Origin: Escherichia coli | GTDB taxonomy: Bacteria; Pseudomonadota; Gammaproteobacteria; Enterobacterales; Enterobacteriaceae | DNA length: 64,000 bases | Strand: one strand, 5' to 3' | Assembly (NCBI RefSeq): GCF_045037415.1 | Contig: NZ_CP173438.1 | Part shown: piece by piece, positions 1 through 64,000 of the stretch | Layout of the letters: each line of letters begins with the position of its first letter | How positions within the stretch are numbered: the first letter of the stretch is position 1 | Notes under the pieces: generated by a model | What the model was told of the DNA's origin: nothing | What the model saw: the letters and a program-made list of their open reading frames with translations, nothing else | Database searches by the model: none | Made by a program: the position numbers and the translations under genes

Positions 1-341
1 TCGTGAAAACCGTCGCTTTTCATGCTGCTGCCCAGCGCAATCATGACCGTAACAAATGAAAAATTGACTGACTGAATTGAAAGTAAACCAGAACCGACGA
101 TGCCGTAGCGGTTTACTTGTAACCAGGTACCAATACCAGAGGCGATCATCGCCATAGAAACAAGATAGGCAGTTGTTTCAGCGGAAAGCTGTAAGGCCGC
201 ACCCACGATTAACGCGGGGGTTACCATCGGAACGAAAATTGCCAACAGATGGGTAATGGCACCTACGAGAGCCTGATGAAAGGGAGGGCGATCCTCCAGT
301 TCAAATATAAGGTCAGAACCTGCATGGTTTATATCAGACAT
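1..341 (-). CDS. xanQ: Xanthine permease (NCS2 nucleobase transporter), N-terminal part only; gene runs off the window start
   Basis: ATG at 341 on complement, open frame to position 1; N-terminus MSDINHAGSDLIFELEDRPPFHQALVG followed by hydrophobic TM segments; position downstream of xdhD. Confidence 0.85.
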   Translation of the reverse strand, partial: MSDINHAGSDLIFELEDRPPFHQALVGAITHLLAIFVPMVTPALIVGAALQLSAETTAYLVSMAMIASGIGTWLQVNRYGIVGSGLLSIQSVNFSFVTVMIALGSSMKSDGFH

Positions 342-467
342 CCCTTCACTCCTTTTAAAGTAAATTTGATCATCTGAATTAGTAAAATAAATTCCCACGA
401 ATTTGGGGCGCAGGACGCCTTGAGAACGGCTTATCTCATTTTCGCAGTCACTATTTAGTCATCGTTC

Positions 468-496
468 AAACAGAGAAACAGGCCGCCGAAGCGGCC
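468..496 (-). terminator. Rho-independent terminator after xdhD
   Basis: GC hairpin GGCCGCcgaaGCGGCC (481-496) followed on the minus strand by TGTTTCTCTGTTT, 10 nt after xdhD stop. Confidence 0.6.
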
Positions 497-505
497 ATTT
501 ATTAC

Positions 506-3376
506 TTATATTTTTTCCAGCGCGGTGAGTATTTTCTCCGGTGTGAAATGCCATTCGCGTAACCAGATGCCGCAGGCATCGTGAATTGCGGTAGCAATCG
601 CCGGAGCTGCGCCATTTACACCGATTTCCGAGATCGATTTCGCCCCGAATGGGCCGACTTTATCGTCGCTCGGCACCAGCACAGCGCGGAAATCACGCGG
701 AATGTCACCAATTTTCGGTGCGCCGTAACTGCGTAAATCACGCGTTAACGGGTGACCTTCGGCGTCATAAATGATCTCTTCGCTCATACTGTGGCCGATA
801 GCACGCAGGGTGGCACCGTAGATTTGTCCCAACGCTAACTCTGGATTGACCGGTGTACCGCAGTCCAGCAAGGCGTAGAATTTATCCAGGCGGATTTCAC
901 CCGTACGCGTGTTGACGGCAACTTCAGCGAAGTTTGCGCCATACGGGAAGGCGAAATCAGGTGTGATATAACTGCCAGTTCCCACCAGTGAACCAAAGCC
1001 GGTGCCGGTTTCGCCTTTATGGGCTATCTCTCCGAAACTAACTTCGCCTTTCTTGCCGCGAACGACGCCCGGCGTTGCTAGTTGAACATCTGCCACTGGC
1101 TCACCCAATATTTGCGCGCCGTGGAACAGGATTTTCTCCCGCAGATTTTCCGCTGCCAAACGCGCAGCGTTACCCGAGAAGCAAGTACCGGACGAGGCAT
1201 ATGCGCCTTTATCAAACAGTGCATGATCGGTATCACCAGAGATAACATGCACGTCCTGCGGTGGGCAGTGCAGCACTTCTGCTGCCAGTTTGGTCACCAC
1301 AGTATCCAGACCAGTACCAATATCCGCACCACCGGAATGAACGATAAAGGTGCCATCCGATTCCAGTTTGATCATGCAGTTAGCCTGATCGATATCCGGG
1401 ATACCCGATTTCTGCATGATAATGGCGACGCCGCGACCGATGTGCCAGTCACCATTTTGCGGTTTTGGTGAAGACCATTGGATCATCTCGCGACCCTGAC
1501 GCAGGATCTCTTCCAGTGCGCAGCTGGCGGCGGAAGGAACGGAGGTCGGCGCTTTACCTTCACCGATTGCACCGAGAATTTTCAGCTCTTGCCCTTCGTG
1601 TACCCGGTTACGTTCGATAATTTCCAGTTGGTCGATCTGTAACTGTTCAGCCAGTTCCGCTAATGCCATGGTGATAGCGAAGTTACCTTTCGGTGCGCCA
1701 TAACCCTGATAAGCACCATTTGGGCAAATGTTGCTGTAGTAGGTGGTGACCTGAAAATCGACGTTATCGCATGGATATAACGGCAGCGACAGCGCCGGTC
1801 CGTTACACGGTACGGTGAGTGAGTGGTTACCGTAAGGACCCGTGTTGGCGCGGAAATCCATCTTCACTGCCGTCAGGCGACCATCTTTTTTCGCGCCCAG
1901 TTTGACGGTGACTTTCGCGACGTGACGAGAGGTGTTAGCAATAAACTCTTCTTCACGGGTGTAGCGGAAAAGTACCGGACGCCCGGTCACGCAGGTTGCC
2001 CAGGCGCACACTTCTTCCAGCAGGATGTCCTGTTTGGAACCAAAACCGCCGCCAACTCGCTCTTTAATGACATGAACTTTATGCTGTTTCATGCCCACGA
2101 GGCGCGCGACCTGGCGGCGTAAGTGCCATGGTACCTGGGTGGAGGCGTGGATCACCAGACGATCGCCGTCCATACGGGTAAAGCAGATATGTGTTTCAGT
2201 CGGGCACTGCTGTGCCTGCGTTGAATTATAGGTTCGCTCAATGATCACATCGGCATCGGCAAAGCCTTTGTCCATATCGCCAATATGACCATGAATACTG
2301 GCGGCGATATTTTTGCGTGGGCGAGAACCGATCGGGAAGTTGATGATCATATGCTCGCCGCGCTGGGCTGCATGGCTGTTATCATCTTCCAGAGTATCTG
2401 GCGCACCAGCAACATACACCACCGGTTCATCGTGCACGACAGGCGCATCTTCCGCCATTGCCTCGTCAATCGACATTACCGGCTTAAGCACTTCATATTC
2501 AACGTCGATGAGCTTCAGTGCTTCGAGCGCAATGTCTTCACTTTCGGCTACTACCGCAGCAACGCGATCGCCGACGTGACGCATTTTCTTGCCGAACATT
2601 CGGCGGTCAAGCGGTGACGGTTCCGGTGCGCTCTGACCACCCGGGGTATAGTAAATATCCGGGCAATTCAGGTGAGTAATAACGTGAACGACGCCCGGTA
2701 AGGCTTCAGCTTTGCTGACATCCAGATGAGTAATCAGTGCGTGAGCGTGTGGGCTACGTAACATTTTAATGACGCAGGCGTCAGCCGTTACGCGATCTTC
2801 AACATAGCAGGGTTTCGCCTGCACCATTTTCGCGGCATCAGTTTTAGGATAATGCTTGCCAATGACTTCAAGGTCGTCACGGAAAGTCGGAGCGATATCA
2901 ATGGTGGCCTGCGGATTATTTTTACGTGCAACCGCCAGTTCAATGACCTGATAGTATTGCTGCCAGCCAGCATCGCGGCTAAACAGACCTGAGAGTGCGT
3001 CGTCGATCTCTTCGCGGGTAGGTGCGTCGATGCGATCGAGAAGATCGGTGATAATCAGAGCCGCAGCTGGATCGTTATAACCAGACTGCACCACGCCAAC
3101 ATCAACCATGGCCTGTTGAACCAGACTTAACTCATTCCATTTGCCCAGAGATTCTGCGGTACGAATATCTGCCTTCTCTAACTGTGCGGCGATAAGCAAG
3201 GACGCGTTAACGATATTACCGTTAAAGATAATTGCGTCAGAACCGGCAAACCCAAAGCCATCATCACTGTTGCGTACAGAGTGCATTCCCATGTTAAACA
3301 ACAGCTTTTGCACGTTTTCGCCTGGATTAACGGTTAGCTCCTGAGGCGCGCCATTTAAAGTAAAGTGGATGATCAT
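506..3376 (-). CDS. xdhD: Molybdopterin-binding hydroxylase subunit (xanthine dehydrogenase family) with N-terminal ferredoxin-like domain lacking Cys ligands
   Basis: 956 aa ORF; GGGFGSK motif, aldehyde oxidase/xanthine dehydrogenase-like body; 4-nt overlap with ygfM. Confidence 0.93.
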   Translation of the reverse strand: MIIHFTLNGAPQELTVNPGENVQKLLFNMGMHSVRNSDDGFGFAGSDAIIFNGNIVNASLLIAAQLEKADIRTAESLGKWNELSLVQQAMVDVGVVQSGYNDPAAALIITDLLDRIDAPTREEIDDALSGLFSRDAGWQQYYQVIELAVARKNNPQATIDIAPTFRDDLEVIGKHYPKTDAAKMVQAKPCYVEDRVTADACVIKMLRSPHAHALITHLDVSKAEALPGVVHVITHLNCPDIYYTPGGQSAPEPSPLDRRMFGKKMRHVGDRVAAVVAESEDIALEALKLIDVEYEVLKPVMSIDEAMAEDAPVVHDEPVVYVAGAPDTLEDDNSHAAQRGEHMIINFPIGSRPRKNIAASIHGHIGDMDKGFADADVIIERTYNSTQAQQCPTETHICFTRMDGDRLVIHASTQVPWHLRRQVARLVGMKQHKVHVIKERVGGGFGSKQDILLEEVCAWATCVTGRPVLFRYTREEEFIANTSRHVAKVTVKLGAKKDGRLTAVKMDFRANTGPYGNHSLTVPCNGPALSLPLYPCDNVDFQVTTYYSNICPNGAYQGYGAPKGNFAITMALAELAEQLQIDQLEIIERNRVHEGQELKILGAIGEGKAPTSVPSAASCALEEILRQGREMIQWSSPKPQNGDWHIGRGVAIIMQKSGIPDIDQANCMIKLESDGTFIVHSGGADIGTGLDTVVTKLAAEVLHCPPQDVHVISGDTDHALFDKGAYASSGTCFSGNAARLAAENLREKILFHGAQILGEPVADVQLATPGVVRGKKGEVSFGEIAHKGETGTGFGSLVGTGSYITPDFAFPYGANFAEVAVNTRTGEIRLDKFYALLDCGTPVNPELALGQIYGATLRAIGHSMSEEIIYDAEGHPLTRDLRSYGAPKIGDIPRDFRAVLVPSDDKVGPFGAKSISEIGVNGAAPAIATAIHDACGIWLREWHFTPEKILTALEKI

Positions 3377-4152
3377 ACGGCTTCCTCCCCAGCCTGTTGG
3401 CAGTCGGCATACAGGTCGGCTACCAGAACTCCCGTGATATAGCGTTTATAGGCCACGCTGCCCCGCAAATCTTCCTGCGGGAAAATGGCGTTGGCGACAG
3501 CCTGTTCCAGTGCATTGCCTTCCAGATTTTGAGTTTCAACATCATGCAGACGCAGTGCTTTACTGGCGACGCCATCCAGCGCAATTCGCATACCGTCGTG
3601 GTCTGTTATTGCAACGGCTGCCGTCACGACGGTTAAACCTGCCTGAGAACGGCTAATTTTGCGAGTCGCACAGGTGCGATACGGATCTTTAATGATAATT
3701 TCGGTTAACAGGCGATCGCATGGGCAGGCCAGGTAGTCCTCGATTGACAGCGTTTCGCCGTTGCCAAAAACCAGTTCAGCATCCAGTGCCAGCAGGACGG
3801 GAAGCAGCACTGACTCTTCTTGCCGGGCGGCAATTTCACCACCAATGGTCGACTGATTACGAACATGGCGAGAGTAGACAAAACCGAGAGCTTCCCGCAG
3901 TGCTGCAGGAATAAATCGCGCATCACGCAGTGGCTGCAAGCGAGACATTGCGCCAATTCGTAGTGCACCGTTATCCCAGTCAATCCAGTCCAGCTCCAGA
4001 TCCTGCAAGGAAATGGCAATCTTTTTATCGGTACGGGTTGGTGTAGCGTTGAGTTTGCTGCCCCCGGCGAACCAGACGGCTTCATCCTGGTAGCGGCGCT
4101 TCAGTTCCAGCGCCTGTTCGACAGAGTCGGGTCTGAAAAATTGTTCAATCAT
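3373..4152 (-). CDS. ygfM: FAD-binding subunit of molybdenum hydroxylase (CoxM/XdhB-like)
   Basis: 259 aa; FAGGSKL motif resembling AGGTDL of XdhB; ATGA overlap with xdhD. Confidence 0.9.
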   Translation of the reverse strand: MIEQFFRPDSVEQALELKRRYQDEAVWFAGGSKLNATPTRTDKKIAISLQDLELDWIDWDNGALRIGAMSRLQPLRDARFIPAALREALGFVYSRHVRNQSTIGGEIAARQEESVLLPVLLALDAELVFGNGETLSIEDYLACPCDRLLTEIIIKDPYRTCATRKISRSQAGLTVVTAAVAITDHDGMRIALDGVASKALRLHDVETQNLEGNALEQAVANAIFPQEDLRGSVAYKRYITGVLVADLYADCQQAGEEAV

Positions 4153-4202
4153 CGTCTTTCCTTAATTTCCCCTCTTCTCTGAAAGAAGAGGGGAGCTGTT
4201 AT

Positions 4203-5531
4203 TTATGCCAGCGCATCCATCCGACGCCACATACTGGCAGCGGCTTTTCTGGCTTGCGCATAAATGGAATCGCAATCGAAGTTAAACTGACGGTCTTCAT
4301 AGACCATCACACCATTGACCATCACGCTGTGAACGCTACCTGAGCCCATACCGAAAGCGATATGCCCGGCGATATTGTCTGCCAGCAGCGGCGTCGGCGA
4401 GTTGTAATCGCAAATGGTTAAATCGGCTTTGTAACCGGCTTCCAGAAGCCCAAATTTCGCGCCAAAGTTGCGGCTCATCAGTTCGTTGCCGTTAGCCAGT
4501 GCTTTGGCAAAACTGTCAGGCCACAGCGGGCCACCCGCATCGCGATGTTTAAAGAAGGCAAATTTCATCTCTTCAAACATGTCCGAACCAATGCCGTCCG
4601 TTCCCAACGCCAGATTGCGGATGTCGCTAAGGTGATGGTTGTAGCCGACATGGTTGTTCATGTTTGAACGGGCGTTATGCACCAGGAACGCATCGCGCTG
4701 ATTGAGTAGGACGATGTCATCTTTCGACAGGTACAGCCCATGAGCGACCAGCGTTTTGCTGTCGATGAGATCGAATTGCGCAAGTCGTGCCAGCAGGTCT
4801 TTGCCGTACCAATGGTGACTGTAGGAAACGTCGTAAAGGTCTTCCGCAACGTGAATATGCAAACCACGACCTGTGCTTTTCACGGCTTCACGCAGCATCT
4901 CCAGACCGGCATCCGGCACGGTAAACGGCGCGTGAGCGCCGATATGTGCTTCCACCAGATACGGCTCGGTTGCTGCTTTCTTCGCCTCATCAATCTGACG
5001 GGTGAAGCGGATGTTTTCTTCTACACCTTCCTGCAACTCTTTGATGCCGTTGTTACGGTCAGTAGTTTCAAAACAGGTCATCGCGCGCAGGCCAACTTTT
5101 AAAAATGCGTTGCGCAATGTGGAGAGCGACCCGTCGATATACGCCGGAGAGGCATGGTGATCGATAACCGATGTACATCCGCTCTTAATCGCTTCCAGGG
5201 AACAAATCAGTCCGCTGTAATAGAGCGACTCTTCATCAAGAGCGCGATCGAGCCGCCACCAGAGATTTTTCAGCGTTGAGATGAAATCCGGGCAGGGGGC
5301 GATGTTTGCCATAATTCCGCGGGAAAGCCCCGAGTAAAAATGGTTGTGCGAGCAGACAATTCCCGGCATCACAATCCGACCATGCATCTCTTTGTAGCTG
5401 GCATCGGGGTAGCGTTGCGTCAGGGCATCGCCGATAGCGACAATCACATCATTTTCGATGGCGATATCAACGCCTTCCTGCACTTTCGCCGGGTGTAACT
5501 GCACTGCGGTGACATTCTTCAGAATCAACAT
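4203..5531 (-). CDS. ssnA: Amidohydrolase-superfamily protein (chlorohydrolase/aminohydrolase-like)
   Basis: 442 aa; CSHNHFYSG metal-binding HxH motif; 2-nt gap to ygfK. Confidence 0.9.
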   Translation of the reverse strand: MLILKNVTAVQLHPAKVQEGVDIAIENDVIVAIGDALTQRYPDASYKEMHGRIVMPGIVCSHNHFYSGLSRGIMANIAPCPDFISTLKNLWWRLDRALDEESLYYSGLICSLEAIKSGCTSVIDHHASPAYIDGSLSTLRNAFLKVGLRAMTCFETTDRNNGIKELQEGVEENIRFTRQIDEAKKAATEPYLVEAHIGAHAPFTVPDAGLEMLREAVKSTGRGLHIHVAEDLYDVSYSHHWYGKDLLARLAQFDLIDSKTLVAHGLYLSKDDIVLLNQRDAFLVHNARSNMNNHVGYNHHLSDIRNLALGTDGIGSDMFEEMKFAFFKHRDAGGPLWPDSFAKALANGNELMSRNFGAKFGLLEAGYKADLTICDYNSPTPLLADNIAGHIAFGMGSGSVHSVMVNGVMVYEDRQFNFDCDSIYAQARKAAASMWRRMDALA

Positions 5532-5533
5532 GA

Positions 5534-8500
5534 TTACACCTCCACGCGGCCCAGCAGATAATGATGATGCTGGTGGACATGGCTAATGATGCGGCACATA
5601 TCGTTCAGCTCCGGTGGTACGTTGTTGAACTGACCTTCGCTGTCGATGTTTAACACCCAGCTTTGGTTATTCAGACGTACGCGTACCCGGCAATCTTCCA
5701 CAAGGAAGCCTGGGTTACTGCTGTTATCAAAGTCTTGCGACAGGCTGAAGACGGTGATTTTGTCTTTGTACGGTTTACCGTTCCACGGGCAGAATTGGGC
5801 GCAGTTGCCGCATTCGTTGCAGTAGGCATCGAGATGCAGCGTCTGGAAACGGTTCTGGAAGCCAGGAACCGCAATGGATACGTTGGCGCGGTTCGGGCAG
5901 ACATCCACACACTTGCTGCAAACGTAGTTACATTCAAGGCAGCGTGCGGCTTCCTGTGCGACAAACGCGTCACGATCGTCACTGTTCACCAGAGTGACAG
6001 AGATATCGCCTTTACGTTGATAGATTTCCGCCGGATTTACGTTGTTCCAGTATTTATCGTTCTGGTGGGAACGGATATTTTCCCGACTAAGGATGGTATC
6101 GGTCGCCCGACGCGCGGTTCCGACAGCAGCGACAATGGAGGATGGTCCGCGCTGTACGTCGCCGATCATAAAGACGTCAGTCAGACGCGTTTCGCCATTA
6201 TGGTCGACGTCTGGCCAGCCGTTTTTGTCCAGCGGCACGCCCATCGCATTCAGGGCTTCAGTATCCTGCTGTTCACCAATGGCGGTGATCAGACTGTCCA
6301 CATGCAGTGTTACTGTTTCGTTGGTTTCAACCGGACGGCGACGACCTTTCTCATCAGGTTCGCCAAGCGACATAACGCGCAAGGTTAAGGTGCCATCAGC
6401 ATCGAAACGTTCCGGATTATTCAGAAAACGGAACTCCACGCCGTCGTGCAACGCTTCTTCATACTCTTCGCGCCATGCGGGCATTTCTTGCAGTGAACGA
6501 CGGTAAACGACCGTTGCTTTTTCTACGCCTGGAACGCGTAACGCCGCACGAGCGCAGTCCATTGCGGTGTTACCCGCCCCGACAACGACCACATGTTTGC
6601 CCAGCTTGAGCGCGGTGCCCTTGTTGTATTCACGCAGGAAAGGGAGTGATTTCCAGACATTTTGGTTGTCGCCCGCCAGTTTCACACCGCTATTTTTATC
6701 AGTGCCGGTGGCAATCAGAACATAGTGGAAGCCCTGATTTTTTAACTGTTCAACGGTCAAATCGGGTGAGCAACCGTACTCAAATTTCACGCCGTGAGCG
6801 GCAACAAAATCGATATCGTGCTGAATTAACTCTGCAGGAATACGGAACTGAGGAATGATATTTTTCACCACGCCGCCCGCATTGGCTTCGCGTTCAAACA
6901 GCGTGACCGGATGGCCCGCTCTGGCAAGGAAGTAACCTGCGGCCAGACCCGCCGGACCTGCACCAATCACGGCTACCGGATGGCGTGAACCGGAACCGGC
7001 TGGTTTGTGCCAGCGTTGCTTATATTCATCCCAACCTTTTTCCAGGGCGACTTTTTTCAGTTCGCGGATATTCAGCGCACTGTCGTAATCCAGGCGGGTA
7101 CAGTTGTATTGGCACTGGTGATCGCAAATATGACCGGTAATGGCGGGCAGGGCGTTGCGTTGATAGATGAGTTCCAGCGCGTCGGCATAGCGGTGTTCGC
7201 CAAGCAGACGGATGTATTCCGGAATATCTTGCTTGATAGCGCAGGCAGTAACACAGGGGGCAACGTAGCAATCGGTCAGCGGCAGGTCTTCAGCCACTTC
7301 AATACGCTCTTCTGGCTTCCAGTGTTTCTGGGTGTATTCCATGGTTAACGCGTCTGCTGCCAGTCTGTTCAGTCGTTCGACGTCAACGTGGTTAAGCTCC
7401 CAGGCGTCGGAGCCTTCCAGCTCGCGCATGCAGGCACTTAAGCGCAGATAGCCGCCAGGTTTCAGCAGGTCGGTTGCCATAGTAATAGGGCGAATACCAG
7501 TATCAAAAATATCGCGGATAGTCAGCTGACTGGCACCACCGGAATAAGAAATGGGCAGTTTGCCGTCAAAGGCGCGAGAGAGAACTGCTGCAACGTTGAT
7601 GGAGAGCGGGAACAGCGCACGGCCTGACATATACATCTCTTCACCGGGCAGTGCGCCTTTATTGTTGATGGTGCCGAGAGTGTTAGTCAGTTTTACGCCA
7701 AAGCCGAGTGATTTTTCTTTTGCCAGTGCCATCAGGCGTTCCAGCATTTCCAGTGCTTGCGTCAGCTTGAGGTCGTGATCAAATGACTCTTCTTTTAAGC
7801 CGATGTAACCGAAACCGCAGACATCGAGGATCTCACGAACACGCGCGTACCCCAGTAAGGTCGGGTTGAGTTTCACAAAGGTGTTGAGTCCTTTTTCTTC
7901 CAGCATGTAGCGGCAAATGGCTTCGATTTCATGCGGAGGACAGCCGTGCATGGTGGAGAGGGTAACACCTTGTACCATGCTGGTGGGGATGCGAGCGGGT
8001 AAGGCTTGCAAGCTTTCGCGTTTTTCCTGCAATCCGTGGCGGGCTAAAAATGCCTCATCCTGGAGTAGCTTATTAAGTGCATCGCGGTATTGAGCGAATT
8101 TCGGATGGTCAGATGCGTCCATCATATTGTCGATGAACTGCTGCATCGGCGGTTGCTTAATACCTTCGAGGTTGTAACCGACGCTCATATTAAAGATGAA
8201 CGATTTACCGGAATCAGAAGGCTGGAACATCGCTTCGAGAAGGTGCAGGGCAAACCAGGCTTTGAGGTATTCATCCCAGGCTTTAAGCAGGGTAAATTCG
8301 GTAGACCATTCGGTGTTAAAGCACTCGTCTTCGGCATCGATACAGGGCTTTTCCAGCTCCAGACGGTCAAGAATTTGGACGGTTTTTAGTTCGATGAAGC
8401 GTCCGCCAGTCAGCCAGGAAGTGACAATATTTTGCGCGAGTTGCGTGTGCGGGCCAGCGGCAGGGCCGACGGGAGTGGCACAGGTTTCACCGAAGACGCT

Positions 8501-8632
8501 AACAGTTTTACTTTTTACGGGTGAGTAAAACTGTTGCTCGGGAATACCAAAGATTGAGCGTTGTTGTTGGTATTCATCAAATATGCGCGTCAAAAGTTCC
8601 TCAAACGGAATGGGACGCATAATATCCCCCAT
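5534..8632 (-). CDS. ygfK: Large Fe-S flavoprotein oxidoreductase (GltD-like NAD(P)/FAD domain plus ferredoxin-type 4Fe-4S motifs)
   Basis: 1032 aa; VAVIGAGPAGLAAGYFLARAG dinucleotide fold; CLECNYVCSKCVDVCP cluster motif near C-terminus. Confidence 0.92.
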   Translation of the reverse strand: MGDIMRPIPFEELLTRIFDEYQQQRSIFGIPEQQFYSPVKSKTVSVFGETCATPVGPAAGPHTQLAQNIVTSWLTGGRFIELKTVQILDRLELEKPCIDAEDECFNTEWSTEFTLLKAWDEYLKAWFALHLLEAMFQPSDSGKSFIFNMSVGYNLEGIKQPPMQQFIDNMMDASDHPKFAQYRDALNKLLQDEAFLARHGLQEKRESLQALPARIPTSMVQGVTLSTMHGCPPHEIEAICRYMLEEKGLNTFVKLNPTLLGYARVREILDVCGFGYIGLKEESFDHDLKLTQALEMLERLMALAKEKSLGFGVKLTNTLGTINNKGALPGEEMYMSGRALFPLSINVAAVLSRAFDGKLPISYSGGASQLTIRDIFDTGIRPITMATDLLKPGGYLRLSACMRELEGSDAWELNHVDVERLNRLAADALTMEYTQKHWKPEERIEVAEDLPLTDCYVAPCVTACAIKQDIPEYIRLLGEHRYADALELIYQRNALPAITGHICDHQCQYNCTRLDYDSALNIRELKKVALEKGWDEYKQRWHKPAGSGSRHPVAVIGAGPAGLAAGYFLARAGHPVTLFEREANAGGVVKNIIPQFRIPAELIQHDIDFVAAHGVKFEYGCSPDLTVEQLKNQGFHYVLIATGTDKNSGVKLAGDNQNVWKSLPFLREYNKGTALKLGKHVVVVGAGNTAMDCARAALRVPGVEKATVVYRRSLQEMPAWREEYEEALHDGVEFRFLNNPERFDADGTLTLRVMSLGEPDEKGRRRPVETNETVTLHVDSLITAIGEQQDTEALNAMGVPLDKNGWPDVDHNGETRLTDVFMIGDVQRGPSSIVAAVGTARRATDTILSRENIRSHQNDKYWNNVNPAEIYQRKGDISVTLVNSDDRDAFVAQEAARCLECNYVCSKCVDVCPNRANVSIAVPGFQNRFQTLHLDAYCNECGNCAQFCPWNGKPYKDKITVFSLSQDFDNSSNPGFLVEDCRVRVRLNNQSWVLNIDSEGQFNNVPPELNDMCRIISHVHQHHHYLLGRVEV

Positions 8633-8704
8633 AACCCTCTCCTTAGCTTATACAGATATCATTGAGTGACCGGTGTTGAGAAATCCGGTGGTTTAGGGGG
8701 ATAG

Positions 8705-8720
8705 AGCAACAATCGCACCA
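8705..8720 (-). promoter_or_regulatory. Candidate sigma-54 (-24/-12) promoter upstream of ygfK
   Basis: Minus strand reads TGGTGCGATTGTTGCT; GG and GC dinucleotides 10 bp apart, matches TGGCAC-N5-TTGCW at 14 of 16 positions; about 70 nt upstream of ygfK start. Confidence 0.4.
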
Positions 8721-8783
8721 CTCTTGCCAGGTTTGACGGGAAATATAAAAAAATGTGAGGCGGCTCGAAACTTAATGGCTTTT

Positions 8784-8799
8784 TGTGAATGAACTCACA
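8784..8799. promoter_or_regulatory. CRP-like palindrome TGTGA-N6-TCACA (CRP site or enhancer-binding-protein UAS)
   Basis: Sequence TGTGAATGAACTCACA, perfect inverted half-sites, about 70 bp upstream of the candidate -24 element. Confidence 0.4.
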
Positions 8800-8953
8800 G
8801 GTGCCAAATGAGAATTAAAATCACTCCTGAAAATTATTATTGCCAGCCCATTTATCACTTTTTCTCTTTTCTCAAAATCAGTGATTCCTTATCATTATGA
8901 TAAAGAGTGCTGGAGGGATTAAATATTTGAACGCAATCGTTTAACTACGTTTT

Positions 8954-9532
8954 CTAAATTTCAGTATACCTTTTCTTCGCTGTAATAAAGTCGTCCGGAG
9001 TATCAATATCTAAAATTATTTCTGCATTTTCTATTTCGACGGAATAATGTTCTCCCATAAGGAGTGCCTGACGCATATTGGTGACATTGGGGCGCTGGAT
9101 TGCCTGCATCAGGCATGGTTTTGACACTAAAATCGGATGGCCGGGGATGCCATTATGGAGTGGCAGTATTGCGCCATCATTTCGTAACGACCAGATTTTT
9201 CTAAAAATATCGATGGTGAGGGTTGGCATATCTCCGTGGGTGAGAAAACAATGTTCTGTTTGCACCGCGGGTACTGCGGCCTTTACTGATGTCAGTAAAC
9301 CCTGCGCATAATCTGGGTTGTGGATAATAGTGATATTGCTCTGGTTCGCATAACGTTCGTGCAGTTCATTACCACGATAGCCGGTGACTAAAATAATTCG
9401 GCTACAAAACTGCAACGCATTTTTGATACTTGTATCAAGAATTGTTCCCTGTTGCCAGGGTAACATCATTTTCCATTGCCCCATTCTTGATGATAATCCT
9501 GCGGCGGTAATTATACAGTCGATGGCTGACAT
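8954..9532 (-). CDS. mocA: Molybdenum cofactor cytidylyltransferase (MobA-like nucleotidyltransferase)
   Basis: 192 aa; N-terminal AIDCIITAAGLSSRMG nucleotidyltransferase motif. Confidence 0.88.
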   Translation of the reverse strand: MSAIDCIITAAGLSSRMGQWKMMLPWQQGTILDTSIKNALQFCSRIILVTGYRGNELHERYANQSNITIIHNPDYAQGLLTSVKAAVPAVQTEHCFLTHGDMPTLTIDIFRKIWSLRNDGAILPLHNGIPGHPILVSKPCLMQAIQRPNVTNMRQALLMGEHYSVEIENAEIILDIDTPDDFITAKKRYTEI

Positions 9533-9635
9533 AGTGATTCCATTATTTACAGGAGCTAATAACGCCTGATAATTGCGTTACTTCCTGATGGATTACGTTG
9601 AGGGTAATTTATCCCAGAGAGGTCCATAAAGACGC

Positions 9636-10406
9636 GTGAAAAGTATAATTGACCCATCGGCATTATTCATTGATTTAGGCGCGCAGAAACGTCCCACTGT
9701 GATTTCTATTGTTGGTGCTGGGGGGAAAACCAGCTTGCTTTTTTGGCTGGCAGAACTGTTCCAGGCGAGTGGCAGGCGTGTATTAATCACTACGACGACA
9801 CATATGTTTATGCCAACATCTCACTGGCCCGTGGTTTTCTGTCGTGATCCCGCCATGCTTCCTCATGCGTCTTTTATATCCCCCATTTCATTTTGTTTTC
9901 ACTGCTGGAAAGCGAACCAGGGAAAAGTGCAGGGATTTACGCCAGAAGCGATTGATGCACTGGTACAACGACCAGAGTGTGACGTAATTCTCATTGAGGC
10001 AGATGGCTCGCGTGGAATGCCGTTAAAAGCGCCTGATGAGCACGAACCTTGCATACCTAAAAGCAGTTGCTGCGTGATTGCTGTGATGGGAGGACATATT
10101 TTGGGTGCGAAAGTGAGCACAGAAAATGTCCATCGCTGGTCGCAGTTTGCTGATATTACTGGGTTAACACCTGATGCACCCTTGCAACTGAGCGATCTCG
10201 TTGCGCTGGTTCGCCACCCTCAGGGCGCGTTTAAAAACGTACCGCAAGGTTGTCGGCGAGTCTGGTTCATTAACCGTTTTTCTCAATGTGAGAATGCGAT
10301 TGCGCAAAGCGAGCTCCTTCAACCGCTGCAACAACACAACGTAGAGGCAATCTGGCTGGGCGATATACAAGAACATCCTGCAATCGCGCGCAGATTTGTG
10401 AATTAG
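9636..10406 (+). CDS. yqeC: P-loop accessory protein of selenium-dependent molybdenum hydroxylase systems
   Basis: 256 aa, GTG start; Walker A IVGAGGKTS. Confidence 0.85.
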   Translation: MKSIIDPSALFIDLGAQKRPTVISIVGAGGKTSLLFWLAELFQASGRRVLITTTTHMFMPTSHWPVVFCRDPAMLPHASFISPISFCFHCWKANQGKVQGFTPEAIDALVQRPECDVILIEADGSRGMPLKAPDEHEPCIPKSSCCVIAVMGGHILGAKVSTENVHRWSQFADITGLTPDAPLQLSDLVALVRHPQGAFKNVPQGCRRVWFINRFSQCENAIAQSELLQPLQQHNVEAIWLGDIQEHPAIARRFVN

Positions 10407-10453
10407 CGGCCCGGGTATTCCGGGTTACTGAAAGGATATCCATTGAGGTTGGT

Positions 10454-12079
10454 ATGAATATTTTCACAGAGGCTGCAAAACTCGAAGAGCAAAATTGTCC
10501 GTTTGCGATGGCGCAAATTGTTGATAGCCGAGGCTCAACCCCCCGCCATTCTGCACAAATGTTAGTGCGCGCCGATGGTTCTATCGTCGGTACAATTGGT
10601 GGCGGAATGGTTGAGCGGAAGGTGATTGAAGAGTCGCTTCAGGCATTGCAGGAACGTAAGCCGCGATTATTCCATGGACGTATGGCTCGTAACGGTGCGG
10701 ATGCTGTCGGGTCAGATTGTGGAGGTGCAATGTCAGTATTTATCAGCGTCCATGGTATGCGTCCACGTCTGGTGTTGATTGGTGCGGGGCATGTCAACCG
10801 GGCGATAGCCCAGAGTGCGGCGCTATTAGGATTTGATATCGCCGTTGCCGATATTTATCGCGAAAGCCTCAATCCTGAACTATTCCCACCATCAACCACG
10901 CTTCTCCATGCTGAGTCGTTTGGTGCGGCAGTGGAAGCACTGGATATTCGCCCTGATAATTTTGTCCTGATTGCCACGAATAATCAGGATCGTGAAGCCC
11001 TCGACAAACTCATTGAACAACCCATTGCATGGCTGGGGTTGCTGGCAAGTCGCCGCAAGGTTCAGCTTTTCCTACACCAATTGCGTGAGAAAGGCGTGGC
11101 TGAAGAACATATTGCCCGTTTACATGCGCCCGTTGGTTACAACATAGGTGCGGAAACGCCGCAGGAGATCGCCATCAGCGTGCTGGCAGAAATATTACAG
11201 GTGAAAAATAACGCGCCGGGTGGGCTGATGATGAAGCCTTCTCATCCTTCCGGACACCAGCTGGTGGTGATTCGCGGTGCGGGGGATATCGCCAGTGGTG
11301 TAGCGCTACGTCTGTATCATGCGGGTTTTAAAGTGATCATGTTGGAAGTGGAAAAACCGACAGTGATTCGTTGTACCGTGGCGTTTGCCCAGGCCGTGTT
11401 CGATGGCGAAATGACGGTCGAAGGCGTCACCGCCCGCCTGGCAACCAGCTCTGCGGAAGCGATGAAACTTACCGAACGCGGATTTATCCCTGTGATGGTA
11501 GATCCCACCTGTTCATTGCTTGATGAACTGAAACCGCTTTGCGTGGTGGACGCTATTCTGGCGAAACAGAATTTGGGAACGCGGGCAGATATGGCACCAG
11601 TAACAATCGCGCTTGGGCCGGGCTTTACTGCAGGGAAGGATTGTCATGCGGTAATTGAAACAAATCGCGGGCACTGGCTCGGTCAGGTGATTTACTCAGG
11701 TTGTGCGCAGGAGAATACCGGTGTTCCCGGCAATATTATGGGGCATACCACCCGACGAGTGATCCGCGCTCCTGCTGCAGGCATTATGCGATCCAACGTG
11801 AAATTAGGCGATCTGGTGAAAGAGGGCGATGTCATTGCCTGGATTGGTGAGCATGAAATTAAAGCACCGTTGACGGGGATGGTGCGTGGCTTGTTGAACG
11901 ACGGACTGGCCGTGGTCGGTGGTTTTAAAATTGGTGATATCGATCCTCGTGGTGAAACGGCTGATTTCACCAGCGTTTCTGATAAAGCCCGGGCGATTGG
12001 CGGCGGCGTACTTGAGGCGTTAATGATGTTGATGCATCAGGGCGTTAAAGCGACAAAAGAAGTGCTGGAAGTGGCTTAA
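10454..12079 (+). CDS. yqeB: XdhC/CoxI-family molybdenum hydroxylase maturation protein
   Basis: 541 aa; Rossmann-like LVLIGAGHV segment; follows yqeC by 47 nt. Confidence 0.88.
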   Translation: MNIFTEAAKLEEQNCPFAMAQIVDSRGSTPRHSAQMLVRADGSIVGTIGGGMVERKVIEESLQALQERKPRLFHGRMARNGADAVGSDCGGAMSVFISVHGMRPRLVLIGAGHVNRAIAQSAALLGFDIAVADIYRESLNPELFPPSTTLLHAESFGAAVEALDIRPDNFVLIATNNQDREALDKLIEQPIAWLGLLASRRKVQLFLHQLREKGVAEEHIARLHAPVGYNIGAETPQEIAISVLAEILQVKNNAPGGLMMKPSHPSGHQLVVIRGAGDIASGVALRLYHAGFKVIMLEVEKPTVIRCTVAFAQAVFDGEMTVEGVTARLATSSAEAMKLTERGFIPVMVDPTCSLLDELKPLCVVDAILAKQNLGTRADMAPVTIALGPGFTAGKDCHAVIETNRGHWLGQVIYSGCAQENTGVPGNIMGHTTRRVIRAPAAGIMRSNVKLGDLVKEGDVIAWIGEHEIKAPLTGMVRGLLNDGLAVVGGFKIGDIDPRGETADFTSVSDKARAIGGGVLEALMMLMHQGVKATKEVLEVA

Positions 12080-12087
12080 ATGAAAAT

Positions 12088-12113
12088 GGCCGGATGGTAT
12101 TACCCATCCGGCC
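12088..12113. terminator. Bidirectional hairpin terminator between convergent yqeB and yqeA
   Basis: GGCCGGATGG-tatta-CCCATCCGGCC followed by TTTAAATT. Confidence 0.6.
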
Positions 12114-12119
12114 TTTAAA

Positions 12120-13052
12120 TTACTGACAAATCACCGTTCCGGTTTTGCCTTCAATCCCTTCTTTCGCTTTGCTCAATACGGTAATCAGTGCTTCACGACC
12201 TGCGCGAGAGCGAGCAAACGAGGCGGCAGCTTCCACTTTAGGCAGCATAGAACCTTTCGCAAAATGACCTTCTTCGATAAAGCGTTCAGCATCACTTAAT
12301 GACAGGCGATCGAGCCACTGTTCATTCTCTTTTCCGAAGTTAATGGCCACTTTTTCTACCGCAGTCAGAATGATCAGCATATCGGCATCGATCATTTCTG
12401 CTAAACGGGCACTGGCCCAGTCTTTATCGATAACCGCGCTGGCACCACGCAGATGGTTACCTTCACGAATAACAGGGATACCACCACCGCCAACGGTGAT
12501 CACCACCTGTCCGGCATCTACCAGAGCTTTAACCGTTTCTTTTTCAATGATATCAACCGGTTTTGGCGAAGCAACGACACGACGATAGCCGCGACCCGCA
12601 TCTTCTTTCAGAGTGTAACCCTGTTTTGTCAGTAGCTCTGCTTCTTGCTCGGTAAAGAACGAACCAATCGGCTTGGTCGGGTTGAGGAATGCCGGATCGT
12701 TAGCATCGACTTCGACCTGGGTAACCAGCGTTGCTACAGGTTTATTAATGCCACGAGAAAGCAGTTCTTCTCTTAAGGCGTTTTGTAGATCGTAACCAAT
12801 ATAACCCTGGCTTAAGGCAACACAGACAGACATCGGCAGCATTGGCGAGTGCGCTTCAGTTTTTGCGGCAGCTTCAAAGGCCTGGTTAATCATGCCCACC
12901 TGTGGCCCGTTGCCATGAGTGACGATGACCTCATGTCCCTGGGCAATTAAATCAACAATTGCCTGAGAAGTAATTTTTACCGCTTTCATTTGTCCGGCCA
13001 GGTCATCGCCCAGCGCATTCCCGCCCAGGGCGAGAACAATTTTCTTACTCAT
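12120..13052 (-). CDS. yqeA: Carbamate kinase
   Basis: 310 aa; N-terminus MSKKIVLALGGNALG typical of carbamate kinases. Confidence 0.93.
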   Translation of the reverse strand: MSKKIVLALGGNALGDDLAGQMKAVKITSQAIVDLIAQGHEVIVTHGNGPQVGMINQAFEAAAKTEAHSPMLPMSVCVALSQGYIGYDLQNALREELLSRGINKPVATLVTQVEVDANDPAFLNPTKPIGSFFTEQEAELLTKQGYTLKEDAGRGYRRVVASPKPVDIIEKETVKALVDAGQVVITVGGGGIPVIREGNHLRGASAVIDKDWASARLAEMIDADMLIILTAVEKVAINFGKENEQWLDRLSLSDAERFIEEGHFAKGSMLPKVEAAASFARSRAGREALITVLSKAKEGIEGKTGTVICQ

Positions 13053-13099
13053 TTTTCCTCACTCATCATTCTTGATTGTGTATAGATCCCTGGCAGTGG

Positions 13100-14485
13100 T
13101 TAGAGCACGGGAGGGACAAACGGTTTGCGTCGCAGGAAACGACCTCGCCCGGCTTTGCCTGTAAAGGTGCCGTCGCAGAAAATCGTTTCACCACGGGATA
13201 AGGTTCTGACAATCGCGCCCTGACAGGTAAAACCCTCCCATGGCGAGTAGTCAGCGTTGTCGTGGAGATGGCGATGCTGAATTTGTTGGCTCTGACGTGG
13301 GTCTATAATCACCACGTCGCCATCGGAACCGGGCGCTAATAATCCTTTTTGTGGCCACAGGCCAAACAGCCTGGCGGGCATTGCACTGGTTAACTCAACA
13401 AAACGCTCCGGTGAGATACGCCCCGTCATCACGCCACTGGAGAACAGCAGTTGCATGCGGTTCTCCACACCGGGTAAGCCATTTGGGCAGCGGCTGAAAT
13501 CGCCTTTAGAAATTTGCAGGCGTTGAGCCATCGAGAAGGTGCAGTGATCGGTTGCCACCACGTCAATCGCACCATCGCTGATGCCACACCACAGTTTGTC
13601 CTGCTCGCGTACGTTACGCAGCGGTGGGCTAAGAATGAACTTCATGCCATCTTCTGTATCGTAACTGCGTTCGTCCAACAGGAGATATTGTGGGCAGGTT
13701 TCAACCCAGACTGGCTGGTGATTCGCACGGGCAAGACGCAGATAATCCAGACCTAAGCCGTTAGACAGGTGCACGATATAGAGCGGGGCGTTACCGGCAA
13801 TTTGTGCCAGGTTAATCATGCGGGCGATGGCTTCCGCTTCGCATTCCAGAGGTCGACTCAAGGCATGATAACGCGGCGCGGTTAACCCTGCGGCGATAAA
13901 CTCCGCCCGCTTGCTGGCGATAGCTGCGTCATTTTCCGGGTGCACGGTGGTCAGCGCGCCGGACTCATGCAAGCGGCGTAATGCCTGCAACACTTCATCA
14001 TCGTTGAGTTTATATTGATAGGTTAAATAGAGTTTAAAACTGCTCAGTCCTTCCTCAACCATCATCGGAATTTCGTCGAGGATAGCGTGATTAATATGTT
14101 GAATGACACCGTGAAAGCTGTAGTCGATGACTGCTTTGTGGGCGGCATAACCGCGATAAACTTCCAGTTGATGGCGTAACCGGCAGCCATTTGGGCCAAA
14201 TCCCATATGGTCAATAATGGTTGTTGTACCGCCACACGCAGCTGCGCGGGTACCGGTAAAAAAATCATCACAACTGCGCGCGATGCCGACATCAATATTG
14301 AAATGCGTATGGACATCCACGCCGCCAGGGAAAACGTAACAGCCAGAGGCATCAATTTCTTCGCAAGGGAGTTGCGGCGAAATATCGGTACCCAACTGGC
14401 GAACAATCCCGCTTTCAATCAGCAAATCCTGCTTCGCCTGTCCATCTGCATTAACAACAATGCCGTTTTTTATCAATACGCGCAT
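13100..14485 (-). CDS. hyuA: Cyclic amidohydrolase (D-phenylhydantoinase/dihydropyrimidinase family)
   Basis: GGVDVHTHF metal-binding motif; ATG at 14485 with GGAG RBS preferred over the upstream TTG of the 465-aa track ORF, giving 461 aa. Confidence 0.92.
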   Translation of the reverse strand: MRVLIKNGIVVNADGQAKQDLLIESGIVRQLGTDISPQLPCEEIDASGCYVFPGGVDVHTHFNIDVGIARSCDDFFTGTRAAACGGTTTIIDHMGFGPNGCRLRHQLEVYRGYAAHKAVIDYSFHGVIQHINHAILDEIPMMVEEGLSSFKLYLTYQYKLNDDEVLQALRRLHESGALTTVHPENDAAIASKRAEFIAAGLTAPRYHALSRPLECEAEAIARMINLAQIAGNAPLYIVHLSNGLGLDYLRLARANHQPVWVETCPQYLLLDERSYDTEDGMKFILSPPLRNVREQDKLWCGISDGAIDVVATDHCTFSMAQRLQISKGDFSRCPNGLPGVENRMQLLFSSGVMTGRISPERFVELTSAMPARLFGLWPQKGLLAPGSDGDVVIIDPRQSQQIQHRHLHDNADYSPWEGFTCQGAIVRTLSRGETIFCDGTFTGKAGRGRFLRRKPFVPPVL

Positions 14486-14500
14486 AGCAAACTCCAAAAA

Positions 14501-14520
14501 CCCTCCGGTGAACCGGAGGG
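14501..14520 (-). promoter_or_regulatory. Intercistronic hairpin with U-run overlapping the hyuA ribosome-binding site
   Basis: Minus strand: CCCTCCGGttcaCCGGAGGG, then TTTTT, then GGAG and ATG of hyuA. Confidence 0.45.
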
Positions 14521-14537
14521 GAATAAGTGAAGAGTAA

Positions 14538-15749
14538 TTATTCGGTTGCCAGCCAGCTTAATGGGATTGCAGCGTACATAGCGGCACAGGTTACCAGGTG
14601 AGATTTCCAGGTTTTTTCGTTTGGCGCGTGCGCTTCCGGTTCTTTACCGGGGCCAAAACCGATGACCGGAATGCCGTGGCGACCCATGATGGATACGCCA
14701 TTAGTCGAGAAGGTCCACTTATCAACGACAGGCGCTTTACCAAACAGCCCTTCATAAGCATTCACCAGTGCTTTAACGGTGAAGTGATCTTCTTCCACTT
14801 TCCAGGTCGGGAAGTAGCATTCGGTTGGGTAAACCAGGCCAGTCCAGGACGGGCGGTCGTAGTTGTACATAGAAACGACAGCATTCGCTTTTTGTACTGC
14901 AGGCAGGGCACGGATCTCGTCCAGCGCGCCTTCCCAGGTTTCGCCCCAGGTCAGACGACGGTCGATTGAAACTGCGCAGCTGTCTGCGACAGCGCAACGG
15001 CTTGGGGAGGTGAAGAAAATTTCAGAAACGGTGAGGGTGCCTTTGCCGAGGAATTCGTCATAACCCAGACGTTGGGAGAGTTCTTGTAATTCGCCAAGAA
15101 TCGGACCCATTTTGAAAATGGCGTTATCACCGCGTTCTGGTGCCGAACCGTGGCAGCTAACACCCTGAACATCAATACGAATTTCCATACGACCGCGTTG
15201 ACCACGGTATACCTGGCAGTCGGTTGGTTCGGTACTGACCACAAATTCCGGGCGAATGCCGGATTGTTCAATAATGTACTGCCAGCACAGGCCGTCGCAG
15301 TCTTCTTCCTGCACAGTACCGGTAACCAGCAGGGTATATTCATCTTCCAGACCGAGATCTTTAATGATTTTACCGGCATATACCATAGACGCCATGCCGC
15401 CTTCCTGGTCGGAAGTACCACGACCACCGATCAGCTCGTCGGTTTCCATGCCTTCATACGGATCGAAGTCCCAGTTTTTGATGTTGCCAATGCCGACTGT
15501 ATCGATATGAGCGTCCATTGCCACCAGACGCGGGCCGTGGCCGATATAACCGAGAACGTTGCCCATTGGGTCGATTTCAACTTTATCGAAGCCGACTTTT
15601 TCCATCTCTTCTTTAATACGATGTACTACGCGTTTCTCGTCGCAGCTTTCACTGGGAATAGCAACCATATCGCGCAGGAAGCGAGTCATGTCTGCCTGGT
15701 AATCTTTTGCTTTTTCAAGAATCAGTTTGAATGGAATATTCTTAGCCAT
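14538..15749 (-). CDS. ygeY: M20-family metallopeptidase/deacylase (ArgE/DapE-like)
   Basis: 403 aa; M20 family assignment rests mainly on length and operon position (by recall); no specific motif checked. Confidence 0.9.
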
Positions 15750-15806
15750 TATTTTTCTCCAGATTTTTTACTCCCCGTTTTGCAGGGAGCAGTTCCAATA
15801 GGGTGA

Positions 15807-17003
15807 TTAAGGTGCTACAGCGTGTTTGCCTTCCCAGACAACTTCGCGGTAGTGCTTCACGTCGGTGTCGCCTTCAGTGCTGATAACCAGCACCACGGCA
15901 TCTTTGTTCAGCGCCAGTTTTTCCATCAGGCTTTGACGTTGCGGGTGATAATGAACCGCTGCGAGAACGCCCAAACCGACAGCGCCGGATTCACCGGAGA
16001 TGATGCGCGGGTCGTTGCCGTACGGATTACCCAGCACGCGCATACCTAATGCGGCAACGCTGTCCTGGCAGGAGATGAATTGGGTGGCGCAGTTACGTAG
16101 GATTTCCCAGCCCAGCGGGTTAGGTTCGCCGCAGGCCAGGCCCGCCATGATGGTGGCCATATCACCGCCAACGTTGACGATGTCGCCTTTGACGCCGGAG
16201 CGATAAATACAGTCAGCTTTGTCAGGTTCAACAATAATGCTGTGCAGATTTTGCGGGCTATAGACGTCGACCAGATAACCCAGCACACCACCGGCCATTG
16301 CACCGACACCTGCTTGCAGCAGAACGTGTGTCGGGGTTACGCCCATTTCACGCATTTGCTCGACGGCTTCATCCGCCAGTGTTGCGTAGCCTTGCATGAT
16401 CCAGGTTGGGATTTTGGTGTAACCTTCCCATGCCGTGTCCTGTACCACTTCCCAGCCGTGCTGCTGCGCGTGTTGCATGGTCAGGCGAACGGTATCGTCA
16501 TAGTTCATATCCGTGACGATGCACTCGGCACCGAGGTTTAGAATGGCGTCAACGCGTTCCTGAGCAGAACCTTTCGGCATGTAAATCACCGCATTCTGTC
16601 CGAGTTGCTGAGCGGCCCATGCCACACCGCGCCCGTGGTTGCCGTCGGTGGTGGTCGCGAAAGTCATTTTTTCGCCAATGGCATTTTTCAGGTGCTCAAA
16701 TGATAGCGTTTCGATATCAAGATGATATTTTTCACACAATAATTGAGCGATGGCGTATGCGCCGCCGAGCATTTTGAAGGCGTTCAGACCGAAGCGTTTT
16801 GATTCGTCCTTAACGAGAATTTTCTTTACACCAAACAGGTTTGCGAGATCGTCCAGCGCACAAAGCGGTGTTGGGCGATAACCAGCAATTTTCTGGTGGA
16901 ACTGGCGTGCCAGTTTTGCCTGGCTTTGCGAAAAAAGCGGTGATGTTTCGCCGTTGAAAAATTTGTTATCGGCGATATCAATCTTTAATGAGAAAACGGA
17001 CAT
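15807..17003 (-). CDS. ygeX: PLP-dependent diaminopropionate ammonia-lyase
   Basis: 398 aa; fold-type II PLP enzyme features; position between ygeY and ygeW. Confidence 0.9.
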   Translation of the reverse strand: MSVFSLKIDIADNKFFNGETSPLFSQSQAKLARQFHQKIAGYRPTPLCALDDLANLFGVKKILVKDESKRFGLNAFKMLGGAYAIAQLLCEKYHLDIETLSFEHLKNAIGEKMTFATTTDGNHGRGVAWAAQQLGQNAVIYMPKGSAQERVDAILNLGAECIVTDMNYDDTVRLTMQHAQQHGWEVVQDTAWEGYTKIPTWIMQGYATLADEAVEQMREMGVTPTHVLLQAGVGAMAGGVLGYLVDVYSPQNLHSIIVEPDKADCIYRSGVKGDIVNVGGDMATIMAGLACGEPNPLGWEILRNCATQFISCQDSVAALGMRVLGNPYGNDPRIISGESGAVGLGVLAAVHYHPQRQSLMEKLALNKDAVVLVISTEGDTDVKHYREVVWEGKHAVAP

Positions 17004-17060
17004 ATCCTATCCTTTTGGCCTCTGGAAATAGAGGGCCGACCAGCTGATCGGCCCGAGGGG

Positions 17061-18251
17061 TTATTTCACGCGTTCTTGCGCTTCTTTCAGCAGTTGCTCG
17101 AGCAGTGCACCTGGTTTGGCGTATTTACGGGACAGGATCATCGCGGCGATGATATAAGGCTTCCAGCTGGCTTCTTTGTAGGTAGCGATACGGTATTTTT
17201 CGAATACGCCTTCAGTCACTTCACCTTCTTTGCAGGATACGCCGCTGATATCAGCTGGCAGGCAGTGCATGTACAGGGCTTCGCCATCACGGGTCAGCTC
17301 CATCATCTCTTCGGTACAATGCCAGTCTTTGTGCTGTGCGTTCTGTGCCAGACACTGTTTTTCCAGCGCTTTCAGTCCTTCGTGATCGTTCGCACGCAGC
17401 AGTTCAGTACGCTCTTCCATCACTTTGTAAGGTGCCCAGGACTTCGGATAAACGATGTCTGCGTCTTTGAAGGCTTCTTCCATGCTGGTGACCTGACGGA
17501 AGCTACCACCGGAGGCTTTAGCATTGTTTTTAGCAACTTCAACGACATCCGGGATCAGGTCGTAGCCTTCCGGATGGGCCAGGGTGACATCCATACCGAA
17601 GCGGGTCATCAGACCGATGATGCCTTGTGGTACAGAGAGCGGTTTGCCATAGCTTGGGGAGTAGGCCCAGGTCATGGCGATTTTTTTACCTTTCAGGTTT
17701 TCCAGTGAACCAAAGTGTTCACGTAACCATGCCAGATCAGCCATTGATTGAGTCGGGTGGTCAATATCGCATTGCAGGTTCACTAAAGCCGGACGCTGCG
17801 GCAGCACACCCTGCTTGTAACCGTCATCAAGTGCAGCGCCAACTTCACGCATATAGGCGTTGCCTGCGCCCAGATACATATCGTCGCGAATACCGATAGC
17901 GTCAGCGCAGAAGGAGATCATATTGGCGGTTTCACGCACGGTTTCGCCGTGAGCGATTTGTGATTTACCTTCGTCAAGATCTTGTTGTGCAAGGCCGAGC
18001 AGGTTAAGCGCGGAAGCATAAGAGAAGCGGGTACGGGTGGAATTGTCGCGGAATACGGAAATACCTAATCCACTATTAAAGACTTTGGTTGAGATGTTTT
18101 CAGCACGCAGTGCTTTTAACGCGGCGGCAACGTCCAGTACTTGTTTCAGTTCGTCTGGCGTCTGTTCCCACGTTAACAAAAAATCTTTTTCATGCAGGTG
18201 AGAGGTCAGCGAATTGATATCCTTAATCAGCTCATTAACAGTTTTCATCAT
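17061..18251 (-). CDS. ygeW: Transcarbamylase of unknown specificity (ATCase/OTCase fold)
   Basis: 396 aa; carbamoyl-phosphate motif STRTR and HCLP motif both present. Confidence 0.93.
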   Translation of the reverse strand: MMKTVNELIKDINSLTSHLHEKDFLLTWEQTPDELKQVLDVAAALKALRAENISTKVFNSGLGISVFRDNSTRTRFSYASALNLLGLAQQDLDEGKSQIAHGETVRETANMISFCADAIGIRDDMYLGAGNAYMREVGAALDDGYKQGVLPQRPALVNLQCDIDHPTQSMADLAWLREHFGSLENLKGKKIAMTWAYSPSYGKPLSVPQGIIGLMTRFGMDVTLAHPEGYDLIPDVVEVAKNNAKASGGSFRQVTSMEEAFKDADIVYPKSWAPYKVMEERTELLRANDHEGLKALEKQCLAQNAQHKDWHCTEEMMELTRDGEALYMHCLPADISGVSCKEGEVTEGVFEKYRIATYKEASWKPYIIAAMILSRKYAKPGALLEQLLKEAQERVK

Positions 18252-18343
18252 AAAGTCCCGATAGTGGAATGACAGGCAAAGTGGTTTATTTCACTGTGAC
18301 GTGCCAAAGTGATTGGTGTTTTCACAGCTATACCTCGGACTAA

Positions 18344-18357
18344 CAATAAGTGTGCCA
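18344..18357 (-). promoter_or_regulatory. Weak candidate sigma-54 promoter upstream of ygeW
   Basis: Minus strand TGGCACACTTATTGTT: perfect -24 TGGCAC but -12 reads TTGT instead of TTGC. Confidence 0.25.
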
Positions 18358-18400
18358 GAATTATCCACGCGGCTGCGAAAGGCTAATTTGACGGATAATG

Positions 18401-18416
18401 TGTGGGGTTGATCACA
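18401..18416. promoter_or_regulatory. CRP-like palindrome in ygeW-ygeV divergent region
   Basis: TGTGGGGTTGATCACA (TGTGg-N6-TCACA). Confidence 0.3.
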
Positions 18417-18726
18417 TATTGATGCCAGTTTCCGGTTGTTTGTAAAATACGAAAACGTTTGGCTTTTTTTATTACGTTATTTATTTGCTGCTAAGTATCA
18501 GAAATAAGATAAAGAGGCAGGCTATCTCTCTTCAGTTTGATAAACTTGCCGCTGTAATTCTCATATTGATATAGAAATGTGATATCTCTTCCATAATTTT
18601 ATTAGAAAGTGATAAAAATCTTATGTTTTTATCAAAGCCAATTTCGCCTGAGTTAATATCATCATGATCTGTGAACCATCAACGTCTTCAATGATCGACT
18701 TTTAAGTAAGTCTGGAAGGTAAAGCT

Positions 18727-20505
18727 ATGGAGCTTGCGACTACGCAGTCAGTATTGATGCAAATTCAACCAACAATTCAGCGTTTTGCCAGAATGCTTGC
18801 CAGCGTTTTGCAGCTTGAGGTTGAGATCGTTGATGAAAACTTGTGTCGCGTCGCCGGAACGGGCGCGTATGGGAAGTTTCTTGGCCGCCAGTTGAGCGGC
18901 AACTCACGTCTGCTCCGCCACGTCCTGGAAACGAAAACTGAAAAAGTTGTGACACAGTCTCGCTTCGATCCCCTTTGTGAAGGTTGCGATAGTAAAGAAA
19001 ATTGCCGCGAAAAAGCATTTCTGGGTACGCCAGTCATTTTACAGGATCGTTGTGTTGGGGTGATAAGTTTGATTGCCGTTACCCACGAGCAACAAGAACA
19101 TATCAGTGATAATTTACGCGAATTTTCCGATTACGTTCGCCATATATCCACCATTTTTGTTTCTAAACTTCTGGAGGATCAGGGACCAGGAGATAACATC
19201 AGTAAAATATTCGCGACCATGATCGATAATATGGATCAGGGCGTGTTAGTGGTTGATGCTGATAATCGGGTTCAGTTTGTTAATCAGACAGCTTTAAAAA
19301 CACTCGGTGTTGTACAAAATAATATTATTGGAAAACCTGTTCGTTTCAGACCATTAACATTTGAGAGTAATTTTACCCATGGTCATATGCAACATATTGT
19401 TTCGTGGGATGATAAAAGTGAATTAATCATTGGTCAGTTGCATAACATCCAGGGCCGACAACTATTTTTAATGGCGTTTCACCAATCGCATACCAGTTTT
19501 TCTGTAGCAAATGCACCTGATGAACCGCATATTGAACAATTGGTTGGCGAGTGCCGTGTTATGCGGCAATTAAAACGACTCATTAGCCGTATTGCACCCA
19601 GCCCATCCAGCGTTATGGTGGTTGGTGAAAGCGGCACGGGTAAAGAAGTCGTCGCCCGTGCAATCCATAAGTTGAGCGGAAGACGGAATAAACCCTTTAT
19701 TGCTATCAACTGTGCCGCGATTCCGGAACAGCTTCTGGAGAGCGAACTGTTCGGTTATGTTAAAGGCGCATTTACTGGCGCTTCTGCCAACGGTAAAACA
19801 GGGTTGATTCAGGCGGCGAATACGGGCACGCTGTTTCTCGATGAAATTGGTGATATGCCATTAATGTTGCAGGCTAAATTACTGCGCGCTATTGAGGCGC
19901 GTGAAATTCTGCCGATTGGTGCCAGTAGCCCAATACAAGTCGACATCCGCATCATTTCTGCAACTAATCAGAATTTGGCCCAGTTCATTGCCGAAGGTAA
20001 ATTCCGCGAAGATCTCTTCTACCGACTTAATGTTATCCCGATAACTCTTCCACCGCTGCGTGAACGTCAGGAAGATATTGAATTACTAGTGCATTACTTT
20101 TTACATCTGCATACCCGTCGTCTGGGATCGGTTTATCCTGGCATTGCTCCTGATGTCGTCGAAATATTGCGTAAGCATCGTTGGCCCGGAAACCTGCGCG
20201 AGTTAAGCAATTTGATGGAATATCTGGTTAACGTTGTTCCTTCAGGTGAAGTTATCGACAGCACGCTATTGCCGCCAAATCTGCTGAATAATGGCACAAC
20301 GGAGCAAAGTGATGTAACAGAGGCCAGTGAGGCGCACCTGTCACTCGATGATGCGGGCGGCACGGCGCTGGAAGAGATGGAAAAGCAAATGATCCGCGAG
20401 GCGCTTTCACGTCATAACAGCAAGAAGGAAGTTGCTGATGAACTGGGCATCGGCATTGCTACGCTCTATCGCAAGATTAAGAAATATGAGTTGTTAAACA
20501 CATAA
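18727..20505 (+). CDS. ygeV: Sigma-54-dependent transcriptional activator (bacterial enhancer-binding protein) with N-terminal sensor domain
   Basis: 592 aa; Walker A GESGTGKE, GAFTGA sigma-54 contact motif, C-terminal HTH. Confidence 0.95.
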   Translation: MELATTQSVLMQIQPTIQRFARMLASVLQLEVEIVDENLCRVAGTGAYGKFLGRQLSGNSRLLRHVLETKTEKVVTQSRFDPLCEGCDSKENCREKAFLGTPVILQDRCVGVISLIAVTHEQQEHISDNLREFSDYVRHISTIFVSKLLEDQGPGDNISKIFATMIDNMDQGVLVVDADNRVQFVNQTALKTLGVVQNNIIGKPVRFRPLTFESNFTHGHMQHIVSWDDKSELIIGQLHNIQGRQLFLMAFHQSHTSFSVANAPDEPHIEQLVGECRVMRQLKRLISRIAPSPSSVMVVGESGTGKEVVARAIHKLSGRRNKPFIAINCAAIPEQLLESELFGYVKGAFTGASANGKTGLIQAANTGTLFLDEIGDMPLMLQAKLLRAIEAREILPIGASSPIQVDIRIISATNQNLAQFIAEGKFREDLFYRLNVIPITLPPLRERQEDIELLVHYFLHLHTRRLGSVYPGIAPDVVEILRKHRWPGNLRELSNLMEYLVNVVPSGEVIDSTLLPPNLLNNGTTEQSDVTEASEAHLSLDDAGGTALEEMEKQMIREALSRHNSKKEVADELGIGIATLYRKIKKYELLNT

Positions 20506-20514
20506 CCTCTGAGA

Positions 20515-20538
20515 ATCCGGCCTGAATTCAGGCCGGAT
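20515..20538. terminator. Hairpin terminator between convergent ygeV and xdhC
   Basis: Perfect palindrome ATCCGGCCTG-aatt-CAGGCCGGAT followed by ATCTTTT on the plus strand. Confidence 0.6.
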
Positions 20539-20543
20539 ATCTT

Positions 20544-21023
20544 TTACTTTGTTTTCTCGCAATCCAGAACTGTATTTACAATCATCTGATACCCCGTGCA
20601 GCGACAAAGATTTCCCGCCAGTCCACGACGAATTTCCGTAATGGTTAATGGCTTCTCGCGTGGTTTCGCCAGCATTGCCGTGGTAGCCATAATCAGGCCC
20701 GGCGTACAAAACCCGCATTGCACTGCACCAGATTTCGCATAAGCCAGTTGGACATGAGAAAGTTTACCGCCTTTCGCTTCACCTTCCAGCGTGCGGATCT
20801 CTTTTCCTTCAGCCCAGGCCGCAAGGAATAAGCAACTGTCTATCGCAGTGCCGTCGACCAGCACCGTACAGGCACCACATTCACCCACGCAGCACCCTTG
20901 TTTGACACTTAGCAGTCCTTGTTCGCGGAGTAATTCCGAGAGCGGCGTGCCTGGTGCGGCGTGAAGCTGAAAAGGCATCCCGTTAATGGTGCATTCGATG
21001 GTAATTGTTTCGCTGTGATTCAT
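20544..21023 (-). CDS. xdhC: [2Fe-2S] iron-sulfur subunit of xanthine dehydrogenase
   Basis: 159 aa; [11 protein letters not shown] and CGFCTPG...CRCTGY cluster motifs. Confidence 0.95.
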
Positions 21024-21897
21024 TGCAATTTCCCCCCGCCGCGGCGACGGCTTCGCTAATCACTTTTTTGGTCATCGTCTGGATGAGATGCAGACGAAAC
21101 TCTTTACTGGCCCGCCATGACGAACGCGGGGCGACATCTTGCAGGACTGATTCGCTGATGGCTTCCAGCGTTTGCAGGTTTAATGGCGCATTTTGTGCAG
21201 TCTGTTCGGCATGTTGGCAGCGAATCGGCGTTGGCGCGGCAACACCAAATGCCAGGCGTAATTCGCTGAAATTGCCGTTATCCAGTCGGCAATGTGCGGC
21301 GCAGCCAATTGTTGAAATATCCATTGCGTCGCGCATGGCATATTTAAAATGCGCGCTGCCCGCGTGTTCTTTCGGCTGTGGCGGAAAATGAAAGGCGACA
21401 AGGATTTCGTCATGCTCAAGAGACACTTTGCCCGGCCCGGTGTGAAAGCCATTAATCGGGACGAAACGAACACCGCGCGGGGAGTGGATCTCCAGTTTCG
21501 CGTCATAAATTAGCGTTGGCGTGGCAGAATCTGCGCTGGTGGCACCGTTGCAAATATTTCCGCCGTAGGTGGCGACATTACGGATCTGCGGCCCGGCGAT
21601 TGATGCAGCCGCAGCACATAACGCCGGGAGATGACGTTGAGTTACAGGATCTTCAATGAGCTGGGTAAATGTCGTTGCAGAGCCGATACGTAGCGCGCCA
21701 TCTTCCGCCAGCGTAATTCCCCGCAGCTCCGCCAGATTATGAATATCAACAATATGGCGATAACGGTCATTGTGATGGTGAAGCTGTATCAGTACGTCAG
21801 TGCCACCGGCGAGCAGTTTGGCCTGCGGGTTGTCAGTCAGCAGGTTGATGGCATCGGCAAGGGTTGCTGCGCGATGGTAAGAAGCAAAATCAAACAT
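20983..21897 (-). CDS. xdhB: FAD-binding subunit of xanthine dehydrogenase; here 304 aa with altered C-terminus (possible frameshift)
   Basis: [13 protein letters not shown] motif; ORF extends 41 nt into xdhC; expected length 292 aa by recall. Confidence 0.85.
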
Positions 21898-21907
21898 GAT
21901 GTTATCC

Positions 21908-24166
21908 TCAAATCAATCCTGCCAGATGGAATTCTTCATATAATCGTTTTGGCGTTAGCGGCAGTGTATTGATTGCAACACCGGTAGCCATCTTCACCGC
22001 GTTACGAATAGCAGCGGCTACAGGAATTATGGGTGGCTCACCCAGTGACTTATGTCCGTATGCGGATTGCGGCTCATTGATTTCGACGAACGCGCTTTCC
22101 AGTTGTGGCAGATCCGGCATGGTCGGCATTTTGTAATCCAGCAGATTGGGGTTACGGACCACGCCGCTTTTCGCATCGATGATCATCTCTTCAAATAGCG
22201 CCCAGCCAATGCCCATCCCCATTCCGCCGTGTACCTGACCTTCTGCCAGCAGCGGATTAAGAATATGGCCCGAATCATGAACGTTGAGGATGCGGTTGAT
22301 GGTTACTTTACACAGTGCAATATCGACCGTCAGATCAACAAAGGTACAGCCAAACGCCGGTGGGTTAGTGGTGGTTTTGATGGAGCTTTCGGCAGAGAGC
22401 TGCCCGCCGCGTTCAGGGTGGTAGAAAGCGTCCATCGCCAAATCTTTTAACGACATTAACGGCTCTTCCGGTCGTTCAACCAGCACGATATGGCCTTTTA
22501 TCAGGGTCAGATTCATCGCTGACTGATGTAGCATGACTGCGGCGTGAGCGATGATTTTCTCTTTTAATAACAGTGCCGCACTGCGCAGCGCAGGCGCGGC
22601 AACATAGCTCTGACGTGAGGCAAATGCGCCGGGGTCGAATGGTGTAACGTCGGTGTCTTGTGTCGAAATTACGCGGACATCGCTGACCGGAACTCCCACG
22701 GTTTCTGCCACCATTTGCGAGAACACGGTGTCGGCACCCTGGCCGATTTCCGTCGCGCCGCTTTGCACGTTGATGGTTCCATCCTGATTCATCAACAGGC
22801 GCGCGCCTGCTATTTCTACGCCGACAGGCCAGGTGTTAGAGGTGTAGCTAAAACAGGCGACGCCAACGCCACGACGTAAATTGCCTTGCTGGTTCTGGCA
22901 CTCTGCACGGCGTTTTTCCCATTCAAAGATTTTCCGGCCTTTTTCAAGACACTCCGGCAACCCTGCGCTGTAAATACGTTTTCCCGTGAGCGGATTAGCA
23001 TCTCCTTCGCGGGCGGCGTTGCGTAAACGAATTTCAACAGGATCAATACCTAACGCTGTCGCGGCATCATCAAGCATAGACTCAACGGCAAATACGACTT
23101 GTGGCGCGCCATAACCACGCATCGCACCAGCCGAGGGGAGGTTGGTATAGCAGGTCTTTGAACTGTAAGCGTAGGCACAACGAGGATAAAGGTAAGCGAC
23201 TTTATTCCCCCCAGCAGAAGCAATGGAGTGCCCGTGAGATGCATAAGCGCCGGTGTTAGACAGAACATCCAGACTATAACCTTTCAATGTTCCGTCGCGG
23301 TTCACGCCCATTTGCCCGTCAATAGTAAAAGCGTGGCGGGTACGGGTTGCGAGGAAACACTCTTCACGGCTAAGAGAAACTTTCACCGGAATGCCGCCAA
23401 GTTTGCTTGTCAGGAATGCCGCCATTGGCTCTTCCAGTACATCCTGTTTATTACCAAAACCGCCACCGATAAACGGTTTGATGACTCGTACGCATGACCA
23501 GGGAATATCCAGCGCCTGACCAACCACGCGGCGAACAATGTGCGGGATCTGGGTGCTGGAAACGATGGTAATTCGCGAGTCATCCTCCATCCATGCCAGC
23601 GATGTCACGCTTTCCATATGACAATGTTGAATAACGGGCGTCTGATAGTGCCCCTGTACCTGGTAGTCGGCGGCATCGATTGTTTGTTGGACATTACCCG
23701 TCGACATCGTGCTTTGTTTCAGTAAATTGCCACCGTTATGGATTGGTGCAGCGTCTTCTGCCAGCGCCGCTTCTGACGAGGTGATAACGGGTAATTCTTG
23801 CCACTCAATGCTGACCAATTGCACCGCTTTTTCTGCCGTGAGTTCATCGCGGGCTACGACGATGGCAACGGCGTCACCATGATGACGAACATGACGCGTT
23901 AGCAGGGCACGATCGGCAGTATCGCGCTTGTTTTCGTCAAGTGTCCAGGCATGCCCTGCCGTGGCGAATGGGATTTCTGGCACATCTTCCCAGGTAAAAA
24001 TCGCCAGGACGCCCGGCAAACTCCTGGCTTGTTCATCATTAATACTTACGGCATAACCATGTGCGATAGGGCTACGTACATATTTCGCGTAACACATGCC
24101 CGCCATAACATAATCGTCAGTATATCGTGCCCGCCCGGTGACCTTAGCAATGGCATCGACGCGCAT
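21908..24166 (-). CDS. xdhA: Molybdopterin-binding subunit of xanthine dehydrogenase
   Basis: Start chosen at MRVDAIAKVTGRARYTDDY (752 aa) rather than the 765-aa upstream start; GGGFGNK motif. Confidence 0.93.
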   Translation of the reverse strand: MRVDAIAKVTGRARYTDDYVMAGMCYAKYVRSPIAHGYAVSINDEQARSLPGVLAIFTWEDVPEIPFATAGHAWTLDENKRDTADRALLTRHVRHHGDAVAIVVARDELTAEKAVQLVSIEWQELPVITSSEAALAEDAAPIHNGGNLLKQSTMSTGNVQQTIDAADYQVQGHYQTPVIQHCHMESVTSLAWMEDDSRITIVSSTQIPHIVRRVVGQALDIPWSCVRVIKPFIGGGFGNKQDVLEEPMAAFLTSKLGGIPVKVSLSREECFLATRTRHAFTIDGQMGVNRDGTLKGYSLDVLSNTGAYASHGHSIASAGGNKVAYLYPRCAYAYSSKTCYTNLPSAGAMRGYGAPQVVFAVESMLDDAATALGIDPVEIRLRNAAREGDANPLTGKRIYSAGLPECLEKGRKIFEWEKRRAECQNQQGNLRRGVGVACFSYTSNTWPVGVEIAGARLLMNQDGTINVQSGATEIGQGADTVFSQMVAETVGVPVSDVRVISTQDTDVTPFDPGAFASRQSYVAAPALRSAALLLKEKIIAHAAVMLHQSAMNLTLIKGHIVLVERPEEPLMSLKDLAMDAFYHPERGGQLSAESSIKTTTNPPAFGCTFVDLTVDIALCKVTINRILNVHDSGHILNPLLAEGQVHGGMGMGIGWALFEEMIIDAKSGVVRNPNLLDYKMPTMPDLPQLESAFVEINEPQSAYGHKSLGEPPIIPVAAAIRNAVKMATGVAINTLPLTPKRLYEEFHLAGLI

Positions 24167-24260
24167 GCATGATTCACCCGTAGCGGTTGCTTCCCGCGCT
24201 TCCATAGAAATCCCCTCGGTTTGAACATTTGGTTCTTATGGCAAAGATTTAGTCTTAGCA

Positions 24261-24276
24261 GGCAAGAATTACGCCA
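24261..24276 (-). promoter_or_regulatory. Weak candidate sigma-54 promoter upstream of xdhA
   Basis: Minus strand TGGCGTAATTCTTGCC; GG-N10-GC spacing preserved. Confidence 0.2.
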
Positions 24277-24618
24277 GAAACGACTATATGCGTGAGGGGA
24301 GGAAGGAAGTGTGATGACGTTAAAAAAACACAGATATGATACGAAACAGGACTCTGAATAGGGACAGTGATACGTATCAATATGAGTGGCGATAAAATCA
24401 ATGTGATAAATTAGGATTATTACGCATCAAGGTGGGAAATAGGGTAAAAGTCAGGAAATTCGATACCACTACAGCAAATATTTTGCTGATGATACTTCCC
24501 TTTGCCAAATGAAATTAACCTCTTTCTCTATTACATCGTTTTTCCAGAAGCAAGAGATTGGGTATCAAGAGGCTGGCTGCTATGATATGGCGTCTTGTTT
24601 TTTAAGCGAGGAAAGATT

Positions 24619-25374
24619 TTGAGTGCGGGACGCCTGAATAAAAAATCTCTGGGTATCGTGATGTTGTTATCGGTTGGACTGCTTTTGGCGGGCTGTTCGG
24701 GTAGCAAATCATCCGATACAGGAACGTATTCCGGCTCCGTTTACACCGTGAAACGGGGGGATACGCTATATCGTATTTCGCGCACCACGGGAACCAGCGT
24801 AAAAGAACTGGCGCGACTGAACGGCATTTCCCCCCCTTACACCATTGAAGTAGGTCAGAAACTAAAACTGGGTGGGGCGAAAAGTAGCAGTAGTACACGT
24901 AAATCAACCGCCAAATCCACGACCAAAACCGCATCGGTTACACCGTCATCAGCGGTACCGAAATCTTCCTGGCCGCCAGTAGGGCAACGTTGTTGGTTAT
25001 GGCCAACGACAGGGAAAGTTATCATGCCGTATTCGACAGCAGATGGCGGCAATAAAGGGATTGATATCTCAGCTCCACGAGGTACACCTATTTACGCCGC
25101 GGGTGCAGGAAAGGTGGTGTATGTGGGCAACCAGCTGCGTGGCTACGGTAATCTCATCATGATTAAACACAGTGAAGATTACATTACGGCTTACGCTCAT
25201 AATGACACGATGCTGGTAAATAATGGGCAAAGCGTGAAGGCTGGGCAAAAAATCGCCACTATGGGGAGCACTGATGCGGCATCTGTTCGCCTGCATTTCC
25301 AGATTCGTTACCGTGCAACGGCAATTGATCCGCTACGTTACTTGCCGCCTCAGGGCAGCAAGCCAAAATGCTGA
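24619..25374 (+). CDS. ygeR: LysM plus M23/LytM-domain lipoprotein (amidase-activator type)
   Basis: Lipobox LLAGCS, LysM segment YTVKRGDTLYRISR, C-terminal M23-like domain; TTG start at 24619 chosen to give 251 aa, alternative ATG at 24595. Confidence 0.85.
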   Translation: MSAGRLNKKSLGIVMLLSVGLLLAGCSGSKSSDTGTYSGSVYTVKRGDTLYRISRTTGTSVKELARLNGISPPYTIEVGQKLKLGGAKSSSSTRKSTAKSTTKTASVTPSSAVPKSSWPPVGQRCWLWPTTGKVIMPYSTADGGNKGIDISAPRGTPIYAAGAGKVVYVGNQLRGYGNLIMIKHSEDYITAYAHNDTMLVNNGQSVKAGQKIATMGSTDAASVRLHFQIRYRATAIDPLRYLPPQGSKPKC

Positions 25375-25452
25375 TGGCGAATTAATCAGCAGTCAGCAGC
25401 GTGGTACTTGCTAAGGAGAGCGTAAGGTTTATAATGCCTTACGCATCTCGAA

Positions 25453-25526
25453 GCGGGCGTAGTTCAATGGTAGAACGAGAGCTTCCCAAGCTCTATACGA
25501 GGGTTCGATTCCCTTCGCCCGCTCCA
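25453..25526 (+). tRNA. glyU: tRNA-Gly (anticodon CCC)
   Basis: GCGGGCGTAGTTCAATGGTAGAACGAGAGCTTCCCAAGCTCTATACGAGGGTTCGATTCCCTTCGCCCGCTCCA; cloverleaf with 7-bp acceptor stem, CCC anticodon, encoded CCA. Confidence 0.95.
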
Positions 25527-25797
25527 ATTTATCTTCACATCATCTACCTGCCATTTTTGTTGTATCTGATTTTCTATATTATCTTAATTCAAGCGCTTCA
25601 GACTTTTCGCAATCGCCGTAATACTTCCCCATTTTTTTGTAAATAAAAAGCGTTTACGCAATGCAATCGTCATGTATCTTAAATAGTCTTATTTAAGATG
25701 TTCAGAACTCTTTGTGTGTTTAACTGGCTGATAATTATATAATATTACGAGAGAAGTGATAGAGCGGAATAATAACAAATGAACATTATGAAAACTG

Positions 25798-25832
25798 GGA
25801 TGGTTCAAAATTGAAGCAATTTTGAACCATCC
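25798..25832 (-). terminator. Rho-independent terminator after yqeG
   Basis: Perfect hairpin GGATGGTTCAAAATT-gaagc-AATTTTGAACCATCC, followed on the minus strand by CAGTTTTC. Confidence 0.55.
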
Positions 25833-25842
25833 ACAACGGATA

Positions 25843-27072
25843 TTAGCTAAAGAACATTACCGATACGCACAGGATACCCACGATCAGGGTAATCAGATTT
25901 CCGATGGAACGCCAGGGTTTAAGCGCCGGGATGAGATACGTTGACAGCGTAGGCATGATGAAAAGTATCATGGCAATGAGCGGGCCGCTGATCGCGTAAA
26001 TCATCGAAATCGCGTTCGGGTTAATGCAACAAACAATGAAGGTAATCAGCGATACCAACATAATTGATAGTGCGCGGTTAAATGCACGACTTTTCTTTAC
26101 ACCAACCTGCTGTAATGTTGTTTTGACGACCTCTGTGGCACCTTCAATAACGCCAAAGTACGTACCCAGGAATGATTTCGACATCGCAACTACTGCGACA
26201 ATAATCCCGGAAATTGACAACCATGCTGGGGCGTTCGGCAGCATAGAAAGCGCCGATAAAATGGTAACCCCTTCTTCTTTAGCCGCTTCAATATACGAAG
26301 GTGGAATAGAAAGCAGGCAGCTAAAGACAAAGAACAATACACTTATGCAGATGATGAGATAAGCGACTTTCATAATTTTTTTGCATTTATCCATAGCATG
26401 TTCGCCATATTTTTCACGTCTGTCTATGGCAAACGTAGAAATAATGGGCGTATGGCTAAAAGCGAAAACCATCACGGGAATCGATATCCATATCTGGTGA
26501 AGGGTATTCTGATTGAACTCTACCTGGGTTGTTAATAGATCAGGTTGCCAACTACCGACCAGGTAAATAGAAAGAAATAAGAAATAGGCAATCAATGGGA
26601 ATACCAAAAATCCCATTACCCGAATAGTGGCATGGCGTCCCATCAGAAAAATGAGATTCAGGATTAATACAACCCCCAGACTCACTAGCATACGGATGCG
26701 AAGATCAATAACCATATGCTTTGCCAGCTGTTCCGTAAGTGAGTTGGTAATTGCCACTGCATATATCAACACGACGACAAAAAAGGCGATGAAGTACAGC
26801 GTGGTAATCAGATTACCAATCTTCTTGCCATAGTAGTGTGTTACCGCGCCCGTTATCCCTTCACCTGCTGATGTTTTCGATGAGAGGATGAACTGGCATA
26901 AGGCTTTATGTGGCCAATATGTTAAAGGCCAGGCGACCAGAGCAGTAATAAACAGGACCACAGCCCCCGCCGAACCTAACTGAATAGGAAGGAAGAGCGT
27001 GCCTGCACCAACGGCTGTGCCGTAGAGTGCGAAACTCCACAGAGTTTCTTCTTTTGACCAAATATTAGACAT
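25843..27072 (-). CDS. yqeG: HAAAP-family amino acid permease
   Basis: 409 aa polytopic membrane protein resembling SdaC/TdcC/Mtr-type transporters. Confidence 0.88.
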   Translation of the reverse strand: MSNIWSKEETLWSFALYGTAVGAGTLFLPIQLGSAGAVVLFITALVAWPLTYWPHKALCQFILSSKTSAGEGITGAVTHYYGKKIGNLITTLYFIAFFVVVLIYAVAITNSLTEQLAKHMVIDLRIRMLVSLGVVLILNLIFLMGRHATIRVMGFLVFPLIAYFLFLSIYLVGSWQPDLLTTQVEFNQNTLHQIWISIPVMVFAFSHTPIISTFAIDRREKYGEHAMDKCKKIMKVAYLIICISVLFFVFSCLLSIPPSYIEAAKEEGVTILSALSMLPNAPAWLSISGIIVAVVAMSKSFLGTYFGVIEGATEVVKTTLQQVGVKKSRAFNRALSIMLVSLITFIVCCINPNAISMIYAISGPLIAMILFIMPTLSTYLIPALKPWRSIGNLITLIVGILCVSVMFFS

Positions 27073-27326
27073 TATCTGAACGTATCATCTACAAATTAAA
27101 CAAAATGGAGGGCAATTTACCATAAACCAGGTTAAGTATGGGAGATTAACGCCTTATCTACCTCTCTATTGGTGGGTTAGTGGTTGCAAACCTTACGTGC
27201 CAGTTATGTCTCTGACTACTACTCAGGCGTATTTCCTTTGTGATAATGGTCACTTTTTTTAAACAATTAAGATAACTGTAATTAACAATCATTTACTATT
27301 GCACTGTTAATTGGTGCGAGGTTGTG

Positions 27327-28508
27327 ATGAAAGACGTTGTGATTGTCGGGGCGTTACGGACACCTATCGGCTGCTTTCGTGGTGCGTTAGCGGGTCATTC
27401 CGCCGTGGAACTTGGCAGCCTGGTCGTCAAAGCGTTAATAGAACGTACCGGCGTTCCTGCATATGCGGTGGATGAAGTGATTCTTGGTCAGGTGTTGACT
27501 GCAGGGGCAGGGCAGAATCCGGCAAGACAATCGGCTATTAAAGGTGGTCTTCCTAATAGCGTTTCTGCAATCACTATTAATGACGTTTGTGGTTCCGGGC
27601 TTAAAGCACTGCATCTGGCTACTCAGGCGATACAGTGTGGCGAGGCTGATATTGTCATCGCCGGTGGCCAGGAAAACATGAGCCGCGCACCACATGTTCT
27701 GACTGATAGCCGCACCGGCGCACAGCTTGGCAATAGCCAGTTGGTTGATAGTCTTGTGCATGATGGGTTGTGGGATGCCTTCAATGATTATCATATTGGT
27801 GTCACCGCCGAAAATCTGGCTCGCGAATATGGCATCAGCCGTCAGTTGCAGGATGCTTACGCACTTAGCTCGCAACAAAAAGCGCGAGCGGCGATTGACG
27901 CCGGACGATTTAAAGATGAGATCGTCCCGGTAATAACCCAAAGTAACGGTCAGACGTTGGTTGTTGATACCGATGAACAGCCACGCACTGACACCAGCGC
28001 AGAAGGCTTAGCCCGTTTAAATCCTTCATTTGATAGTCTCGGTTCTGTGACAGCGGGTAATGCATCATCCATAAACGATGGGGCAGCTGCAGTAATGATG
28101 ATGAGCGAAGCCAAAGCACGAGCGTTGAATTTACCCGTGCTGGCCCGCATCCGCGCATTTGCCAGCGTTGGTGTGGATCCGGCATTGATGGGAATTGCGC
28201 CGGTGTATGCGACCCGCCGTTGCCTGGAGCGTGTTGGCTGGCAGTTGGCTGATGTCGATCTTATCGAGGCTAATGAAGCGTTTGCTGCACAGGCGCTTTC
28301 GGTTGGCAAGATGCTTGAATGGGATGAGCGTCGGGTCAATGTTAATGGTGGTGCGATCGCACTCGGTCACCCGATAGGCGCTTCCGGTTGCCGAATCCTG
28401 GTTTCTCTTGTTCATGAAATGGTGAAACGTAATGCCCGCAAAGGACTGGCAACGCTTTGTATCGGCGGAGGCCAGGGTGTGGCATTGACCATTGAACGTG
28501 ACGAGTAG
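27327..28508 (+). CDS. yqeF: Acetyl-CoA C-acetyltransferase (thiolase)
   Basis: Thiolase signatures VCGSGLKAL and C-terminal CIGGGQGVA; ATG at 27327 chosen (393 aa). Confidence 0.92.
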   Translation: MKDVVIVGALRTPIGCFRGALAGHSAVELGSLVVKALIERTGVPAYAVDEVILGQVLTAGAGQNPARQSAIKGGLPNSVSAITINDVCGSGLKALHLATQAIQCGEADIVIAGGQENMSRAPHVLTDSRTGAQLGNSQLVDSLVHDGLWDAFNDYHIGVTAENLAREYGISRQLQDAYALSSQQKARAAIDAGRFKDEIVPVITQSNGQTLVVDTDEQPRTDTSAEGLARLNPSFDSLGSVTAGNASSINDGAAAVMMMSEAKARALNLPVLARIRAFASVGVDPALMGIAPVYATRRCLERVGWQLADVDLIEANEAFAAQALSVGKMLEWDERRVNVNGGAIALGHPIGASGCRILVSLVHEMVKRNARKGLATLCIGGGQGVALTIERDE

Positions 28509-28664
28509 CTCTGCATTACCTCCTTACCGATAAATATCTGCCGTCATTAATCTGTTGAATAATGATGGCTGGTGAGTCGACATACCTTTTCAGGGCTCCC
28601 TGATTTTTCCATTCTCATGACATATTCGTGATCGACACTGCACTTTTTTTAATCCTTAACTTGA

Positions 28665-28751
28665 AAATGAAACATTGTTTTATTTTTAATTGAAAACCCT
28701 ATCCCATGGGCATATCATCCCCTCATAGAGAAAACGAAACAGTGTTTTATT
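28665..28751. promoter_or_regulatory. Two KdgR-type operators upstream of kduI
   Basis: AAATGAAACATTGTTTTATTT (28665-28685) and AAACGAAACAGTGTTTTATT (28732-28751) match the ATGAAACA-N-TGTTTCAT KdgR box. Confidence 0.55.
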
Positions 28752-28794
28752 ATTGTTTTCTATTTTCACGCTTCACTGATTATCGGAGGTTGAT

Positions 28795-29631
28795 GTGGAC
28801 GTAAGACAGAGCATCCACAGCGCGCACGCAAAAACGCTGGATACCCAGGGGCTGCGCAATGAATTTTTGGTTGAAAAGGTATTTGTCGCCGATGAGTACA
28901 CCATGGTTTACAGCCACATTGACCGTATTATTGTTGGCGGCATTATGCCGGTAACTAAAACGGTTTCCGTTGGCGGGGAAGTTGGTAAACAACTCGGCGT
29001 AAGCTATTTCCTTGAACGTCGCGAGTTAGGTGTTATCAATATTGGCGGTGCCGGTACGATTACTGTCGATGGTCAATGCTATGAAATCGGTCACCGCGAC
29101 GCCCTGTATGTTGGTAAAGGTGCAAAAGAAGTTGTCTTTGCCAGTATTGATACCGCCACTCCGGCGAAGTTTTATTACAATTGCGCACCCGCGCATACGA
29201 CGTATCCCACCAAAAAAGTCACACCGGACGAAGTATCTCCAGTCACGTTAGGCGATAACCTCACCAGTAACCGTCGCACGATTAACAAATATTTTGTCCC
29301 GGATGTGCTGGAAACCTGCCAATTGAGTATGGGGCTGACGGAGCTGGCTCCAGGTAACTTGTGGAACACCATGCCGTGTCACACCCACGAGCGCCGGATG
29401 GAAGTTTATTTCTATTTCAATATGGATGATGACGCCTGCGTTTTCCACATGATGGGGCAACCGCAAGAAACGCGTCACATTGTGATGCATAACGAGCAGG
29501 CGGTGATCTCCCCGAGCTGGTCGATCCATTCCGGCGTCGGAACCAAAGCTTATACCTTTATCTGGGGCATGGTCGGTGAAAACCAGGTTTTTGATGATAT
29601 GGACCATGTGGCCGTTAAAGATTTGCGCTAG
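28795..29631 (+). CDS. kduI: 5-dehydro-4-deoxy-D-glucuronate isomerase
   Basis: 278 aa, GTG start with GGAGG RBS; N-terminus [24 protein letters not shown]. Confidence 0.93.
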
Positions 29632-29660
29632 TTGTGGGCATAAACGAATAAGGTATTGTT

Positions 29661-30422
29661 ATGATTTTAAGTGCATTTTCTCTCGAAGGTAAAGTTGCGG
29701 TCGTCACTGGTTGTGATACTGGGCTGGGCCAGGGGATGGCGTTGGGGCTGGCGCAAGCGGGCTGTGACATTGTTGGCATTAACATCGTTGAACCGACTGA
29801 AACCATCAAGCAGGTCACGGCGCTGGGGCGTCGTTTTTTAAGCCTGACCGCCGATCTGCGAAAGATTGATGGCATTCCAGCACTGCTGGATCGCGCGGTA
29901 GCGGAGTTTGGTCATATTGATATCCTGGTGAATAACGCCGGATTGATTCGCCGCGAAGACGCTCTCGAATTCAGCGAAAAAGACTGGGACGATGTCATGA
30001 ACCTGAATATCAAGAGCGTATTCTTCATGTCTCAGGCAGCGGCGAAACACTTTATCGCGCAAGGCAATGGCGGCAAGATTATCAATATCGCGTCAATGCT
30101 CTCCTTCCAGGGCGGGATCCGTGTGCCTTCTTATACCGCATCAAAAAGCGGTGTGATGGGCGTGACGCGATTGATGGCGAACGAATGGGCTAAACACAAC
30201 ATTAATGTTAATGCGATAGCTCCGGGTTACATGGCGACCAACAATACTCAACAACTGCGGGCAGATGAACAACGTAGCGCGGAAATTCTCGACCGCATTC
30301 CAGCTGGCCGTTGGGGACTGCCGAGTGACCTGATGGGGCCGGTGGTGTTCCTTGCCTCCAGCGCTTCAGATTATGTGAATGGTTATACCATTGCCGTGGA
30401 TGGCGGTTGGCTGGCGCGTTAA
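29661..30422 (+). CDS. kduD: 2-dehydro-3-deoxy-D-gluconate 5-dehydrogenase (short-chain dehydrogenase)
   Basis: 253 aa; SDR glycine motif TGCDTGLG and catalytic YTASK. Confidence 0.93.
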   Translation: MILSAFSLEGKVAVVTGCDTGLGQGMALGLAQAGCDIVGINIVEPTETIKQVTALGRRFLSLTADLRKIDGIPALLDRAVAEFGHIDILVNNAGLIRREDALEFSEKDWDDVMNLNIKSVFFMSQAAAKHFIAQGNGGKIINIASMLSFQGGIRVPSYTASKSGVMGVTRLMANEWAKHNINVNAIAPGYMATNNTQQLRADEQRSAEILDRIPAGRWGLPSDLMGPVVFLASSASDYVNGYTIAVDGGWLAR

Positions 30423-30444
30423 TTCATTCCTCTTACTTTTATGA

Positions 30445-30468
30445 CCCTGTCGCATGGCAGGGTTTTTT
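30445..30468 (+). terminator. Rho-independent terminator after kduD
   Basis: CCCTG-tcgcatgg-CAGGG followed by TTTTTT. Confidence 0.65.
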
Positions 30469-30637
30469 ATACCTGTAGATCATCATAATCCATATCATGG
30501 TTATGAAATAATCCATATCAATTATCAATTGATGAACTTTATGAATTTTATCTGCTTTAAAATTAGGTGGTTAATAATAATCTCAATAATTCAACTTAAT
30601 TTGAAAATTGGAATATCCATCACATAACGACATGTCG

Positions 30638-30676
30638 TAGCAATTTAATCCATATTTATGCTATTTCCGACCTGAC
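30638..30676 (+). promoter_or_regulatory. AraC araI-like activator site of the araE promoter
   Basis: TAGCAATTTAATCCATA then TATGCTATTTCCGACCTGA; matches the TAGC-N7-TCCATA half-site and the I2-like ACCTGA. Confidence 0.5.
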
Positions 30677-30736
30677 ACCTGTGTGAATTGTTCACGTATT
30701 TTTTCACTATGTCTTACTCTCTGCTGGCAGGAAAAA

Positions 30737-32155
30737 ATGGTTACTATCAATACGGAATCTGCTTTAACGCCACGTCCTCTGCGGGATACGCGGCGTATGA
30801 ATATGTTTGTTTCGGTAGCTGCTGCGGTCGCAGGATTGTTATTTGGTCTTGATATCGGCGTAATCGCCGGAGCGTTGCCGTTCATTACCGATCACTTTGT
30901 GCTGACCAGTCGTTTGCAGGAATGGGTGGTCAGTAGCATGATGCTCGGTGCAGCAATTGGTGCGCTGTTTAATGGTTGGCTGTCGTTCCGCCTGGGGCGT
31001 AAATACAGCCTGATGGCGGGGGCCATCCTGTTTGTACTCGGTTCGATAGGGTCCGCTTTTGCGACCAGCGTAGAGATGTTAATCGCCGCTCGTGTGGTGT
31101 TGGGCATTGCTGTCGGGATCGCGTCTTACACCGCTCCTCTATATCTTTCTGAAATGGCAAGTGAAAACGTTCGCGGTAAGATGATCAGCATGTACCAGTT
31201 GATGGTCACTCTCGGCATCGTGCTGGCGTTTTTATCCGATACAGCGTTCAGTTATAGCGGTAACTGGCGCGCAATGTTGGGGGTTCTTGCTTTACCAGCA
31301 GTTCTGCTGATTATTCTGGTGGTCTTCCTGCCAAATAGCCCGCGCTGGCTGGCGGAAAAGGGGCGTCATATTGAGGCGGAAGAAGTATTGCGTATGCTGC
31401 GCGATACGTCGGAAAAAGCGCGAGAAGAACTCAACGAAATTCGCGAAAGCCTGAAGTTAAAACAGGGCGGTTGGGCACTGTTTAAGATCAACCGTAACGT
31501 CCGTCGTGCTGTATTTCTCGGTATGTTGTTGCAGGCGATGCAGCAGTTTACCGGTATGAACATCATCATGTACTACGCGCCACGTATCTTCAAAATGGCG
31601 GGCTTTACGACCACAGAACAACAGATGATTGCGACTCTGGTCGTGGGGCTGACCTTTATGTTCGCTACCTTCATTGCGGTCTTTACGGTAGATAAAGCAG
31701 GGCGTAAGCCGGCGCTGAAAATTGGTTTCAGCGTGATGGCGTTAGGCACTCTGGTGCTGGGTTACTGCCTGATGCAGTTTGATAACGGTACGGCTTCCAG
31801 TGGCTTGTCCTGGCTCTCTGTTGGCATGACGATGATGTGTATTGCCGGTTATGCGATGAGCGCCGCGCCAGTGGTGTGGATCTTGTGCTCTGAAATTCAG
31901 CCGCTGAAATGCCGCGATTTTGGCATCACCTGCTCAACGACGACAAACTGGGTGTCGAATATGATTATCGGCGCGACCTTCCTGACACTGCTTGATAGCA
32001 TTGGCGCTGCCGGTACGTTCTGGCTCTACACTGCGCTGAACATTGCGTTTGTGGGCATCACTTTCTGGCTCATTCCGGAAACCAAAAATGTCACGCTGGA
32101 ACATATCGAGCGCAAACTGATGGCAGGCGAAAAGTTGAGAAATATCGGCGTCTGA
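30737..32155 (+). CDS. araE: Arabinose:proton symporter (MFS sugar porter)
   Basis: Start at [24 protein letters not shown] (472 aa) rather than the upstream GTG of the 490-aa track ORF. Confidence 0.93.
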
Positions 32156-32161
32156 TTTCAC

Positions 32162-32194
32162 GGGCCGGATGTGCTGTACATCCGGCCCTTTTTT
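32162..32194 (+). terminator. Rho-independent terminator after araE
   Basis: GGGCCGGAT-gtgctgtac-ATCCGGCCC followed by TTTTTT. Confidence 0.7.
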
Positions 32195-32283
32195 CGTTAA
32201 TAGAGATTAGGCACCTGGCCGTTGAGGCGTTTGCCTCGTTCCTTATTCAGCCTTGTTGCGGTAACACTCATCAGGAGAGAGGA

Positions 32284-32976
32284 ATGAAAACAATTGGTTT
32301 GCTGGGAGGAATGAGCTGGGAATCCACTATTCCTTACTATCGTCTGATAAATGAAGGCATTAAACAGCGGCTTGGTGGGCTTCACTCTGCGCAAGTGCTG
32401 CTACATAGCGTCGATTTTCATGAAATAGAAGAGTGCCAGCGTCGCGGTGAGTGGGACAAAACCGGGGATATTCTGGCTGAGGCGGCGCTTGGCTTACAGC
32501 GGGCGGGCGCAGAAGGTATTGTGTTATGCACCAATACGATGCACAAAGTGGCGGATGCCATTGAGTCTCGTTGCTCTCTGCCTTTCTTACACATAGCGGA
32601 TGCCACTGGACGTGCAATTACCGGGGCAGGAATGACTCGTGTGGCGCTGCTGGGTACACGTTACACCATGGAACAGGATTTTTATCGCGGGCGGCTGACG
32701 GAACAATTTTCCATCAACTGTCTTATTCCTGAAGCGGATGACCGGGCGAAAATTAATCAGATTATTTTTGAAGAACTGTGTCTGGGGCAATTTACCGAAG
32801 CGTCACGCGCTTATTATGCGCAAGTGATTGCTCGCCTTGCAGAACAGGGCGCACAGGGCGTCATTTTTGGCTGCACAGAAATTGGTTTACTGGTGCCAGA
32901 AGAGCGCAGTGTTCTGCCTGTGTTTGATACCGCGGCGATCCATGCCGAGGATGCTGTCGCTTTTATGCTGTCGTAG
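32284..32976 (+). CDS. ygeA: Asp/Glu-family amino acid racemase
   Basis: 230 aa; Asp/Glu racemase family assignment by recall and position between araE and lysR. Confidence 0.88.
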
Positions 32977-33898
32977 CTGACGACAAAATAGCGTCAAGAG
33001 AAGTGACCAGTTTCGGTAATCCCGCTTGTAAATGCTCACTAAACGCCTGCACCAGCGCTGATGACGGGCGGTGCAGGGGGCGGATCAGGCTGACGGTGAA
33101 TGGAACCGCAATGCTGAACCGCCGCACCACTAAACCGCTTGCCGCATAATCCAGTGCGGTGAGCGGGTTAACCACTGAAACGCCTACCCCCGCCCGTACC
33201 ATTGCGCAGACTGACGCGGCGCTGTGGGTTTCTACGATCATGCGTCGTTTAACCTGATTCTCAGTAAACAATTGATCCAGCAACTGGCGATAGCTGTCAG
33301 TACGGGAAAGGCTGATGTAGTTCTCACCGTGAAAATCATCCGGCGTTAATACCTTTTTTACCGCCAGCGGATGGCCCGGAGGTAACACACACACTTCATC
33401 TAAAGAGAGTAATTCGGTACGTTCTGTTCCCGCAGGCGTATGGAGCGTTTCAGTGAGTCCTAAATCATGACGCTGGGCCGAGAGCCACTCTTCAAGTAGC
33501 GGTGATTCCTGGGGCACGATATTTAAGCTGACATCGGGATAACGTGCCAGAAAGGGTTGCAGGAGCTGCGGTAAAAAAGATTGCGAAAAGACCGGCAGGC
33601 AGGCAATAGACAGTTCTCCCTGGCGAAACTCGCGCAGACTTTCTGCGGCACTGACAATGCGATCCAGTCCGTACCAGGATCGTTGCACTTCTTCAAACAG
33701 ACGCAGTCCTTGCACGGTAGGATGTAATCGTCCACGTATGCGCTCAAACAATTTCAGCCCGATCACCTTCTCAAAGCGCGCCAGTTCGCGGCTGACGGTT
33801 GGCTGTGAGGTGTGTAGCAGGTGTGCCGCCTCAGTCAGGCTTCCGGCGGTCATTACCGCATGAAAAATTTCAATATGACGTAAGTTAACGGCGGCCAT
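32963..33898 (-). CDS. lysR: LysR-type transcriptional activator of lysA
   Basis: 311 aa; N-terminal [26 protein letters not shown]; divergent from lysA. Confidence 0.93.
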
Positions 33899-34019
33899 TA
33901 GCGCTCTCTCGCAATCCGGTAATCCATATCATTTTTGCATAGACTCGACATAAATCGATATTTTTTATTCTTTTTATGATGTGGCGTAATCATAAAAAAG
34001 CACTTATCTGGAGTTTGTT

Positions 34020-35282
34020 ATGCCACATTCACTGTTCAGCACTGATACCGATCTCACCGCCGAAAATCTGCTGCGTTTGCCCGCAGAATTTGGCTGCCCG
34101 GTGTGGGTCTACGATGCGCAAATTATTCGTCGGCAGATTGCGGCGCTGAAACAGTTTGATGTGGTGCGCTTTGCACAGAAAGCCTGTTCCAATATTCATA
34201 TTTTGCGCTTAATGCGTGAGCAGGGCGTAAAAGTGGATTCCGTCTCGTTAGGTGAAATAGAGCGTGCACTGGCGGCGGGTTACAATCCGCAAACGCACCC
34301 TGATGATATTGTTTTTACGGCAGATGTTATCGATCAGGCGACGCTTGAACGCGTCAGTGAATTGCAAATTCCGGTGAATGCGGGTTCTGTTGATATGCTC
34401 GACCAACTGGGGCAGGTTTCGCCAGGGCATCGGGTATGGCTGCGTGTTAATCCGGGGTTTGGTCACGGGCATAGCCAAAAAACCAATACCGGTGGCGAAA
34501 ACAGCAAGCACGGTATCTGGTACACCGATCTGCCCGCCGCACTGGACGTGATACAACGTCATCATCTACAGCTGGTCGGCATTCACATGCACATTGGTTC
34601 TGGCGTCGATTATGCCCATCTGGAACAGGTATGTGGTGCTATGGTGCGTCAAGTCCTCGAATTCGGTCAGGATTTACAGGCTATTTCTGCGGGCGGTGGG
34701 CTTTCTATTCCTTATCAACAGGGTGAAGAGGCGGTTGATACCGAACATTATTATGGTCTGTGGAATGCCGCGCGTGAGCAAATCGCCCGCCATTTGGGCC
34801 ATCCTGTGAAACTGGAAATTGAACCGGGTCGCTTTCTGGTAGCGCAGGCTGGCGTATTAATTACTCAAGTGCGGAGCGTCAAACAAATGGGTAGCCGCCA
34901 CTTTGTTCTGGTTGATGCCGGGTTCAACGATCTGATGCGCCCGGCAATGTACGGTAGTTACCACCATATCAGTGCCCTGGCAGCTGATGGTCGTTCTCTG
35001 GAACACGCGCCAACGGTGGAAACCGTCGTCGCCGGGCCGTTATGTGAATCGGGCGATGTCTTTACCCAGCAGGAAGGGGGAAATGTCGAAACCCGCGCCT
35101 TGCCGGAAGTGAAGGCGGGTGATTATCTGGTACTGCATGATACAGGGGCATATGGCGCGTCAATGTCATCCAACTACAACAGCCGTCCGCTGTTACCAGA
35201 AGTTCTGTTTGATAATGGTCAGGCGCGGTTGATTCGCCGTCGCCAGACCATTGAAGAATTACTGGCGCTGGAATTGCTTTAA
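34020..35282 (+). CDS. lysA: Diaminopimelate decarboxylase
   Basis: 420 aa; PLP fold-III decarboxylase; N-terminus MPHSLFSTDTDLTAENLLRLPAEFG. Confidence 0.95.
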   Translation: MPHSLFSTDTDLTAENLLRLPAEFGCPVWVYDAQIIRRQIAALKQFDVVRFAQKACSNIHILRLMREQGVKVDSVSLGEIERALAAGYNPQTHPDDIVFTADVIDQATLERVSELQIPVNAGSVDMLDQLGQVSPGHRVWLRVNPGFGHGHSQKTNTGGENSKHGIWYTDLPAALDVIQRHHLQLVGIHMHIGSGVDYAHLEQVCGAMVRQVLEFGQDLQAISAGGGLSIPYQQGEEAVDTEHYYGLWNAAREQIARHLGHPVKLEIEPGRFLVAQAGVLITQVRSVKQMGSRHFVLVDAGFNDLMRPAMYGSYHHISALAADGRSLEHAPTVETVVAGPLCESGDVFTQQEGGNVETRALPEVKAGDYLVLHDTGAYGASMSSNYNSRPLLPEVLFDNGQARLIRRRQTIEELLALELL

Positions 35283-35288
35283 CTGCGG

Positions 35289-36320
35289 TTAGTCGCTGGT
35301 TGCATGATGACTTGCCTCCAGCGACGGAGTTGACACTGAATGGCGACGTACCAGCGTCGGACTAAAGACATTAGTGATTTCCGGGAGAGGGCGATTATCC
35401 GCCAGCGCCAAAGCCAGTTCGGCAGCCTGCGTCGCCATCGTCACGATTGGGTAACGCACGGTGGTCAGGCGCGGACGCACATAGCGTGACACCAGCACAT
35501 CATCAAAGCCAATTAACGAAATCTCACCCGGTACATCAATACCATTATCATTGAGCACGCCCATCGCGCCCGCCGCCATTGAATCGTTATAACAGGCTAC
35601 CGCAGTGAAATTTCTGCCTCGTCCCAAAAGCTCGGTCATTGCCTGTTCGCCGCCGCTTTCGTCTGGTTCGCCAAATGTCACCAGCCGGTCATTGGCCGGA
35701 ATACCACTTTCAGCAAGGGCATCGTAATACCCTTGCAGACGATCTTCGGCGTCAGAAATAGAGTGGTTAGAGCACAGATAACCAATGCGGGTATGACCTT
35801 GCTGAATTAAATGACGCGTTGCCAGCCAGGCACCGTAACGATCGTCCAGAGCAATACAACGGTTTTCAAAGCCAGGCAGGATACGGTTGATCAGCACCAT
35901 ACCGGGCATTTGTTTCATTAATGAGGCTAAATCGGCATCCGGGATCATTTTGGCATGGACAACCAGCGCAGCACAGCGATGGCGGATCAGTTGCTCAATG
36001 GCCTGACGCTCTTTTTGTTCGTTGTGGTAACCGTTGCCAATCAATAAAAAATTACCAGTGTGATAAGCCACCTGTTCGACCGCTTTCACCATTGCACCGA
36101 AAAACGGATCGGAAACATCACCAACGACCAGACCGATCGTTTCAGTGGTCTGCTGCGCCAGCGCACGGGCGTTGGCGTTCGGGTGATAGCTAAGAGACTC
36201 CATTGCACTATGCACAGCCAGTCGGGAAGCTTCGCTGGCTTTGGGTGAATTATTAATGACGCGGGAAACGGTGGCGACTGAAACGCCTGCCAGTCGGGCT
36301 ACATCCTTTATGGTCGCCAT
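35289..36320 (-). CDS. galR: Galactose repressor (LacI/GalR family)
   Basis: 343 aa; N-terminal HTH MATIKDVARLAGVSVATVSRVIN. Confidence 0.95.
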   Translation of the reverse strand: MATIKDVARLAGVSVATVSRVINNSPKASEASRLAVHSAMESLSYHPNANARALAQQTTETIGLVVGDVSDPFFGAMVKAVEQVAYHTGNFLLIGNGYHNEQKERQAIEQLIRHRCAALVVHAKMIPDADLASLMKQMPGMVLINRILPGFENRCIALDDRYGAWLATRHLIQQGHTRIGYLCSNHSISDAEDRLQGYYDALAESGIPANDRLVTFGEPDESGGEQAMTELLGRGRNFTAVACYNDSMAAGAMGVLNDNGIDVPGEISLIGFDDVLVSRYVRPRLTTVRYPIVTMATQAAELALALADNRPLPEITNVFSPTLVRRHSVSTPSLEASHHATSD

Positions 36321-36533
36321 GAAAATACCTTAGTGGGTAAACGCTTACATTCTTTCAGTGTTACGGAAAACGCCCGTTGGTTCAAGGGGCGGCGTGTTTT
36401 CATTGTGGGAATGTGAGCCAAACGCAAATAAGTAAGACAAAAAAAGAGATTGCAAACCTTTGGTTACACTTTGCGAAACGCTGTTGCGATTGACCGCTGG
36501 TGGCGTTTGGCTTCAGGTTGCTAAAGTGGTGAT

Positions 36534-36615
36534 CCCAGAGGTATTGATAGGTGAAGTCAACTTCGGGTTGAGCACATGAATTACACCAGCCTGCGCAGAT
36601 GCGCAGGTTTTTTTT
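36534..36615 (+). ncRNA. omrB: OmrB small regulatory RNA (Hfq-dependent, OmpR-controlled)
   Basis: CCCAGAGGTATTGATAGGTGAAGTCAACTTCGGG...CCTGCGCAGATGCGCAGG plus T9 terminator. Confidence 0.9.
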
Positions 36616-36730
36616 TGCCGGTCATCAATCTGTAACAGTAACCGACAATTTACACACCTCGTTGCATTTCCCTTCATTCCTTTGCGTTTTCTCGCTGGCG
36701 AAGAGTCGTCGTGCAGACCACAATCAAGAT

Positions 36731-36818
36731 CCCAGAGGTATTGATTGGTGAGATTATTCGGTACGCTCTTCGTACCCTGTCTCTTGCACCAACCTGCGCG
36801 GATGCGCAGGTTTTTTTT
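36731..36818 (+). ncRNA. omrA: OmrA small regulatory RNA (paralogue of OmrB)
   Basis: CCCAGAGGTATTGATTGGTGAGATTATTCGG...CCTGCGCGGATGCGCAGG plus T8 terminator; same 5' and 3' ends as OmrB. Confidence 0.9.
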
Positions 36819-36884
36819 CGCACCTAATTTACTGTCGCTCGCGTTCTTTATCTCGTGTAATCTCCCTCCATTCGCTTTTACTGA

Positions 36885-40251
<3,367 letters not shown>

Positions 40252-40254
40252 TAT

Positions 40255-40280
40255 TTAACGCCGGTTTTAACCGGCGTTAA
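40255..40280. terminator. Bidirectional terminator between convergent lplT and tas
   Basis: Perfect palindrome TTAACGCCGGTT-tt-AACCGGCGTTAA. Confidence 0.6.
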
Positions 40281-40282
40281 TC

Positions 40283-41323
40283 TTATGGTGCAGGATACGT
40301 ATAAACCTGATGCACCGCTTCAATTTCAGCTAATACGTCTTCGCTCAACTCCAGATGCAAACTTTCGACGTTAGTTTTCAGCTGCTCCATCGTGGTTGCG
40401 CCCAGCAGAGTGCTGGCAACAAACGGTTGACGGCGTACAAATGCGAGCGCCATCTGAGCAGGGTCCAGGCTATGACGTCTGGCGATATCAACATACGCCG
40501 CGACGGCTTTTTGCGTTTGCTCACCGCTATAGCGGGTGAAGCGACTAAAGAGCGTATTACGTGCGCCAGCGGGTTTTGCACCATTGAGATATTTCCCGGT
40601 CAGCGTGCCGAAACCCAGGCACGAATAGGCCAGCAGTTCGACCCCTTCATACTGGCTGACTTCTGCCAGACCTACTTCAAAACTGCGGTTTAACAGGCTG
40701 TAGGGGTTCTGAATGGTGACAATACGCGGCAGATCGTGTTTGTCCGCCAGATGCAGGTAGCGCATTACGCCAAATGCAGTTTCGTTCGACACGCCTATAT
40801 AACGAATTTTTCCCGCGCGTTGGTACTCTGCCAGTGCGTCCAGCGTATCCAGCAGCGAAACCGCAGGCGCAGAATCTGTCCAGCTATAACCGAGTTTGCC
40901 GAAGCAGTTGGTTGGGCGCTGCGGCCAGTGCACCTGATAGAGATCGAGGTAATCAGTCTGCAGACGCTTGAGGCTGTCATGCAGCGCTTCACGGATATTC
41001 TTCCGATCCAGCGCCTGATCCGGGCGGATGCCTTTGTCATTATTGCGCGACGGTCCGCTCACTTTGGAGGCGATAATTAACTTTTCGCGGCTGCCATGTT
41101 TCGCCAGCCAGTTGCCGACGTAGGTTTCGGTTAGCCCTTGAGTTTCGGGGCGCGGAGGTACTGGGTACATTTCGGCAACGTCGATAAGGTTAATGCCCTG
41201 AGCGACGGCATAGTCGAGTTGTGCGTGGGCGTCGGCTTCGCTGTTCTGTTCACCAAACGTCATCGTGCCAAGCCCCAGCGTGCTGACTTCCAGCGAACTG
41301 TGGGGTATACGGTGATATTGCAT
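40283..41323 (-). CDS. tas: NADP(H)-dependent aldo-keto reductase
   Basis: 346 aa; AKR-family N-terminus MQYHRIPHSSLEVSTLGLGTMTFG. Confidence 0.93.
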   Translation of the reverse strand: MQYHRIPHSSLEVSTLGLGTMTFGEQNSEADAHAQLDYAVAQGINLIDVAEMYPVPPRPETQGLTETYVGNWLAKHGSREKLIIASKVSGPSRNNDKGIRPDQALDRKNIREALHDSLKRLQTDYLDLYQVHWPQRPTNCFGKLGYSWTDSAPAVSLLDTLDALAEYQRAGKIRYIGVSNETAFGVMRYLHLADKHDLPRIVTIQNPYSLLNRSFEVGLAEVSQYEGVELLAYSCLGFGTLTGKYLNGAKPAGARNTLFSRFTRYSGEQTQKAVAAYVDIARRHSLDPAQMALAFVRRQPFVASTLLGATTMEQLKTNVESLHLELSEDVLAEIEAVHQVYTYPAP

Positions 41324-41430
41324 AGCCGTTTCCTTTTTATAATCACGACATAAGGAATATAAAAATGGCAGAGGGAAGGGAAAAGGGAAAGAGAAAAATC
41401 TTAAGGCCAGCCGGATGCTGACCTTATTTG

Positions 41431-41649
41431 TTAACGTTCAATAATTTGCGAAACATCATCACGGTTAATTTGCATCGCGTTACCTTGCTGATCGTGATAA
41501 CTCACCAGCCCGGTATCATCATCAATTTCAGGTTTTCCATCGGTCAAAATCATACGGCCATCTTTGGTCGCCATGACGTAATCACTGGAACACCCGGAAA
41601 CAGCAAACGCCAGTCCGACTGCAGAAATTATTACTGCCCATTTTTTCAT
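41431..41649 (-). CDS. ygdR: Small lipoprotein
   Basis: 72 aa; signal peptide with lipobox AVSGC. Confidence 0.85.
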
Positions 41650-41786
41650 CCGGTTATCCTCATTTGGCCCACCTATGATAATAGTCTGTTTATAAACCGA
41701 CGTTATATATCTTGAAAGCAGGAAAATCTTAAACTGTGAGGGTAACAGGAGTGAGTACGCCCTCCCGCAGGAGAGCGTACGGAGTA

Positions 41787-42500
41787 TCAGAGCGGATTCT
41801 TTTTGTTGCGAATCAGGTTTAGGCTTTCAACCGCAATAGAGAAGAACATCGCGAAGTAGATGTAACCTTTCGGTACGTGGATGTCGAAACTTTCCAGAAT
41901 CAGGGTAAAGCCCACCAGAATCAGGAAAGAGAGCGCCAGCATTTTTACCGAAGGATGGCGCTCGACAAAATCACCAATCGAGCGCGCGGCGAACATCATC
42001 ACGCCTACGGCAATCACCACGGCAGCCATCATAATAAACAGGTGATCTGACAGACCCACAGCGGTAATCACCGAGTCGAGGCTGAAGATAATATCCAGCA
42101 GCATAATCTGCACGATAGCGCCGAGGAATGATGAAACGCGTGTTTTCAGCCCTTCTTCTTCACCTTCGATGGATTCGTGGATTTCCTTGCTGGCTTTCCA
42201 GATAAGGAACAAGCCACCCAGAAGCAGAATCAAATCACGGGCGGAAATTTCCTGACTGAATATTGTAAAAAGCGGATTCGTCAGGCGCGTAACCCAGGCG
42301 ATGGATGCCAGCAGCGCCAGACGCATGACCATGGCTCCCGCCAACCCCAGACGGCGCGCATGAGCACGTTGTGCTGTTGGGAGCTTTGCCACCACCAGAG
42401 AAAGGAAAATAATATTGTCGATCCCAAGAACGATCTCCAGCAGCGTCAGCGTACCGAGCGCAAGCCAGGCGTTAGGATCGGTTATCCATGCAAATAACAT
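41787..42500 (-). CDS. ygdQ: TerC-family integral membrane protein
   Basis: 237 aa multi-TM protein. Confidence 0.88.
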
Positions 42501-42568
42501 CTAAAAAGCCCTGCCAAAAAAATGAAGCGGTAATTATATGCCCGGAAAGCGGCAGGTCAAAGCGATGG

Positions 42569-43258
42569 CTACTGGATCAGAAAATGACGGGCCAGTAGCG
42601 CACTGGTGAAATTCTTCTTCAAATAAAATCCGCGCGGCAGCGTCAGAATCCGTTCGCCCCGGGCACCAATAGCTTCGGTCAGCGCTTTCGCATTCGCTGC
42701 TTTCGGTCGTATCTGTAAATATTCCCCGTGACGAGCGGTGATCCGCTCAATCTGACCGAGAACAATCATATCCATTAATTCTTCCCAGTCTTCGCGTAGC
42801 TGCCGGTCTTCCTCTTCATTCGGGCTCCACAGCAACGGTGATCCTACGCGACGCTTTGCCAGCGGGATGCTGCGCTCGCCTTCAACCGGTATCCACAGCA
42901 CGCGTTTGAGCTTGTGGCGCACGTGGCTGGTTTCCCATGTCACCCCGCTATTGCCCGTTAACGGGGCAACACAAACGAATGTTGTTTCCAGCGGACGACC
43001 AAGACTATCCACAGGGATAGTTTTAAGTTCCACGCCCAGAGCAGCAAAATCTTGCTCAGGTTTACTCCCTGCGCTGGCACCTAGCCAGATCTCCAGTAAC
43101 ACGCCAATCCAGCCCTTATCGCGTTTTAAATTCTCCGGCGTAACCAGCCCGGCAAGTGCCGCCAGTTCTCCCAATGTATAACCAGAAAGTTGTTGTGCTT
43201 GCGCTAACAATTGTTCTTCAGTTTCGGGAGGAGAGAGCAGTGGGCGAGGTTGGGACAT
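42569..43258 (-). CDS. mutH: DNA mismatch repair endonuclease MutH
   Basis: 229 aa; N-terminus [33 protein letters not shown]. Confidence 0.95.
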
Positions 43259-43439
43259 GTCATGATACCTTGGTTAAAAAACAAACAGCAATTATGTGCC
43301 GAATATTCGCAGTGTAACTTTTTCCACATGCGTTGTTCAATTCTCTGATTTATATTGCTTTTTAGGTTGCCGGTAATCGAGTTGCGCAACACTGCAACGG
43401 GTTTTCCAAATCTGGTCACTGAAAATAAACAGGATCTTA

Positions 43440-43845
43440 CACCATGTTATCCACAGAAAGCTGGGATAACTGTGAAAAACCTTCACTACTGTTTCCATTT
43501 ACAGCCTTGACGTGCGACGAAACTCCAGTTTTTAGTGGTTCAGTGCTTAACTTAGTGGCACATTCTGTGGATAAATACGGCGTTGGTTGATCTTTCGCCA
43601 ACCCGTAAATGAGAGGTGTGACCTGGGTCACGAATTACTCTTTTTTATTACTCAAATCACATGTAATACATTGACTGATAATGAATATTTTAAAATCTCT
43701 ATATCTGTCTTATTCAGAATGCTCCGGGTTTTCCCGTAGTAATTCCGTAGTTCTTCACAACTCTATCCACAGAAAAGGTGAATAAAAACGGCTATCCACC
43801 CCTTCCTCTGTTTATAACTCTGCACATAACTGTGAGTTATTCAAT
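43440..43845. promoter_or_regulatory. DnaA-box cluster consistent with DARS2 (DnaA-reactivating sequence 2)
   Basis: Consensus DnaA boxes TTATCCACA (43447-43455) and TGTGGATAA (43566-43574, inverted), near-consensus CTATCCACA (43763-43771) and CTATCCACC (43792-43800); lies in the mutH-rppH spacer. Confidence 0.7.
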
Positions 43846-43942
43846 TGTTATTAGTGTGTAATGCCCTGCAGAGAGTGGTTTACCGTCTTCCTGGAGTATG
43901 AAACAATCATTCGTATATAAAGCTTTATTTTGAGGTAGTCCG

Positions 43943-44473
43943 GTGATTGATGACGATGGCTACCGCCCAAACGTAGGTATCGTGATTTGTAATCGCCAGG
44001 GGCAGGTAATGTGGGCCCGGCGATTTGGTCAGCACTCCTGGCAATTTCCGCAAGGCGGAATCAACCCCGGAGAATCCGCAGAGCAGGCGATGTACCGTGA
44101 ATTGTTTGAAGAAGTAGGATTAAGCCGCAAAGACGTTCGAATCCTTGCTTCAACGCGTAACTGGTTGCGCTACAAATTACCGAAACGTTTGGTGCGTTGG
44201 GACACGAAGCCGGTTTGTATCGGCCAAAAACAAAAATGGTTTCTCTTGCAGCTGGTGAGCGGCGATGCAGAAATCAATATGCAAACCAGCAGTACACCAG
44301 AGTTTGACGGCTGGCGATGGGTAAGTTACTGGTATCCAGTCAGACAGGTGGTGTCATTTAAACGTGATGTCTACCGTAGGGTAATGAAAGAGTTCGCGAG
44401 TGTGGTGATGTCACTGCAGGAAAATACGCCAAAACCACAAAACGCATCTGCTTATCGACGTAAAAGAGGTTAA
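43943..44473 (+). CDS. rppH: RNA pyrophosphohydrolase (Nudix)
   Basis: 176 aa, GTG start; Nudix box [22 protein letters not shown]. Confidence 0.95.
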
Positions 44474-44485
44474 GTCACGCCAATT

Positions 44486-46732
44486 ATGCTCACTCGCCTG
44501 CGCGAAATAGTCGAAAAGGTAGCCAGCGCACCACGCCTGAATGAGGCGTTAAATATTCTGGTTACCGACATCTGTCTTGCGATGGATACCGAGGTCTGTT
44601 CGGTCTACCTGGCTGATCATGATCGACGTTGTTACTACCTGATGGCGACCCGGGGACTGAAAAAACCACGCGGTCGCACTGTAACGCTCGCGTTTGATGA
44701 AGGGATCGTCGGCCTGGTTGGCAGGCTGGCGGAACCGATAAACCTTGCAGATGCGCAAAAGCACCCCAGCTTCAAATACATCCCCTCCGTAAAAGAAGAA
44801 CGTTTCCGCGCGTTTTTAGGCGTACCAATTATTCAACGTCGCCAGTTGCTTGGTGTACTGGTGGTACAGCAACGAGAGTTGCGCCAGTATGACGAAAGTG
44901 AAGAATCCTTCCTGGTGACGCTTGCCACCCAGATGGCAGCTATTCTTTCTCAGTCGCAGTTGACTGCCTTGTTTGGGCAATATCGCCAGACGCGAATCCG
45001 TGCATTACCGGCAGCACCTGGTGTGGCGATTGCCGAAGGCTGGCAGGATGCCACGTTACCTTTAATGGAACAGGTGTATCAGGCATCAACGCTGGATCCG
45101 GCTCTGGAACGCGAACGACTGACCGGGGCGTTGGAAGAGGCGGCTAACGAGTTTCGCCGCTATAGCAAACGCTTTGCTGCCGGTGCACAAAAAGAAACGG
45201 CGGCTATTTTCGATCTTTACTCACACCTGCTTTCGGATACCCGGCTGCGTCGCGAATTGTTTGCCGAGGTTGATAAAGGCTCGGTGGCAGAGTGGGCGGT
45301 AAAAACGGTCATTGAAAAATTTGCCGAACAGTTTGCCGCGCTAAGCGATAACTATCTCAAAGAGCGGGCTGGCGATTTACGTGCACTTGGTCAGCGATTG
45401 CTGTTTCATCTTGATGACGCTAATCAAGGGCCGAACGCCTGGCCGGAACGTTTCATTCTGGTGGCAGATGAACTGTCAGCGACAACGCTTGCTGAGCTGC
45501 CCCAGGATCGCTTAGTCGGTGTTGTCGTGCGCGATGGCGCTGCCAACTCCCATGCTGCGATCATGGTACGTGCGCTGGGGATCCCTACCGTGATGGGCGC
45601 GGATATTCAGCCTTCGGTACTGCATCGTCGGACGCTGATCGTCGATGGTTATCGCGGTGAATTGCTGGTCGATCCGGAGCCGGTACTGCTGCAAGAATAT
45701 CAGCGGCTAATTAGTGAAGAGATCGAGCTTAGCCGTCTGGCGGAAGATGACGTCAATTTACCCGCCCAGTTAAAAAGCGGCGAACGCATTAAAGTCATGC
45801 TCAATGCCGGTTTAAGCCCGGAACATGAAGAAAAACTGGGCAGCCGTATTGATGGCATAGGACTTTATCGCACTGAAATCCCATTCATGCTGCAAAGTGG
45901 TTTTCCGTCGGAAGAAGAACAGGTGGCGCAGTATCAGGGGATGCTGCAAATGTTTAATGATAAACCCGTCACCTTGCGTACGCTGGATGTCGGAGCAGAT
46001 AAGCAGCTGCCTTACATGCCGATCAGCGAAGAGAATCCATGCCTGGGTTGGCGTGGGATTCGCATTACGCTCGATCAGCCGGAGATCTTCTTGATCCAGG
46101 TGCGGGCGATGCTGCGTGCTAATGCCGCTACGGGCAACCTGAATATTCTGTTGCCGATGGTCACAAGCCTCGATGAAGTTGACGAAGCACGCCGCCTGAT
46201 TGAACGTGCCGGACGTGAAGTCGAGGAGATGATCGGTTACGAAATTCCCAAACCACGTATCGGCATCATGCTGGAAGTGCCGTCAATGGTGTTTATGCTG
46301 CCGCATCTGGCAAAGCGGGTCGATTTCATCTCTGTTGGCACCAACGATCTGACGCAATACATCCTGGCCGTTGATCGCAACAATACCCGGGTGGCGAACA
46401 TTTATGACAGTCTTCATCCTGCAATGTTACGAGCTCTGGCGATGATCGCCCGGGAAGCGGAAATACATGGAATCGATCTCCGTTTGTGCGGTGAAATGGC
46501 GGGCGATCCGATGTGCGTGGCAATCCTCATTGGGCTTGGGTATCGCCATCTGTCTATGAACGGACGTTCTGTAGCGCGCGTAAAATACCTGCTGCGGCGC
46601 ATTGATTTTGCCGAAGCAGAAAATCTTGCGCAGCGTAGTCTGGAAGCGCAACTGGCGACCGAAGTTCGCCATCAGGTTGCAGCCTTTATGGAGCGTCGCG
46701 GCATGGGCGGGCTGATTCGTGGGGGGTTATAG
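44486..46732 (+). CDS. ptsP: Nitrogen-PTS enzyme I (EI-Ntr) with N-terminal GAF domain
   Basis: 748 aa; PEP-utilising enzyme body preceded by GAF-like domain; 12 nt after rppH. Confidence 0.95.
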   Translation: MLTRLREIVEKVASAPRLNEALNILVTDICLAMDTEVCSVYLADHDRRCYYLMATRGLKKPRGRTVTLAFDEGIVGLVGRLAEPINLADAQKHPSFKYIPSVKEERFRAFLGVPIIQRRQLLGVLVVQQRELRQYDESEESFLVTLATQMAAILSQSQLTALFGQYRQTRIRALPAAPGVAIAEGWQDATLPLMEQVYQASTLDPALERERLTGALEEAANEFRRYSKRFAAGAQKETAAIFDLYSHLLSDTRLRRELFAEVDKGSVAEWAVKTVIEKFAEQFAALSDNYLKERAGDLRALGQRLLFHLDDANQGPNAWPERFILVADELSATTLAELPQDRLVGVVVRDGAANSHAAIMVRALGIPTVMGADIQPSVLHRRTLIVDGYRGELLVDPEPVLLQEYQRLISEEIELSRLAEDDVNLPAQLKSGERIKVMLNAGLSPEHEEKLGSRIDGIGLYRTEIPFMLQSGFPSEEEQVAQYQGMLQMFNDKPVTLRTLDVGADKQLPYMPISEENPCLGWRGIRITLDQPEIFLIQVRAMLRANAATGNLNILLPMVTSLDEVDEARRLIERAGREVEEMIGYEIPKPRIGIMLEVPSMVFMLPHLAKRVDFISVGTNDLTQYILAVDRNNTRVANIYDSLHPAMLRALAMIAREAEIHGIDLRLCGEMAGDPMCVAILIGLGYRHLSMNGRSVARVKYLLRRIDFAEAENLAQRSLEAQLATEVRHQVAAFMERRGMGGLIRGGL

Positions 46733-46882
46733 CGCGGATCATATACATATCTTTTAACGGTATCCGGCAACCAGCCAGGTCCCCTTGTGCTATTATTCGC
46801 ACCTTTGGAGCGCCTGAAACCTGCGGCGCGCATTTCAATCGCTGTTCTCTTTCAGCGAAATAACAAGAACTTGTGGTGACAG

Positions 46883-47758
46883 ATGACCAGTAGCTATCTG
46901 CATTTTCCGGAGTTTGATCCGGTCATTTTCTCAATAGGACCCGTGGCGCTTCACTGGTACGGACTGATGTATCTGGTGGGTTTCATTTTTGCAATGTGGC
47001 TGGCAACACGACGGGCGAATCGTCCGGGCAGTGGCTGGACCAAAAATGAAGTTGAAAACTTACTCTATGCGGGCTTCCTCGGCGTCTTCCTCGGTGGACG
47101 TATTGGTTATGTTCTGTTCTACAATTTCCCGCAGTTTATGGCCGATCCGCTGTATCTTTTCCGTGTCTGGGACGGCGGCATGTCCTTCCACGGCGGCCTG
47201 ATTGGCGTTATCGTGGTGATGATTATCTTCGCCCGCCGTACTAAACGTTCCTTCTTCCAGGTCTCTGATTTTATTGCTCCACTCATTCCGTTTGGTCTTG
47301 GTGCCGGGCGTCTGGGCAACTTTATTAACGGTGAATTGTGGGGCCGCGTTGACCCGAACTTCCCGTTTGCCATGCTGTTCCCTGGCTCCCGTACAGAAGA
47401 TATTTTGCTGCTGCAAACCAACCCGCAGTGGCAATCCATTTTCGACACTTACGGTGTGCTGCCGCGCCACCCATCACAGCTTTACGAGCTGCTGCTGGAA
47501 GGTGTGGTGCTGTTTATTATCCTCAACCTGTATATTCGTAAACCGCGCCCAATGGGAGCTGTCTCAGGCTTGTTCCTGATTGGTTACGGAGCGTTTCGCA
47601 TCATTGTTGAGTTTTTCCGCCAGCCCGACGCGCAGTTTACTGGTGCCTGGGTGCAGTACATCAGCATGGGGCAAATTCTTTCCATCCCGATGATTGTCGC
47701 GGGTGTGATCATGATGGTCTGGGCATATCGTCGCAGCCCACAGCAACACGTTTCCTGA
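46883..47758 (+). CDS. lgt: Phosphatidylglycerol:prolipoprotein diacylglyceryl transferase
   Basis: 291 aa; N-terminus [31 protein letters not shown]. Confidence 0.95.
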
Positions 47759-47764
47759 GGAACC

Positions 47765-48559
47765 ATGAAACAGTATTTAGAACTGATGCAAAAAGTGCTC
47801 GACGAAGGCACACAGAAAAACGACCGTACCGGAACCGGAACGCTTTCCATTTTTGGTCATCAGATGCGTTTTAACCTGCAGGATGGATTCCCGCTGGTGA
47901 CAACTAAACGTTGCCACCTGCGTTCCATCATCCACGAACTGCTGTGGTTCCTGCAGGGCGACACTAACATTGCTTATCTACACGAAAACAATGTCACCAT
48001 CTGGGACGAATGGGCCGATGAAAACGGCGACCTCGGGCCAGTGTATGGTAAACAGTGGCGCGCCTGGCCAACGCCGGATGGTCGTCATATTGACCAGATC
48101 ACTACGGTACTGAACCAGCTGAAAAACGACCCGGATTCCCGTCGCATTATTGTTTCAGCGTGGAACGTAGGCGAACTGGATAAAATGGCGCTGGCACCGT
48201 GCCATGCATTCTTCCAGTTCTATGTGGCAGACGGCAAACTCTCTTGCCAGCTTTATCAGCGCTCCTGTGACGTCTTCCTCGGCCTGCCGTTCAACATTGC
48301 CAGCTACGCGTTACTGGTGCATATGATGGCGCAGCAGTGCGATCTGGAAGTGGGTGATTTTGTCTGGACCGGTGGCGACACGCATCTGTACAGCAACCAT
48401 ATGGATCAAACTCATCTGCAATTAAGCCGCGAACCGCGTCCGCTGCCGAAGTTGATTATCAAACGTAAACCCGAATCCATCTTCGACTACCGTTTCGAAG
48501 ACTTTGAGATTGAAGGATACGATCCACATCCGGGCATTAAAGCGCCGGTGGCTATCTAA
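47765..48559 (+). CDS. thyA: Thymidylate synthase
   Basis: 264 aa; active-site region [13 protein letters not shown]. Confidence 0.97.
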
Positions 48560-48580
48560 TTACGAAACATCCTGCCAGAG

Positions 48581-48608
48581 CCGACGCCAGTGTGCGTCGG
48601 TTTTTTTT
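48581..48608 (+). terminator. Rho-independent terminator after thyA
   Basis: CCGACGC-cagtgt-GCGTCGG followed by T8. Confidence 0.8.
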
Positions 48609-48743
48609 GCCCTCCGTTAAATTCTTCGAGACACCTTCCCGAAATTTTGCAACGTCCTGCAACGACGTAAATAGTCCGGAAGATGCGCCGAAGAAATAGA
48701 AACTGGCCCTCGTCTTTTTTTCTCCTCGCTCCATACTGCCGGC

Positions 48744-49214
48744 ATGAAAAAACAACGTGGTTATACGCTGATTGAAACGCTGGTCGCGATGCTGATTCTG
48801 GTCATGCTAAGCGCAAGTGGGCTCTATGGCTGGCAATACTGGCAGCAGTCGCAACGGCTTTGGCAAACCGCCAGCCAGGCGCGGGACTATTTGCTCTATT
48901 TACGTGAAGATGCCAACTGGCATAACCGCGACCACAGTATCAGTCTTATCAGGGAGGGGACGTTATGGTGCCTTGTGAGTTCCGTTGCTGGGGCGAATAC
49001 CTGTCATGGCAGTTCACCATTGGTCTTTGTGCCGCGCTGGCCCGAAGTCGAAATGAGCGACCTGACACCTTCGCTTGCTTTCTTTGGCCTGCGCAATACC
49101 GCATGGGCCGGGCATATTCGCTTCAAAAACTCAACGGGCGAGTGGTGGCTAGTGGTTTCGCCGTGGGGAAGACTCCGGCTTTGTCAGCAAGGAGAAACAG
49201 AAGGATGCCTGTAA
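48744..49214 (+). CDS. ppdA: Prepilin-peptidase-dependent pseudopilin A
   Basis: 156 aa; prepilin N-terminus [22 protein letters not shown]. Confidence 0.9.
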
Positions 49215-49768
49215 AAGAGCAAGGTTTTTCTCTGCTGGAAGTGTTGATTGCTATGGCGATCAGTAGCGTATTGTTGCTGGGGGCTGCACGCTTTCTGCCT
49301 GCGTTACAGCGTGAAAGTTTAACGAACACCCGTAAGCTGGCGCTGGAAGATGAAATCTGGCTGCGGGTATTTACCGTCGCGAAGCATCTCCAGAGGGCGG
49401 GTTATTGCCATGGCAGCTGTACGGGCGAAGGGCTGGAAATTGTCGGACAGGGTGACTGTGTCATTGTGCAGTGGGATGCGAACAGTAATGGTATCTGGGA
49501 TCGCGAACCGGTAAAAGAGTCCGACCAGATTGGATTTCGTCTGAAGGAGCATGTGCTGGAAACGCTACGCGGTGCGACATCCTGTGAAGGTAAGGGCTGG
49601 GATAAAGTCACTAATCCGGATGCCATCATTATCGACACTTTTCAGGTCGTACGTCAGGATGTCAGCGGCTTCTCGCCGGTGTTGACGGTTAATATGCACG
49701 CTGCCAGCAAGGCTGATCCGCAAACCGTGGTGGATGCCAGCTATAGCGTGACAGGATCCAACCTGTGA
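49205..49768 (+). CDS. ppdB: Prepilin-peptidase-dependent pseudopilin B
   Basis: Start at [21 protein letters not shown] (187 aa); the longer 267-aa track ORF overlaps ppdA. Confidence 0.88.
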
Positions 49769-50172
49769 ACCGCGAAAAGGGTGTTTCGTCACTGGCTCTG
49801 GTCCTGATGCTGCTGATTTTGGGTAGCTTGCTATTGCAAGGAATGAGTCAGCAGGATCGCAGTTTTGCTTCTCGCGTGAGCATGGAAAGTCAGTCATTGC
49901 GCCGCCAGGCCATCGTTCAGTCGGCGCTGGAGTGGGGAAAAATGCACTCCTGGCAGACGCTGCCCGCAGTTCAGTGCTTACTGTATGCTGCCACCGGTGC
50001 CCGGGTTTGTCTGCGTTTACTGGCAGATAATGAAGCCTTATTGATTGCTGGTTATGAAGGCGTTTCGTTGTGGCGAACAGGCGAAGTCATCGATGGAAAC
50101 ATTGTTTTTTCGCCACGCGGCTGGAGCGATTTTTGTCCGCTGAAAGAGAGGGCGTTATGTCAGCTTCCCTGA
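49765..50172 (+). CDS. ygdB: Pseudopilin-like protein with N-terminal hydrophobic segment
   Basis: 135 aa, GTG start; 4-nt overlap with ppdB. Confidence 0.85.
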
Positions 50173-50480
50173 GGAATCAACAAGGCTTTAGTCTGCCGGA
50201 GGTAATGTTGGCGATGGTGTTGATGGTGATGATTGTCACTGCGTTATCGGGTTTCCAGCGAACATTAATGAACAGTCTTGCCAGCAGAAACCAGTACCAA
50301 CAGCTCTGGCGGCATGGCTGGCAGCAAACGCAACTGCGCGCGATTTCGCCACCTGCTAACTGGCAGGTCAACCGAATGCAGACATCGCAGGCGGGATGTG
50401 TCAGCATCAGCGTTACGCTAGTTTCACCCGGGGGCAGAGAAGGCGAGATGACCCGCCTGCATTGCCCGAATCGTCAGTAG
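50157..50480 (+). CDS. ppdC: Prepilin-peptidase-dependent pseudopilin C
   Basis: Start at [24 protein letters not shown] (107 aa); overlaps ygdB by 16 nt. Confidence 0.88.
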
Positions 50481-50492
50481 TCAGGAGCCGCT

Positions 50493-53400
50493 ATGTTAAG
50501 GGTCTACCATTCCAATCGTCTGGACGTGCTGGAAGCGTTGATGGAGTTTATTGTCGAACGCGAACGGCTGGACGATCCTTTCGAACCAGAGATGATTCTG
50601 GTGCAAAGTACCGGTATGGCACAGTGGCTGCAAATGACCCTGTCGCAAAAGTTTGGTATTGCGGCAAACATTGATTTTCCGCTGCCAGCGAGCTTTATCT
50701 GGGATATGTTCGTCCGGGTGTTACCGGAGATCCCCAAAGAGAGCGCCTTTAACAAACAGAGCATGAGCTGGAAACTGATGACACTGCTGCCGCAACTGTT
50801 GGAGCGCGAAGACTTTACCCTGTTGCGGCATTATCTGACTGACGATAGTGACAAGCGAAAACTGTTCCAGCTTTCTTCAAAAGCGGCGGACCTGTTTGAC
50901 CAGTATCTGGTCTATCGTCCGGACTGGCTGGCACAGTGGGAAACAGGACATCTGGTAGAAGGGTTGGGAGAAGCACAGGCCTGGCAAGCGCCGTTGTGGA
51001 AGGCGTTGGTGGAATATACCGACGAACTTGGGCAACCGCGCTGGCACCGCGCCAATCTCTATCAGCGCTTTATCGAAACGCTGGAGTCCGCGACGACCTG
51101 CCCGCCGGGGTTACCTTCGCGCGTCTTTATATGCGGTATTTCCGCGTTACCGCCTGTTTATCTCCAGGCGCTACAGGCGCTGGGTAAACATATTGAAATC
51201 CATCTCCTGTTTACCAACCCCTGCCGTTATTACTGGGGCGACATTAAAGATCCCGCTTATCTGGCGAAACTACTGACTCGCCAGCGCCGACACAGTTTTG
51301 AAGATCGCGAATTACCGCTATTTCGCGACAGCGAAAATGCCGGGCAGCTCTTTAACAGCGATGGTGAACAGGATGTCGGCAACCCGCTGCTGGCTTCATG
51401 GGGCAAGCTTGGGCGCGACTACATTTATCTCCTTTCTGACCTGGAGAGCAGCCAGGAGCTGGACGCTTTTGTCGATGTGACGCCAGATAACCTGCTGCAT
51501 AATATTCAGTCTGACATTCTGGAACTGGAAAACCGCGCCGTTGCTGGTGTGAACATCGAAGAGTTTTCCCGTAGCGATAACAAACGCCCGCTTGATCCAC
51601 TGGATAGCAGTATCACCTTCCACGTTTGCCATAGCCCGCAGCGTGAAGTTGAAGTTTTACACGATCGCCTGCTGGCGATGCTGGAGGAAGACCCGACACT
51701 TACTCCGCGCGACATCATCGTGATGGTGGCTGATATCGACAGCTACAGTCCGTTTATTCAGGCTGTGTTTGGTAGCGCACCTGCGGATCGTTACCTGCCT
51801 TACGCCATTTCCGACCGTCGGGCGCGGCAGTCGCATCCTGTACTTGAAGCGTTTATCAGCCTGTTATCGTTGCCAGACAGCCGCTTTGTGTCGGAAGACG
51901 TGCTGGCATTACTGGATGTGCCGGTGCTGGCGGCGCGGTTTGACATCACCGAAGAAGGGCTGCGTTATTTACGCCAGTGGGTCAACGAGTCCGGCATTCG
52001 TTGGGGGATAGATGACGACAACGTTCGCGAGCTGGAACTTCCCGCTACCGGTCAACACACCTGGCGGTTTGGCCTGACGCGCATGTTGCTGGGCTACGCG
52101 ATGGAGAGCGCGCAGGGCGAGTGGCAATCGGTTCTACCTTATGATGAATCGAGCGGCTTAATTGCAGAACTGGTGGGGCATCTGGCTTCACTGCTAATGC
52201 AGCTAAATATCTGGCGTCGCGGGCTGGCGCAGGAGCGTCCGCTGGAAGAGTGGTTGCCGGTTTGTCGCGATATGCTCAACGCCTTCTTCCTGCCGGATGC
52301 GGAAACCGAAGCGGCGATGACGCTGATCGAACAACAATGGCAGGCGATTATCGCCGAAGGTTTAGGTGCGCAGTATGGCGACGCGGTGCCGCTGTCACTA
52401 TTGCGTGATGAACTGGCACAGCGCCTGGATCAAGAACGTATCAGCCAGCGTTTTCTCGCCGGACCGGTTAACATTTGTACTCTGATGCCAATGCGTTCAA
52501 TTCCGTTCAAAGTGGTTTGCCTGCTGGGAATGAACGACGGCGTTTATCCACGTCAGCTTGCGCCATTGGGCTTTGATCTGATGAGCCAGAAACCGAAGCG
52601 TGGCGACCGTAGCCGTCGCGATGACGACCGCTATCTGTTCCTGGAAGCGTTAATTTCCGCGCAGCAAAAACTCTATATCAGCTATATCGGGCGTTCCATT
52701 CAGGATAACAGTGAACGTTTCCCGTCGGTACTGGTGCAGGAACTGATCGACTACATCGGGCAAAGCCATTATCTACCGGGCGATGAAGCGCTCAACTGTG
52801 ATGAAAGCGAGGCAAGGGTAAAAGCGCATCTTACTTGCCTCCATACCCGAATGCCGTTTGATCCACAAAACTACCAGCCAGGCGAACGACAAAGTTATGC
52901 TCGTGAATGGCTACCTGCGGCCAGCCAGGCTGGTAAAGCACATTCTGAATTTGTTCAGCCGCTGCCATTTACCTTACCGGAAACCGTGCCGCTGGAAACG
53001 CTACAACGATTCTGGGCACATCCGGTGCGGGCATTTTTCCAGATGCGTTTGCAGGTGAACTTCCGTACCGAAGACAGCGAAATCCCCGACACCGAGCCAT
53101 TTATTCTGGAAGGACTTAGCCGTTATCAAATCAATCAGCAGTTATTGAATGCACTGGTTGAGCAGGATGATGCCGAACGCTTGTTCCGTCGCTTCCGGGC
53201 GGCAGGGGATTTACCGTATGGCGCTTTTGGTGAAATTTTCTGGGAAACGCAGTGTCAGGAGATGCAGCAGCTTGCCGACAGAGTCATTGCCTGTCGCCAG
53301 CCGGGGCAGAGTATGGAGATTGATCTCGCCTGCAACGGTGTGCAAATAACGGGCTGGTTGCCGCAGGTGCAGCCGGATGGCCTGTTGCGCTGGCGTCCCT

Positions 53401-53861
53401 CTTTATTAAGTGTGGCGCAGGGAATGCAACTTTGGCTGGAACACCTTGTCTACTGTGCCAGCGGTGGTAATGGTGAAAGTCGCCTTTTTCTACGCAAAGA
53501 CGGCGAGTGGCGTTTTCCGCCGCTTGCAGCCGAACAGGCTTTGCATTACCTCTCACAACTGATTGAGGGGTATCGTGAAGGAATGTCCGCGCCATTGCTG
53601 GTGTTACCTGAAAGTGGCGGCGCGTGGCTAAAAACCTGTTATGACGCGCAAAACGATGCCATGCTGGATGACGATTCCACGTTGCAAAAAGCCCGTACGA
53701 AATTCCTTCAGGCTTACGAAGGCAACATGATGGTGCGTGGCGAAGGTGATGATATCTGGTATCAACGGCTCTGGCGGCAATTAACACCAGAGACAATGGA
53801 GGCTATCGTTGAACAGTCGCAACGTTTCCTGTTACCGCTGTTTCGCTTTAATCAGTCATGA
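50493..53861 (+). CDS. recC: Exodeoxyribonuclease V gamma subunit
   Basis: 1122 aa; N-terminus MLRVYHSNRLDVLEALM. Confidence 0.97.
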   Translation: MLRVYHSNRLDVLEALMEFIVERERLDDPFEPEMILVQSTGMAQWLQMTLSQKFGIAANIDFPLPASFIWDMFVRVLPEIPKESAFNKQSMSWKLMTLLPQLLEREDFTLLRHYLTDDSDKRKLFQLSSKAADLFDQYLVYRPDWLAQWETGHLVEGLGEAQAWQAPLWKALVEYTDELGQPRWHRANLYQRFIETLESATTCPPGLPSRVFICGISALPPVYLQALQALGKHIEIHLLFTNPCRYYWGDIKDPAYLAKLLTRQRRHSFEDRELPLFRDSENAGQLFNSDGEQDVGNPLLASWGKLGRDYIYLLSDLESSQELDAFVDVTPDNLLHNIQSDILELENRAVAGVNIEEFSRSDNKRPLDPLDSSITFHVCHSPQREVEVLHDRLLAMLEEDPTLTPRDIIVMVADIDSYSPFIQAVFGSAPADRYLPYAISDRRARQSHPVLEAFISLLSLPDSRFVSEDVLALLDVPVLAARFDITEEGLRYLRQWVNESGIRWGIDDDNVRELELPATGQHTWRFGLTRMLLGYAMESAQGEWQSVLPYDESSGLIAELVGHLASLLMQLNIWRRGLAQERPLEEWLPVCRDMLNAFFLPDAETEAAMTLIEQQWQAIIAEGLGAQYGDAVPLSLLRDELAQRLDQERISQRFLAGPVNICTLMPMRSIPFKVVCLLGMNDGVYPRQLAPLGFDLMSQKPKRGDRSRRDDDRYLFLEALISAQQKLYISYIGRSIQDNSERFPSVLVQELIDYIGQSHYLPGDEALNCDESEARVKAHLTCLHTRMPFDPQNYQPGERQSYAREWLPAASQAGKAHSEFVQPLPFTLPETVPLETLQRFWAHPVRAFFQMRLQVNFRTEDSEIPDTEPFILEGLSRYQINQQLLNALVEQDDAERLFRRFRAAGDLPYGAFGEIFWETQCQEMQQLADRVIACRQPGQSMEIDLACNGVQITGWLPQVQPDGLLRWRPSLLSVAQGMQLWLEHLVYCASGGNGESRLFLRKDGEWRFPPLAAEQALHYLSQLIEGYREGMSAPLLVLPESGGAWLKTCYDAQNDAMLDDDSTLQKARTKFLQAYEGNMMVRGEGDDIWYQRLWRQLTPETMEAIVEQSQRFLLPLFRFNQS

Positions 53862-54036
53862 GTGTTGTATAAAAATTGCGCAATCTATCCGCTTACTTTA
53901 TGATGCGCACCAGTCACGGACTGATGGTTATATAGACATAGGCTGACTCGTTCAGCACAAGATTAAATTCTGGCAGATGATTTGCGTTAACGTGTTGAAT
54001 CTGGCCAGAAAATAAAGTTGATTATGAGGTCCGTGA

Positions 54037-56925
54037 ATGCCCCGCAGCATCTGGTTCAAAGCATTATTGTTGTTTGTTGCCCTCTGGGCACCCTTAAGTC
54101 AGGCAGAAACGGGATGGCAGCCGATTCAGGAAACCATCCGTAAAAGTGATAAAGATAACCGCCAGTATCAGGCTATACGTCTGGATAACGGTATGGTGGT
54201 CTTACTGGTTTCTGATCCGCAGGCAGTTAAATCGCTCTCGGCGCTGGTGGTGCCCGTTGGGTCGCTGGAAGATCCTGAGGCGTACCAGGGGCTGGCACAT
54301 TACCTTGAACATATGAGTCTGATGGGGTCGAAAAAGTATCCGCAGGCTGACAGTCTGGCCGAATATCTCAAAATGCACGGCGGCAGTCACAATGCCAGCA
54401 CGGCACCGTATCGCACGGCTTTCTATCTGGAAGTTGAGAACGATGCCTTACCCGGTGCGGTAGACCGCCTGGCCGATGCTATTGCAGAACCCTTGCTCGA
54501 CAAGAAATACGCCGAACGTGAGCGTAATGCAGTGAATGCCGAATTAACCATGGCGCGTACGCGTGACGGGATGCGCATGGCACAGGTCAGCGCAGAAACC
54601 ATTAACCCGGCACACCCCGGTTCAAAGTTTTCTGGTGGTAACCTCGAAACTTTAAGCGACAAACCAGGTAATCCGGTACAGCAGGCGCTGAAAGATTTCC
54701 ACGAGAAGTACTATTCCGCCAATCTGATGAAGGCGGTTATTTACAGCAATAAACCGTTGCCGGAGTTGGCGAAAATGGCGGCGGACACCTTTGGTCGCGT
54801 GCCGAACAAAGAGAGCAAAAAACCGGAAATCACCGTGCCGGTAGTCACCGACGCGCAAAAGGGCATTATCATTCATTACGTCCCGGCGCTGCCGCGTAAA
54901 GTTCTGCGCGTTGAGTTTCGCATCGATAACAATTCAGCGAAGTTCCGTAGTAAAACGGATGAATTGATTACCTATCTGATTGGTAATCGCAGCCCTGGTA
55001 CACTTTCTGACTGGCTGCAAAAGCAGGGATTAGTTGAGGGCATTAGCGCCAATTCCGATCCTATCGTCAACGGCAACAGCGGCGTATTAGCGATCTCTGC
55101 GTCTTTAACCGATAAAGGTCTGGCGAATCGCGATCAGGTTGTGGCGGCCATTTTTAGCTACCTCAATCTGTTACGTGAAAAAGGGATCGATAAACAATAC
55201 TTCGATGAACTGGCGAATGTGCTGGATATCGACTTCCGTTATCCGTCAATCACCCGTGATATGGATTACGTCGAATGGCTGGCAGATACCATGATTCGCG
55301 TTCCTGTTGAGCATACACTGGATGCAGTCAATATTGCCGATCGGTACGACGCTAAAGCGGTAAAAGAACGTCTGGCGATGATGACGCCACAGAATGCGCG
55401 TATCTGGTATATCAGCCCGAAAGAGCCGCACAACAAAACGGCTTACTTTGTCGATGCGCCGTATCAGGTCGATAAAATTAGCGCACAAACTTTCGCTGAC
55501 TGGCAGAAAAAAGCCGCCAATATTGCGCTCTCCTTACCGGAGCTTAACCCCTATATTCCTGACGATTTCTCGCTGATTAAGTCAGAGAAGAAATACGACC
55601 ATCCAGAGTTGATTGTTGATGAGTCGAATCTGCGCGTGGTGTATGCGCCAAGCCGTTATTTTGCCAGCGAGCCCAAAGCTGATGTCAGCCTGATTTTGCG
55701 TAATCCGAAAGCCATGGACAGCGCCCGCAATCAGGTGATGTTTGCACTCAATGATTATCTCGCAGGGCTGGCGCTTGATCAGTTAAGCAACCAGGCGTCG
55801 GTTGGTGGCATAAGTTTTTCCACCAATGCTAACAACGGCCTTATGGTTAATGCTAATGGTTACACCCAGCGTCTGCCGCAGCTGTTCCAGGCTCTGCTGG
55901 AGGGCTACTTTAGCTATACCGCTACGGAAGATCAGCTTGAGCAGGCGAAGTCCTGGTATAACCAGATGATGGATTCCGCAGAAAAGGGCAAAGCGTTCGA
56001 GCAGGCGATTATGCCCGCGCAGATGCTCTCGCAAGTGCCGTACTTCTCGCGAGATGAACGGCGCAAAATTTTGCCCTCCATTACGTTGAAAGAGGTGCTG
56101 GCCTATCGCGACGCCTTAAAATCAGGGGCTAGACCAGAGTTTATGGTTATCGGCAACATGACTGAAGCCCAGGCAATAACGCTGGCACGCCATGTGCAAA
56201 AACAGTTGGGCGCTGATGGTTCAGAGTGGTGTCGTAACAAAGATGTCGTGGTCGATAAAAAACAATCCGTCATCTTTGAAAAAGCCGGTAACAGCACCGA
56301 CTCCGCACTGGCAGCGGTATTTGTACCGACTGGCTACGATGAATACACCAGCTCAGCGTATAGTTCTCTGTTGGGGCAGATCGTACAGCCGTGGTTCTAC
56401 AATCAGTTGCGTACCGAAGAACAGTTGGGCTATGCCGTGTTTGCGTTTCCAATGAGCGTGGGGCGTCAGTGGGGCATGGGCTTCCTTTTGCAAAGCAATG
56501 ATAAACAGCCTTCATTCTTGTGGGAGCGTTACAAGGCGTTTTTCCCAACCGCAGAGGCAAAATTGCGGGCGATGAAGCCAGAAGAGTTTGCGCAAATCCA
56601 GCAGGCGGTAATTACCCAGATGCTGCAGGCACCGCAAACGCTCGGCGAAGAAGCATCGAAGTTAAGTAAAGATTTCGATCGCGGCAATATGCGCTTCGAT
56701 TCGCGTGATAAAATCGTGGCCCAGATAAAACTGCTGACGCCGCAAAAAATTGCTGATTTCTTCCATCAGGCGGTGGTCGAGCCGCAAGGTATGGCTATTC
56801 TGTCGCAGATTTCCGGCAGCCAGAATGGGAAAGCCGAATATGTGCATCCTGAAGGCTGGAAAGTGTGGGAGAACGTCAGCGCGTTGCAGCAAACAATGCC
56901 CCTGATGAGTGAAAAGAATGAGTGA
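54037..56925 (+). CDS. ptrA: Periplasmic protease III (pitrilysin, M16 family)
   Basis: 962 aa; signal peptide; inverted zinc motif HYLEHM. Confidence 0.97.
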   Translation: MPRSIWFKALLLFVALWAPLSQAETGWQPIQETIRKSDKDNRQYQAIRLDNGMVVLLVSDPQAVKSLSALVVPVGSLEDPEAYQGLAHYLEHMSLMGSKKYPQADSLAEYLKMHGGSHNASTAPYRTAFYLEVENDALPGAVDRLADAIAEPLLDKKYAERERNAVNAELTMARTRDGMRMAQVSAETINPAHPGSKFSGGNLETLSDKPGNPVQQALKDFHEKYYSANLMKAVIYSNKPLPELAKMAADTFGRVPNKESKKPEITVPVVTDAQKGIIIHYVPALPRKVLRVEFRIDNNSAKFRSKTDELITYLIGNRSPGTLSDWLQKQGLVEGISANSDPIVNGNSGVLAISASLTDKGLANRDQVVAAIFSYLNLLREKGIDKQYFDELANVLDIDFRYPSITRDMDYVEWLADTMIRVPVEHTLDAVNIADRYDAKAVKERLAMMTPQNARIWYISPKEPHNKTAYFVDAPYQVDKISAQTFADWQKKAANIALSLPELNPYIPDDFSLIKSEKKYDHPELIVDESNLRVVYAPSRYFASEPKADVSLILRNPKAMDSARNQVMFALNDYLAGLALDQLSNQASVGGISFSTNANNGLMVNANGYTQRLPQLFQALLEGYFSYTATEDQLEQAKSWYNQMMDSAEKGKAFEQAIMPAQMLSQVPYFSRDERRKILPSITLKEVLAYRDALKSGARPEFMVIGNMTEAQAITLARHVQKQLGADGSEWCRNKDVVVDKKQSVIFEKAGNSTDSALAAVFVPTGYDEYTSSAYSSLLGQIVQPWFYNQLRTEEQLGYAVFAFPMSVGRQWGMGFLLQSNDKQPSFLWERYKAFFPTAEAKLRAMKPEEFAQIQQAVITQMLQAPQTLGEEASKLSKDFDRGNMRFDSRDKIVAQIKLLTPQKIADFFHQAVVEPQGMAILSQISGSQNGKAEYVHPEGWKVWENVSALQQTMPLMSEKNE

Positions 56926-59900
56926 TGTCGCCGAGACACTAGATCCTTTGCGCTTGCCCTTACAGGGCGAGCGCCTGATTGAAGCCTCTGCCGGCACAGG
57001 CAAAACCTTTACGATTGCGGCGCTCTATTTGCGCCTGTTACTTGGACTAGGCGGTTCGGCCGCCTTTCCCCGCCCGCTGACCGTTGAAGAACTGCTGGTG
57101 GTGACCTTTACCGAGGCTGCCACGGCAGAATTGCGTGGTCGTATCCGTAGCAATATCCACGAGTTGCGCATCGCCTGTCTGCGTGAAACCACCGACAATC
57201 CACTGTACAAACGCCTGCTGGAAGAGATCGACGATAAAGCGCAAGCCGCGCAGTGGTTGTTGTTAGCCGAGCGGCAGATGGATGAAGCGGCAGTCTTTAC
57301 TATCCACGGCTTTTGCCAGCGCATGCTCAACCTGAATGCCTTTGAATCCGGCATGCTGTTTGAGCAGCAGCTGATTGAAGATGAGTCTCTGCTACGCTAC
57401 CAGGCCTGCGCCGATTTCTGGCGTCGCCACTGCTACCCGCTGCCGCGTGAAATTGCCCAGGTCGTCTTTGAAACCTGGAAAGGGCCGCAGGCGTTGCTGC
57501 GCGATATTAATCGTTATCTGCAAGGCGAAGCGCCAGTTATCAAAGCACCGCCCCCCGATGATGAAACGCTGGCTTCCCGCCACGCGCAAATTGTGGCGCG
57601 TATTGATGCCGTAAAACAGCAGTGGCGCGACGCAGTGGGTGAACTGGATGCGCTGATCGAATCTTCTGGTATTGATCGACGCAAGTTTAACCGTAGCAAT
57701 CAGGCTAAATGGATCGAGAAGATCAGCGCCTGGGCAGAAGAAGAGACCAATAGCTATCAGTTGCCGGAGTCGCTGGAAAAATTCTCTCAGCGTTTCTTAG
57801 AAGATCGCACGAAAGCCGGGGGGGAAACCCCGCGACATCCACTGTTTGAGGCGATCGATCAACTGCTTGCAGAACCATTGTCGATCCGCGATCTGGTGAT
57901 CACCCGCGCATTGGCTGAGATCCGCGAAACAGTAGCGCGTGAAAAACGCCGCCGTGGCGAATTGGGTTTTGATGACATGTTAAGTCGGCTCGATTCCGCG
58001 CTGCGTAGTGAAAGCGGCGAGGTATTGGCAGCGGCGATCCGTACGCGATTCCCGGTGGCAATGATCGATGAATTTCAGGATACCGACCCCCAGCAGTACC
58101 GAATTTTTCGCCGTATCTGGCACCATCAGCCGGAAACCGCATTGTTGCTGATTGGCGACCCGAAACAGGCCATATATGCATTCCGGGGTGCGGATATCTT
58201 CACTTATATGAAGGCGCGTAGCGAAGTTCATGCTCACTACACCTTAGATACCAACTGGCGTTCCGCACCGGGAATGGTGAACAGCGTTAACAAACTTTTC
58301 AGCCAGACTGATGACGCGTTCATGTTTCGTGAAATACCGTTTATTCCTGTGAAATCTGCCGGGAAAAATCAGGCGTTACGCTTTGTGTTTAAAGGTGAAA
58401 TGCAGCCTGCGATGAAAATGTGGCTGATGGAAGGCGAAAGCTGCGGCGTTGGCGACTATCAAAGTACCATGGCGCAGGTATGTGCTGCGCAAATCCGCGA
58501 CTGGCTACAAGCCGGACAGCGGGGCGAAGCGTTGCTGATGAACGGCGACGATGCGCGTCCGGTGCGTGCTTCGGACATCAGTGTGCTGGTGCGCAGCCGC
58601 CAGGAGGCCGCTCAGGTGCGCGATGCCTTAACGCTGCTGGAAATCCCTTCCGTTTACCTTTCGAACCGCGACAGTGTTTTTGAAACTCTGGAAGCACAGG
58701 AGATGCTTTGGCTGTTGCAGGCGGTGATGACGCCCGAACGTGAGAACACCCTGCGCAGTGCGCTGGCAACGTCAATGATGGGGCTGAATGCGCTGGATAT
58801 TGAAACGCTGAATAATGACGAACATGCGTGGGATGCGGTAGTCGAAGAGTTCGATGGTTATCGGCAAATCTGGCGCAAACGTGGCGTTATGCCGATGCTG
58901 CGGGCGCTGATGTCGGCGCGTAACATTGCAGAAAACTTGCTGGCAACGGCAGGCGGTGAGCGGCGTCTTACCGATATCTTGCATATCAGCGAACTGCTAC
59001 AAGAAGCCGGAACGCAGCTGGAAAGTGAACATGCGCTGGTACGCTGGTTATCGCAACATATCCTCGAGCCAGACAGTAATGCCTCCAGCCAACAAATGCG
59101 CCTCGAAAGTGATAAACATCTGGTGCAGATTGTCACGATACACAAATCAAAAGGGCTGGAATATCCGCTGGTCTGGTTGCCATTTATTACCAATTTCCGC
59201 GTCCAGGATCAGGCGTTTTATCACGATCGCCACTCGTTTGAGGCCGTTCTGGATCTTAATGCTGCGCCAGAAAGCGTCGACCTCGCGGAGGCCGAACGTC
59301 TGGCGGAAGATCTGCGTTTACTTTACGTGGCGCTGACGCGTTCGGTTTGGCATTGCAGTCTCGGCGTTGCACCGCTGGTGCGCCGTCGTGGCGATAAAAA
59401 AGGTGATACCGACGTCCACCAAAGTGCGCTCGGGCGTTTGCTGCAAAAAGGAGAACCGCAAGATGTGGCAGGGCTTCGTACCTGCATTGAAGCGTTGTGC
59501 GATGATGATATTGCCTGGCAAACGGCACAAATTGGTGATAACCAGCCCTGGCAGGTTAATGATGCATTAACTGCAGAACTGAATGCGAGGACGCTACAAC
59601 GATTGCCCGGCGATAACTGGCGTGTCACCAGCTACTCCGGTTTGCAGCAGCGTGGTCACGGTATCGCTCAGGATCTGATGCCACGGTTGGATGTTGATGC
59701 CGCAGGCGTGGTCAGCGTCGTTGAAGTACCGACGTTAACACCGCATCAGTTCCCGCGCGGTGCGTCACCGGGGACATTCTTGCACAGTTTGTTTGAAGAC
59801 CTCGATTTTACCCAGCCGGTTGACCCGAACTGGGTACAGGAAAAACTGGAGCTCGGTGGCTTTGAACCGCAGTGGGAACCGGTGTTGACTGAGTGGATCA

Positions 59901-60460
59901 CGGCTGTCCTCCTGGCACCTCTCAATGAAACGGGTATTAGCCTGAGTCAGCTTTCCGATCGCGATAAACAGGTGGAGATGGAGTTTTACCTGCCAATTAG
60001 CGAACCGCTCATCGCCAGCCAGCTTGATGCACTAATTCGCCAGTTTGACCCGCTATCTGCTGGCTGCCCGCCGCTGGAGTTCATGCAGGTACGTGGCATG
60101 TTAAAAGGCTTTATCGATCTGGTGTTCCGCCACGAAGGGCGTTATTACCTGCTCGACTATAAATCCAACTGGTTGGGTGAAGACAGTTCGGCTTACACCC
60201 AACAGGCTATGGCAGCGGCAATGCAGGCACACCGCTATGATCTGCAATATCAGCTTTATACCCTGGCGCTGCACCGTTATCTGCGCCATCGTATTGCTGA
60301 TTACGACTATGAGCGCCACTTTGGCGGCGTTATTTATCTGTTCCTGCGTGGCGTTGATAAAGAACATCCGCAACAAGGGATCTACGCGACCCGACCCAAC
60401 GCCGGGTTGATTGACCTGATGGATGAGATGTTTGCCGGTATGACCCTGGAGGAGGCGTAA
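56918..60460 (+). CDS. recB: Exodeoxyribonuclease V beta subunit (helicase-nuclease)
   Basis: Start at [30 protein letters not shown] (1180 aa); Walker A; overlaps ptrA end by 8 nt. Confidence 0.97.
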
Positions 60461-62286
60461 TGAAATTGCAAAAGCAATTACTGGAAGCTGTGGAGCACAA
60501 ACAGCTACGCCCGCTGGACGTGCAGTTTGCCCTGACCGTGGCGGGAGATGAACATCCTGCCGTCACCCTCGCGGCGGCACTATTAAGTCATGATGCCGGA
60601 GAGGGACACGTTTGTTTGCCGCTTTCACGACTGGAAAATAACGAGGCGTCGCATCCGCTGTTGGCGACCTGTGTCAGTGAAATCGGTGAGCTACAAAATT
60701 GGGAAGAATGCTTGCTGGCTTCACAAGCGGTCAGCCGGGGAGATGAACCAACGCCGATGATCCTCTGTGGCGATCGTCTTTATTTGAATCGCATGTGGTG
60801 TAACGAGCGCACAGTGGCACGTTTTTTCAACGAAGTGAATCATGCCATTGAGGTTGATGAAGCTCTACTGGCGCAAACCCTGGACAAACTTTTTCCAGTA
60901 AGCGATGAAATTAACTGGCAAAAAGTTGCGGCGGCAGTGGCGCTGACGCGGCGGATTTCGGTGATTTCCGGCGGTCCTGGCACCGGTAAAACGACCACCG
61001 TAGCGAAGTTGCTGGCAGCCTTAATTCAAATGGCCGACGGAGAACGCTGCCGTATCCGTCTGGCTGCACCAACGGGTAAAGCTGCCGCGCGCTTAACCGA
61101 ATCTCTCGGCAAGGCTTTGCGACAGTTACCGCTGACCGCTGAACAAAAGAAACGCATTCCGGAAGATGCCAGCACTTTGCACCGATTGCTGGGCGCGCAG
61201 CCGGGTAGCCAGCGTTTACGTCATCATGCCGGTAACCCGCTGCATCTTGATGTGCTGGTGGTAGATGAAGCGTCAATGATCGATCTTCCTATGATGTCGA
61301 GACTGATCGACGCCTTGCCCGATCATGCGCGAGTGATCTTTCTCGGCGATCGTGATCAACTGGCCTCGGTTGAGGCTGGGGCTGTGCTGGGCGATATCTG
61401 CGCTTATGCCAACGCGGGCTTTACCGCCGAGCGTGCCGGGCAGTTGAGCCGCCTGACGGGAAGCCACGTTCCAGCAGGAACTGGCACAGAAGCGGCATCT
61501 TTGCGCGACAGCCTCTGCCTGCTGCAAAAAAGCTATCGTTTCGGCAGCGATTCTGGCATTGGTCAGTTAGCTGCGGCGATTAACCGAGGTGATAAAACGG
61601 CAGTGAAAACCGTTTTTCAGCAGGATTTTACTGATATCGAAAAACGGCTTTTACAGAGTGGCGAAGATTATATTGCGATGCTTGAGGAAGTTCTTGCGGG
61701 TTACGGACGTTATCTGGATCTGCTGCAAGCGCGTGCCGAGCCGGATTTAATCATTCAGGCGTTCAATGAGTACCAGCTTTTGTGCGCCCTGCGGGAAGGA
61801 CCGTTTGGCGTGGCTGGATTGAATGAGCGAATTGAGCAATTTATGCAACAGAAGCGCAAAATTCATCGTCATCCGCACTCTCGTTGGTACGAAGGTCGAC
61901 CAGTGATGATTGCCCGTAATGACAGCGCGCTTGGGTTGTTTAATGGCGATATTGGTATTGCGCTGGATCGCGGGCAGGGGACGCGCGTCTGGTTTGCGAT
62001 GCCGGACGGCAATATTAAGTCTGTGCAACCGAGTCGCCTGCCAGAGCACGAAACGACGTGGGCGATGACGGTACATAAATCGCAGGGATCGGAGTTCGAC
62101 CATGCGGCGTTGATTTTACCGAGTCAACGCACGCCGGTAGTAACGCGAGAGCTGGTTTACACCGCGGTGACCCGCGCGCGTCGCCGTCTGTCGCTGTATG
62201 CCGATGAGCGCATTTTAAGTGCGGCAATTGCCACGCGCACCGAGCGGCGCAGTGGTCTGGCGGCGTTGTTTAGTTCACGGGGATAA
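60460..62286 (+). CDS. recD: Exodeoxyribonuclease V alpha subunit (helicase)
   Basis: 608 aa; Walker [10 protein letters not shown]; start overlaps recB stop (TAATG). Confidence 0.97.
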
Positions 62287-62293
62287 ACGTAAT

Positions 62294-62356
62294 TGCCTGA
62301 TGCGACGCATGTGGGTCTTATCATACCTATGAATGTTGTGCATGTCGCATCCGGCG
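62294..62356. repeat. REP-like palindromic unit(s) between convergent recD and argA
   Basis: TGCCTGATGCGACGCATGTGGGTCTTATCATACCTAT resembles the REP consensus; second partial copy CATGTCGCATCCGGCG. Confidence 0.4.
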
Positions 62357-62367
62357 ATTTGCATCGC

Positions 62368-63699
62368 TTAACCCAAATCCGCCATCAACACTTTGGATTT
62401 ACGCTGGTAGTTGTACAACTGCTTTTTGCTCTCGGGTAGTAAATCAATATCCACTGGGGTAAATCCACGTTCCTGGAACCAGTGAATACTGCGCGTGGTC
62501 AGCACAAACAATTTGCTTAAGCCGCTCTGCTTCGCCTGAGCGGCAATGCGTTCCAGCAGAACCTCGCCCCGTGATGAACTGCGGTAATCCGGGTGAACTG
62601 CCACACAGGCCATTTCCCCAATCTTCTCTTCCGGGAACGGATAGAGCGCGGCGCAGGCAATAGTCGTGTTATCGCGCTGAATAATGGTGAATTTGTCGAT
62701 TTCCATCTCCAGCTGCTCGCGAGAACGGCGTACCAGAATACCTTGTTGCTCCAGCGGGCGAATCAACTCCAGAATACCGCCAATATCGTTGATTGTTGCG
62801 CGACGAATCTGCTCGGCGCTTTCCATCACAATCTGCGTACCGATACCGTCGCGTGAGAACAACTCTTGCAATAGCGCGCCATCTTCCTGATAACTGATTA
62901 AATGACAGCGACGCACGCCGCTGCGGCAGGCTTTCACTGCGCCACGCAAAAAGCGCACCGTACCGGAGTTGTAATCGCCTTTCTCTTCCTGGGCTTCTAC
63001 CCGCGTTTGCGCTTCGTTAGGGAAAAGTTCGGAGACAATATCACCGTCGTCATTAGTGACGCCCTGGGAAGAGCAAAAACCAATCATTTTTTCAGCTTTC
63101 AGTTTGATGGCCAGTTGAGTGGCAATCTCTTCCGAGGTCAGATTAAAGCTCTCGCCAGTGACCGAAACAGCGACCGGCCCCATTAGCACTATTGCACCGC
63201 TGTCCAGTTGACGATGGATCGCGTCTTCATCAATCCGCCGGATACGCCCGCTATGACAGTAATCCACGCCGTCATCGACGCCCAGCGGCTGGGCAATAAT
63301 AAAATTACCACTGACGACGTTGATATGCGCGCCCTGCAGCGGTGTGTTATTGAGACTCATCGACAGGCGAGCAGTAATATCCAGTTGCAATGTTCCCGCA
63401 GCCTGCTTCACCAGTTCCAGTGTTTTGGCGTCGGTCACACGTATATTCTTGTGATACAGCGGTTCGTGGTGATGTGCAGCCAGATTTGCGTCGATCTGCG
63501 GACGTGCGCCATAGACCACCACCAGACGGATGCCGAGGCTGTGCAACAACCCGATATCATTAACGATACTGGAGAAATTCTCATGCTCAATGGCTTCACC
63601 GCCGAGCATGATGACAAACGTTTTTCCCCGGTGGGTATTGATATAGGGAACCGAATGGCGGAATCCCTCGACCAGCTCGGTTTTACGTTCCTTTACCAC
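62368..63699 (-). CDS. argA: N-acetylglutamate synthase
   Basis: 443 aa, GTG start; N-terminus [34 protein letters not shown] (kinase-like plus GNAT domains). Confidence 0.96.
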
Positions 63700-63709
63700 G
63701 GTACACCTC

Positions 63710-63748
63710 TTTGCATGATTATTCTAAATTATTGTATTTTTATTCTGT
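63710..63748 (-). promoter_or_regulatory. Tandem ARG boxes (ArgR operator) over the argA promoter
   Basis: Minus strand AGAATAAAAATACA and AGAATAATCATGCA, 21 bp start-to-start; each matches TGAAT-N4-ATTCA at 11-12 of 14. Confidence 0.5.
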
Positions 63749-63930
63749 TTTTTCGCAGGGTGCAAGTGTAAATTTTATGCGGGAGCGAGTTTTTTATCAG
63801 TAATACCGTGAATATAAAAAGAATGTTTACCGTTTTATAGATGACAGATTATGCGTCTTTCGCTAAAGTTTCCGGTCAAATTGGTCGTTTACTTGTTACA
63901 CAGCTTAGATTTCTTTTGCTCGGGAGAGGC

Positions 63931-64000
63931 ATGTCAGGATCCAACACTGCAATCAGCCGTCGTCGTTTACTGCAAGGCGCGGGTGCCATGTGGCTATTGA
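63931..64000 (+). CDS. amiC: N-acetylmuramoyl-L-alanine amidase AmiC, first 23 codons only (Tat signal)
   Basis: [23 protein letters not shown] twin-arginine signal; runs off window end. Confidence 0.8.

Follow-up and report, generated by a model that had tools for sequence, protein, structure and literature searches.

The window analyzed in this work, a stretch of 64,000 nucleotides, belongs to the Escherichia coli chromosome. The 3.2-kb stretch surrounding the elements described below is 100% identical to the corresponding one of strain SK1144 and of several other complete genomes, and it was found in 5423 out of 5426 complete E. coli genomes. In RefSeq, the identical strain is annotated with the genes of the locus in the order yqeG (minus strand), yqeF, kduI, kduD, and araE (all on the plus strand). 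The yqeF gene spans positions 27324–28508 (RefSeq). The kduI gene (28795–29631, plus strand, with a GTG start; RefSeq) codes for a 5-dehydro-4-deoxy-D-glucuronate isomerase and is recognized by the NCBIfam equivalog NF002091 with 455.7 bits; kduD (29661–30422, plus strand; RefSeq) codes for a 2-dehydro-3-deoxy-D-gluconate 5-dehydrogenase (NCBIfam TIGR01832, 456.9 bits). The gap between the two genes is 29 bp long, and they are probably co-transcribed. The gene encoding KdgR lies outside the window and is present in 5424 out of 5426 complete E. coli genomes; the K-12 KdgR protein corresponds to the NCBIfam KdgR equivalog (482 bits).

At the upstream end of the yqeF-kduI spacer, the consensus scan retrieved a weak terminator-like hairpin followed by a T-run, located 3' of yqeF on the plus strand (28590–28611); it has a 5-bp stem with three G-C pairs (TCAGGGCTCCCTGA, then TTTTTCC) and separates yqeF from the kduI promoter. 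In the 80-species alignment described below, no cross-genus conservation of this hairpin was observed, with 0.2 bits upstream of position 28626. At the other end of the spacer, a Shine-Dalgarno sequence, GGAGGT (28785–28790, plus strand; 1.78 bits over the 80 species), ends 4 nt before the kduI GTG.

The elements on which this analysis is focused are two short boxes located between these two ends. Box 1 (28665–28685) is the 21-mer AAATGAAACATTGTTTTATTT, and box 2 (28732–28752) is the 21-mer AAACGAAACAGTGTTTTATTA; they were compared with the published 21-bp KdgR consensus, AAATGAAACAnTGTTTCATTT, deriving from Rodionov et al. 2000/2004 as quoted in PMC5559549. The first one matches it at 19 out of 20 positions and the second one at 17 out of 20; the two are here termed predicted KdgR operators 1 and 2. 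An earlier sequence-only reading of this DNA had proposed two near-palindromic boxes, ATGAAACATTGTTTTAT and ACGAAACAGTGTTTTAT, 45–130 bp upstream of the kduI GTG start. RefSeq annotates the kduI start as the GTG at position 28795, and both sequences are present exactly where they had been placed (28667–28683 and 28734–28750), that is, 112–128 and 45–61 bp upstream of position 28795. Their near-palindromic nature was also recovered, with complementary bases in seven out of eight arm pairs of box 1 and in six out of eight of box 2.

The two boxes are clearly distinguishable from the rest of the window. When the 64-kb sequence was scanned exhaustively on both strands (about 64,000 positions), they scored 19/20 and 17/20, respectively, and the next best site scored 14/20. 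A pattern search admitting no more than three mismatches to the 21-bp consensus retrieved exactly two sites in the whole window, corresponding to box 1 and box 2; the number of sites expected at this threshold, estimated from 100 dinucleotide-preserving shuffles, was 0.00. A third exact copy of the 12-nt core GAAACANTGTTT does exist at positions 50096–50107; it falls within the coding sequence of ygdB, scores no more than 13/20 over the full 21 bp, and was considered a chance occurrence. For comparison, the best KdgR-consensus sites found upstream of two canonical K-12 targets of KdgR score 17/20 (kdgT, AAATAAAACAGCGTTTCAATT) and 15/20 (kdgK, TAATGGAACACTGTTTTAATA), values that the kduI boxes equal or exceed.

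A sigma-70 promoter was recognized between the two boxes by the consensus scan, with the structure TTGAAA-17-TATCAT matching at 10 out of 12 positions. The -35 hexamer TTGAAA (28690–28695, plus strand) is invariant in the 80 species (2.0 bits), and so are the TA..AT positions of the -10 hexamer TATCAT (28713–28718, plus strand), while the spacer between the hexamers is 17 bp long in all of the 62 species correctly parsed. The same hexamer pair and spacing have been catalogued for kduI among the promoters bound by the RpoD holoenzyme alone in genomic SELEX (PMC3946193). Transcription would start at position 28725 (plus strand), where an A conserved at 96% follows a C conserved at 79%, 7 nt after the -10 hexamer, giving a 70-nt leader; no experimentally mapped kduI transcription start was found in the literature searched, and positions given relative to this putative +1 are to be read as approximate. 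On this numbering, box 1 covers about -60 to -40 (center at -50), with 4 bp left between its end and the -35 hexamer, and box 2 covers about +8 to +28 (center at +18) in the 5' leader. Since box 2 would lie downstream of the predicted +1, only box 1 is located upstream of the promoter. The two boxes bracket the kduI promoter. A second promoter-like match, with a -35 TAGAGA at position 28726 and a -10 TATTAT at 28748–28753, overlaps box 2; its hexamers are unconserved in the 80 species, and it was discarded.

The conservation of this region was analyzed by fetching the kduI loci from 80 species-representative genomes, almost all belonging to Enterobacteriaceae (with a few metagenome-assembled or mislabelled contigs among them), at a KduI identity of 91–99%. 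The 250 bp upstream of the start codon were aligned, and the information content of each column was calculated on the window plus 79 fetched loci, with the exclusion of one chimeric contig. The spacer turned out to be poorly conserved apart from sharply bounded islands. The arms of box 1, TGAAAC and GTTTTA (within 28668–28682), carry 1.97 bits each, whereas the three central nucleotides (28674–28676) carry 0.95 bits; in box 2, the left and right arms (28735–28740 and 28744–28749) carry 1.75 and 1.41 bits, respectively, and the center (28741–28743) only 0.35. The promoter spacer, the remainder of the leader, and the upstream sequence range from 0.2 to 0.65 bits. Two conserved arms with a free 3-nt center represent the signature expected of a dyad operator, and not that of a coding or a structural constraint.

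The position of the boxes is constrained as well. The center of box 1 precedes the -35 hexamer by 15 bp in 56 out of 56 correctly parsed species, and the center of box 2 lies 29–31 bp after the start of the -10 hexamer in 58 out of 60. The distance between the two centers was measured in the 67 sequences (out of 81) whose top two sites are these boxes, and it corresponds to 67 bp in 46 of them, to 68 bp in 16, to 69 bp in three, and to 65–66 bp in two.

Two other explanations of the conserved columns were checked and rejected. Three small ORFs overlap the boxes, coding for 21 (28628–28693, plus strand), 27 (28686–28769, minus strand), and 32 (28706–28804, plus strand) residues; the conserved columns are arranged as a dyad instead of following codons, and the frames are interrupted by indels from one species to another. 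As regards an RNA element, an Rfam scan of positions 28400–28900 retrieved only two matches, both to plant microRNA precursors (E-values of 0.23 and 0.68), whose scores do not come near the gathering thresholds. We attribute these chance matches to the ability of the two palindromic boxes to pair with each other; moreover, box 1 lies upstream of the predicted +1 and would, therefore, not be transcribed from the kduI promoter.

The 141-bp control region was found in 5385 out of 5426 E. coli genomes, at 90–100% identity. The variation within the genus was inspected in an alignment of 11 Escherichia sequences, of which eight are E. coli alleles (one from the window, the others from seven strains) and three are more divergent Escherichia loci. 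In box 1, the three divergent loci have an A in place of a T in the center, and one strain has GAAAT in place of GAAAC in the core, which is unchanged in the other 10 sequences. The right arm of box 2 differs according to the lineage, being GTTTTAT in the window, GTTTCAC in K-12-like alleles, and GTTTCATTG in NU14; versus the KdgR consensus, the alleles of the window and of K-12 both total 17/20.

A further conserved element was detected upstream of box 1. The best match of the spacer to the CRP consensus is ATTCGTGATCGACACTGCACTT (28624–28645), whose center would be at about -90.5 from the putative +1. It matches the consensus at 13 out of 22 positions (6 out of 10 in the core), which places it in the top 0.09% of the window positions. 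Its left half, CGTGA, is strong and conserved, whereas the right half, CTGCA, is weak; among the 80 species, CGTGATC (28627–28633) has 1.84 bits and CA (28641–28642) is nearly invariant. Class I CRP sites are usually centered near -61.5, -71.5, -82.5, or -92.5. The binding of CRP to the kduI promoter in EMSA and its activation by CRP have been reported (PMC8085971), and kduI is down-regulated upon crp deletion (PMC8846999). It is plausible that the element at 28624–28645 represents the CRP site of kduI. The two boxes were also considered as CRP sites themselves and rejected, neither of them containing a TGTGA/TCACA core.

The genetic data available for K-12 point in the same direction as the sequence of the boxes. 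The deletion of kdgR increases the mRNA levels of kduD, eda, kdgT, and kdgK, as revealed by Northern blots (PMC6958661); for the presence of KdgR boxes at these genes, that paper cites Rodionov 2000/2004. Over-expression of kduI, kduD, kdgT, and kdgK was also seen in an RNA-seq compendium, in a strain lacking 39 genes, kdgR among them, from which its authors predicted a repression by KdgR (PMC6892915). In addition, a kduI promoter-lux fusion is induced 7–54-fold by galacturonate or glucuronate (PMC3578941); the primers used for this fusion map to about 28471–28832, so that both boxes are included. The sequence-only reading had named a lack of KdgR binding and of derepression in a kdgR mutant as the outcome speaking against it; this test has been partly carried out in the published K-12 work, where kduD mRNA in one case, and kduI and kduD in the other, were found to increase. 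The Northern blot result could in principle be partly indirect, since the kdgR deletion affects the mRNA of plaR too. The literature searched yielded no result from EMSA, footprinting, ChIP, or DAP-seq for E. coli KdgR at the kduI promoter, and the occupancy proposed for KdgR is, therefore, based on motif, conservation, and genetics.

Taken together, the 19/20 and 17/20 matches to the consensus, the operator-type conservation, and the published kdgR genetics in K-12 bear out the interpretation of the boxes as KdgR operators that had been given from the sequence. By every sequence-level criterion tested, as well as by the published genetics, the kduID boxes are members of the KdgR-operator family. 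We consider it very probable that they are KdgR operators placed around the sigma-70 promoter of the kduI-kduD operon and that they act through an occlusion-type repression.

In principle, we can depict the following scenario. In the absence of the inducer, KdgR would sit on both boxes, each of which would be within, or at the edge of, the region covered by the RNA polymerase in the open complex (roughly from -55 to +20). Box 1 is placed between the -35 hexamer and the CRP-like site, where the alpha-CTD would be expected to dock; its occupancy should exclude the polymerase or block the contacts that this makes through alpha-CTD and with CRP. At box 2, a bound repressor would reach into the downstream boundary of the open complex and should exclude the polymerase or hinder promoter escape. 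Given this position inside or at the edge of the polymerase cover, productive initiation should fail when either box is occupied. During the catabolism of hexuronates or unsaturated uronates, 2-keto-3-deoxygluconate (KDG) would accumulate and release KdgR from the DNA, allowing the transcription of kduID assisted by CRP-cAMP. KDG is the established inducer of KdgR in Dickeya (PMC5559549) and, by analogy, most likely plays the same role in E. coli. Both the physical presence of KdgR on each box and steric occlusion as the way in which it represses are what we infer from this arrangement.

The repressor acting at the boxes might not be KdgR alone. The paralogous IclR-family protein PlaR (YiaJ), responsive to galacturonate and ascorbate, might bind one or both of them and co-repress kduID together with KdgR, which would add to the KdgR model rather than replace it. 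A genomic SELEX peak of PlaR has been detected at kduI, PlaR gave gel shifts with ten high-affinity targets, by the text apparently including kduID, kduD mRNA increases when plaR is deleted, and the PlaR box, ATnTGAAACnnnGTTCAnTT, differs little from the KdgR box (PMC6958661). Box 1 matches the PlaR box at 13 out of 16 specified positions, as counted by eye on a consensus printed with 20 letters though described as 21 bp long, and at this resolution the PlaR motif and the KdgR box are indistinguishable. However, the gel shifts required micromolar PlaR (1–5 µM), and the operator of yiaK (ATTTGAAATCAAGTTTCGCAT), the strongest target of PlaR, has only 12/20 matches to the KdgR consensus versus the 19 and 17 of the kduI boxes. 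The YiaJ i-modulon, described as a putative ascorbate utilization, comprises only 10 genes and is recovered at 91% by the YiaJ ChIP-exo targets, whereas kduI and kduD were grouped with the signal of the kdgR deletion (PMC6892915). Moreover, KdgR and PlaR alter each other's mRNA (PMC6958661), and the effect of PlaR on kduD may be indirect for this reason. On balance, we regard a contribution of PlaR as a serious but tentative possibility, less likely than not. A more radical version, in which PlaR and not KdgR acts at the boxes and the phenotype of the kdgR mutant is indirect, would account for in vitro binding having been reported for PlaR, while none was found for E. coli KdgR at kduI in the literature searched, and for the altered plaR mRNA in the kdgR mutant (PMC6958661). 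That mRNA rises in the mutant, though, from which a stronger repression of kduD would be expected, and not a weaker one; derepression upon the loss of KdgR was observed in two independent data sets (PMC6958661, PMC6892915), kdgT, kdgK, eda, and kduID constitute the classical KdgR regulon, and the KdgR consensus fits the kduI boxes far better than it fits the PlaR operator at yiaK. A role of PlaR in place of KdgR appears, therefore, very unlikely.

The existence of two boxes at a tightly conserved center-to-center distance, mostly of 67 bp, raises the question of whether they work as a cooperative pair, with a KdgR tetramer or two interacting dimers looping or wrapping the 67 bp of core promoter and a repression dependent on the spacing. 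Proteins of the IclR family are commonly tetrameric. Nevertheless, the constant distance is also what would result from each box being anchored to its own promoter element, with 15 bp to the -35 hexamer, a 17-bp spacer, and 29–31 bp from the start of the -10 hexamer; 67 bp correspond to about 6.4 helical turns (at 10.5 bp per turn), so that the boxes would not be on the same face of the helix; and indels of 1–2 bp are tolerated between them, while a 67-bp loop would be energetically costly. Such cooperation is, in our opinion, unlikely. The least credible of the explanations considered here is one with no specific repressor at all, in which the boxes would be A/T-rich palindromes arisen by chance or else features found at promoters in general (an UP element, DNA bound by H-NS, or sites for CRP). 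Box 1 does occupy the place of an UP element (-40 to -60), H-NS has been flagged at the yqeF-kduI spacer (PMC3946193), and box 1 matches the CRP consensus at 12 out of 22 positions, owing to its A/T flanks. On the other hand, no site is expected from the shuffled sequences, the conserved positions coincide exactly with the dyad arms (GAAAC/GTTT) on either side of a free 3-nt center and do not form an A-tract pattern, box 2 is located downstream of +1, a position that suits neither an UP element nor a class I activation by CRP, and the loss of kdgR derepresses the operon (PMC6958661, PMC6892915); we assign almost no weight to this explanation.

The boxes preferentially interpreted as KdgR operators find their closest counterparts in other members of the same regulon. 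The KdgR boxes of Dickeya dadantii (Erwinia chrysanthemi), and more generally those of the gamma-proteobacterial pectinolysis/KDG regulon, have the same dyad as the kduI boxes, with the difference that the right arm of both boxes in the window is GTTTT and not GTTTC. The binding of the Dickeya repressor was reportedly demonstrated in vitro by Nasser et al. in 1992/1994. The Dickeya regulon also includes kduI and kduD, and it is controlled by a repressor of the same family with induction by products of uronate catabolism; in contrast, E. coli has no pectinases, and its regulon is reduced to the intracellular part (kdgT, kdgK, eda, and kduID). Within K-12, the sites of kdgT and kdgK share the motif, and both genes are likewise released from repression when kdgR is deleted (PMC6958661), but they have single boxes, whereas kduI has two boxes around its promoter, the first one being a better match to the consensus than either of those sites.

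Two other systems resemble the kduI control region in part. The PlaR box in the plaR-yiaK spacer of K-12, with its GAAA(C/T)-N3-GTTTC arms, also serves a repressor of the IclR family; the effectors differ, being ascorbate and galacturonate for PlaR and KDG for KdgR. The gal operon, with the GalR operators OE and OI, shares with kduI the presence of operators both upstream and downstream of the transcription start, together with an upstream activation by CRP. This resemblance is to be taken as an analogy only: the gal operators are about 113 bp apart, compared to the 67 bp of kduI, GalR belongs to a different protein family, and at kduI there is no evidence of looping or of an architectural protein.

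The KdgR repression of kduI-kduD is in itself already known, having been predicted by comparative genomics in 2000–2004, with support from the expression data of mutants in 2019; what is added here is the geometry of the kduI promoter, together with the published evidence of a binding of PlaR to the same spacer, which is brought into the picture. The anatomy of the kduID control region can be described as a CRP-like site, operator 1, -35, -10, +1, operator 2, and a Shine-Dalgarno sequence, an order backed by the footprint over 80 species, and the locus represents a case in which a genuine operator pair was recognizable from the sequence alone. According to this description, a uronate-catabolic operon would be subject to a textbook-style repression by a member of the IclR family. 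It is also conceivable, even though improbable, that the fixed geometry reflects KdgR (responding to KDG) and PlaR (responding to galacturonate/ascorbate) sharing or dividing the boxes, or a KdgR tetramer clamping both of them around the core promoter; if either the dual-repressor or the clamp arrangement were true, two signals from plant sugars would converge on the single promoter of kduID.

Upstream of box 1, the KdgR-consensus match lying just 5' of the kduI -35 hexamer (28665-28685), a conserved island of the form CGTGATC...CA was found at window positions 28624-28645, centred at about -90.5 relative to the inferred transcription start. The island is CRP-like, its right half being weak, and can be regarded as a candidate site for this regulator; such an element is in keeping with the published CRP binding and activation of kduI. 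The yqeF-kduI spacer also contains, on the minus strand (28547-28618), an ORF of 23 amino acids, MRMEKSGSPEKVCRLTSHHYSTD, in a stretch of low conservation across genera (about 0.2 bits per column). A stress-induced microprotein of 23 amino acids, adjoining kduI and predicted to bind KduI, has been described in UPEC 536 (preprint PMC11188072), and the ORF may correspond to it.

The comparison of kduI upstream regions revealed that several genera, among them Phytobacter and Kosakonia, have a third inverted repeat, e.g., ATTGAAAACGTGTTTTAGCC, some 23 bp downstream of box 1 (loci L008, L011, L032, L043, L056, L078, and similar ones); it is absent from E. coli. In those genera the repeat overlaps with the -35 hexamer, and its match to the KdgR consensus is 12-14/20; it may represent an additional operator in the lineages bearing it. 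One locus (L002:1-560, JACZXR010000090.1, labelled as a Deltaproteobacteria MAG) harbors neither the kduI promoter nor either operator: it encodes a KduI sharing 99% identity with that of E. coli, and from about -20 upstream the sequence gives way entirely to part of an N6-methyltransferase-like ORF with the motif LLANPPYIG. This MAG contig appears to be chimeric or contaminated.

Elsewhere in the window, the core GAAACATTGTTT occurs a third time without mismatch, within the ygdB coding sequence (50096-50107); since its score against the full 21-bp KdgR consensus is only 13/20, this copy is most likely a chance match. The sequence GTATGAAACAATCATTCGTAT (43896-43916), located about 47 bp upstream of rppH, scores 14/20; this match, too, is probably due to chance, because it has a single good half-site and its score falls within the background tail.

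Within E. coli, the right arm of box 2, the match in the kduI leader (28732-28752), differs by lineage at window positions 28748 and 28750-28752: the window has GTTTTAT, K-12-like strains have GTTTCAC, and NU14 has GTTTCATTG. Moreover, the core of box 1 is altered to GAAAT in one strain, MFDS1019527. Such variants of the two boxes could make repression differ slightly from strain to strain.

Follow-up and report, generated by a model that had tools for sequence, protein, structure and literature searches.

Results

The kduD-araE intergenic region and the araE promoter

The window, by which we mean the whole 64-kb stretch of Escherichia coli chromosomal DNA that was analysed, has the gene order yqeF-kduI-kduD-araE-ygeA-lysR around the site of interest in the RefSeq annotation, and family models concur. 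A 421-bp query over the site is 100% identical to many E. coli genomes, in which the DNA is annotated as kduD and araE. kduD ends at 30422, and araE, the gene for the arabinose:H+ symporter, occupies 30737-32155 on the plus strand (RefSeq annotation of identical E. coli DNA; sugar porter family match, 4.5e-149). All of the boxes discussed below lie in the 314-bp intergenic region between these genes (30423-30736), across which K-12 MG1655 and the window differ at only 7 positions. The upstream end of this region holds an intrinsic terminator for kduD (30443-30470, plus strand), a hairpin followed by a T-run directly upstream of the first distal box. The terminator scan returned this 1 site with 0.1 expected, and most genera have a hairpin and T-run in the corresponding position. 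For structured RNA, a permissive Rfam scan over 30300-30850 yielded only a chance snoRNA match (E = 0.58).

The araE core promoter spans 30672-30702 on the plus strand, with a -35 element CTGACA at 30672-30677 and a -10 element TATTTT at 30697-30702, and the columns CTGAC and TA..TT are conserved in the alignment. Just upstream is an I1-like AraC half-site, TAGCAATTTAATCCATA (30638-30654, plus strand; box TCCATA at 30649), the sole exact instance of TAGC-N7-TCCATA in the window. Its AGC and TCCAT are invariant in 17/17 genera, and K-12 has CAGC at this position. An I2-like half-site, TGCTATTTCCGACCTGA (30659-30675, plus strand), follows 21 bp after I1 and overlaps the -35 CTGACA; it has the register and the ACCTGA of araI2, and its CTGAC is invariant. 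The preliminary description of this DNA, made from the letters alone, had named a promoter-proximal AraC site followed by an ACCTGA-containing half-site, and both are present, in a 21-bp register and conserved across genera. Judged by this register and conservation, the proximal pair is an araI1-araI2 arrangement, real and conserved.

A CRP site, AATTGGAATATCCATCACATAA, lies at 30606-30627 on the plus strand, with its TCACA 29 bp before the I1 box. In E. coli it reads TGGAA-TATCCA-TCACA, with TGTAA in most genera, and has the TGTGA-N6-TCACA geometry; the GTCCATCACA portion is invariant in a 25-sequence alignment. The geometry of the araE promoter matches that of araBAD, whose regulatory sequence as used here was confirmed at 100% identity against E. 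coli genomes: I1 and I2 are 21 bp apart in both, as are O1L and O1R at araBAD, and the TCACA of the CRP site lies 29 bp before the I1 box in both. The classical proximal AraC and CRP sites of araE were reportedly described by Stoner and Schleif in 1983. By analogy with araBAD, where I2 ends at -35, the araE transcription start would fall at about 30709-30710, which would place the CRP site near -93.5 and the starts of the distal boxes at approximately -198 (D2) and -221 (D1).

The preliminary description did not mention this CRP site. It noted a CRP-like sequence near the promoter, TGTGAATTGTTCACG, which lies at 30682-30696 on the plus strand, about 1 bp from the position that it implied, and it suspected that the likeness was coincidental. 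The suspicion was well founded. The sequence, TGTGA-ATTGT-TCACG, sits in the spacer between the -35 and -10 elements and has a 5-bp and not a 6-bp spacer of its own; K-12 reads CGTGAGTTGTTCACG here and lacks the TGTGA, nothing similar occurs in other genera, and the pairwise identity of this promoter spacer is 0.40. We therefore reject it as a CRP site and do not count it as a functional part of the promoter.

Two distal TCCATA boxes far upstream of I1

The motif AATCCATATCA occurs twice in the distal part of the region, at 30487-30497 and 30510-30520. The pair had been pointed out, with a spacing of about 23 bp, in the preliminary description, and it is there exactly. The TCCATA cores, which we call D1 (30489) and D2 (30512), have a spacing of 23 bp, and the I1 box follows 160 bp after D1 and 137 bp after D2. 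D1, a candidate distal half-site of the O2 type, reads GATCATCATAA-TCCATAT (30478-30495, plus strand), with the conserved core TCCATAT at 30489-30495. The second distal box, D2, reads TTATGAAATAA-TCCATA (30501-30517, plus strand), with the core TCCATA at 30512-30517 and an A-rich run before it.

Within the window, these boxes do not stand out by number. TCCATA occurs 31 times with 23.7 expected, which is no enrichment, and TAGC-N7-TCCATA with up to 2 mismatches is found at a chance-level count; because the search for the full half-site consensus performs at chance level, scoring against that consensus cannot pick up sites that consist of the B-box only. That the two 11-mers are identical is an accident at the level of the strain: D2 of K-12 reads AATCCATATTA. 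The 12-mer TAATCCATATCA is the most repeated 12-mer of the window, with 4 copies, at 30486, 30509 and 33920 (plus strand) and at 55257 (minus strand). Those at 30486 and 30509 are D1 and D2, and K-12 is without the D2 copy. The copy at 33920 is in the lysR/lysA intergenic region, within a different conserved block, CCATATCATTTTTGCATAGAC, in which the first T varies between species, and that at 55257 is inside a 962-aa ORF (54037-56925). The four-fold repetition is probably a coincidence, with the two other copies unrelated to the araE boxes. Just after D2, at 30524-30533, there is a perfect 10-bp palindrome, ATCAATTGAT; K-12 has ATCAATTAAT at this place and other genera have nothing similar, so that a function is improbable.

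D1 and D2 are conserved across core Enterobacteriaceae

We collected 80 araE loci from different species, each anchored on the proximal I1/I2 site. The core Enterobacteriaceae contribute 61 loci (AraE at least 89% identical), 2 of which end too near the gene, leaving 59 that are informative. D1 and D2 are both present, on the same strand as I1, in all 59 of these, and the distance between them is 23 bp in 58/59 and 33 bp in the remaining one (L020). This locus, from an uncultured Raoultella metagenome-assembled genome, has its boxes at distances of about 162 and 129 bp upstream of I1, with an insertion of roughly one helical turn between D1 and D2.

Among 17 genus representatives, one per genus, the mean pairwise identity is 100% for the TCCATAT of D1 and 95% for the TCCATA of D2, exceeding that of the I1 17-mer and of the CRP site (78% each), whereas it is 40% for the 16-bp spacer between D1 and D2 and 31-37% for their flanks. 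With a background of 72% A+T, the spacer and flank identities are at the random level. The TCCATAT of D1 is identical in 17/17 genera; in D2, TCCAT is found in 17/17, with A (14 genera) or G (3 genera) at position 6. On this comparative evidence, chance is excluded and D1 and D2 are under strong purifying selection. Loci such as those of Salmonella arizonae, K. indica, P. vulneris and Phytobacter have a gene other than kduD upstream of araE and retain the boxes, which therefore belong to araE. In the outgroups Cedecea, Franconibacter, Buttiauxella and Mangrovibacter there is one distal box instead of two, some 150-154 bp upstream. An overlapping tandem duplication of D1, TCCATATCCAT, with boxes 6 bp apart, is seen in Kluyvera ascorbata (L036), Enterobacter sp. 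Bisph1 (L059) and a Cedecea locus (L061).

Several other identities for the distal DNA were considered and rejected. A promoter in this region is not indicated, the 3 weak minus-strand consensus matches (1.8 expected) using unconserved flanking bases. The 23-bp start-to-start distance would suit the -35 and -10 elements of a sigma-70 promoter, but TCCATA matches TTGACA at 3/6 positions and TATAAT at 2/6, and on the other strand TATGGA is without the essential final T. A small ORF at 30454-30627 (57 aa) is rejected on its substitution-saturated flanks and on the occurrence of 10-bp indels. D1 of Enterobacter, TTATCCATA, is one mismatch off a DnaA box (TTATCCACA), but the TTA positions are unconserved in other genera, and the positions required for a NarL heptamer or for a HipB site are likewise not conserved.

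The B-box is the conserved part of the distal boxes

The 17-bp AraC half-site comprises an A-box, (T)AGC, located 7 bp upstream of the B-box TCCATA. At the distal boxes the B-box alone is conserved, together with the following T in D1. The A-box is absent: the window has GATC (D1) and TTAT (D2) in its place, and these positions are unconserved. The exceptions upstream of D1 are half-site position 2, which is A in 15/17 genera, and position 3, which is T in 12/17; the binomial probability for A at position 2, computed for at least 14/17, is p ~1e-4. At D2, A is found at position 2 in 10/17 genera. Saturation mutagenesis of pBAD, published in 2025, found that araI1 and araO2 share only xAxxxxxxxxxTCCATA, and the araO2 mutations that raise expression map to TCCATA positions (PMC11983282). 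D1 fits this pattern common to I1 and araO2 in 15/17 genera. The direct-repeat distance between D1 and D2, 23 bp, departs from the 21 bp of adjacent AraC half-sites. The preliminary description had called the distal repeats AraC-like half-sites, which holds for the conserved B-box TCCATA but goes too far for the remainder, as they lack the TAGC A-box, are not full half-sites and are spaced at 23 and not 21 bp.

The spacing from the distal boxes to I1 falls into two classes about one helical turn apart

The D2-to-I1 distance falls either at 137-139 bp (46 loci) or at 127-129 bp (13 loci), with no intermediate value; the shorter class consists of Klebsiella, Raoultella, Kluyvera, Phytobacter and relatives. 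D1 is accordingly 160-162 or 150-152 bp from the I1 box. The step between the two classes and the additional 10 bp in the D1-D2 variant each come to about one helical turn; such steps would be predicted if the distal and proximal boxes had to keep the same orientation around the helix. Taking 10.5 bp per turn, distances of 211, 137.5 and 127 bp share one phase, and D2 to I1 amounts to 13.05-13.24 or 12.1-12.29 turns, compared with 20.1 for araO2 to araI1, although the classes may stem from only one to three indel events. Lee and Schleif reportedly arrived at an in vivo helical repeat of 11.1 bp in 1989. With that value, D2 to I1 is 12.3 turns and D1 to I1 is 14.4, which are non-integral, against 19.0 for araO2 to araI1. 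The distances of the distal box in the outgroups, 132, 150-154 and 187 bp, are scattered over several phases.

araO2 as a positive control

The araO2 operator of araBAD served as a positive control. We compared the araC-araB regulatory regions of Klebsiella, Enterobacter, Cronobacter and Buttiauxella (L083-L087) with that of K-12, five genera in all. At araO2, TTGTCCATAT is invariant in the five genera and lies on the same strand as I1, the distance to I1 is 211 bp (212 in Cronobacter), and the DNA between O2 and O1 cannot be aligned. The operator reads GTCCATAT, with the core CAATTGTCCATAT. D1 of Klebsiella reads TCAATTGTCCATAT and shares the araO2 core CAATTGTCCATAT, and D1 and D2 do not differ from the araI1 and araO2 B-box, the following T included. 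As far as such a comparison of sequences goes, the araE distal boxes show the evolutionary signature seen at araO2. Unlike those before D1 of araE, the 11 bp preceding the O2 box (GAAACCAATTG) are largely conserved, which may reflect the location of O2 in the araC leader.

Box C and an AT-rich block within the D1-I1 interval

The CRP site contains a further TCCAT-type sequence, box C (TCCATC, 30616-30621, plus strand), which is invariant, extends over the spacer and right half of the site and precedes the I1 box by 33 bp. TCCAT is found at this distance in 61/61 core loci. Outgroups that have a single distal box, and so are without D2, are also without box C, such that D2 and box C co-occur. 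Box C may be an AraC half-site overlapping the CRP site or may simply belong to a conserved CRP site; we treat it only as a lead, because the co-occurrence may be one shared ancestral event and because CRP-site spacers at araBAD are also fairly conserved.

Near the centre of the D1-I1 interval, at 30560-30575 on the plus strand, there is an AT-rich block, AAAT.A....ATTAA, that we tentatively describe as IHF-core-like. It is moderately conserved, in at least 11/13 genera of the 160-bp spacing class, and none is evident in Klebsiella or Kluyvera. Scanning for the IHF core WATCAANNNNTTR gave exact matches in Citrobacter (L004) and Kosakonia (L028) only, with 2 mismatches in E. coli.

Discussion

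We favour a reading in which D1 and D2 serve as araO2-type operator half-sites for AraC, reduced to the B-box, that loop to I1; on the comparative sequence evidence we hold belief and doubt in this reading in roughly equal measure. We infer AraC as the binder, the formation of a loop, and repression of basal expression as its effect. Each distal box would offer only a B-box, the part read by a single helix-turn-helix of AraC's DNA-binding domain. When arabinose is absent, I1 would be held by one DNA-binding domain of an AraC dimer whose other domain reaches D2 or D1; the loop so closed, about 137 or 160 bp long and spanning the CRP site, would keep basal araE expression low and hold AraC ready at the promoter. 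Once arabinose is present, the dimer would let go of the distal box, occupy I1 and I2, and activate together with CRP at 30606-30627. The preliminary description had proposed a distal operator for AraC looping. This idea gains from the selection on the boxes, their placement on the I1 strand, their kept spacing and their araO2-like signature, and loses from the absent A-box and the 23-bp spacing of the boxes to one another.

The last of these is the main internal difficulty of the looping reading: the invariant distance is 23 bp, versus 21 bp in every known adjacent AraC pair. A strict 23-bp spacing fits one complex that reads both boxes better than it fits two independent, alternative loop partners. 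An AraC dimer could thus occupy D1 and D2 with one DNA-binding domain on each and no looping to I1, acting as a local reservoir, a helper in activation or an architectural element. Such a dimer would be expected to produce the spacing found in 58/59 loci, the two boxes are directly repeated, as are those of I1-I2 and O1L-O1R, and AraC is said, after work by Carra and Schleif in 1993, to tolerate altered half-site spacing. Lacking A-boxes and mis-spaced by 2 bp, however, the pair should bind AraC poorly without a strong site such as I1; the outgroups have a single distal box, and the retention of the I1 spacing in classes about one turn apart would go unexplained if there were no proximal contact. 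We consider this reading rather unlikely. The same spacing, which is unlike that of known AraC pairs, and the conservation of only 6-7 bp per box with no A-box would also suit a different protein that recognises TCCATA(T) direct repeats two turns apart, the resemblance to the AraC B-box then being coincidental. No enterobacterial regulator that we know of has direct repeats of TCCATAT as its site, and other features speak against this reading: the conserved 7-mer is the I1 and O2 box of the very regulator already known at the araE promoter, the strand is that of I1, and the pattern is that of the araO2 control. This, too, we judge improbable. That the distal repeats are functionless chance occurrences in AT-rich intergenic DNA could be argued from the lack of TCCATA enrichment in the window and from the exact 12-mer at two unrelated places, but boxes that are invariant in 17 genera beside neighbours at 31-40% identity, at a fixed position and strand in 59/59 loci, leave it scarcely any credibility, and we regard it as refuted by the comparative data.

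The looping reading could be elaborated with box C. In a compound AraC loop of four same-strand B-boxes (D1, D2, box C and I1) at araE of the core Enterobacteriaceae, two dimers would bridge the distal and proximal boxes, for instance pairing D1 with I1 (160 bp) and D2 with box C (104 bp), or D2 with I1 (137 bp) and D1 with box C (127 bp). In the uninduced state, AraC would thereby not only loop the promoter but also block the CRP site physically, possibly aided by an IHF-type bend at the loop centre, 30560-30575. We mention this as a speculative extension with little likelihood of being right.

The proposed araE loop resembles the araO2-araI1 loop in that the distal half-site is essentially TCCATA(T), is on the I1 strand and lies far upstream of I1-I2, with CRP 29 bp before the I1 box and with box and spacing fixed while the intervening DNA diverges. 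It differs in having two distal boxes 23 bp apart where araBAD has one, in its shorter putative loops of 137 and 160 bp versus 211 bp, and in the location of the boxes, which are in non-transcribed DNA after the kduD terminator, whereas araO2 is in the leader of a divergent gene; araE has neither a divergent promoter nor an O1-type operator. D1 and D2 are same-strand direct repeats of AraC-type boxes, as are araI1-araI2 and araO1L-araO1R, but those are 21 bp apart with at least one member having a TAGC or AGC A-box, and D1-D2 has neither feature. Short regulatory loops are familiar from other systems: in the gal repressosome, GalR closes a loop of about 113 bp whose apex is occupied by HU, an architectural protein in mid-loop, and the lac O1-O3 loop is 92 bp. 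The loops proposed here would be of this kind, roughly 100-160 bp, and the IHF-core-like AT block lies centrally in the D1-I1 interval; the gal and lac repressors belong to another family and use inverted-repeat operators, and the IHF-like block is only partial in E. coli.

AraC looping at araBAD is a textbook example of bacterial action at a distance. To our knowledge, it has so far been treated as particular to araBAD and araC, and AraC repression has been described, in the work of the Schleif laboratory, only for araBAD and araC and not for araE, which counts against the looping reading. We found no description of the distal araE sites or their sequences in the open-access literature, and an earlier mention in primary papers is possible. 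The proximal AraC and CRP sites are known; what is probably new, on the present sequence comparisons, is a putative O2-type operator with two boxes, and with shorter loops, that would serve a second AraC-regulon promoter.

If the looping reading is correct, the promoter of the transporter would also be controlled by a loop, which bears on the very low basal level of AraE. The stochastic delay and the all-or-none induction shown by the arabinose system and by pBAD expression vectors are attributed to that low level. Heterogeneity in timing has been ascribed to the low basal number of transporters, and the quantitative characteristics of the araE promoter have been stated as not known (PMC3935871). 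The hypothesis is readily testable in a textbook system, where it would come as a modest surprise. If true, araE would offer another natural example, in which the loops are shorter and the distal boxes paired, for studying the choice of AraC between looping and adjacent binding.

Follow-up and report, generated by a model that had tools for sequence, protein, structure and literature searches.

The 684-bp spacer between mutH and rppH in the stretch of E. coli DNA analysed here (the window, 64,000 nucleotides) almost certainly contains DARS2, the second chromosomal DnaA-reactivating sequence of E. coli (probability about 0.95), because its sequence is the same as that of the characterised element and each mapped site is present. 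E. coli times chromosome replication with four extrinsic regulators of the DnaA ATP/ADP cycle, and DARS2 belongs to these; the DARS2 of E. coli K-12 MG1655 was reportedly described by Fujimitsu in 2009. The original prediction, made from the sequence without database searches, had already called the spacer DARS2, and this call was correct: the 455-bp primer span, the DnaA boxes and the IHF sites are all there. DARS2 is thus recognisable from raw sequence, which in itself brings no new biology. The element is already known in detail, MG1655 DARS2 being the characterised example (Kasho 2014, PMC4245941; Miyoshi 2021, PMC8682772), and nothing was found against its identity in the window. Judging from the sequence, we infer that the DARS2 allele of the present strain would be active. 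What is left as novel is a core-like triplet at DnaA box VI, a fixed long-range spacing and a CRP-type site; a by-product is an exact coordinate map of the published DARS2 sites in the window.

The open reading frame list and the RefSeq annotation place the spacer at window positions 43259-43942, and the starts of mutH and rppH confirmed the predicted extent of 684 bp. The gene order (tas-ygdR-ygdQ-mutH / spacer / rppH-ptsP, from the open reading frames and the RefSeq annotation) is that of the DARS2 locus, and the locus is the 64-min region of the E. coli chromosome. As a check, the original prediction had proposed an alignment to the characterised DARS2. This alignment showed that 10 of the 684 positions differ from the mutH-rppH spacer of MG1655, with no indels and with none of the differences in boxes I-VI. 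Of 5426 complete E. coli genomes, 5424 have a match to the spacer, with identities of 95-100%. An Rfam search of positions 43100-44100 returned no match at an E-value up to 1. We placed the published sites by mapping the oligonucleotides of Kasho 2014 (supplementary Table S1) and Frimodt-Moller 2015 onto the window, which gave exact positions for the 455-bp DARS2, the core, the crucial 21-mer, the IBS1-2 block, the FBS1 and FBS6 oligonucleotides and boxes IV-VI. The genes and the main intervals are as follows.

42569-43258, minus strand: mutH, start at 43258
43943-44473, plus strand: rppH (ygdP), GTG start
[quoted passage not shown]
43576-43808: minimal DARS2 (the 'delta-Right' construct) with the core, the IHF sites and the Fis sites FBS2-3, from MutH-11 at 43576-43596
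43751-43785: DARS2 core, 35 bp, boxes III-II-I in a 9-3-9-5-9 layout, between the delta-Core primers MutH-15 (43728-43750) and MutH-14 (43786-43806)

Primer MutH-17, which defines the inactive delta-Right+21 construct, begins at 43597.

The DnaA-box cluster in the spacer is far beyond chance. With the Schaper-Messer consensus TTWTNCACA, the spacer has four perfect and six one-mismatch sites, 10 in all, and dinucleotide shuffles of the spacer have 2.5 +/- 1.5 sites, none of 1000 shuffles reaching 10. The densest cluster of DnaA boxes in the 64-kb window is in the 455-bp stretches over 43351-43426, which hold 8-9 sites, most stretches having 0-2. The original prediction had named two perfect boxes in opposite orientation, and these were found at 43447-43455 (plus strand) and 43566-43574 (minus strand), where TTATCCACA occurs without mismatch; the whole 64 kb holds one further copy. 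Its two near-consensus boxes, on the other hand, were too few by the above count. The six published boxes map as follows.

43777-43785, minus strand: DnaA box I, TTATTCACC, one mismatch, head-to-head with box II, within the core
43763-43771, plus strand: DnaA box II, CTATCCACA, one mismatch, within the core
43751-43759, plus strand: DnaA box III, TTCTTCACA, one mismatch, within the core
43710-43718, plus strand: DnaA box IV, TTATTCAGA, one mismatch, the interval replaced by Ksh-30 / Ksh-31
43566-43574, minus strand: DnaA box V, perfect TTATCCACA, substitution primer MutH-25
43447-43455, plus strand: DnaA box VI, perfect TTATCCACA, the interval replaced by Ksh-34 / Ksh-35

The perfect pair thus corresponds to boxes V and VI, which have a regulatory role, and of the core only CTATCCACA had been seen in the original prediction. 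Caution is needed here, as perfect boxes need not be catalytic: in DARS2 the essential, catalytic core is formed by the one-mismatch boxes III, II and I. Its sequence is TTCTTCACA-ACT-CTATCCACA-GAAAA-GGTGAATAA, identical to that of MG1655. Boxes I and II are opposite in orientation with box III alongside, as in the DARS2 core, and the interval coincides with the gap between the MutH-9 / MutH-10 arms used in Frimodt-Moller 2015 to delete 'DnaA box I-III'. Deletion of 43440-43845, as had been suggested, would remove DARS2 and also a conserved rppH-proximal block; the published core deletion is 43751-43785. Perfect box V is only 3 bp from the FBS2-3 block, in agreement with the arrangement in DARS2 in which box V is beside FBS2-3.

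[quoted passage not shown]

43680-43692, minus strand: IHF site TAAAATATTCATT, one mismatch to TAANNNNTTGATW, probably IBS1, from the insIBS-10U / traIL primers and a consensus scan
43664-43676, plus strand: IHF site TAATACATTGACT, one mismatch, probably IBS2, from the same primers and scan
43626-43640: Fis site FBS1, dispensable, a perfect GNNYANNNNNTRNNC match, with the FIS-1L oligonucleotide at 43618-43646
43578-43599: Fis sites FBS2-3, essential, from the traF, F23L and subF23L oligonucleotides
43576-43596: crucial 21-mer, from primers MutH-11 and MutH-17
43376-43405: oligonucleotide FIS-4L containing Fis site FBS6, dispensable and poorly conserved

The name IBS1 follows from the order of the sites relative to the core. 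In the IBS1-2 block (43664-43692), GAT separates TAATACATTGACT from the reverse complement of TAAAATATTCATT that follows it, and the consensus scan found no other spacer site with one mismatch or fewer to the IHF consensus. Since there are no indels relative to MG1655, the block is at the published distance from the core. The PciI site ACATGT, a marker of IBS1-2 in a 2025 paper (PMC11724364), is at 43659-43664 and abuts the block. FBS1 is the sole zero-mismatch Fis consensus in the spacer.

Nine of the 10 differences from MG1655 are inside the 455-bp fragment. IBS1 is identical to that of MG1655, and in IBS2 position 43668 is A instead of the G of MG1655, at an N position of the consensus. Position 43582 is G here and A in MG1655, which changes FBS3 from GATCAACCAATGCCG to GATCAACCAACGCCG with loss of the consensus T at position 11. 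Thus the crucial 21-mer is present, but the A-to-G change removes a consensus base of FBS3. The same base is also part of a weak DnaA-box-like 9-mer adjoining box V. The 70-mer around 43582 is identical in 536 of 5426 E. coli genomes, and G is the commoner base elsewhere, being found in 15 of 22 aligned sequences (20 non-Escherichia and two Escherichia). Natural FBS-3 variants with reduced consensus identity were reported in 9 of 59 strains, with an effect that was not interpretable (Frimodt-Moller 2015). The other differences are between or flanking the mapped sites and cluster at 43646-43708.

The mechanism of DARS2 was taken from the literature (PMC4245941, PMC8682772, PMC11724364). If it applies to the present allele, ADP-DnaA would assemble on core boxes I, II and III (43751-43785), and the DnaA molecules on boxes I and II, which face in opposite directions, would contact each other head-to-head via their AAA+ domains. 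IHF at IBS1-2 (43664-43692) would bend the DNA and, together with Fis at FBS2-3 (43578-43599), act on the core-bound DnaA complex. ADP would then dissociate, and apo-DnaA would leave and bind ATP, so that ATP-DnaA would rise before initiation at oriC. Accumulating ATP-DnaA would oligomerise outward from box V over FBS2-5 and displace Fis, turning the element off, and the binding of IHF at DARS2 would be specific to a stage of the cell cycle. For the MG1655 allele, IHF- and Fis-dependent release of ADP from ADP-DnaA has been reported, and its deletion lowered ATP-DnaA and disturbed initiation (PMC4245941, PMC8682772). Negative supercoiling favours IHF binding at DARS2 (PMC11724364). Boxes IV-VI were dispensable for the stimulation of initiation from plasmids (PMC4245941); a later study showed that box V acts in negative feedback, as the nucleation site of the Fis-displacing ATP-DnaA oligomer over low-affinity boxes that overlap FBS2-3 (PMC8682772).

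To describe conservation across Enterobacterales, we scanned a genome collection with the core pattern CACA-N4-TATCCACA-N5-GGTGNATAA, which gave at least 120 loci; Salmonella and Klebsiella were absent from the scan sample. Among the matches listed, at least 25 loci had MutH and/or RppH beside a core that reads ..CTATCCACAGAAAAGGTGAATAA; the rppH start is about 185 bp away from this core and the mutH start about 500 bp. At least 41 of the loci among the matches listed had a tblastn match to UvrB and/or BioD, with GGTGGATAA as box I, and these are DARS1 orthologues. The pattern misses the E. coli DARS1 because box I there is AGTGGATAA, not GGTGGATAA.

We then aligned 22 mutH-rppH spacers, from Citrobacter, Enterobacter, Lelliottia, Kosakonia, Pantoea, Erwinia, Tatumella, Rosenbergiella, Arsenophonus and two Escherichia. 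For the 20 non-Escherichia sequences the mean identity of the spacer to the window was 0.59, and 28 of the 35 core columns were invariant. The mean identities of the sites and the distances between anchors were as follows.

Boxes I, II, III, V and VI: 0.94-0.99 in the 20 non-Escherichia sequences, with boxes I, V and VI at 0.99 each
FBS2-3: 0.68
IBS sites: 0.53-0.55, with the TAA and TGA anchors kept
Box IV: 0.41, not conserved
FBS1: 0.34
FBS6: 0.33
Box VI to TTTACAGCCTTGA: 51 bp
TTTACAGCCTTGA to box V: 68 bp
Box V to box II: 197 bp
Box I to TGTTTATAA: 32 bp

Two extra box-like sequences, CTATCCACC (43792) and TTTTCCACA (43320), had identities of 0.29 and 0.47 and were dropped as not conserved. 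Almost every genus sampled kept the four anchor distances (51, 68, 197 and 32 bp), whereas the core and the mutH start were between 488 and 570 bp apart. Conserved spacing among the core, the IHF sites and the Fis sites is already in the literature, and the extension of the fixed spacing to box VI is our own observation. On this comparative evidence, the whole of about 400 bp is constrained in its spacing, including the right half that was called dispensable in plasmid assays.

The spacer had been described as non-coding. Formally this does not hold, as the RefSeq annotation of MG1655 and matching strains has a 48-aa open reading frame, ygdT, at 43444-43590 on the plus strand. The open reading frame looks spurious, and we rejected ygdT as a real gene because it decays in other genera. 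That the conservation is due to this small protein gene, with the DnaA boxes inside it incidental, is accordingly hard to credit: apart from the annotation itself, the evidence runs the other way. Of the 21 further sequences with a box VI, 10 have no start codon at the orthologous position. In Enterobacter, Lelliottia, Kosakonia and one metagenome-assembled genome (MAG) a stop follows after 11 codons, and elsewhere the frame varies in length; the conservation is limited to the binding-site blocks and reaches upstream of the ATG. The decay of the frame indicates that conservation acts on DNA and not on protein.

The right half of DARS2 contains three conserved features besides the published sites.

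43435-43469: core-like triplet TCTTACACC-ATG-TTATCCACA-GAAAG-CTGGGATAA, with box VI in the middle and the 9-3-9-5-9 layout of both DARS cores
43484-43512: conserved block, in which ATTTACAGCCTTGAC (43497-43511) is at least 90% conserved
43617-43632: CRP-type palindrome TGTGACCTGGGTCACG, overlapping FBS1

In the triplet, TCTTACACC is at 43435-43443 and TGGGATAA at 43462-43469, and both TGGGATAAC and GTTATCCACAGAA are at least 90% conserved in the non-Escherichia alignment. Its third, inverted element has three mismatches to the box consensus. The first two boxes, a tandem pair, are listed as a 'double DnaA box' in a DnaA ChIP-seq paper (PMC11317965), where we did not find the third, inverted one mentioned. 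In about 20 Enterobacterales genera the triplet hardly varies, and its distance is exactly 119 bp to box V and 316 bp to box II.

The same ChIP-seq study bears on the function of the perfect boxes. It reported DARS2 peaks in MG1655 at 2969124, 2969306 and 2969501 with coverages of 78, 199 and 213 (PMC11317965). The coordinates are labelled NC_000913.2 in the paper, but the values fit version 3, and we confirmed the mapping on the sequence. On the window, the peaks fall at about 43796 (core), about 43614 (box V region) and about 43419 (box VI region), and the 'double DnaA box' listed under the 2969124 peak includes box II (PMC11317965). Coverage is thus higher in the box VI region (213) and the box V region (199) than at the core (78), which, together with the dispensability of boxes IV-VI for plasmid-borne stimulation, would fit boxes V and VI acting mainly as a titration sink that buffers free DnaA instead of serving reactivation. 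We regard such a sink as improbable, however, because displacement of Fis has been shown to be a specific function of box V (PMC8682772), and because a plain sink would need neither the exact 119-bp and 197-bp spacings kept across the sampled genera nor the conserved flanking half-sites.

The conserved block overlaps a predicted promoter. Genomic SELEX with RNA polymerase (Shimada 2014) led to a predicted rppH-directed promoter, TTGACG-18-TTTAGT, which maps to 43507-43536 with its -35 in the ATTTACAGCCTTGAC block. All the Enterobacteriaceae sampled retain the CRP-type palindrome in the form GTGAY-N4-RTCAC, its centre being free; the palindrome is perfect in Kosakonia and absent from the aligned sequences of Erwiniaceae. 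A terminator-like hairpin at 43617-43632 was considered and rejected. Since the half-sites are kept and the T-run is not, a protein-binding palindrome fits this position better. A literature search for DARS2 together with CRP found nothing relevant, and the inverted third element, the long-range fixed spacing and the CRP-type site did not appear in those parts of the DARS2 literature that were available.

It is possible, if rather doubtful at present, that the 'dispensable' right half is a functional and architecturally constrained part of DARS2. The box-VI triplet could be a second site for head-to-head assembly of ADP-DnaA, or a loading site from which the core is fed. A link of DARS2 activity to transcription or carbon status could run through the conserved block with the predicted promoter (43484-43536) and the CRP-type palindrome. 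The triplet, the spacing and the CRP-type site make the right half worth a chromosomal study.

Outside DARS2, two more blocks, 43808-43854 and 43876-43908, are conserved between the element and rppH. The original prediction had drawn attention to a decamer that occurs twice, at 43467 and 43826, the second time inside a palindrome. The second position and the palindrome were right, and the first copy is one base off, as it begins at 43466. The two copies and a neighbouring box are as follows.

43466-43475, plus strand: decamer copy 1, ATAACTGTGA, overlapping the tail of the box-VI triplet (GGATAAC)
43471-43479, minus strand: TTTTTCACA box, overlapped by decamer copy 1
43826-43840, plus strand: decamer copy 2 (43826-43835) with the palindrome ATAACTGTGAGTTAT, in the conserved rppH-proximal block

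Such repeats are expected by chance, as 527 of 2000 shuffles of the spacer (26%) hold a non-overlapping direct repeat of at least 10 bases, and 0.9 inverted repeats with 5-nt arms and a 5-nt loop are expected per shuffle. Copy 1 is the tail of the conserved TGGGATAAC, and only its ATAAC half is conserved. Conservation in copy 2 is limited to CTGTGAGTTAT, and Citrobacter and others have different sequence in place of the ATAAC arm of the palindrome. Because different halves are conserved in each, the two copies have no shared functional unit. Copy 2 also begins 18 bp past the end of the 455-bp DARS2 fragment. On these grounds, ATAACTGTGA was rejected as a functional repeat or an element of DARS2. 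The three collinear repeats CGGGTTTTCC, TATCCACAGAAA and ATAACTGTGA do not make a good case for an internal duplication: their spacings are 50 and 18 bp on one side and 39 and 62 bp on the other; CGGGTTTTCC is poorly conserved (0.53-0.64), and box-centred similarity alone held up. At the end of decamer copy 2, at least five E. coli genomes have an IS1 at 43835-43843, with a 9-bp duplication of 43835-43843.

The rppH-proximal block that holds decamer copy 2 (43808-43854) may be a promoter or a regulatory element. A simple sigma-70 scan for an rppH promoter near the palindrome gave nothing above threshold. By hand reading, TGT-TATTAG at 43846-43854 is a candidate extended -10 element. On the other side of the spacer, a promoter-like site for mutH is at 43318-43291.

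Could the cluster mainly serve the control of the divergent mutH and rppH-ptsP promoters by DnaA, with IHF, Fis and perhaps CRP, as at dnaA, nrdA and mioC? Several observations point that way. Hansen and Atlung place DARS2 'in the mutH promoter', and it was high-affinity binding of DnaA that led to the first isolation of the fragment. Sigma-70 RNA polymerase bound the spacer in genomic SELEX, and promoters were predicted in both directions, the one at 43507-43536 being inside DARS2; the mutH promoter-like site, the two conserved blocks on the rppH side and the CRP-type palindrome would also fit. We nevertheless consider transcriptional control unlikely as the main role, because published mutations in the core, the IBS and the FBS directly alter the ATP-DnaA level and initiation, and because the DARS2 reaction was reconstituted in vitro without transcription (PMC4245941, PMC8682772). 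In addition, according to the literature, DARS2 relocated to other chromosomal sites still complements. Transcriptional control is compatible with DARS2 and would be at most an additional role of the spacer.

Taken together, the element in the window is best compared with the DARS2 of MG1655, with which it shares the locus, the 455-bp extent, identical boxes I-VI and IBS1, and the order and spacing of the sites. It differs from the MG1655 element by the 10 single-base changes in the spacer, including those at 43668 (IBS2) and 43582 (FBS3). DARS1, in the bioD-uvrB spacer, resembles it in having a three-box core with the 9-3-9-5-9 layout, head-to-head boxes I and II and the same proposed chemistry of ADP release. 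The core of the E. coli DARS1 is ATACACA-TGG-TTATCCACA-GGAAT-AGTGGATAA and reads ATACACATGGTTATCCACAGGAATAGTGGATAA. In contrast to the present element, DARS1 is 101 bp long and does not need IHF or Fis, whereas the element in the window has GGTGAATAA as box I and an IHF and Fis module. It is also not upstream of uvrB, as DARS1 is, but flanked by mutH and rppH, and the UvrB/BioD loci form a separate class.

Like DARS2, datA is a non-coding cluster of DnaA boxes in which DNA bending by IHF changes the nucleotide state of DnaA. Unlike DARS2, datA promotes the hydrolysis of ATP on ATP-DnaA, which is the opposite direction, and it is downstream of glyVXY and not at the mutH-rppH locus, with its boxes around a single IHF site. 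In the replication origin oriC, too, DnaA boxes of high and low affinity are clustered together with IHF and Fis sites, but an AT-rich 13-mer unwinding element is not described for DARS2. According to the literature, oriC forms head-to-tail pentamers of ATP-DnaA, whereas the boxes of DARS2 prefer ADP-DnaA in a head-to-head pair. The mutH-rppH spacer has only two GATC sites in its 684 bp, and in the alignment to MG1655 the element matches DARS2 rather than oriC.

Across DARS2, the distances between anchors are conserved more strictly than the intervening sequence. When the mutH-rppH spacer was compared among about 20 Enterobacterales genera, net indels were absent from the approximately 400 bp at 43421-43820 in nearly all of them, and the anchor distances within this stretch (51, 68, 197 and 32 bp) were likewise invariant. 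Despite these fixed distances, the sequence between the anchors was only about 60% identical across the same genera. Unlike 43421-43820, the mutH-proximal part of the spacer does accept indels. The features found in the spacer are as follows.

Features of the mutH-rppH spacer
43433-43436 and 43589-43592: GATC (Dam) sites, the only two in the spacer
43435-43469: core-like triplet TCTTACACC-ATG-TTATCCACA-GAAAG-CTGGGATAA, with DnaA box VI as the middle member
43444-43590, + strand: ygdT, 48 aa, RefSeq gene
43484-43536: conserved block within the DARS2 right half
43617-43632: putative CRP-type palindrome TGTGACCTGGGTCACG
43808-43854 and 43876-43908: strongly conserved blocks (CTGTTTATAACT, CTGTGAGTTATTCAATTGTTATTAG, TGGTTTACCG, TGAAACAATC)

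The putative CRP-type palindrome overlaps the Fis site FBS1 and is located between FBS2-3 and the IHF sites. Its form, GTGAY-N4-RTCAC with a variable centre, was retained in all Enterobacteriaceae sampled and is perfect in Kosakonia (TGTGATAGCTATCACA), and the Erwiniaceae sampled were without it. A search for DARS2 together with CRP and cAMP found nothing relevant in the portions of the literature available to it. Both GATC sites are at conserved positions and were retained in most genera sampled; FBS2-3 contains one of them, and the other lies directly upstream of the triplet around box VI.

Within the conserved block of the right half, ATTTACAGCCTTGAC is at least 90% identical. This block contains the -35 element of a promoter predicted by RNA polymerase SELEX (TTGACG-18-TTTAGT, 43507-43536; Shimada 2014) and directed at rppH, and a transcript from the predicted promoter would traverse box V, the Fis and IHF sites, and the core. 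The annotated ygdT overlaps boxes VI and V. Because most other genera either lack its start codon or have a frame that ends early, after 11 codons, ygdT is probably not a genuine coding gene.

Between DARS2 and rppH, the two strongly conserved blocks probably represent promoter or leader signals of rppH; a sigma-70 consensus scan gave no match. CTGTTTATAACT includes TTATAAACA on the - strand, which resembles a DnaA box with one mismatch and lies one base beyond the 455-bp DARS2 fragment. Five or more complete E. coli genomes have an IS1 inserted at 43835-43843 with a 9-bp target duplication (AGTTATTCA), within both a conserved block and the palindrome pointed out in the original prediction (43826-43840). 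The insertion, between DARS2 and rppH, moves rppH about 0.8 kb away from DARS2.

Among the spacer's 10 differences from MG1655 are two, at 43582 and 43273, with G in the window and A in MG1655. With the G at 43582, Fis site FBS3 loses the consensus T at its position 11, and a weak DnaA-box-like 9-mer adjoining box V loses one of its matching bases. Of 5426 E. coli genomes, 536 contain a 70-mer identical to the window around this position, and in other genera G is the more common base. At 43273, the G gives TTTAAC in place of TTTAAT as the -10 element of the mutH promoter predicted from SELEX; an alternative promoter-like site for mutH, GTTACA-16-CATAAT, is found at 43318-43291.

The DARS-core pattern was also seen beyond Enterobacterales. 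Among the matches listed, it was widespread in Pseudomonas, Vibrio and other Gammaproteobacteria, with four copies in one Methylococcaceae MAG and two in Lamprobacter, and a few contigs from outside the Gammaproteobacteria (Paenibacillus, Acetobacteraceae) carried it as well.

In the core-like triplet at box VI, conservation of TGGGATAAC across the 20 other genera is 90% or higher. The tandem pair of this triplet is already in print as a 'double DnaA box' in PMC11317965; its inverted third element was not found mentioned in the portions of the literature reached by our search. The triplet has the 9-3-9-5-9 head-to-head layout common to the cores of DARS2 and of DARS1, the bioD-uvrB element.

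What the first reader, a model, noticed from the sequence alone, without database searches (positions are those of the whole stretch)
48744..50492. Four pseudopilin genes translationally fused into the recC operon
ppdA, ppdB, ygdB and ppdC all start with prepilin-type hydrophobic N-termini and overlap one another by 10, 4 and 16 nt; recC begins 12 nt after ppdC. Apparent cotranscription of minor-pilin-like proteins with the RecBCD recombinase is an odd pairing. It suggests either a cryptic type IV pilus or type II secretion remnant, or a link between DNA handling and a pseudopilus; that link is speculation.
Basis: partly seen in the sequence, partly recalled or inferred. Interest (0 to 1): 0.4.

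Follow-up and report, generated by a model that had tools for sequence, protein, structure and literature searches.

The report
E. coli minor-pilin operon beside recC
These are the well-known E. coli genes ppdA-ppdB-ygdB-ppdC, which encode the small starter subunits of a DNA-uptake-type pilus and sit directly in front of the repair gene recC; the arrangement is real and conserved but already described, and recC very probably keeps its own promoter hidden inside ppdC.

Summary
ppdA, ppdB, ygdB and ppdC overlap by 10, 4 and 16 nt, and recC starts 12 nt after ppdC. The window is E. coli chromosome, and 5,425 of 5,426 complete genomes carry the locus.

The pairing is not new. The literature lists the operon as ppdAB-ygdB-ppdC-recC. 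It describes the four proteins as type IV pilus minor pilins that prime fibre assembly, places them in the Sxy/CRP-S competence regulon, and equates them with Haemophilus comNOPQ, which is also next to recC.

My additions:
- thyA-ppd-recC synteny holds in 75 of 80 Enterobacterales species and in a Pasteurellaceae locus, but in none of six other gammaproteobacterial recC loci.
- YgdB, annotated only as DUF2509, models as a pilin fold.
- A CRP-S-like site lies upstream of ppdA.
- A 30-nt block inside ppdC (50379-50408) shows almost no synonymous change across 57 species and reads as a weak extended -10 promoter about 80 nt upstream of recC.

So recC is not "translationally fused". It most likely has its own constitutive promoter and also receives read-through from ppdA, because no terminator intervenes. 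Verdict: already known, low interest.

The parts
48577..48608 (+). thyA intrinsic terminator (GC-rich hairpin plus T8). It insulates the ppd genes from thyA.
   Evidence: RNA fold gives -16.6 kcal/mol, with the hairpin at 48577-48604 followed by TTTTTTTT. The block is conserved in the intergenic alignment of 65 species.
48622..48643 (+). CRP-S-like site upstream of ppdA: TTCTTCGAGACACCTTCCCGAA. The left half TTCGA carries the diagnostic C6. The right half TTCCC is degenerate.
   Evidence: Phylogenetic footprint: C at position 6 in 54 of 65 species and T in 2. The same aligned position holds canonical TGCG(A/C)-N6-TCGCA in Shimwellia, Pantoea and Candidatus Pantoea persica, while Kosakonia keeps a perfect right half TCGCA. 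In E. coli alone the match is only 6 of 10 core bases.
48648..48663 (+). Two conserved direct repeats, TGCAAC-N4-TGCAAC, between the CRP-S-like site and ppdA. Their function is unknown; they may be the -35 region of the ppdA promoter.
   Evidence: They are the most conserved columns of the thyA-ppdA intergenic alignment apart from the terminator.
48744..49214 (+). ppdA, a minor pilin of 156 aa (leader MKKQRG, then YTLIE). It has no recognisable Shine-Dalgarno sequence.
   Evidence: NCBIfam NF007800 at 249.7 bits and TIGR02532 at 24.3 bits, with weak GspH and ComGD similarity. RefSeq annotation. 23% identity over the full length to the ComN-like protein of Rodentibacter.
49205..49768 (+). ppdB, a minor pilin of 187 aa (leader MPVKEQG, then FSLLE). 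Its start overlaps the ppdA stop by 10 nt.
   Evidence: NCBIfam NF007848 at 329.8 bits and TIGR02532 at 29.4 bits, with weak GspJ similarity. The overlap is -10 or -7 in 65 of 81 loci.
49765..50172 (+). ygdB, 135 aa, annotated DUF2509. It is a non-canonical minor pilin (leader MNREKG, then VSSLA, with no Glu at +5). It has a GTG start in a 4-nt overlap (GTGA) with ppdB.
50157..50480 (+). ppdC, a minor pilin of 107 aa (leader [10 protein letters not shown], then FSLPE). It overlaps ygdB by 16 nt.
   Evidence: NF007660 at 216.3 bits and TIGR02532 at 24.5 bits. The overlap is -16 or -19 in 52 of 81 loci.
50379..50407 (+). Candidate recC promoter embedded in ppdC codons 75-84. The -35 is CAGACA (50379-50384), followed by a 17-nt spacer, an extended -10 TG (50399-50400) and a -10 CAGCAT (50402-50407). 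The predicted start is near 50414, which gives a leader of about 79 nt.
   Evidence: Six of the eight codons with near-zero synonymous variation, out of 428 informative codons in the five genes across 57 species, cluster here. In a permutation test, 0 of 200,000 shuffles reached the observed value. The block is invariant in about 50 species while the spacer varies. There is no RNA structure or covariation, no Rfam match and no conserved overlapping ORF. The promoter reading itself is inference.
50483..50487 (+). recC Shine-Dalgarno sequence AGGAG, inside the 12-nt ppdC-recC spacer.
   Evidence: Read from the sequence. AGTCAGGAG is invariant or nearly so in the 16-species alignment.
50493..53861 (+). 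recC, the gamma subunit of exonuclease V (RecBCD), 1122 aa.
   Evidence: ORF and RefSeq annotation. Homologues carry PF04257 RecC_N.

Best explanation
ppdA-ppdB-ygdB-ppdC is the minor-pilin operon of the E. coli type IVa (PpdD/Hof) pilus. This pilus is the enterobacterial counterpart of the Haemophilus comNOPQ DNA-uptake genes.

The four proteins are made from one mRNA with overlapping stop and start codons, so they are translationally coupled and produced in matched amounts (inferred). After leader cleavage by a prepilin peptidase, they form the priming or tip complex that starts fibre assembly. This role comes from the literature: they can replace PulHIJK in priming the PulG pseudopilus.

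Transcription starts downstream of the thyA terminator, at a promoter with a CRP-S-type site. That promoter is silent unless Sxy (TfoX) and cAMP-CRP are present (site shown by footprint here; regulation from the literature).

recC lies 12 nt downstream with its own ribosome-binding site. It is most likely served by two routes:
1. A weak constitutive sigma-70 promoter with an extended -10, embedded in the 3' part of ppdC. The conservation is shown here; its function as a promoter is inferred.
2. Read-through from the ppdA promoter when competence genes are induced, because no terminator intervenes (inferred).

The ppd-recC adjacency is an old synteny shared by Enterobacterales and Pasteurellaceae, not a translational fusion.
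For: Identity and anatomy.

Pilin nature of YgdB.

Literature:
- The operon is named ppdAB-ygdB-ppdC-recC (PMC3936743).
- Genes b2822-b2826 form one transcription-unit cluster holding 4 transcription units and no predicted intrinsic terminators (PMC4634151 supplement).
- PpdAB-YgdB-PpdC prime PulG assembly (PMC5131608 citing Cisneros 2012).
- The genes are used as minor pilins to rebuild an E. coli pilus (10.1101/856302).
- The four ppd genes next to recC are treated as orthologues of H. influenzae pulG-HI0941, in the CRP-S regulon (PMC1635313).
- recC is described as its own, constitutively expressed operon (PMC12342828 and PMC6536506).

Synteny: thyA-ppdA-ppdB-ygdB-ppdC-recC is found in 75 of 80 Enterobacterales species, and four more lack only thyA. 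Four small overlapping genes sit in front of recC in Rodentibacter.

CRP-S footprint.

Internal promoter. Promoter-like TTGCGC-16-TAGAGT and TAGGCA-17-TAGAGT motifs occur in the longer ppdC-recC spacers of Yersinia and Pantoea.

Independence of recC: an IS element has destroyed ppdA in Y. pestis, and an extra gene is inserted between ppdC and recC in two Erwinia.

No terminator.
Against: - The embedded promoter matches the sigma-70 consensus poorly (4/6 and 3/6, plus TG) and fell below the threshold of the promoter scan. No transcription start site data could be retrieved: the SMRT-Cappable-seq supplements had no entry for these genes, and the Conway 2014 supplements are not held.
- The E. coli CRP-S-like site has only 6 of 10 core matches and lacks G17. 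The published ppdA site could not be read, because Sinha 2009 is not held.
- Read-through into recC after Sxy induction was not verified in any source I could read.
- Similarity between YgdB and the Pasteurellaceae ComP-like protein is limited to a C-terminal WSDF motif (hhalign probability 6.6%).
Confidence: 0.72

Rival explanations
1. This is one obligatory operon. recC has no promoter of its own and is expressed only as the fifth cistron of the ppdA transcript, with translation coupled to ppdC.
For: The genes share a strand, the gap is 12 nt and there is no terminator. Databases list the operon as ppdAB-ygdB-ppdC-recC.
Against: - The ppd and hof genes are reported as silent without Sxy, whereas RecBCD expression is constitutive and recC is described as having its own promoter.
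- There is a strong nucleotide-level constraint with promoter anatomy inside ppdC.
- Y. pestis keeps recC even though IS100 has truncated ppdA and removed its upstream region.
- Erwinia loci carry more than 1.2 kb inserted between ppdC and recC.
- The transcription-unit cluster contains 4 distinct units rather than 1.
Confidence: 0.08
2. The adjacency is only inherited gene order. ppd transcripts end before or at recC (for example by Rho-dependent termination or rapid decay), and recC is expressed solely from its own promoter. On this view there is no regulatory or functional link between the pilins and RecBCD.
For: - recC has a likely promoter of its own.
- The link is broken without obvious consequence in Erwinia and Y. 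pestis.
- The link is absent outside Enterobacterales and Pasteurellaceae.
- The ptrA insertion between recC and recB shows that this locus tolerates unrelated neighbours.
Against: There is no terminator hairpin in the junction. ppdC is translated up to 12 nt before recC, which leaves little untranslated RNA for Rho to load on. The same-orientation adjacency has persisted across two orders.
Confidence: 0.3
3. The ppd genes are a decaying remnant of a type II secretion or type IV pilus system with no present function.
For: Transcription was reported as undetectable in standard laboratory conditions. ppdA has no Shine-Dalgarno sequence. The genes are degraded in the symbiont Candidatus Pantoea persica and in Y. 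pestis.
Against: - The ORFs are intact in 5,425 of 5,426 E. coli genomes.
- Order, overlaps and N-terminal motifs are conserved in 75 of 80 Enterobacterales species.
- Cysteines and the WSDFCP motif of YgdB are conserved.
- The literature reports functional priming of fibres and use of the genes in pilus reconstitution.
Confidence: 0.04
4. The invariant 30-nt block in ppdC (50379-50408) is not a promoter. It is some other cis element, such as a protein-binding site, an RNase or sRNA target on the mRNA, or an antisense promoter.
For: The consensus match is weak. On the minus strand the same bases read CTGACA-N17, a 5/6 match to the -35 consensus (read from the sequence). In loci L054 and L055 the block stays in ppdC although recC is 106 nt further away.
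Against: - The conserved bases coincide with a -35 hexamer, a TG and a -10 hexamer, separated by a variable 17-nt spacer.
- The minus-strand reading lacks an A at -11.
- There is no covariation or stable fold, no Rfam family and no conserved alternative ORF.
- Relatives with longer spacers carry promoter-like motifs at the equivalent place.
Confidence: 0.22

Closest known systems
E. coli K-12 / EHEC ppdAB-ygdB-ppdC (b2826-b2823), the minor pilins of the PpdD (HofBC, HofMNOPQ) type IVa pilus
   Same: These are the same genes. The DNA is 100% identical to an annotated E. coli chromosome, and the NCBIfam equivalog models are hit far above their cutoffs.
   Different: Nothing differs. This is the described locus.
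Haemophilus influenzae comNOPQ (HI0938-HI0941), a CRP-S/Sxy-regulated operon required for DNA uptake
   Same: Four small overlapping genes with pilin-type N-termini lie directly upstream of recC in the same orientation (Rodentibacter locus), preceded by a CRP-S site (TTTTGCGATTCGCATCGTAAAA). The literature treats them as orthologues.
   Different: Sequence similarity is weak: PpdA/ComN 23% identity, PpdB/ComO in the N-terminus only, YgdB/ComP a WSDF motif only. Protein sizes differ (171/224/235/60-101 aa against 156/187/135/107 aa). The E. coli CRP-S site is degenerate. A role in DNA uptake is shown for Haemophilus but was not tested here for E. coli.
Type II secretion minor pseudopilins GspH-GspI-GspJ-GspK (PulHIJK) and type IVa FimU-PilV-PilW-PilX
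   Same: Both are sets of four minor subunits that prime fibre assembly. Three members have Glu at +5 and one (GspK/PilX; here YgdB) lacks it. The YgdB model matches GspI and GspK folds. There is weak HMM similarity of PpdA to GspH and of PpdB to GspJ. The literature reports cross-complementation of pulHIJK.
   Different: No Gsp equivalog model reaches its cutoff. YgdB (135 aa) lacks the large insertion domain of GspK (about 280-325 aa). On the inferred equivalences the gene order differs (H-like, J-like, K-like, I-like). The genes are not inside a gsp or pil assembly cluster; they sit next to recC.
Complex operons with internal promoters inside upstream coding sequence (as for ptrA-recB, whose ribosome-binding site lies within ptrA)
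   Same: A downstream housekeeping gene is served by a weak promoter embedded in the preceding ORF, plus possible read-through.
   Different: Here the internal promoter is predicted only, from synonymous-site conservation.

Membership tests
Type IV pilin / pseudopilin (class III signal peptide) | A short basic leader ending in Gly, followed by a hydrophobic N-terminal helix of about 20 residues | tested here: met
   All four proteins have it: MKKQRG|[21 protein letters not shown]|[20 protein letters not shown]|[24 protein letters not shown]|[14 protein letters not shown].
Type IV pilin / pseudopilin (class III signal peptide) | Glu at +5 and a match to the GFxxxE motif model (TIGR02532) | tested here: met
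   PpdA scores 24.3, PpdB 29.4 and PpdC 24.5 bits against a cutoff of 16.3. The feature is NOT met by YgdB, which has Ala at +5 and no hit. This is the usual exception of the GspK/PilX-type member.
Type IV pilin / pseudopilin (class III signal peptide) | Pilin fold: a long N-terminal alpha-helix packed on an antiparallel beta-sheet | tested here: met
Type IV pilin / pseudopilin (class III signal peptide) | Leader cleavage and N-methylation by a prepilin peptidase; incorporation into or priming of a fibre | not testable with these tools
   Literature only: PpdAB-YgdB-PpdC prime PulG assembly, and the genes are used with gspO in a pilus reconstitution.
CRP-S (Sxy-dependent) competence regulon promoter | A 22-bp CRP site with C6 and G17 (core TGCGA-N6-TCGCA) upstream of the operon | tested here: inconclusive
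   In E. coli, 48622-48643 has TTCGA-N6-TTCCC: C6 is present, G17 is absent, and 6 of 10 core bases match. The aligned site has C6 in 54 of 65 species and is canonical in Shimwellia, Pantoea and Candidatus Pantoea persica.
CRP-S (Sxy-dependent) competence regulon promoter | Induction that requires Sxy, CRP and cAMP | not testable with these tools
   Stated in PMC12616744, citing Sinha 2009 and Jaskolska & Gerdes 2015. The primary papers are not held.
Single operon ppdAB-ygdB-ppdC-recC | Same strand, short or negative intergenic distances, and no terminator between members | tested here: met
   Distances are -10, -4, -16 and +12 nt. No terminator-like site lies in the ppdC 3' region or the ppdC-recC junction; the two + strand matches inside the operon (49242 in ppdB, 49809 in ygdB) are weak and within the number expected by chance. 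No intrinsic terminator is predicted for b2822-b2826.
Single operon ppdAB-ygdB-ppdC-recC | One promoter serving all members, with no internal promoter | tested here: not met
   A conserved promoter-like element lies inside ppdC. The database cluster holds 4 transcription units. The RecBCD literature gives recC its own promoter. The locus is better described as a complex operon.
Single operon ppdAB-ygdB-ppdC-recC | A transcript that spans the ppdC-recC junction | not testable with these tools
   No usable transcript-end data could be retrieved.
Orthologues of Pasteurellaceae comNOPQ | Four small pilin-like genes immediately upstream of recC in the same orientation | tested here: met
   Rodentibacter locus L082: genes of 171, 224, 235 and 60-101 aa, with recC 36 nt downstream. 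The same layout is seen in 75 of 80 Enterobacterales species.
Orthologues of Pasteurellaceae comNOPQ | Detectable sequence homology, member by member | tested here: inconclusive
   PpdA/ComN: E 2e-4, 23% identity over the full length. PpdB/ComO: E 1e-6, N-terminal 62 aa only. YgdB/ComP: hhalign probability 6.6%, C-terminal WSDF motif only. PpdC/ComQ was not compared.

The most novel reading that the evidence does not exclude
The ancient ppd-recC adjacency is functional. When Sxy and cAMP-CRP switch on the DNA-uptake pilus genes, transcription from the ppdA promoter runs through the terminator-less junction and raises RecC above its constitutive level of about 5 molecules per cell. RecB and RecD, which are made from the separate ptrA-recB-recD operon, are not raised. 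This would shift RecBCD subunit balance exactly when foreign DNA enters the cell. The embedded promoter in ppdC supplies only the basal level.
Probability: 0.15. Interest if true: 0.45.

Novelty: already known. Interest (0 to 1): 0.15.

Why it matters
As it stands, this is textbook E. coli gene order, and its link to competence has been in print since 2006. The part that could still matter is regulatory. RecBCD levels are extremely low and are thought to be unregulated. If competence induction reads through into recC, that would be a first example of conditional control of one RecBCD subunit, and it would give a rationale for a synteny kept across Enterobacterales and Pasteurellaceae. The embedded promoter prediction also matters in practice. 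Deletions or recoding of ppdC, for example in genome-minimisation or codon-reassignment projects, could inadvertently cripple recC expression.

Tried and rejected
- A naive scan for a canonical CRP or CRP-S palindrome upstream of ppdA in E. coli alone found nothing convincing (best core 6-7 of 10). The site became visible only through the 65-species footprint.
- The consensus promoter scan found no + strand promoter between thyA and recC, and it also missed the obvious thyA terminator.
- I tried to obtain transcription start or transcription-unit data. The SMRT-Cappable-seq supplements have no entry for these genes. The Conway 2014 supplements are not held. Finch 1986, Sinha 2009 and VanWagoner 2004 are not held.
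- An RNA-structure explanation for the conserved block in ppdC is rejected: the consensus fold is -9 kcal/mol with no compensatory pairs and there is no Rfam match.
- An overlapping-ORF explanation is rejected: alternative-frame ORFs starting in the block vary from 6 to 92 aa on the plus strand and from 11 to 197 aa on the minus strand across species.
- A second candidate -10 (TACGCT, 50414-50419) is rejected because its key positions are not conserved.
- A PpdC-RecC fused protein in the metagenome collection (P0012) is a double-frameshift assembly artefact, not a natural fusion.
- A sequence search of solved structures found nothing for PpdA, YgdB or PpdC, and only a marginal Thermus pilin hit for PpdB.
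- The genome-collection scan returned only Enterobacterales. Breadth outside that order rests on seven individual look-ups.
Full report
**1. The observation**

The window around 48.7-50.5 kb holds five co-directional ORFs downstream of thyA:
- ppdA: 48744-49214
- ppdB: 49205-49768
- ygdB: 49765-50172, GTG start
- ppdC: 50157-50480
- recC: 50493-53861

The stretch 48560-50520 is 100% identical to annotated E. coli chromosomes. It is present at 95% identity or more in 5,425 of 5,426 complete E. coli genomes, and RefSeq gives the same gene names.

thyA ends in a strong hairpin followed by a T8 terminator at 48577-48608, so the ppd genes are insulated from upstream transcription. No terminator-like site lies in the 3' part of ppdC or in the ppdC-recC junction. 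The two + strand matches inside ppdB and ygdB are weak and within chance expectation.

**2. What the four proteins are**

PpdA, PpdB and PpdC hit their own NCBIfam equivalog models at 216-330 bits. They also hit the prepilin GFxxxE domain model above its cutoff, with weak side hits to GspH, GspJ, GspI, PilV and the ComG minor pilins.

So "four pseudopilin genes" is right, with YgdB as the non-canonical member that lacks Glu5, as GspK and PilX do in their sets. No solved structure of any of the four was found by sequence.

**3. What is already published**

- The operon is named ppdAB-ygdB-ppdC-recC in a transcript-stability study (PMC3936743).
- A compilation of RegulonDB, Palsson-lab and DOOR data lists b2822-b2826 as one transcription-unit cluster with four transcription units and no predicted intrinsic terminator (PMC4634151 supplement).
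- PpdAB-YgdB-PpdC are called the E. coli type IV pilus minor pilins and can prime PulG pseudopilus assembly in a pulHIJK mutant (PMC5131608 citing Cisneros 2012).
- They are used as minor pilins in an engineered E. coli pilus chassis (10.1101/856302).
[quoted passage not shown] They treated them as orthologues of H. influenzae pulG-HI0941 in the Sxy-dependent CRP-S competence regulon.
- A 2025 paper (PMC12616744) repeats that comNOPQ lies upstream of recC in the same orientation across Pasteurellaceae. It says the same holds for ppdAB-ygdB-ppdC in Enterobacteriaceae, that comNOPQ is needed for DNA uptake, and that ppdA is the most strongly Sxy-induced gene in E. coli.
- The RecBCD literature describes recC as a separate, constitutively expressed operon (PMC12342828 and PMC6536506).

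The "odd pairing" and the speculative link to DNA handling are therefore both known.

**4. How far the synteny extends**

A RecC-based scan of one genome per species returned 80 Enterobacterales loci. phmmer with the E. coli proteins gave these results:
- thyA-ppdA-ppdB-ygdB-ppdC directly upstream of recC in 75 loci.
- The four ppd genes without thyA in 4 more loci. Three of these were too short upstream; the fourth is Yersinia pestis, described below.
- One locus lacked only ppdC, and one locus was too short to hold any of the genes.

The overlaps are conserved across all 81 loci, including the E. coli reference:
- ppdA/ppdB: -10 or -7 in 65 loci.
- ppdB/ygdB: -4 in 69 loci.
- ygdB/ppdC: -16 or -19 in 52 loci.

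The ppdC-recC spacer varies with lineage:
- 7-36 nt in 59 loci, mostly Enterobacteriaceae.
- 75-204 nt in 18 loci, mostly Erwiniaceae and Yersiniaceae.
- More than 1.2 kb in two Erwinia. One of them was inspected and has a gene for a 249-aa secreted protein inserted there.

Other exceptions are informative. The genes are degraded in Candidatus Pantoea persica. In Yersinia pestis an IS100-type element truncates ppdA and has displaced thyA, yet ppdB to recC remain.

A Pasteurellaceae locus (Rodentibacter) has four overlapping small genes and then recC 36 nt later. Six other gammaproteobacterial recC loci have unrelated genes upstream. These include Aeromonas, Psychromonas and four unnamed relatives with 42-54% RecC identity. 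In those whose contig extends past recC, recB follows directly, with no ptrA.

Pairwise similarity between the E. coli and Rodentibacter proteins is weak but present.

**5. The ppdA promoter region**

In E. coli alone no convincing CRP palindrome is seen. An alignment of the roughly 184-nt thyA-ppdA spacer from 65 species shows three conserved blocks:
- The thyA terminator.
- A 22-mer at 48622-48643, TTCTTCGAGACACCTTCCCGAA.
- Two direct TGCAAC repeats at 48648-48663.

In the 22-mer, position 6 is C in 54 of 65 species. This is the base that distinguishes CRP-S from ordinary CRP sites, according to PMC1635313 and 10.1101/284836. In Shimwellia, Pantoea and Candidatus Pantoea persica the aligned sequence is a near-canonical TGCG(A/C)-N6-TCGCA, and Kosakonia keeps a perfect right half TCGCA. 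The Rodentibacter comN-like gene is preceded by TTTTGCGATTCGCATCGTAAAA.

I read 48622-48643 as the E. coli CRP-S site in a degenerate form. The TGCAAC repeats remain unexplained.

**6. Does recC depend on that promoter?**

I threaded codons onto protein alignments for 57 Enterobacteriaceae species. I then measured synonymous variation at the 428 codons whose amino acid is conserved and degenerate, in ppdA, ppdB, ygdB, ppdC and the first 300 codons of recC.

The mean normalised synonymous entropy is 0.77. Only eight codons are near zero, and six of them cluster in ppdC codons 75-84, at 50379-50408. The best 10-codon window has a mean of 0.075. None of 200,000 random draws reached this value, against 460 windows tested.

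The invariant bases are CAGACA and GATGTGTCAGCATC, separated by a variable stretch. They fit the following promoter:
- A -35 hexamer, cAGACA.
- A 17-nt spacer.
- An extended -10 TG.
- A -10 hexamer, cAgcAT, with the critical A at -11 and T at -7.
- A predicted start near 50414.

Alternative readings fail. There is no RNA fold or covariation, no Rfam family and no conserved overlapping ORF.

In Yersiniaceae and Erwiniaceae, where the spacer is longer, it contains conserved TTGCGC-16-TAGAGT or TAGGCA-17-TAGAGT motifs, and most of these spacers show no stable hairpin followed by a T-run. One weak candidate was seen in Erwinia endophytica L062.

The published view is that recC is constitutive and separately transcribed. 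The Y. pestis and Erwinia rearrangements point the same way. Together with these, the evidence makes an independent recC promoter likely. In Enterobacteriaceae that promoter is embedded in ppdC. Read-through from the ppdA promoter is not excluded and is physically plausible, but I could not find data for it.

**7. Mechanism, with what is shown and what is inferred**

Shown here:
- Gene anatomy.
- The pilin motifs, and the pilin fold of YgdB.
- Conservation of order and overlaps.
- Absence of a terminator.
- A CRP-S-like footprint.
- A nucleotide-level constraint inside ppdC.

From the literature:
- The minor-pilin priming function.
- Sxy/CRP-S induction.
- The requirement for comNOPQ in DNA uptake.
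- Constitutive recBCD expression.

Inferred:
- Translational coupling that gives matched amounts of the four pilins.
- The constrained block being the recC promoter.
- Read-through into recC under competence induction.

**8. Verdict**

The finding is accurate but describes a known locus with a known interpretation. "Translationally fused into the recC operon" is too strong. The only possibly new element is the strong synonymous constraint marking a likely recC promoter inside ppdC. It is a modest, testable detail and may already be in the 1986 sequence paper, which I could not read.

Noticed in passing
window 48648-48663: Two direct repeats, TGCAAC-N4-TGCAAC, just downstream of the CRP-S-like site are the most conserved bases of the thyA-ppdA spacer across 65 species. 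They match no motif I could name. They might be the -35 region of the ppdA promoter or a contact for the unknown action of Sxy.
   Followed up: partly
window 48724-48743: ppdA, the first gene of the operon, has no recognisable Shine-Dalgarno sequence (ctccatactgccggcATG), unlike ppdB, ygdB, ppdC and recC. The nanowire-chassis preprint replaced the ppdA ribosome-binding site to improve translation.
   Followed up: no
window 53862-56925 (ptrA), compared with L084, L085, L087, L088: In the non-Enterobacterales relatives that were sampled and whose contig extends past recC, recB follows recC directly. In this window ptrA (pitrilysin) sits between them. This agrees with the published idea that ptrA was inserted by horizontal transfer.
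   Followed up: partly
L067 2357-4402 (Yersinia pestis NCTC5923): An IS100-type element (340-aa and 260-aa ORFs) lies immediately upstream of a 60-codon remnant of ppdA. thyA is no longer adjacent, and a polyketide/NRPS-like gene lies upstream instead. ppdB, ygdB, ppdC and recC remain.
   Followed up: partly
L063 4776-6000 and L072 (Erwinia spp.): An insertion of 1.2-1.6 kb lies between ppdC and recC. In L063, the only one inspected, it encodes a 249-aa protein with a signal peptide and looks like a small outer-membrane beta-barrel; it was not identified further.
   Followed up: no
L078 (Candidatus Pantoea persica), L065 (Candidatus Erwinia dacicola): In the insect-symbiont genome L078 the ppd genes are fragmentary (ppdB and ygdB in pieces, no ppdC) although recC is kept. 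L065 is too short upstream to judge.
   Followed up: no
window 50478-50495; protein P0012: ppdC and recC are in the same reading frame, separated only by TAG and four codons. The gap is 12 or 15 nt in 40 of the related loci. A 'PpdC-RecC fusion' protein in the metagenome collection proved to be a double-frameshift assembly artefact.
   Followed up: yes
L056 1810-2013 (Serratia sp. H1w): The 204-nt ppdC-recC spacer contains a long GC-rich palindromic element (…CCCCTCTCCCTGTGGGAGAGGGTTAGGGTGAGGGGG…, fold -86.7 kcal/mol). It looks like a REP/ERIC-type repeat rather than a terminator.
   Followed up: no
YgdB alignment A3 (window 49765-50169): Four invariant cysteines (C71, C82, C124, C132) and an invariant C-terminal W-x-D-x-C-P motif occur in all 61 YgdB orthologues. 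A similar SWSDFKP ends the Pasteurellaceae ComP-like protein. This may be a conserved interaction or disulfide motif.
   Followed up: partly
window 48577-48608: The consensus terminator scan did not report the clear thyA terminator that folding shows. A negative result from that scan should therefore not be over-trusted.
   Followed up: yes

Follow-up and report, generated by a model that had tools for sequence, protein, structure and literature searches.

The recC-ptrA-recB-recD locus

The window, by which we mean the whole 64,000-nucleotide stretch of Escherichia coli DNA analysed here, carries the canonical chromosomal four-gene locus of the species, recC followed by ptrA-recB-recD. The DNA matches E. 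coli chromosomes that carry the same RefSeq annotation at 100% identity, and its lineage is non-K-12, with 100% identity to SK1144 and others. The locus is organized as follows.

recC, 50493-53861, plus strand: 1122 aa, exodeoxyribonuclease V gamma subunit (open reading frame; NCBIfam NF008289, 2128 bits, cut-off 1470; RefSeq)
recC-ptrA intergenic region, 53862-54036, plus strand: 175 nt (sequence), taken to hold the ptrA-recB-recD promoter and 5'UTR
ptrA (pitrilysin, protease III), 54037-56925, plus strand: 962 aa from an ATG start, M16 zinc metalloprotease
recB, 56918-60460, plus strand: 1180 aa, exodeoxyribonuclease V beta subunit (NCBIfam NF008128, 2332 bits, cut-off 1697; RefSeq)
recD, 60460-62286, plus strand: 608 aa, exodeoxyribonuclease V alpha subunit (NCBIfam NF008127, 1135 bits, cut-off 671; RefSeq)

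The RecBCD (exonuclease V) set is intact, with recC, recB and recD present as full-length NCBIfam equivalogs scoring far above their cut-offs. A preliminary description had nested ptrA between recC and recB; open reading frames, equivalog matches and RefSeq bear out these identities and this order. Sequencing of the locus is reportedly due to Finch et al., 1986. Genes, order, strand and spacing are the same as in the thyA-argA region of E. coli K-12, recC, ptr(ptrA)-recB-recD, as are the 8-nt ptrA/recB and 1-nt recB/recD overlaps, with no difference of substance (PMC2586629, PMC12342828). Upstream of ptrA, recC forms a separate operon with its own transcription unit (PMC12342828). Minus-strand antisense open reading frames across or near the junction (56662-57003, 57025-57354, 56270-56560 and 53284-53796) lack a Pfam match and were treated as spurious.

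PtrA scores 1854 bits with the NCBIfam pitrilysin equivalog NF011681 (cut-off 765), its residues 1-959 aligning to positions 1-959 of the 961-position profile. All four domains of the M16 architecture are matched in Pfam (Peptidase_M16, M16_C, M16_M and PqqF-like_C_4), and the inverted zinc motif HxxEH is present in the N-terminal M16 domain as HYLEH, residues 88-92 (54298-54312). The identical E. coli protein is known as a zinc-dependent endopeptidase acting on small peptides. The PDB entry 1Q2L, 'Protease III', matches residues 24-962, the mature protein; because that structure begins at residue 24, we read residues 1-23 (54037-54105), MPRSIWFKALLLFVALWAPLSQA ahead of ETGW, as the signal peptide. 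PtrA is a Sec-exported periplasmic M16 zinc protease without a role in RecBCD.

Overlaps at the ptrA/recB and recB/recD junctions

The ptrA stop codon TGA lies at 56923-56925 and the recB ATG at 56918-56920. Three features define the two junctions.

ptrA/recB overlap, 56918-56925, plus strand: ATGAGTGA, 8 nt, -8 class NTGNNTGA (sequence and RefSeq)
recB ribosome-binding region, 56907-56917, plus strand: purine-rich GAGTGAAAAGA within the last ptrA codons, weak Shine-Dalgarno (SD) match (GAGUG)
recB/recD junction, 60448-60462, plus strand: strong SD GGAGGAGG (60448-60455), then TAATG (60458-60462)

The 8-nt extension of ptrA into recB that had been described is exact to the base (ATGAGTGA, 56918-56925), and so is the TAATG overlap at the recB-recD junction, where the recB stop TAA (60458-60460) and the recD ATG (60460-62) have one base in common; the latter 1-nt overlap is described in PMC2586629. 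A 70-nt segment around the ptrA/recB junction matches that of the K-12 strain C3026 exactly; among 5425 complete E. coli genomes, 5214 carry it with 99% identity or more. The ptrA/recB overlap is real and conserved, yet it is statistically unremarkable, since overlaps occur frequently. Between lgt and recD in the window, five of the nine co-directional junctions annotated by RefSeq overlap (ppdA|ppdB -10, ppdB|ygdB -4, ygdB|ppdC -16, ptrA|recB -8 and recB|recD -1), and -8 is the third most frequent overlap class in E. coli and one of three that are enriched (PMC12548453, PMC10666635).

The ptrA/recB motif corresponds exactly to the -8 class NTGNNTGA of termination-reinitiation pairs (Huber et al. 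2019 and 2023; J Bacteriol review 2025). Coupled pairs are known in the classes -4 (ATGA), -1 (TAATG/TGATG) and -8; there the downstream ribosome-binding site lies within the upstream open reading frame, as it does at ptrA/recB. The recB/recD pair belongs to the -1 class and, with TAATG preceded by a strong SD, is a classical junction co-producing two subunits of one complex.

Ribosome-binding sites and local RNA structure

Calculated SD duplex energies were -2.5 kcal/mol for recB, -6.3 for ptrA (SD GAGG), -6.6 for recC and -12.1 for recD. Opening the recB initiation region (-18 to +12) would cost 9.0 kcal/mol, within the 8.4-11.0 kcal/mol calculated for recC, ptrA and recD. Sequestration of the recB ribosome-binding site, which the RNA-unfolding model of coupling presupposes, is not indicated by these values, and that model is unneeded because the recB initiation region is no more structured than those of its neighbors. 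Codons 11-19 of recB (56950-56974) can form a strong hairpin, through which the 120-nt junction folds better than its shuffles (z = -2.6). We considered this hairpin as a conserved element and rejected it: RNAalifold predicts nothing at the site, only 69% of cells pair across 16 species, and covariation does not exceed that seen with slid partners.

Transcription and Hfq

The genes ptrA, recB and recD are reported to form one polycistronic operon, with the recB ribosome-binding site inside ptrA (PMC12342828, eLife 2025). Two features were placed upstream of ptrA.

Candidate sigma-70 promoter, TTGCGC 53876-53881, 17-nt spacer, TATGAT 53899-53904, plus strand: inferred
Published Hfq-binding site in the ptrA 5'UTR, 53987-54022, plus strand: fuzzy match to the sequence in PMC12342828; 2 of its 36 positions differ from K-12

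TTGCGC-TATGAT matches 8 of 12 consensus positions, below the scan threshold, and may be the promoter of ptrA-recB-recD; its location agrees with the 76 nt reported between the promoter and the Hfq site downstream of it (PMC12342828). Overproduction of sigmaE induces ptrA 10.7-fold, recB 4.5-fold (with a bracketed second value of 9.5) and recD 3.1-fold (PMC2731931). A sigmaE promoter (GGAACTT-N15-17-TCAAA/TCTGA) was not found in 53600-54040 when up to 2+1 mismatches were allowed, a stringency so loose that about 1.2 matches per kb occur across the window.

Deletion of the Hfq site before ptrA raised the number of RecB proteins per mRNA from 7.9 to 16.3, and it also halved recB mRNA; a second Hfq binding peak lies inside recB (PMC12342828). 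The site is situated about 2.9 kb upstream of recB, and the effect of its deletion on RecB per mRNA is most simply explained if translation of ptrA feeds translation of recB. The halved recB mRNA and the second Hfq peak leave this result open to other readings.

Probable coupling of recB translation to ptrA

Taken together, a model for the expression of recB emerges. The three genes would be co-transcribed, as the literature holds, from the promoter in the recC-ptrA spacer; ribosomes translating ptrA would traverse the recB ribosome-binding region and stop 8 nt within recB, and some of those terminating would reinitiate at the recB start with the low efficiency of the -8 class. The remaining recB initiation would be weak and independent. 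RecB output would then follow ptrA translation, amounting to a small fraction of it, coupling would help to hold RecB very scarce, and regulators acting at the ptrA 5'UTR, such as Hfq, could reach RecB through the coupling.

We judge it probable that ribosomes finishing ptrA account for part of recB initiation, by termination-reinitiation at the -8 overlap, with weak independent initiation supplying the rest. Two lines of evidence favor this combination: i) the SD match of recB is weak, which makes low-efficiency coupling plausible, and ii) the local RNA structure is not unusual. In general, spacings from -8 to +10 nt are taken as the range of coupling by termination-reinitiation, which works less efficiently at -8 than at shorter overlaps; all 14 native overlapping pairs put to the test proved strictly coupled (PMC10666635, PMC12548453). 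Coupling at ptrA/recB itself is proposed in PMC12342828, a 2025 eLife paper; a literature search found no direct test of ptrA-recB coupling and no ribosome-profiling statements on ptrA and recB.

The preliminary description had taken the overlap to imply translational coupling. This is reasonable, since coupling has been proposed in PMC12342828 and fits both the weak recB SD and the Hfq-site deletion, but the overlap alone does not imply it, and relatives keep the gene order, not the overlap. That description had also presented the coupling of functionally unrelated proteins as an oddity, which is overstated. The products form no complex in 571 of the 820 E. coli pairs (69.6%) spaced at -8 to +10 nt (PMC10666635), so PtrA and RecB, not being complex partners, represent the majority situation among closely spaced pairs of the species.

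Junction comparison across Enterobacterales

The order recC-ptrA-recB-recD is constant in all 31 Enterobacterales loci compared, and in 27 of them ptrA and recB meet at a tight junction of -8 or -4, which counts in favor of coupling. The -8 junction occurs at 9 loci, only in Escherichia, Citrobacter and Salmonella; 18 loci, including those of Klebsiella, Enterobacter, Yersinia and Serratia, have -4 (ATGA) instead. A few relatives have short spacers or a repeat insertion, the four non-overlapping junctions being RIT714 at +2, Cedecea and Buttiauxella at +11 each, and Dryocola at +130. In this comparison, -4 appears to be ancestral and -8 derived in Escherichia, Salmonella and Citrobacter, where an indel in the ptrA tail shifted its phase relative to recB; the overlap appears to have been lost occasionally.

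This variation in overlap length, with +2, +11 and +130 among the spacings, speaks against coupling, and the spacers show that recB is evidently translatable without a stop/start overlap. In most Enterobacteriaceae loci, an element resembling AGUGA(G/A)A lies 8-13 nt before the recB ATG, whether the stretch is coding or not; retention of this purine-rich, ribosome-binding-site-like element even where it is non-coding argues for some independent recB initiation.

These observations bear on the strongest alternative, in which genome compaction and drift of the stop codon produced the overlap as a neutral side effect, recB initiates independently at its weak ribosome-binding site, ptrA translation has no specific effect on RecB, and the low RecB level is due solely to a weak SD and scarce mRNA. 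The junction type drifts among -8, -4, +2, +11 and +130 around a fixed recB start, as this alternative would have it, and the AGUGAGA element persists regardless of coding. The Dryocola spacer accommodates a 120-nt dispersed repeat insertion, the PtrA C-terminal tail is variable among the 31 loci (in the window it ends ...SEKNE), and the recB initiation region equals its neighbors in accessibility. Against neutral drift stand the stop/start overlap retained in 27 of 31 loci, the very weak recB SD, the altered RecB translational efficiency upon perturbation of the ptrA 5'UTR (PMC12342828) and the coupled behavior of tested native overlapping pairs (PMC10666635). We regard this explanation as somewhat unlikely.

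A promoter within the ptrA coding region could instead drive most recB-recD expression, leaving ptrA and recB largely on different mRNAs and the overlap of little consequence. In its favor, disruption of ptrA in Serratia hardly altered recB and recD mRNA (1.67-fold and 1.58-fold, values that the authors report as not significantly different). On the other side, a scan of 3.7 kb for an internal sigma-70 promoter serving recB gave two weak sites where 3.5 were expected from shuffles, neither of them near recB, and no convincing sigma-70-like site in the 3' half of ptrA. The single polycistronic operon and the halving of recB mRNA by a partial ptrA 5'UTR deletion (PMC12342828), together with co-induction of ptrA, recB and recD by sigmaE (PMC2731931), likewise make such a promoter improbable.

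Initiation of recB at the in-frame upstream GTG 56909, the first start codon of its open frame and the one used by the mechanical open reading frame list, would lengthen the overlap to 17 nt and the protein to 1183 aa; we reject it as extremely improbable, since ATG 56918 aligns with the recB start in 31 of 31 related loci and fits both RefSeq and the NCBIfam profile (protein residues 1-1179 on profile 2-1179), Enterobacter-type junctions carry an in-frame TAA 9 nt before the recB ATG, and no SD-like match precedes the GTG (+1.2 kcal/mol).

Implications for RecBCD expression

The gene layout and the idea of coupling are already published, such overlaps are routine, and the junction is no new object: publications have described the architecture ever since the sequence was determined, and the 2025 paper (PMC12342828) puts forward the coupling hypothesis explicitly. 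What the comparison adds is that the overlap class shifts across Enterobacterales while the recB start and the purine-rich, ribosome-binding-site-like element stay fixed.

Because a cell must contain no more than a few RecBCD molecules, the setting of recB translation is a live question, and the ptrA/recB junction is the obvious place for testing its control. A bolder and doubtful extension of the coupling model would treat the -8 junction of the Escherichia-Salmonella-Citrobacter clade as a derived state in which coupling is deliberately inefficient; this junction together with the weak recB SD would fix RecB at a small constant fraction of PtrA and make ptrA a 'leader ORF' for RecBCD dosage. 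If this were true, Hfq and envelope-stress sigmaE, acting only at the ptrA 5' end, would set RecBCD dosage, and the ptrA insertion would have been retained partly for the control of recB expression.

Gene identity and layout of the recC–ptrA–recB–recD locus

The genes recC, ptrA, recB and recD follow one another on the same strand, with argA convergent downstream (RefSeq annotation); their coordinates are as follows.

50493-53861, same strand: recC
54037-56925, same strand: ptrA
56918-60460, same strand: recB
60460-62286, same strand: recD

Each of the four matches its NCBIfam equivalog model over the whole length and clears the curated cut-off by a wide margin, and the identity and architecture of the locus are certain; it is the textbook locus, with an already known overlap. 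Exonuclease V is made up of three subunits, RecB, RecC and RecD. In PtrA, a typical signal peptide, MPRSIWFKALLLFVALWAPLSQA, precedes ETGW; residues 88-92 form the inverted zinc motif HYLEH, and all four M16 domains are present. Residues 24-962, the mature periplasmic protein, are matched by a solved structure, 1Q2L, which bears the name 'Protease III'. The window is chromosomal E. coli DNA. In a genome search, positions 53700-57200 were 100% identical to several complete E. coli genomes, and at least 80% of this stretch was present in 5424 of 5426; one of the 5426 had no match to the ptrA region, and one assembly placed the region on a replicon labelled plasmid. Elsewhere in the window, ygfK, xdhD, xdhA, ygeV and yqeB occupy the first 25 kb, upstream of a single tRNA gene (25453-25523; Rfam RF00005, 71.6 bits), and the known omrA/omrB pair shows up as two tandem hits of the OmrA-B sRNA family (36534-36615 and 36731-36818; 86.1 and 96.6 bits).

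Reading of the stop and start codons bore out the preliminary description exactly, both in coordinates and in its placing of ptrA between recC and recB with an 8-nt overlap and a TAATG junction beyond: the ptrA stop TGA (56923-56925) and the recB ATG (56918-56920) delimit the overlap ATGAGTGA, and the recB stop and recD start form TAATG at 60458-60462. A mechanical ORF list began recB at GTG 56909, which we rejected; all relatives begin recB at the position of the ATG, an in-frame TAA lies 9 nt upstream of it in Enterobacter-type sequences, and the GTG is without a Shine-Dalgarno match. A recB start other than ATG 56918 is thus extremely improbable. Antisense ORFs across or near the ptrA/recB junction had no Pfam match.

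Transcription of the locus

[quoted passage not shown] A recent study (PMC12342828, eLife 2025) distinguishes two operons, recC alone and ptrA-recB-recD, describes ptrA as having no part in repair, and considers that ptrA probably interrupted an ancestral recC-recB-recD order. It also puts the recB ribosome-binding site within ptrA and proposes translational coupling. Both the overlap and its interpretation as possible translational coupling are therefore already in print; a literature search found no direct test of ptrA-recB coupling. For co-transcription of ptrA-recB-recD we rely on the literature; sigmaE overproduction raises ptrA 10.7-fold, recB 4.5-fold and recD 3.1-fold (PMC2731931).

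The main Hfq site was mapped to the ptrA 5'UTR, and its deletion halved recB mRNA but doubled the number of RecB proteins made per mRNA (7.9 before, 16.3 after; PMC12342828). In this strain the 36-nt site lies at 53987-54022 and departs from K-12 at two positions (GGACAG to GGCCAG, AATTAAG to AATAAAG). A candidate promoter at 53876-53904 (TTGCGC, 17-nt spacer, TATGAT) scores under the consensus scan threshold, and its position would agree with the '76 nt' statement of PMC12342828.

The ptrA/recB junction across Enterobacterales

One genome per species was scanned with PtrA, and contigs were added for Salmonella, Klebsiella, Yersinia, Serratia and more distant homologues. The order recC-ptrA-recB-recD was found in 31/31 loci with both ptrA and recB.

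Spacing at the ptrA/recB junction (negative, overlap in nt; positive, spacer in nt)
-8: 9 loci; Escherichia coli, E. albertii, E. whittamii, Escherichia sp., Citrobacter amalonaticus, C. koseri, Salmonella
-4 (ATGA): 18 loci; Enterobacter, Lelliottia, Leclercia, Huaxiibacter, Shimwellia, Entomohabitans, Klebsiella, Yersinia, Serratia, one further Enterobacterales
+2: 1 locus; Enterobacteriaceae bacterium RIT714
+11: 2 loci; Cedecea, Buttiauxella
+130: 1 locus; Dryocola

Since the recB start is homologous in position throughout the 31 loci while the PtrA C-terminal tail varies, the -8 state looks like a derived phase change from an indel in the ptrA tail; the -4 junction is probably ancestral, being common to the other families. 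At the recB/recD junction, most loci have a spacing of -4, and Escherichia and a few others have -1. In a Yersinia aldovae Logan assembly (L037:7889-11481), the ORF calls split recB in two (7889-9439 and 9439-11481), owing to a frameshift or to misassembly.

More distantly, two Logan metagenome contigs that are Pasteurellaceae-like by gene content (L035:1758-7949 and L036:4762-10949) encode a PtrA homologue of 38% identity immediately downstream of recC (the two overlap by 4 nt in L036), and no recB comes next. Pseudopilin-like genes precede recC, as they do in E. coli (ppdAB-ygdB-ppdC-recC), and the recC-ptrA adjacency may therefore predate Enterobacterales. PtrA homologues at 40-47% identity lie in unrelated contexts.

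Initiation of recB translation

The recB Shine-Dalgarno (SD) match is weak (GAGUG, -2.5 kcal/mol), against duplex energies of -6.3 for ptrA, -6.6 for recC and -12.1 kcal/mol for recD (GGAGGAGG, 60448-60455). The opening energy of the recB initiation region, 9.0 versus 8.4-11.0 kcal/mol for the others, reveals no extra structure, so coupling of the RNA-unfolding type is not indicated; termination-reinitiation would be the likelier route for any coupling. Published work ranks the -8 class below -4 and -1 in efficiency (PMC12548453, PMC10666635), which fits the very low RecB abundance. An 11-bp hairpin at 56950-56974 (GCGCUUGCCCU-UAC-AGGGCGAGCGC, recB codons 11-19) is stable in E. coli; we rejected it as a conserved element, as covariation support was absent across 16 species and conservation was no more than coding sequence accounts for.

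We moderately favor a model in which inefficient termination-reinitiation couples some recB translation to that of ptrA, and weak initiation independent of ptrA adds to it. Its main rival, in which recB initiates wholly on its own and the overlap is neutral compaction, is less probable but a serious contender. Bearing on independent initiation, a purine-rich AGUGA(G/A)A element precedes the recB ATG by 8-13 nt in most Enterobacteriaceae and is kept both as PtrA codons and in non-coding spacers, which suggests that it is recB's own ribosome-binding region. In Dryocola boscaweniae (L016:10890-11012), a spacer of ~130 nt splits ptrA from recB; it belongs to a dispersed intergenic repeat, which resembles ERIC/IRU and of which E. 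coli genomes have a median of 4 detectable copies each, at ~74% identity. The original 'aaagtgagagataATG' recB leader is retained downstream of the insert and recB is presumably still expressed, so the overlap would not be indispensable. A dominant internal promoter is improbable.

Prevalence of overlapping junctions

Upstream of recC, ppdA-ppdB-ygdB-ppdC (48744-50480) form a chain of overlaps of -10, -4 and -16 nt, separated from recC by a 12-nt gap, which marks overlaps as the local norm; from lgt to recD, 5/9 co-directional junctions overlap (-10, -4, -16, -8, -1; RefSeq annotation). A 2025 review (PMC12548453) and a 2023 genome-wide study (PMC10666635) give -4 as the commonest spacing, with -1 and -8 (NTGNNTGA) also enriched. 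In the latter, 707 of 2987 co-directional E. coli pairs fall within -8 to +6, and 571/820 pairs (69.6%) within -8 to +10 are not partners of a complex, making tight junctions of functionally unrelated genes the majority case. The ptrA/recB overlap is real and kept within E. coli, and it belongs to a common class and is not remarkable.

Follow-up and report, generated by a model that had tools for sequence, protein, structure and literature searches.

The 39 bp at 63710-63748, upstream of argA, almost certainly constitute the ArgR operator of this E. coli gene and would mediate the arginine-dependent occlusion of its promoter. As an operator, the element is real, strongly conserved, and already known from K-12 as the argA operator of the ArgR regulon, and it is a classical case of end-product repression at the first enzyme of arginine biosynthesis. 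The main value of the present analysis lies in the correct annotation, with the operator locatable to the base from the sequence alone. Positions refer to the window, i.e., the whole stretch of 64,000 nucleotides that was analyzed.

The window is a piece of the E. coli chromosome with recD and argA on the minus strand and amiC, in divergent orientation, on the plus strand, and the gene order at the locus is identical in K-12 (recD-argA/amiC). The coding sequence of argA (N-acetylglutamate synthase) extends over 62368-63699 on the minus strand and starts with GTG at 63699-63697. The gene had been named in an earlier note on this DNA, and the assignment is confirmed by the ORF list, by the RefSeq annotation of 100% identical DNA as argA, and by a match of the ORF to the NCBIfam equivalog NF003641 (755 bits, cut-off 344). 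ORF data and RefSeq annotation likewise bear out that amiC, with its ATG at 63931 on the plus strand, is the divergent neighbor, and that the spacer between the two genes comprises 63700-63930 (231 bp, 64.5% A+T). The 501 bp from 63500 to 64000 are 100% identical in several complete E. coli genomes, with the flanks annotated as argA and amiC in RefSeq, and the stretch was found in 5425 of 5426 complete E. coli genomes. An AGAGG Shine-Dalgarno sequence for argA, conserved among the orthologs, can be read at 63706-63710 (minus strand), 6 nt before the GTG, where it adjoins the proximal of two ARG boxes. An ORF at 63851-64000 was rejected as spurious, as its start precedes the one inferred for amiC and it overlaps this gene in a different frame. 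A terminator-like hairpin at 63873-63887 was set aside, as it was not conserved in the spacer alignment. An Rfam scan of 63400-64000 gave zero matches at E ≤ 1, and hence no known structured RNA in the argA-amiC spacer.

On the argA strand, the operator region reads ACAGAATAAAAATACAAT (the distal, promoter-side ARG box, 63731-63748), AAT (the 3-bp inter-box spacer, 63728-63730), TTAGAATAATCATGCAAA (the proximal box, 63710-63727), GAGGTGTACC and GTG, all on the minus strand. The proximal box is separated from the GTG by 10 nt, and the boxes occupy positions -11 to -49 relative to the start codon, in agreement with their claimed location just upstream of argA. The earlier note had also described two TGAAT-N4-ATTCA-like cores 21 bp apart, and its coordinates are right to the base. 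The 14-bp core at 63712-63725 (plus strand TGCATGATTATTCT) matches TGAAT-W4-ATTCA in 11 of 14 positions and the one at 63733-63746 (plus strand TGTATTTTTATTCT) in 12 of 14, and the two are exactly 21 bp apart, a centre-to-centre register of two helical turns. The 18+3+18 layout is that of the canonical E. coli ArgR site (PMC6640053, PMC6245113, PMC4381063).

We learned the weight matrix for ARG boxes from other operators rather than from a preset consensus. Control regions were taken from ten other K-12 arginine-regulon units (carAB, argF, artJ, artP, argECBH, argG, argR, argD, argI, and hisJ), and a Gibbs sampler was run for a de novo 39-bp motif with argA left out. The resulting motif consisted of paired palindromes of the pattern T3 G4 A6 T7 / A12 T13 C15 A16, which agrees with the positions published as most conserved in ARG boxes (PMC6640053). 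A symmetrised 18-bp matrix was then derived from nine operators; the argR site reported by the Gibbs sampler (only 6.9 bits) was excluded as weak.

With this leave-argA-out matrix, the argA box pair scored 30.6 bits and ranked first among 63,962 window positions, with the runner-up at 9.9 bits. The distal and proximal boxes were also the best and second best single boxes in the 64-kb window (15.4 and 15.2 bits, respectively). The pair score falls within the range of the training operators (25-41 bits). When the offset between boxes was varied from 15 to 27 bp, the 21-bp register that results from the 3-bp spacer was best, followed by 17 bp with 21.8 bits. The matrix scan found no further ARG-like boxes upstream in the spacer, where the best position, 63784, reached 2.7 bits.

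Intergenic DNA with 64.5% A+T could in principle resemble ARG boxes by chance, and 173 of 20,000 dinucleotide-preserving shuffles of the spacer did contain a single box scoring 15.2 bits or more. However, the pair score of 30.6 bits was reached in none of the 20,000 shuffles (maximum 24.8 bits), and the position of the pair is conserved in all 117 orthologs. Chance similarity can therefore be dismissed with near certainty as the origin of the boxes.

To collect the orthologs, one genome per species was scanned with a degenerate nucleotide pattern encoding the N-terminal peptide of ArgA; the pattern does not touch the operator. In this way, 120 loci from Enterobacterales were retrieved (among them Escherichia, Salmonella, Citrobacter, Enterobacter, Serratia, Yersinia, Photorhabdus, Xenorhabdus, Dickeya, Pectobacterium, Hafnia, Edwardsiella, and Budvicia), 117 of them with enough upstream sequence. 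All 117 were scored in the 21-bp register, and in every one the best pair within 400 nt lay 6-15 nt before the argA start, with 21.8-35.0 bits. The reading of the two boxes as an ArgR operator, made earlier from the window alone, is thus upheld by the fit to the motif, by the canonical spacing and by conservation in all of these orthologs.

Among the 117 loci, 82 distinct operators were found. Conservation per position correlated with the information content of the matrix over the entire operator (Spearman 0.61, p = 8e-5) and in the proximal box alone (Spearman 0.74, p = 4e-4), which was variable at positions that are uninformative in the matrix and fixed at informative ones. The substitutions that actually occurred left a mean score of 30.3 bits, compared to 18.0 ± 7.7 bits for equal numbers of random substitutions. 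In the distal box, positions 4-16 were almost invariant, with positions 8-11 fixed as AAAA. This is more than the ArgR matrix demands, and argues for a second, overlapping constraint, presumably the -10 element of the argA promoter.

The excess conservation of the distal box, including the fixed AAAA, would also be expected if the region were maintained for promoter, leader, and ribosome-binding functions only, the likeness to ARG boxes being incidental and without any action of ArgR. The pattern in the proximal box, where conservation tracks the ArgR matrix, speaks against this, as does the fact that the two boxes outscore every other single site in the 64 kb and stand in the 21-bp register. 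Moreover, the published occupancy of the site is gone in an argR deletion (PMC8282354). Taken together, these data make conservation independent of ArgR extremely improbable.

An alignment of 100 distinct orthologous spacers contained five blocks of at least 85% identity. Two are the ARG-box cores, and the others are CTTGC at 63766-63762 (argA strand), ATGACAG at 63841-63847 (plus strand), and TAAAGTTT at 63864-63871 (plus strand). The CTTGC block contains most of a putative -35 hexamer of argA, TTGCAC (63760-63765, minus strand), whose spacing to TAAAAA (63737-63742, minus strand) would fit a promoter with its -10 element inside the distal ARG box, either TAAAAA itself (a 4-of-6 match) or AAAAAT one base downstream. 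TTGCnn was found 16-17 nt upstream of TAAAAA in 111 of 117 orthologs, and TAAAAAT, 17 nt from TTGCAC in the window, was present in 113 of 117. We infer that transcription of argA would start at about 63729-63731, with a leader of approximately 30 nt. On this numbering, the distal box would extend from about -18 to -1 and the proximal box from about +4 to +21. The conserved -35/-10 geometry thus supports the previous suggestion that the operator overlaps the argA promoter, in that the operator would cover both the predicted -10 element and the predicted start site. Upstream of the putative -35 hexamer, at about -41 to -47, there is a conserved AAAATTT (63770-63776, minus strand), which fits a proximal UP-element subsite.

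A consensus scan of the spacer returned another sequence as its sole promoter-like match on the minus strand, CTGATA-17-TAAAAT at 63800-63772, the TAAAAT part of which is moderately conserved. Were this the main argA promoter, the boxes would remain a genuine ArgR operator, placed at about +17 to +55, with the repressor serving as a roadblock or acting on the leader instead of keeping polymerase off the promoter. The -35 element of the upstream match, however, has an identity of only ~0.3-0.5 among the orthologs, compared to the 111 of 117 loci with TTGCnn 16-17 nt upstream of TAAAAA, and the AAAATTT at 63776-63770 is equally well explained as an UP element of the downstream promoter. In addition, ArgR is reportedly an inefficient roadblock to polymerase during elongation, and operators of biosynthetic genes overlap the promoter (PMC6640053). 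Because its -35 element is not conserved, we consider the upstream match the less likely argA promoter, and a main promoter in this position improbable.

The proposed action of the operator, with the downstream promoter as the target, follows what is known about ArgR. A single ArgR hexamer loaded with arginine occupies a pair of 18-bp ARG boxes, 3 bp apart, in a cooperative manner; it touches the helix on one face, bends the DNA, and competes with RNA polymerase at biosynthetic promoters (PMC6245113, PMC6640053, PMC4381063). When arginine is abundant, a single arginine-loaded hexamer would accordingly bind both argA boxes cooperatively; with their centres 21 bp apart, both boxes would be exposed on the same side of the helix. 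The operator would span the putative -10 element (distal box), the putative start site, and the first ~20 transcribed bases (proximal box). Since the boxes cover the predicted -10 element and start site, the bound repressor would be expected to exclude RNA polymerase, and the synthesis of N-acetylglutamate synthase would be turned off. This arrangement suggests that repression works by steric exclusion and not in some other way.

Experimental data for the K-12 gene have been published. In IPOD-HR profiles, the known ArgR sites in front of argA are strongly occupied; the occupancy is weaker in arginine-poor conditions and lost on deletion of argR (PMC8282354). A K-12 argA promoter reporter is subject to ArgR-dependent repression and follows ArgR activity during arginine depletion (PMC3658269). 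Arginine-dependent binding of ArgR and repression are expected for the allele of the window by analogy with the near-identical K-12 site. The argR gene itself lies outside the window; of 5426 complete E. coli genomes, 5425 carry it at an identity of at least 95%. In engineered arginine overproducers, ARG boxes serve to titrate ArgR (PMC13393283).

The K-12 argA operator shares with the window not only the locus and the gene order, but also the 10-nt gap to the GTG and the 18+3+18 layout, and 37 of 39 operator bases are identical. The window differs by two SNPs in the boxes, both C to A (distal position 17 and proximal position 3), and by more SNPs elsewhere in the spacer. The matrix scores for the distal and proximal boxes are 15.4 + 15.2 bits in the window versus 15.3 + 14.0 bits in K-12. 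As the score of the window is no lower than that of K-12, a functional difference between the two alleles is not predicted.

The operators of argF, argI, argECBH, argD, argG, and carAB P2 are also tandem imperfect palindromes with a 3-bp spacer near the promoter, and score 30-41 bits compared to 30.6 bits for argA. In each of the two argA boxes, position 3 of one half-site is A or C, where the consensus is T. The location relative to the promoter is also different from some other operators: the argA boxes would cover the -10 element and the early transcribed region, whereas it is the -35 element in the case of carAB P2, artJ, and artP (PMC6640053, PMC6245113).

Besides the argA promoter, the spacer was claimed to hold the amiC promoter. 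A conserved candidate, ATGACA-17 nt-TAAAGT at 63841-63869 (plus strand), was indeed found by the consensus scan, separate from the operator. No other columns of the spacer are as well conserved as its two hexamers, which have identities of 0.98 and 0.95 versus a mean of 0.58 in the 100 orthologs, and the implied amiC leader would be ~55 nt long. The footprint across species separates the two promoters inside their common spacer, and the argA and amiC promoters appear to be arranged back to back without overlap. In all 112 Enterobacterales loci with enough flanking sequence, amiC was divergent from argA. The spacer was mostly 215-250 bp long, even though about half of its columns are poorly conserved.

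Operator-bound ArgR might also affect the amiC promoter, either by way of the ~93-bp wrapped or bent ArgR complexes that have been seen by ChIP-exo or by way of the constant length of the ~230-bp spacer. If true, arginine supply would be tied to the expression of a cell-division amidase. The geometry argues against such coupling, as the boxes end at 63748 and the candidate amiC -35 hexamer starts at 63841, ~93-95 bp beyond the distal box. We consider an influence of ArgR on amiC very unlikely.

Directly upstream of the candidate amiC -35 hexamer, a direct repeat resembling a CpxR site (CTATAAAACGGTAAA, 63826-63840, minus strand) has two mismatches to GTAAA-N5-GTAAA and is moderately conserved (0.70). 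It was rejected as a CpxR box for amiC, since one match with two mismatches is not significant against a chance expectation of ~0.5 per spacer. Activation of amiC by Cpx has been described for Salmonella, but not clearly for E. coli (PMC9604234, PMC9600279).

Within E. coli, the 101 bp from 63700 to 63800 are rather polymorphic. Only 518 of 5425 complete genomes have alleles within one mismatch of the window over this region (at least 99% identity), and 1407 of 5425 show 90-95% identity over the same 101 bp. Most strains have C at proximal-box position 3, where the window has A. We sampled seven alleles, including K-12. In six of them the operator was in register, with 29.3-31.1 bits. The seventh, from Z0117EC0098 (NZ_CP098195.1), is altered at about 75 nt upstream of argA: the distal box lacks one A (TAAAAAT to TAAAAT) and the interval between the boxes carries a 9-bp duplication, so that the best pair in the 21-bp register has only 9.7 bits. 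This operator allele is unique (1 of 5425 genomes), and may reflect either a naturally occurring argA variant with a defective operator or an error of assembly.
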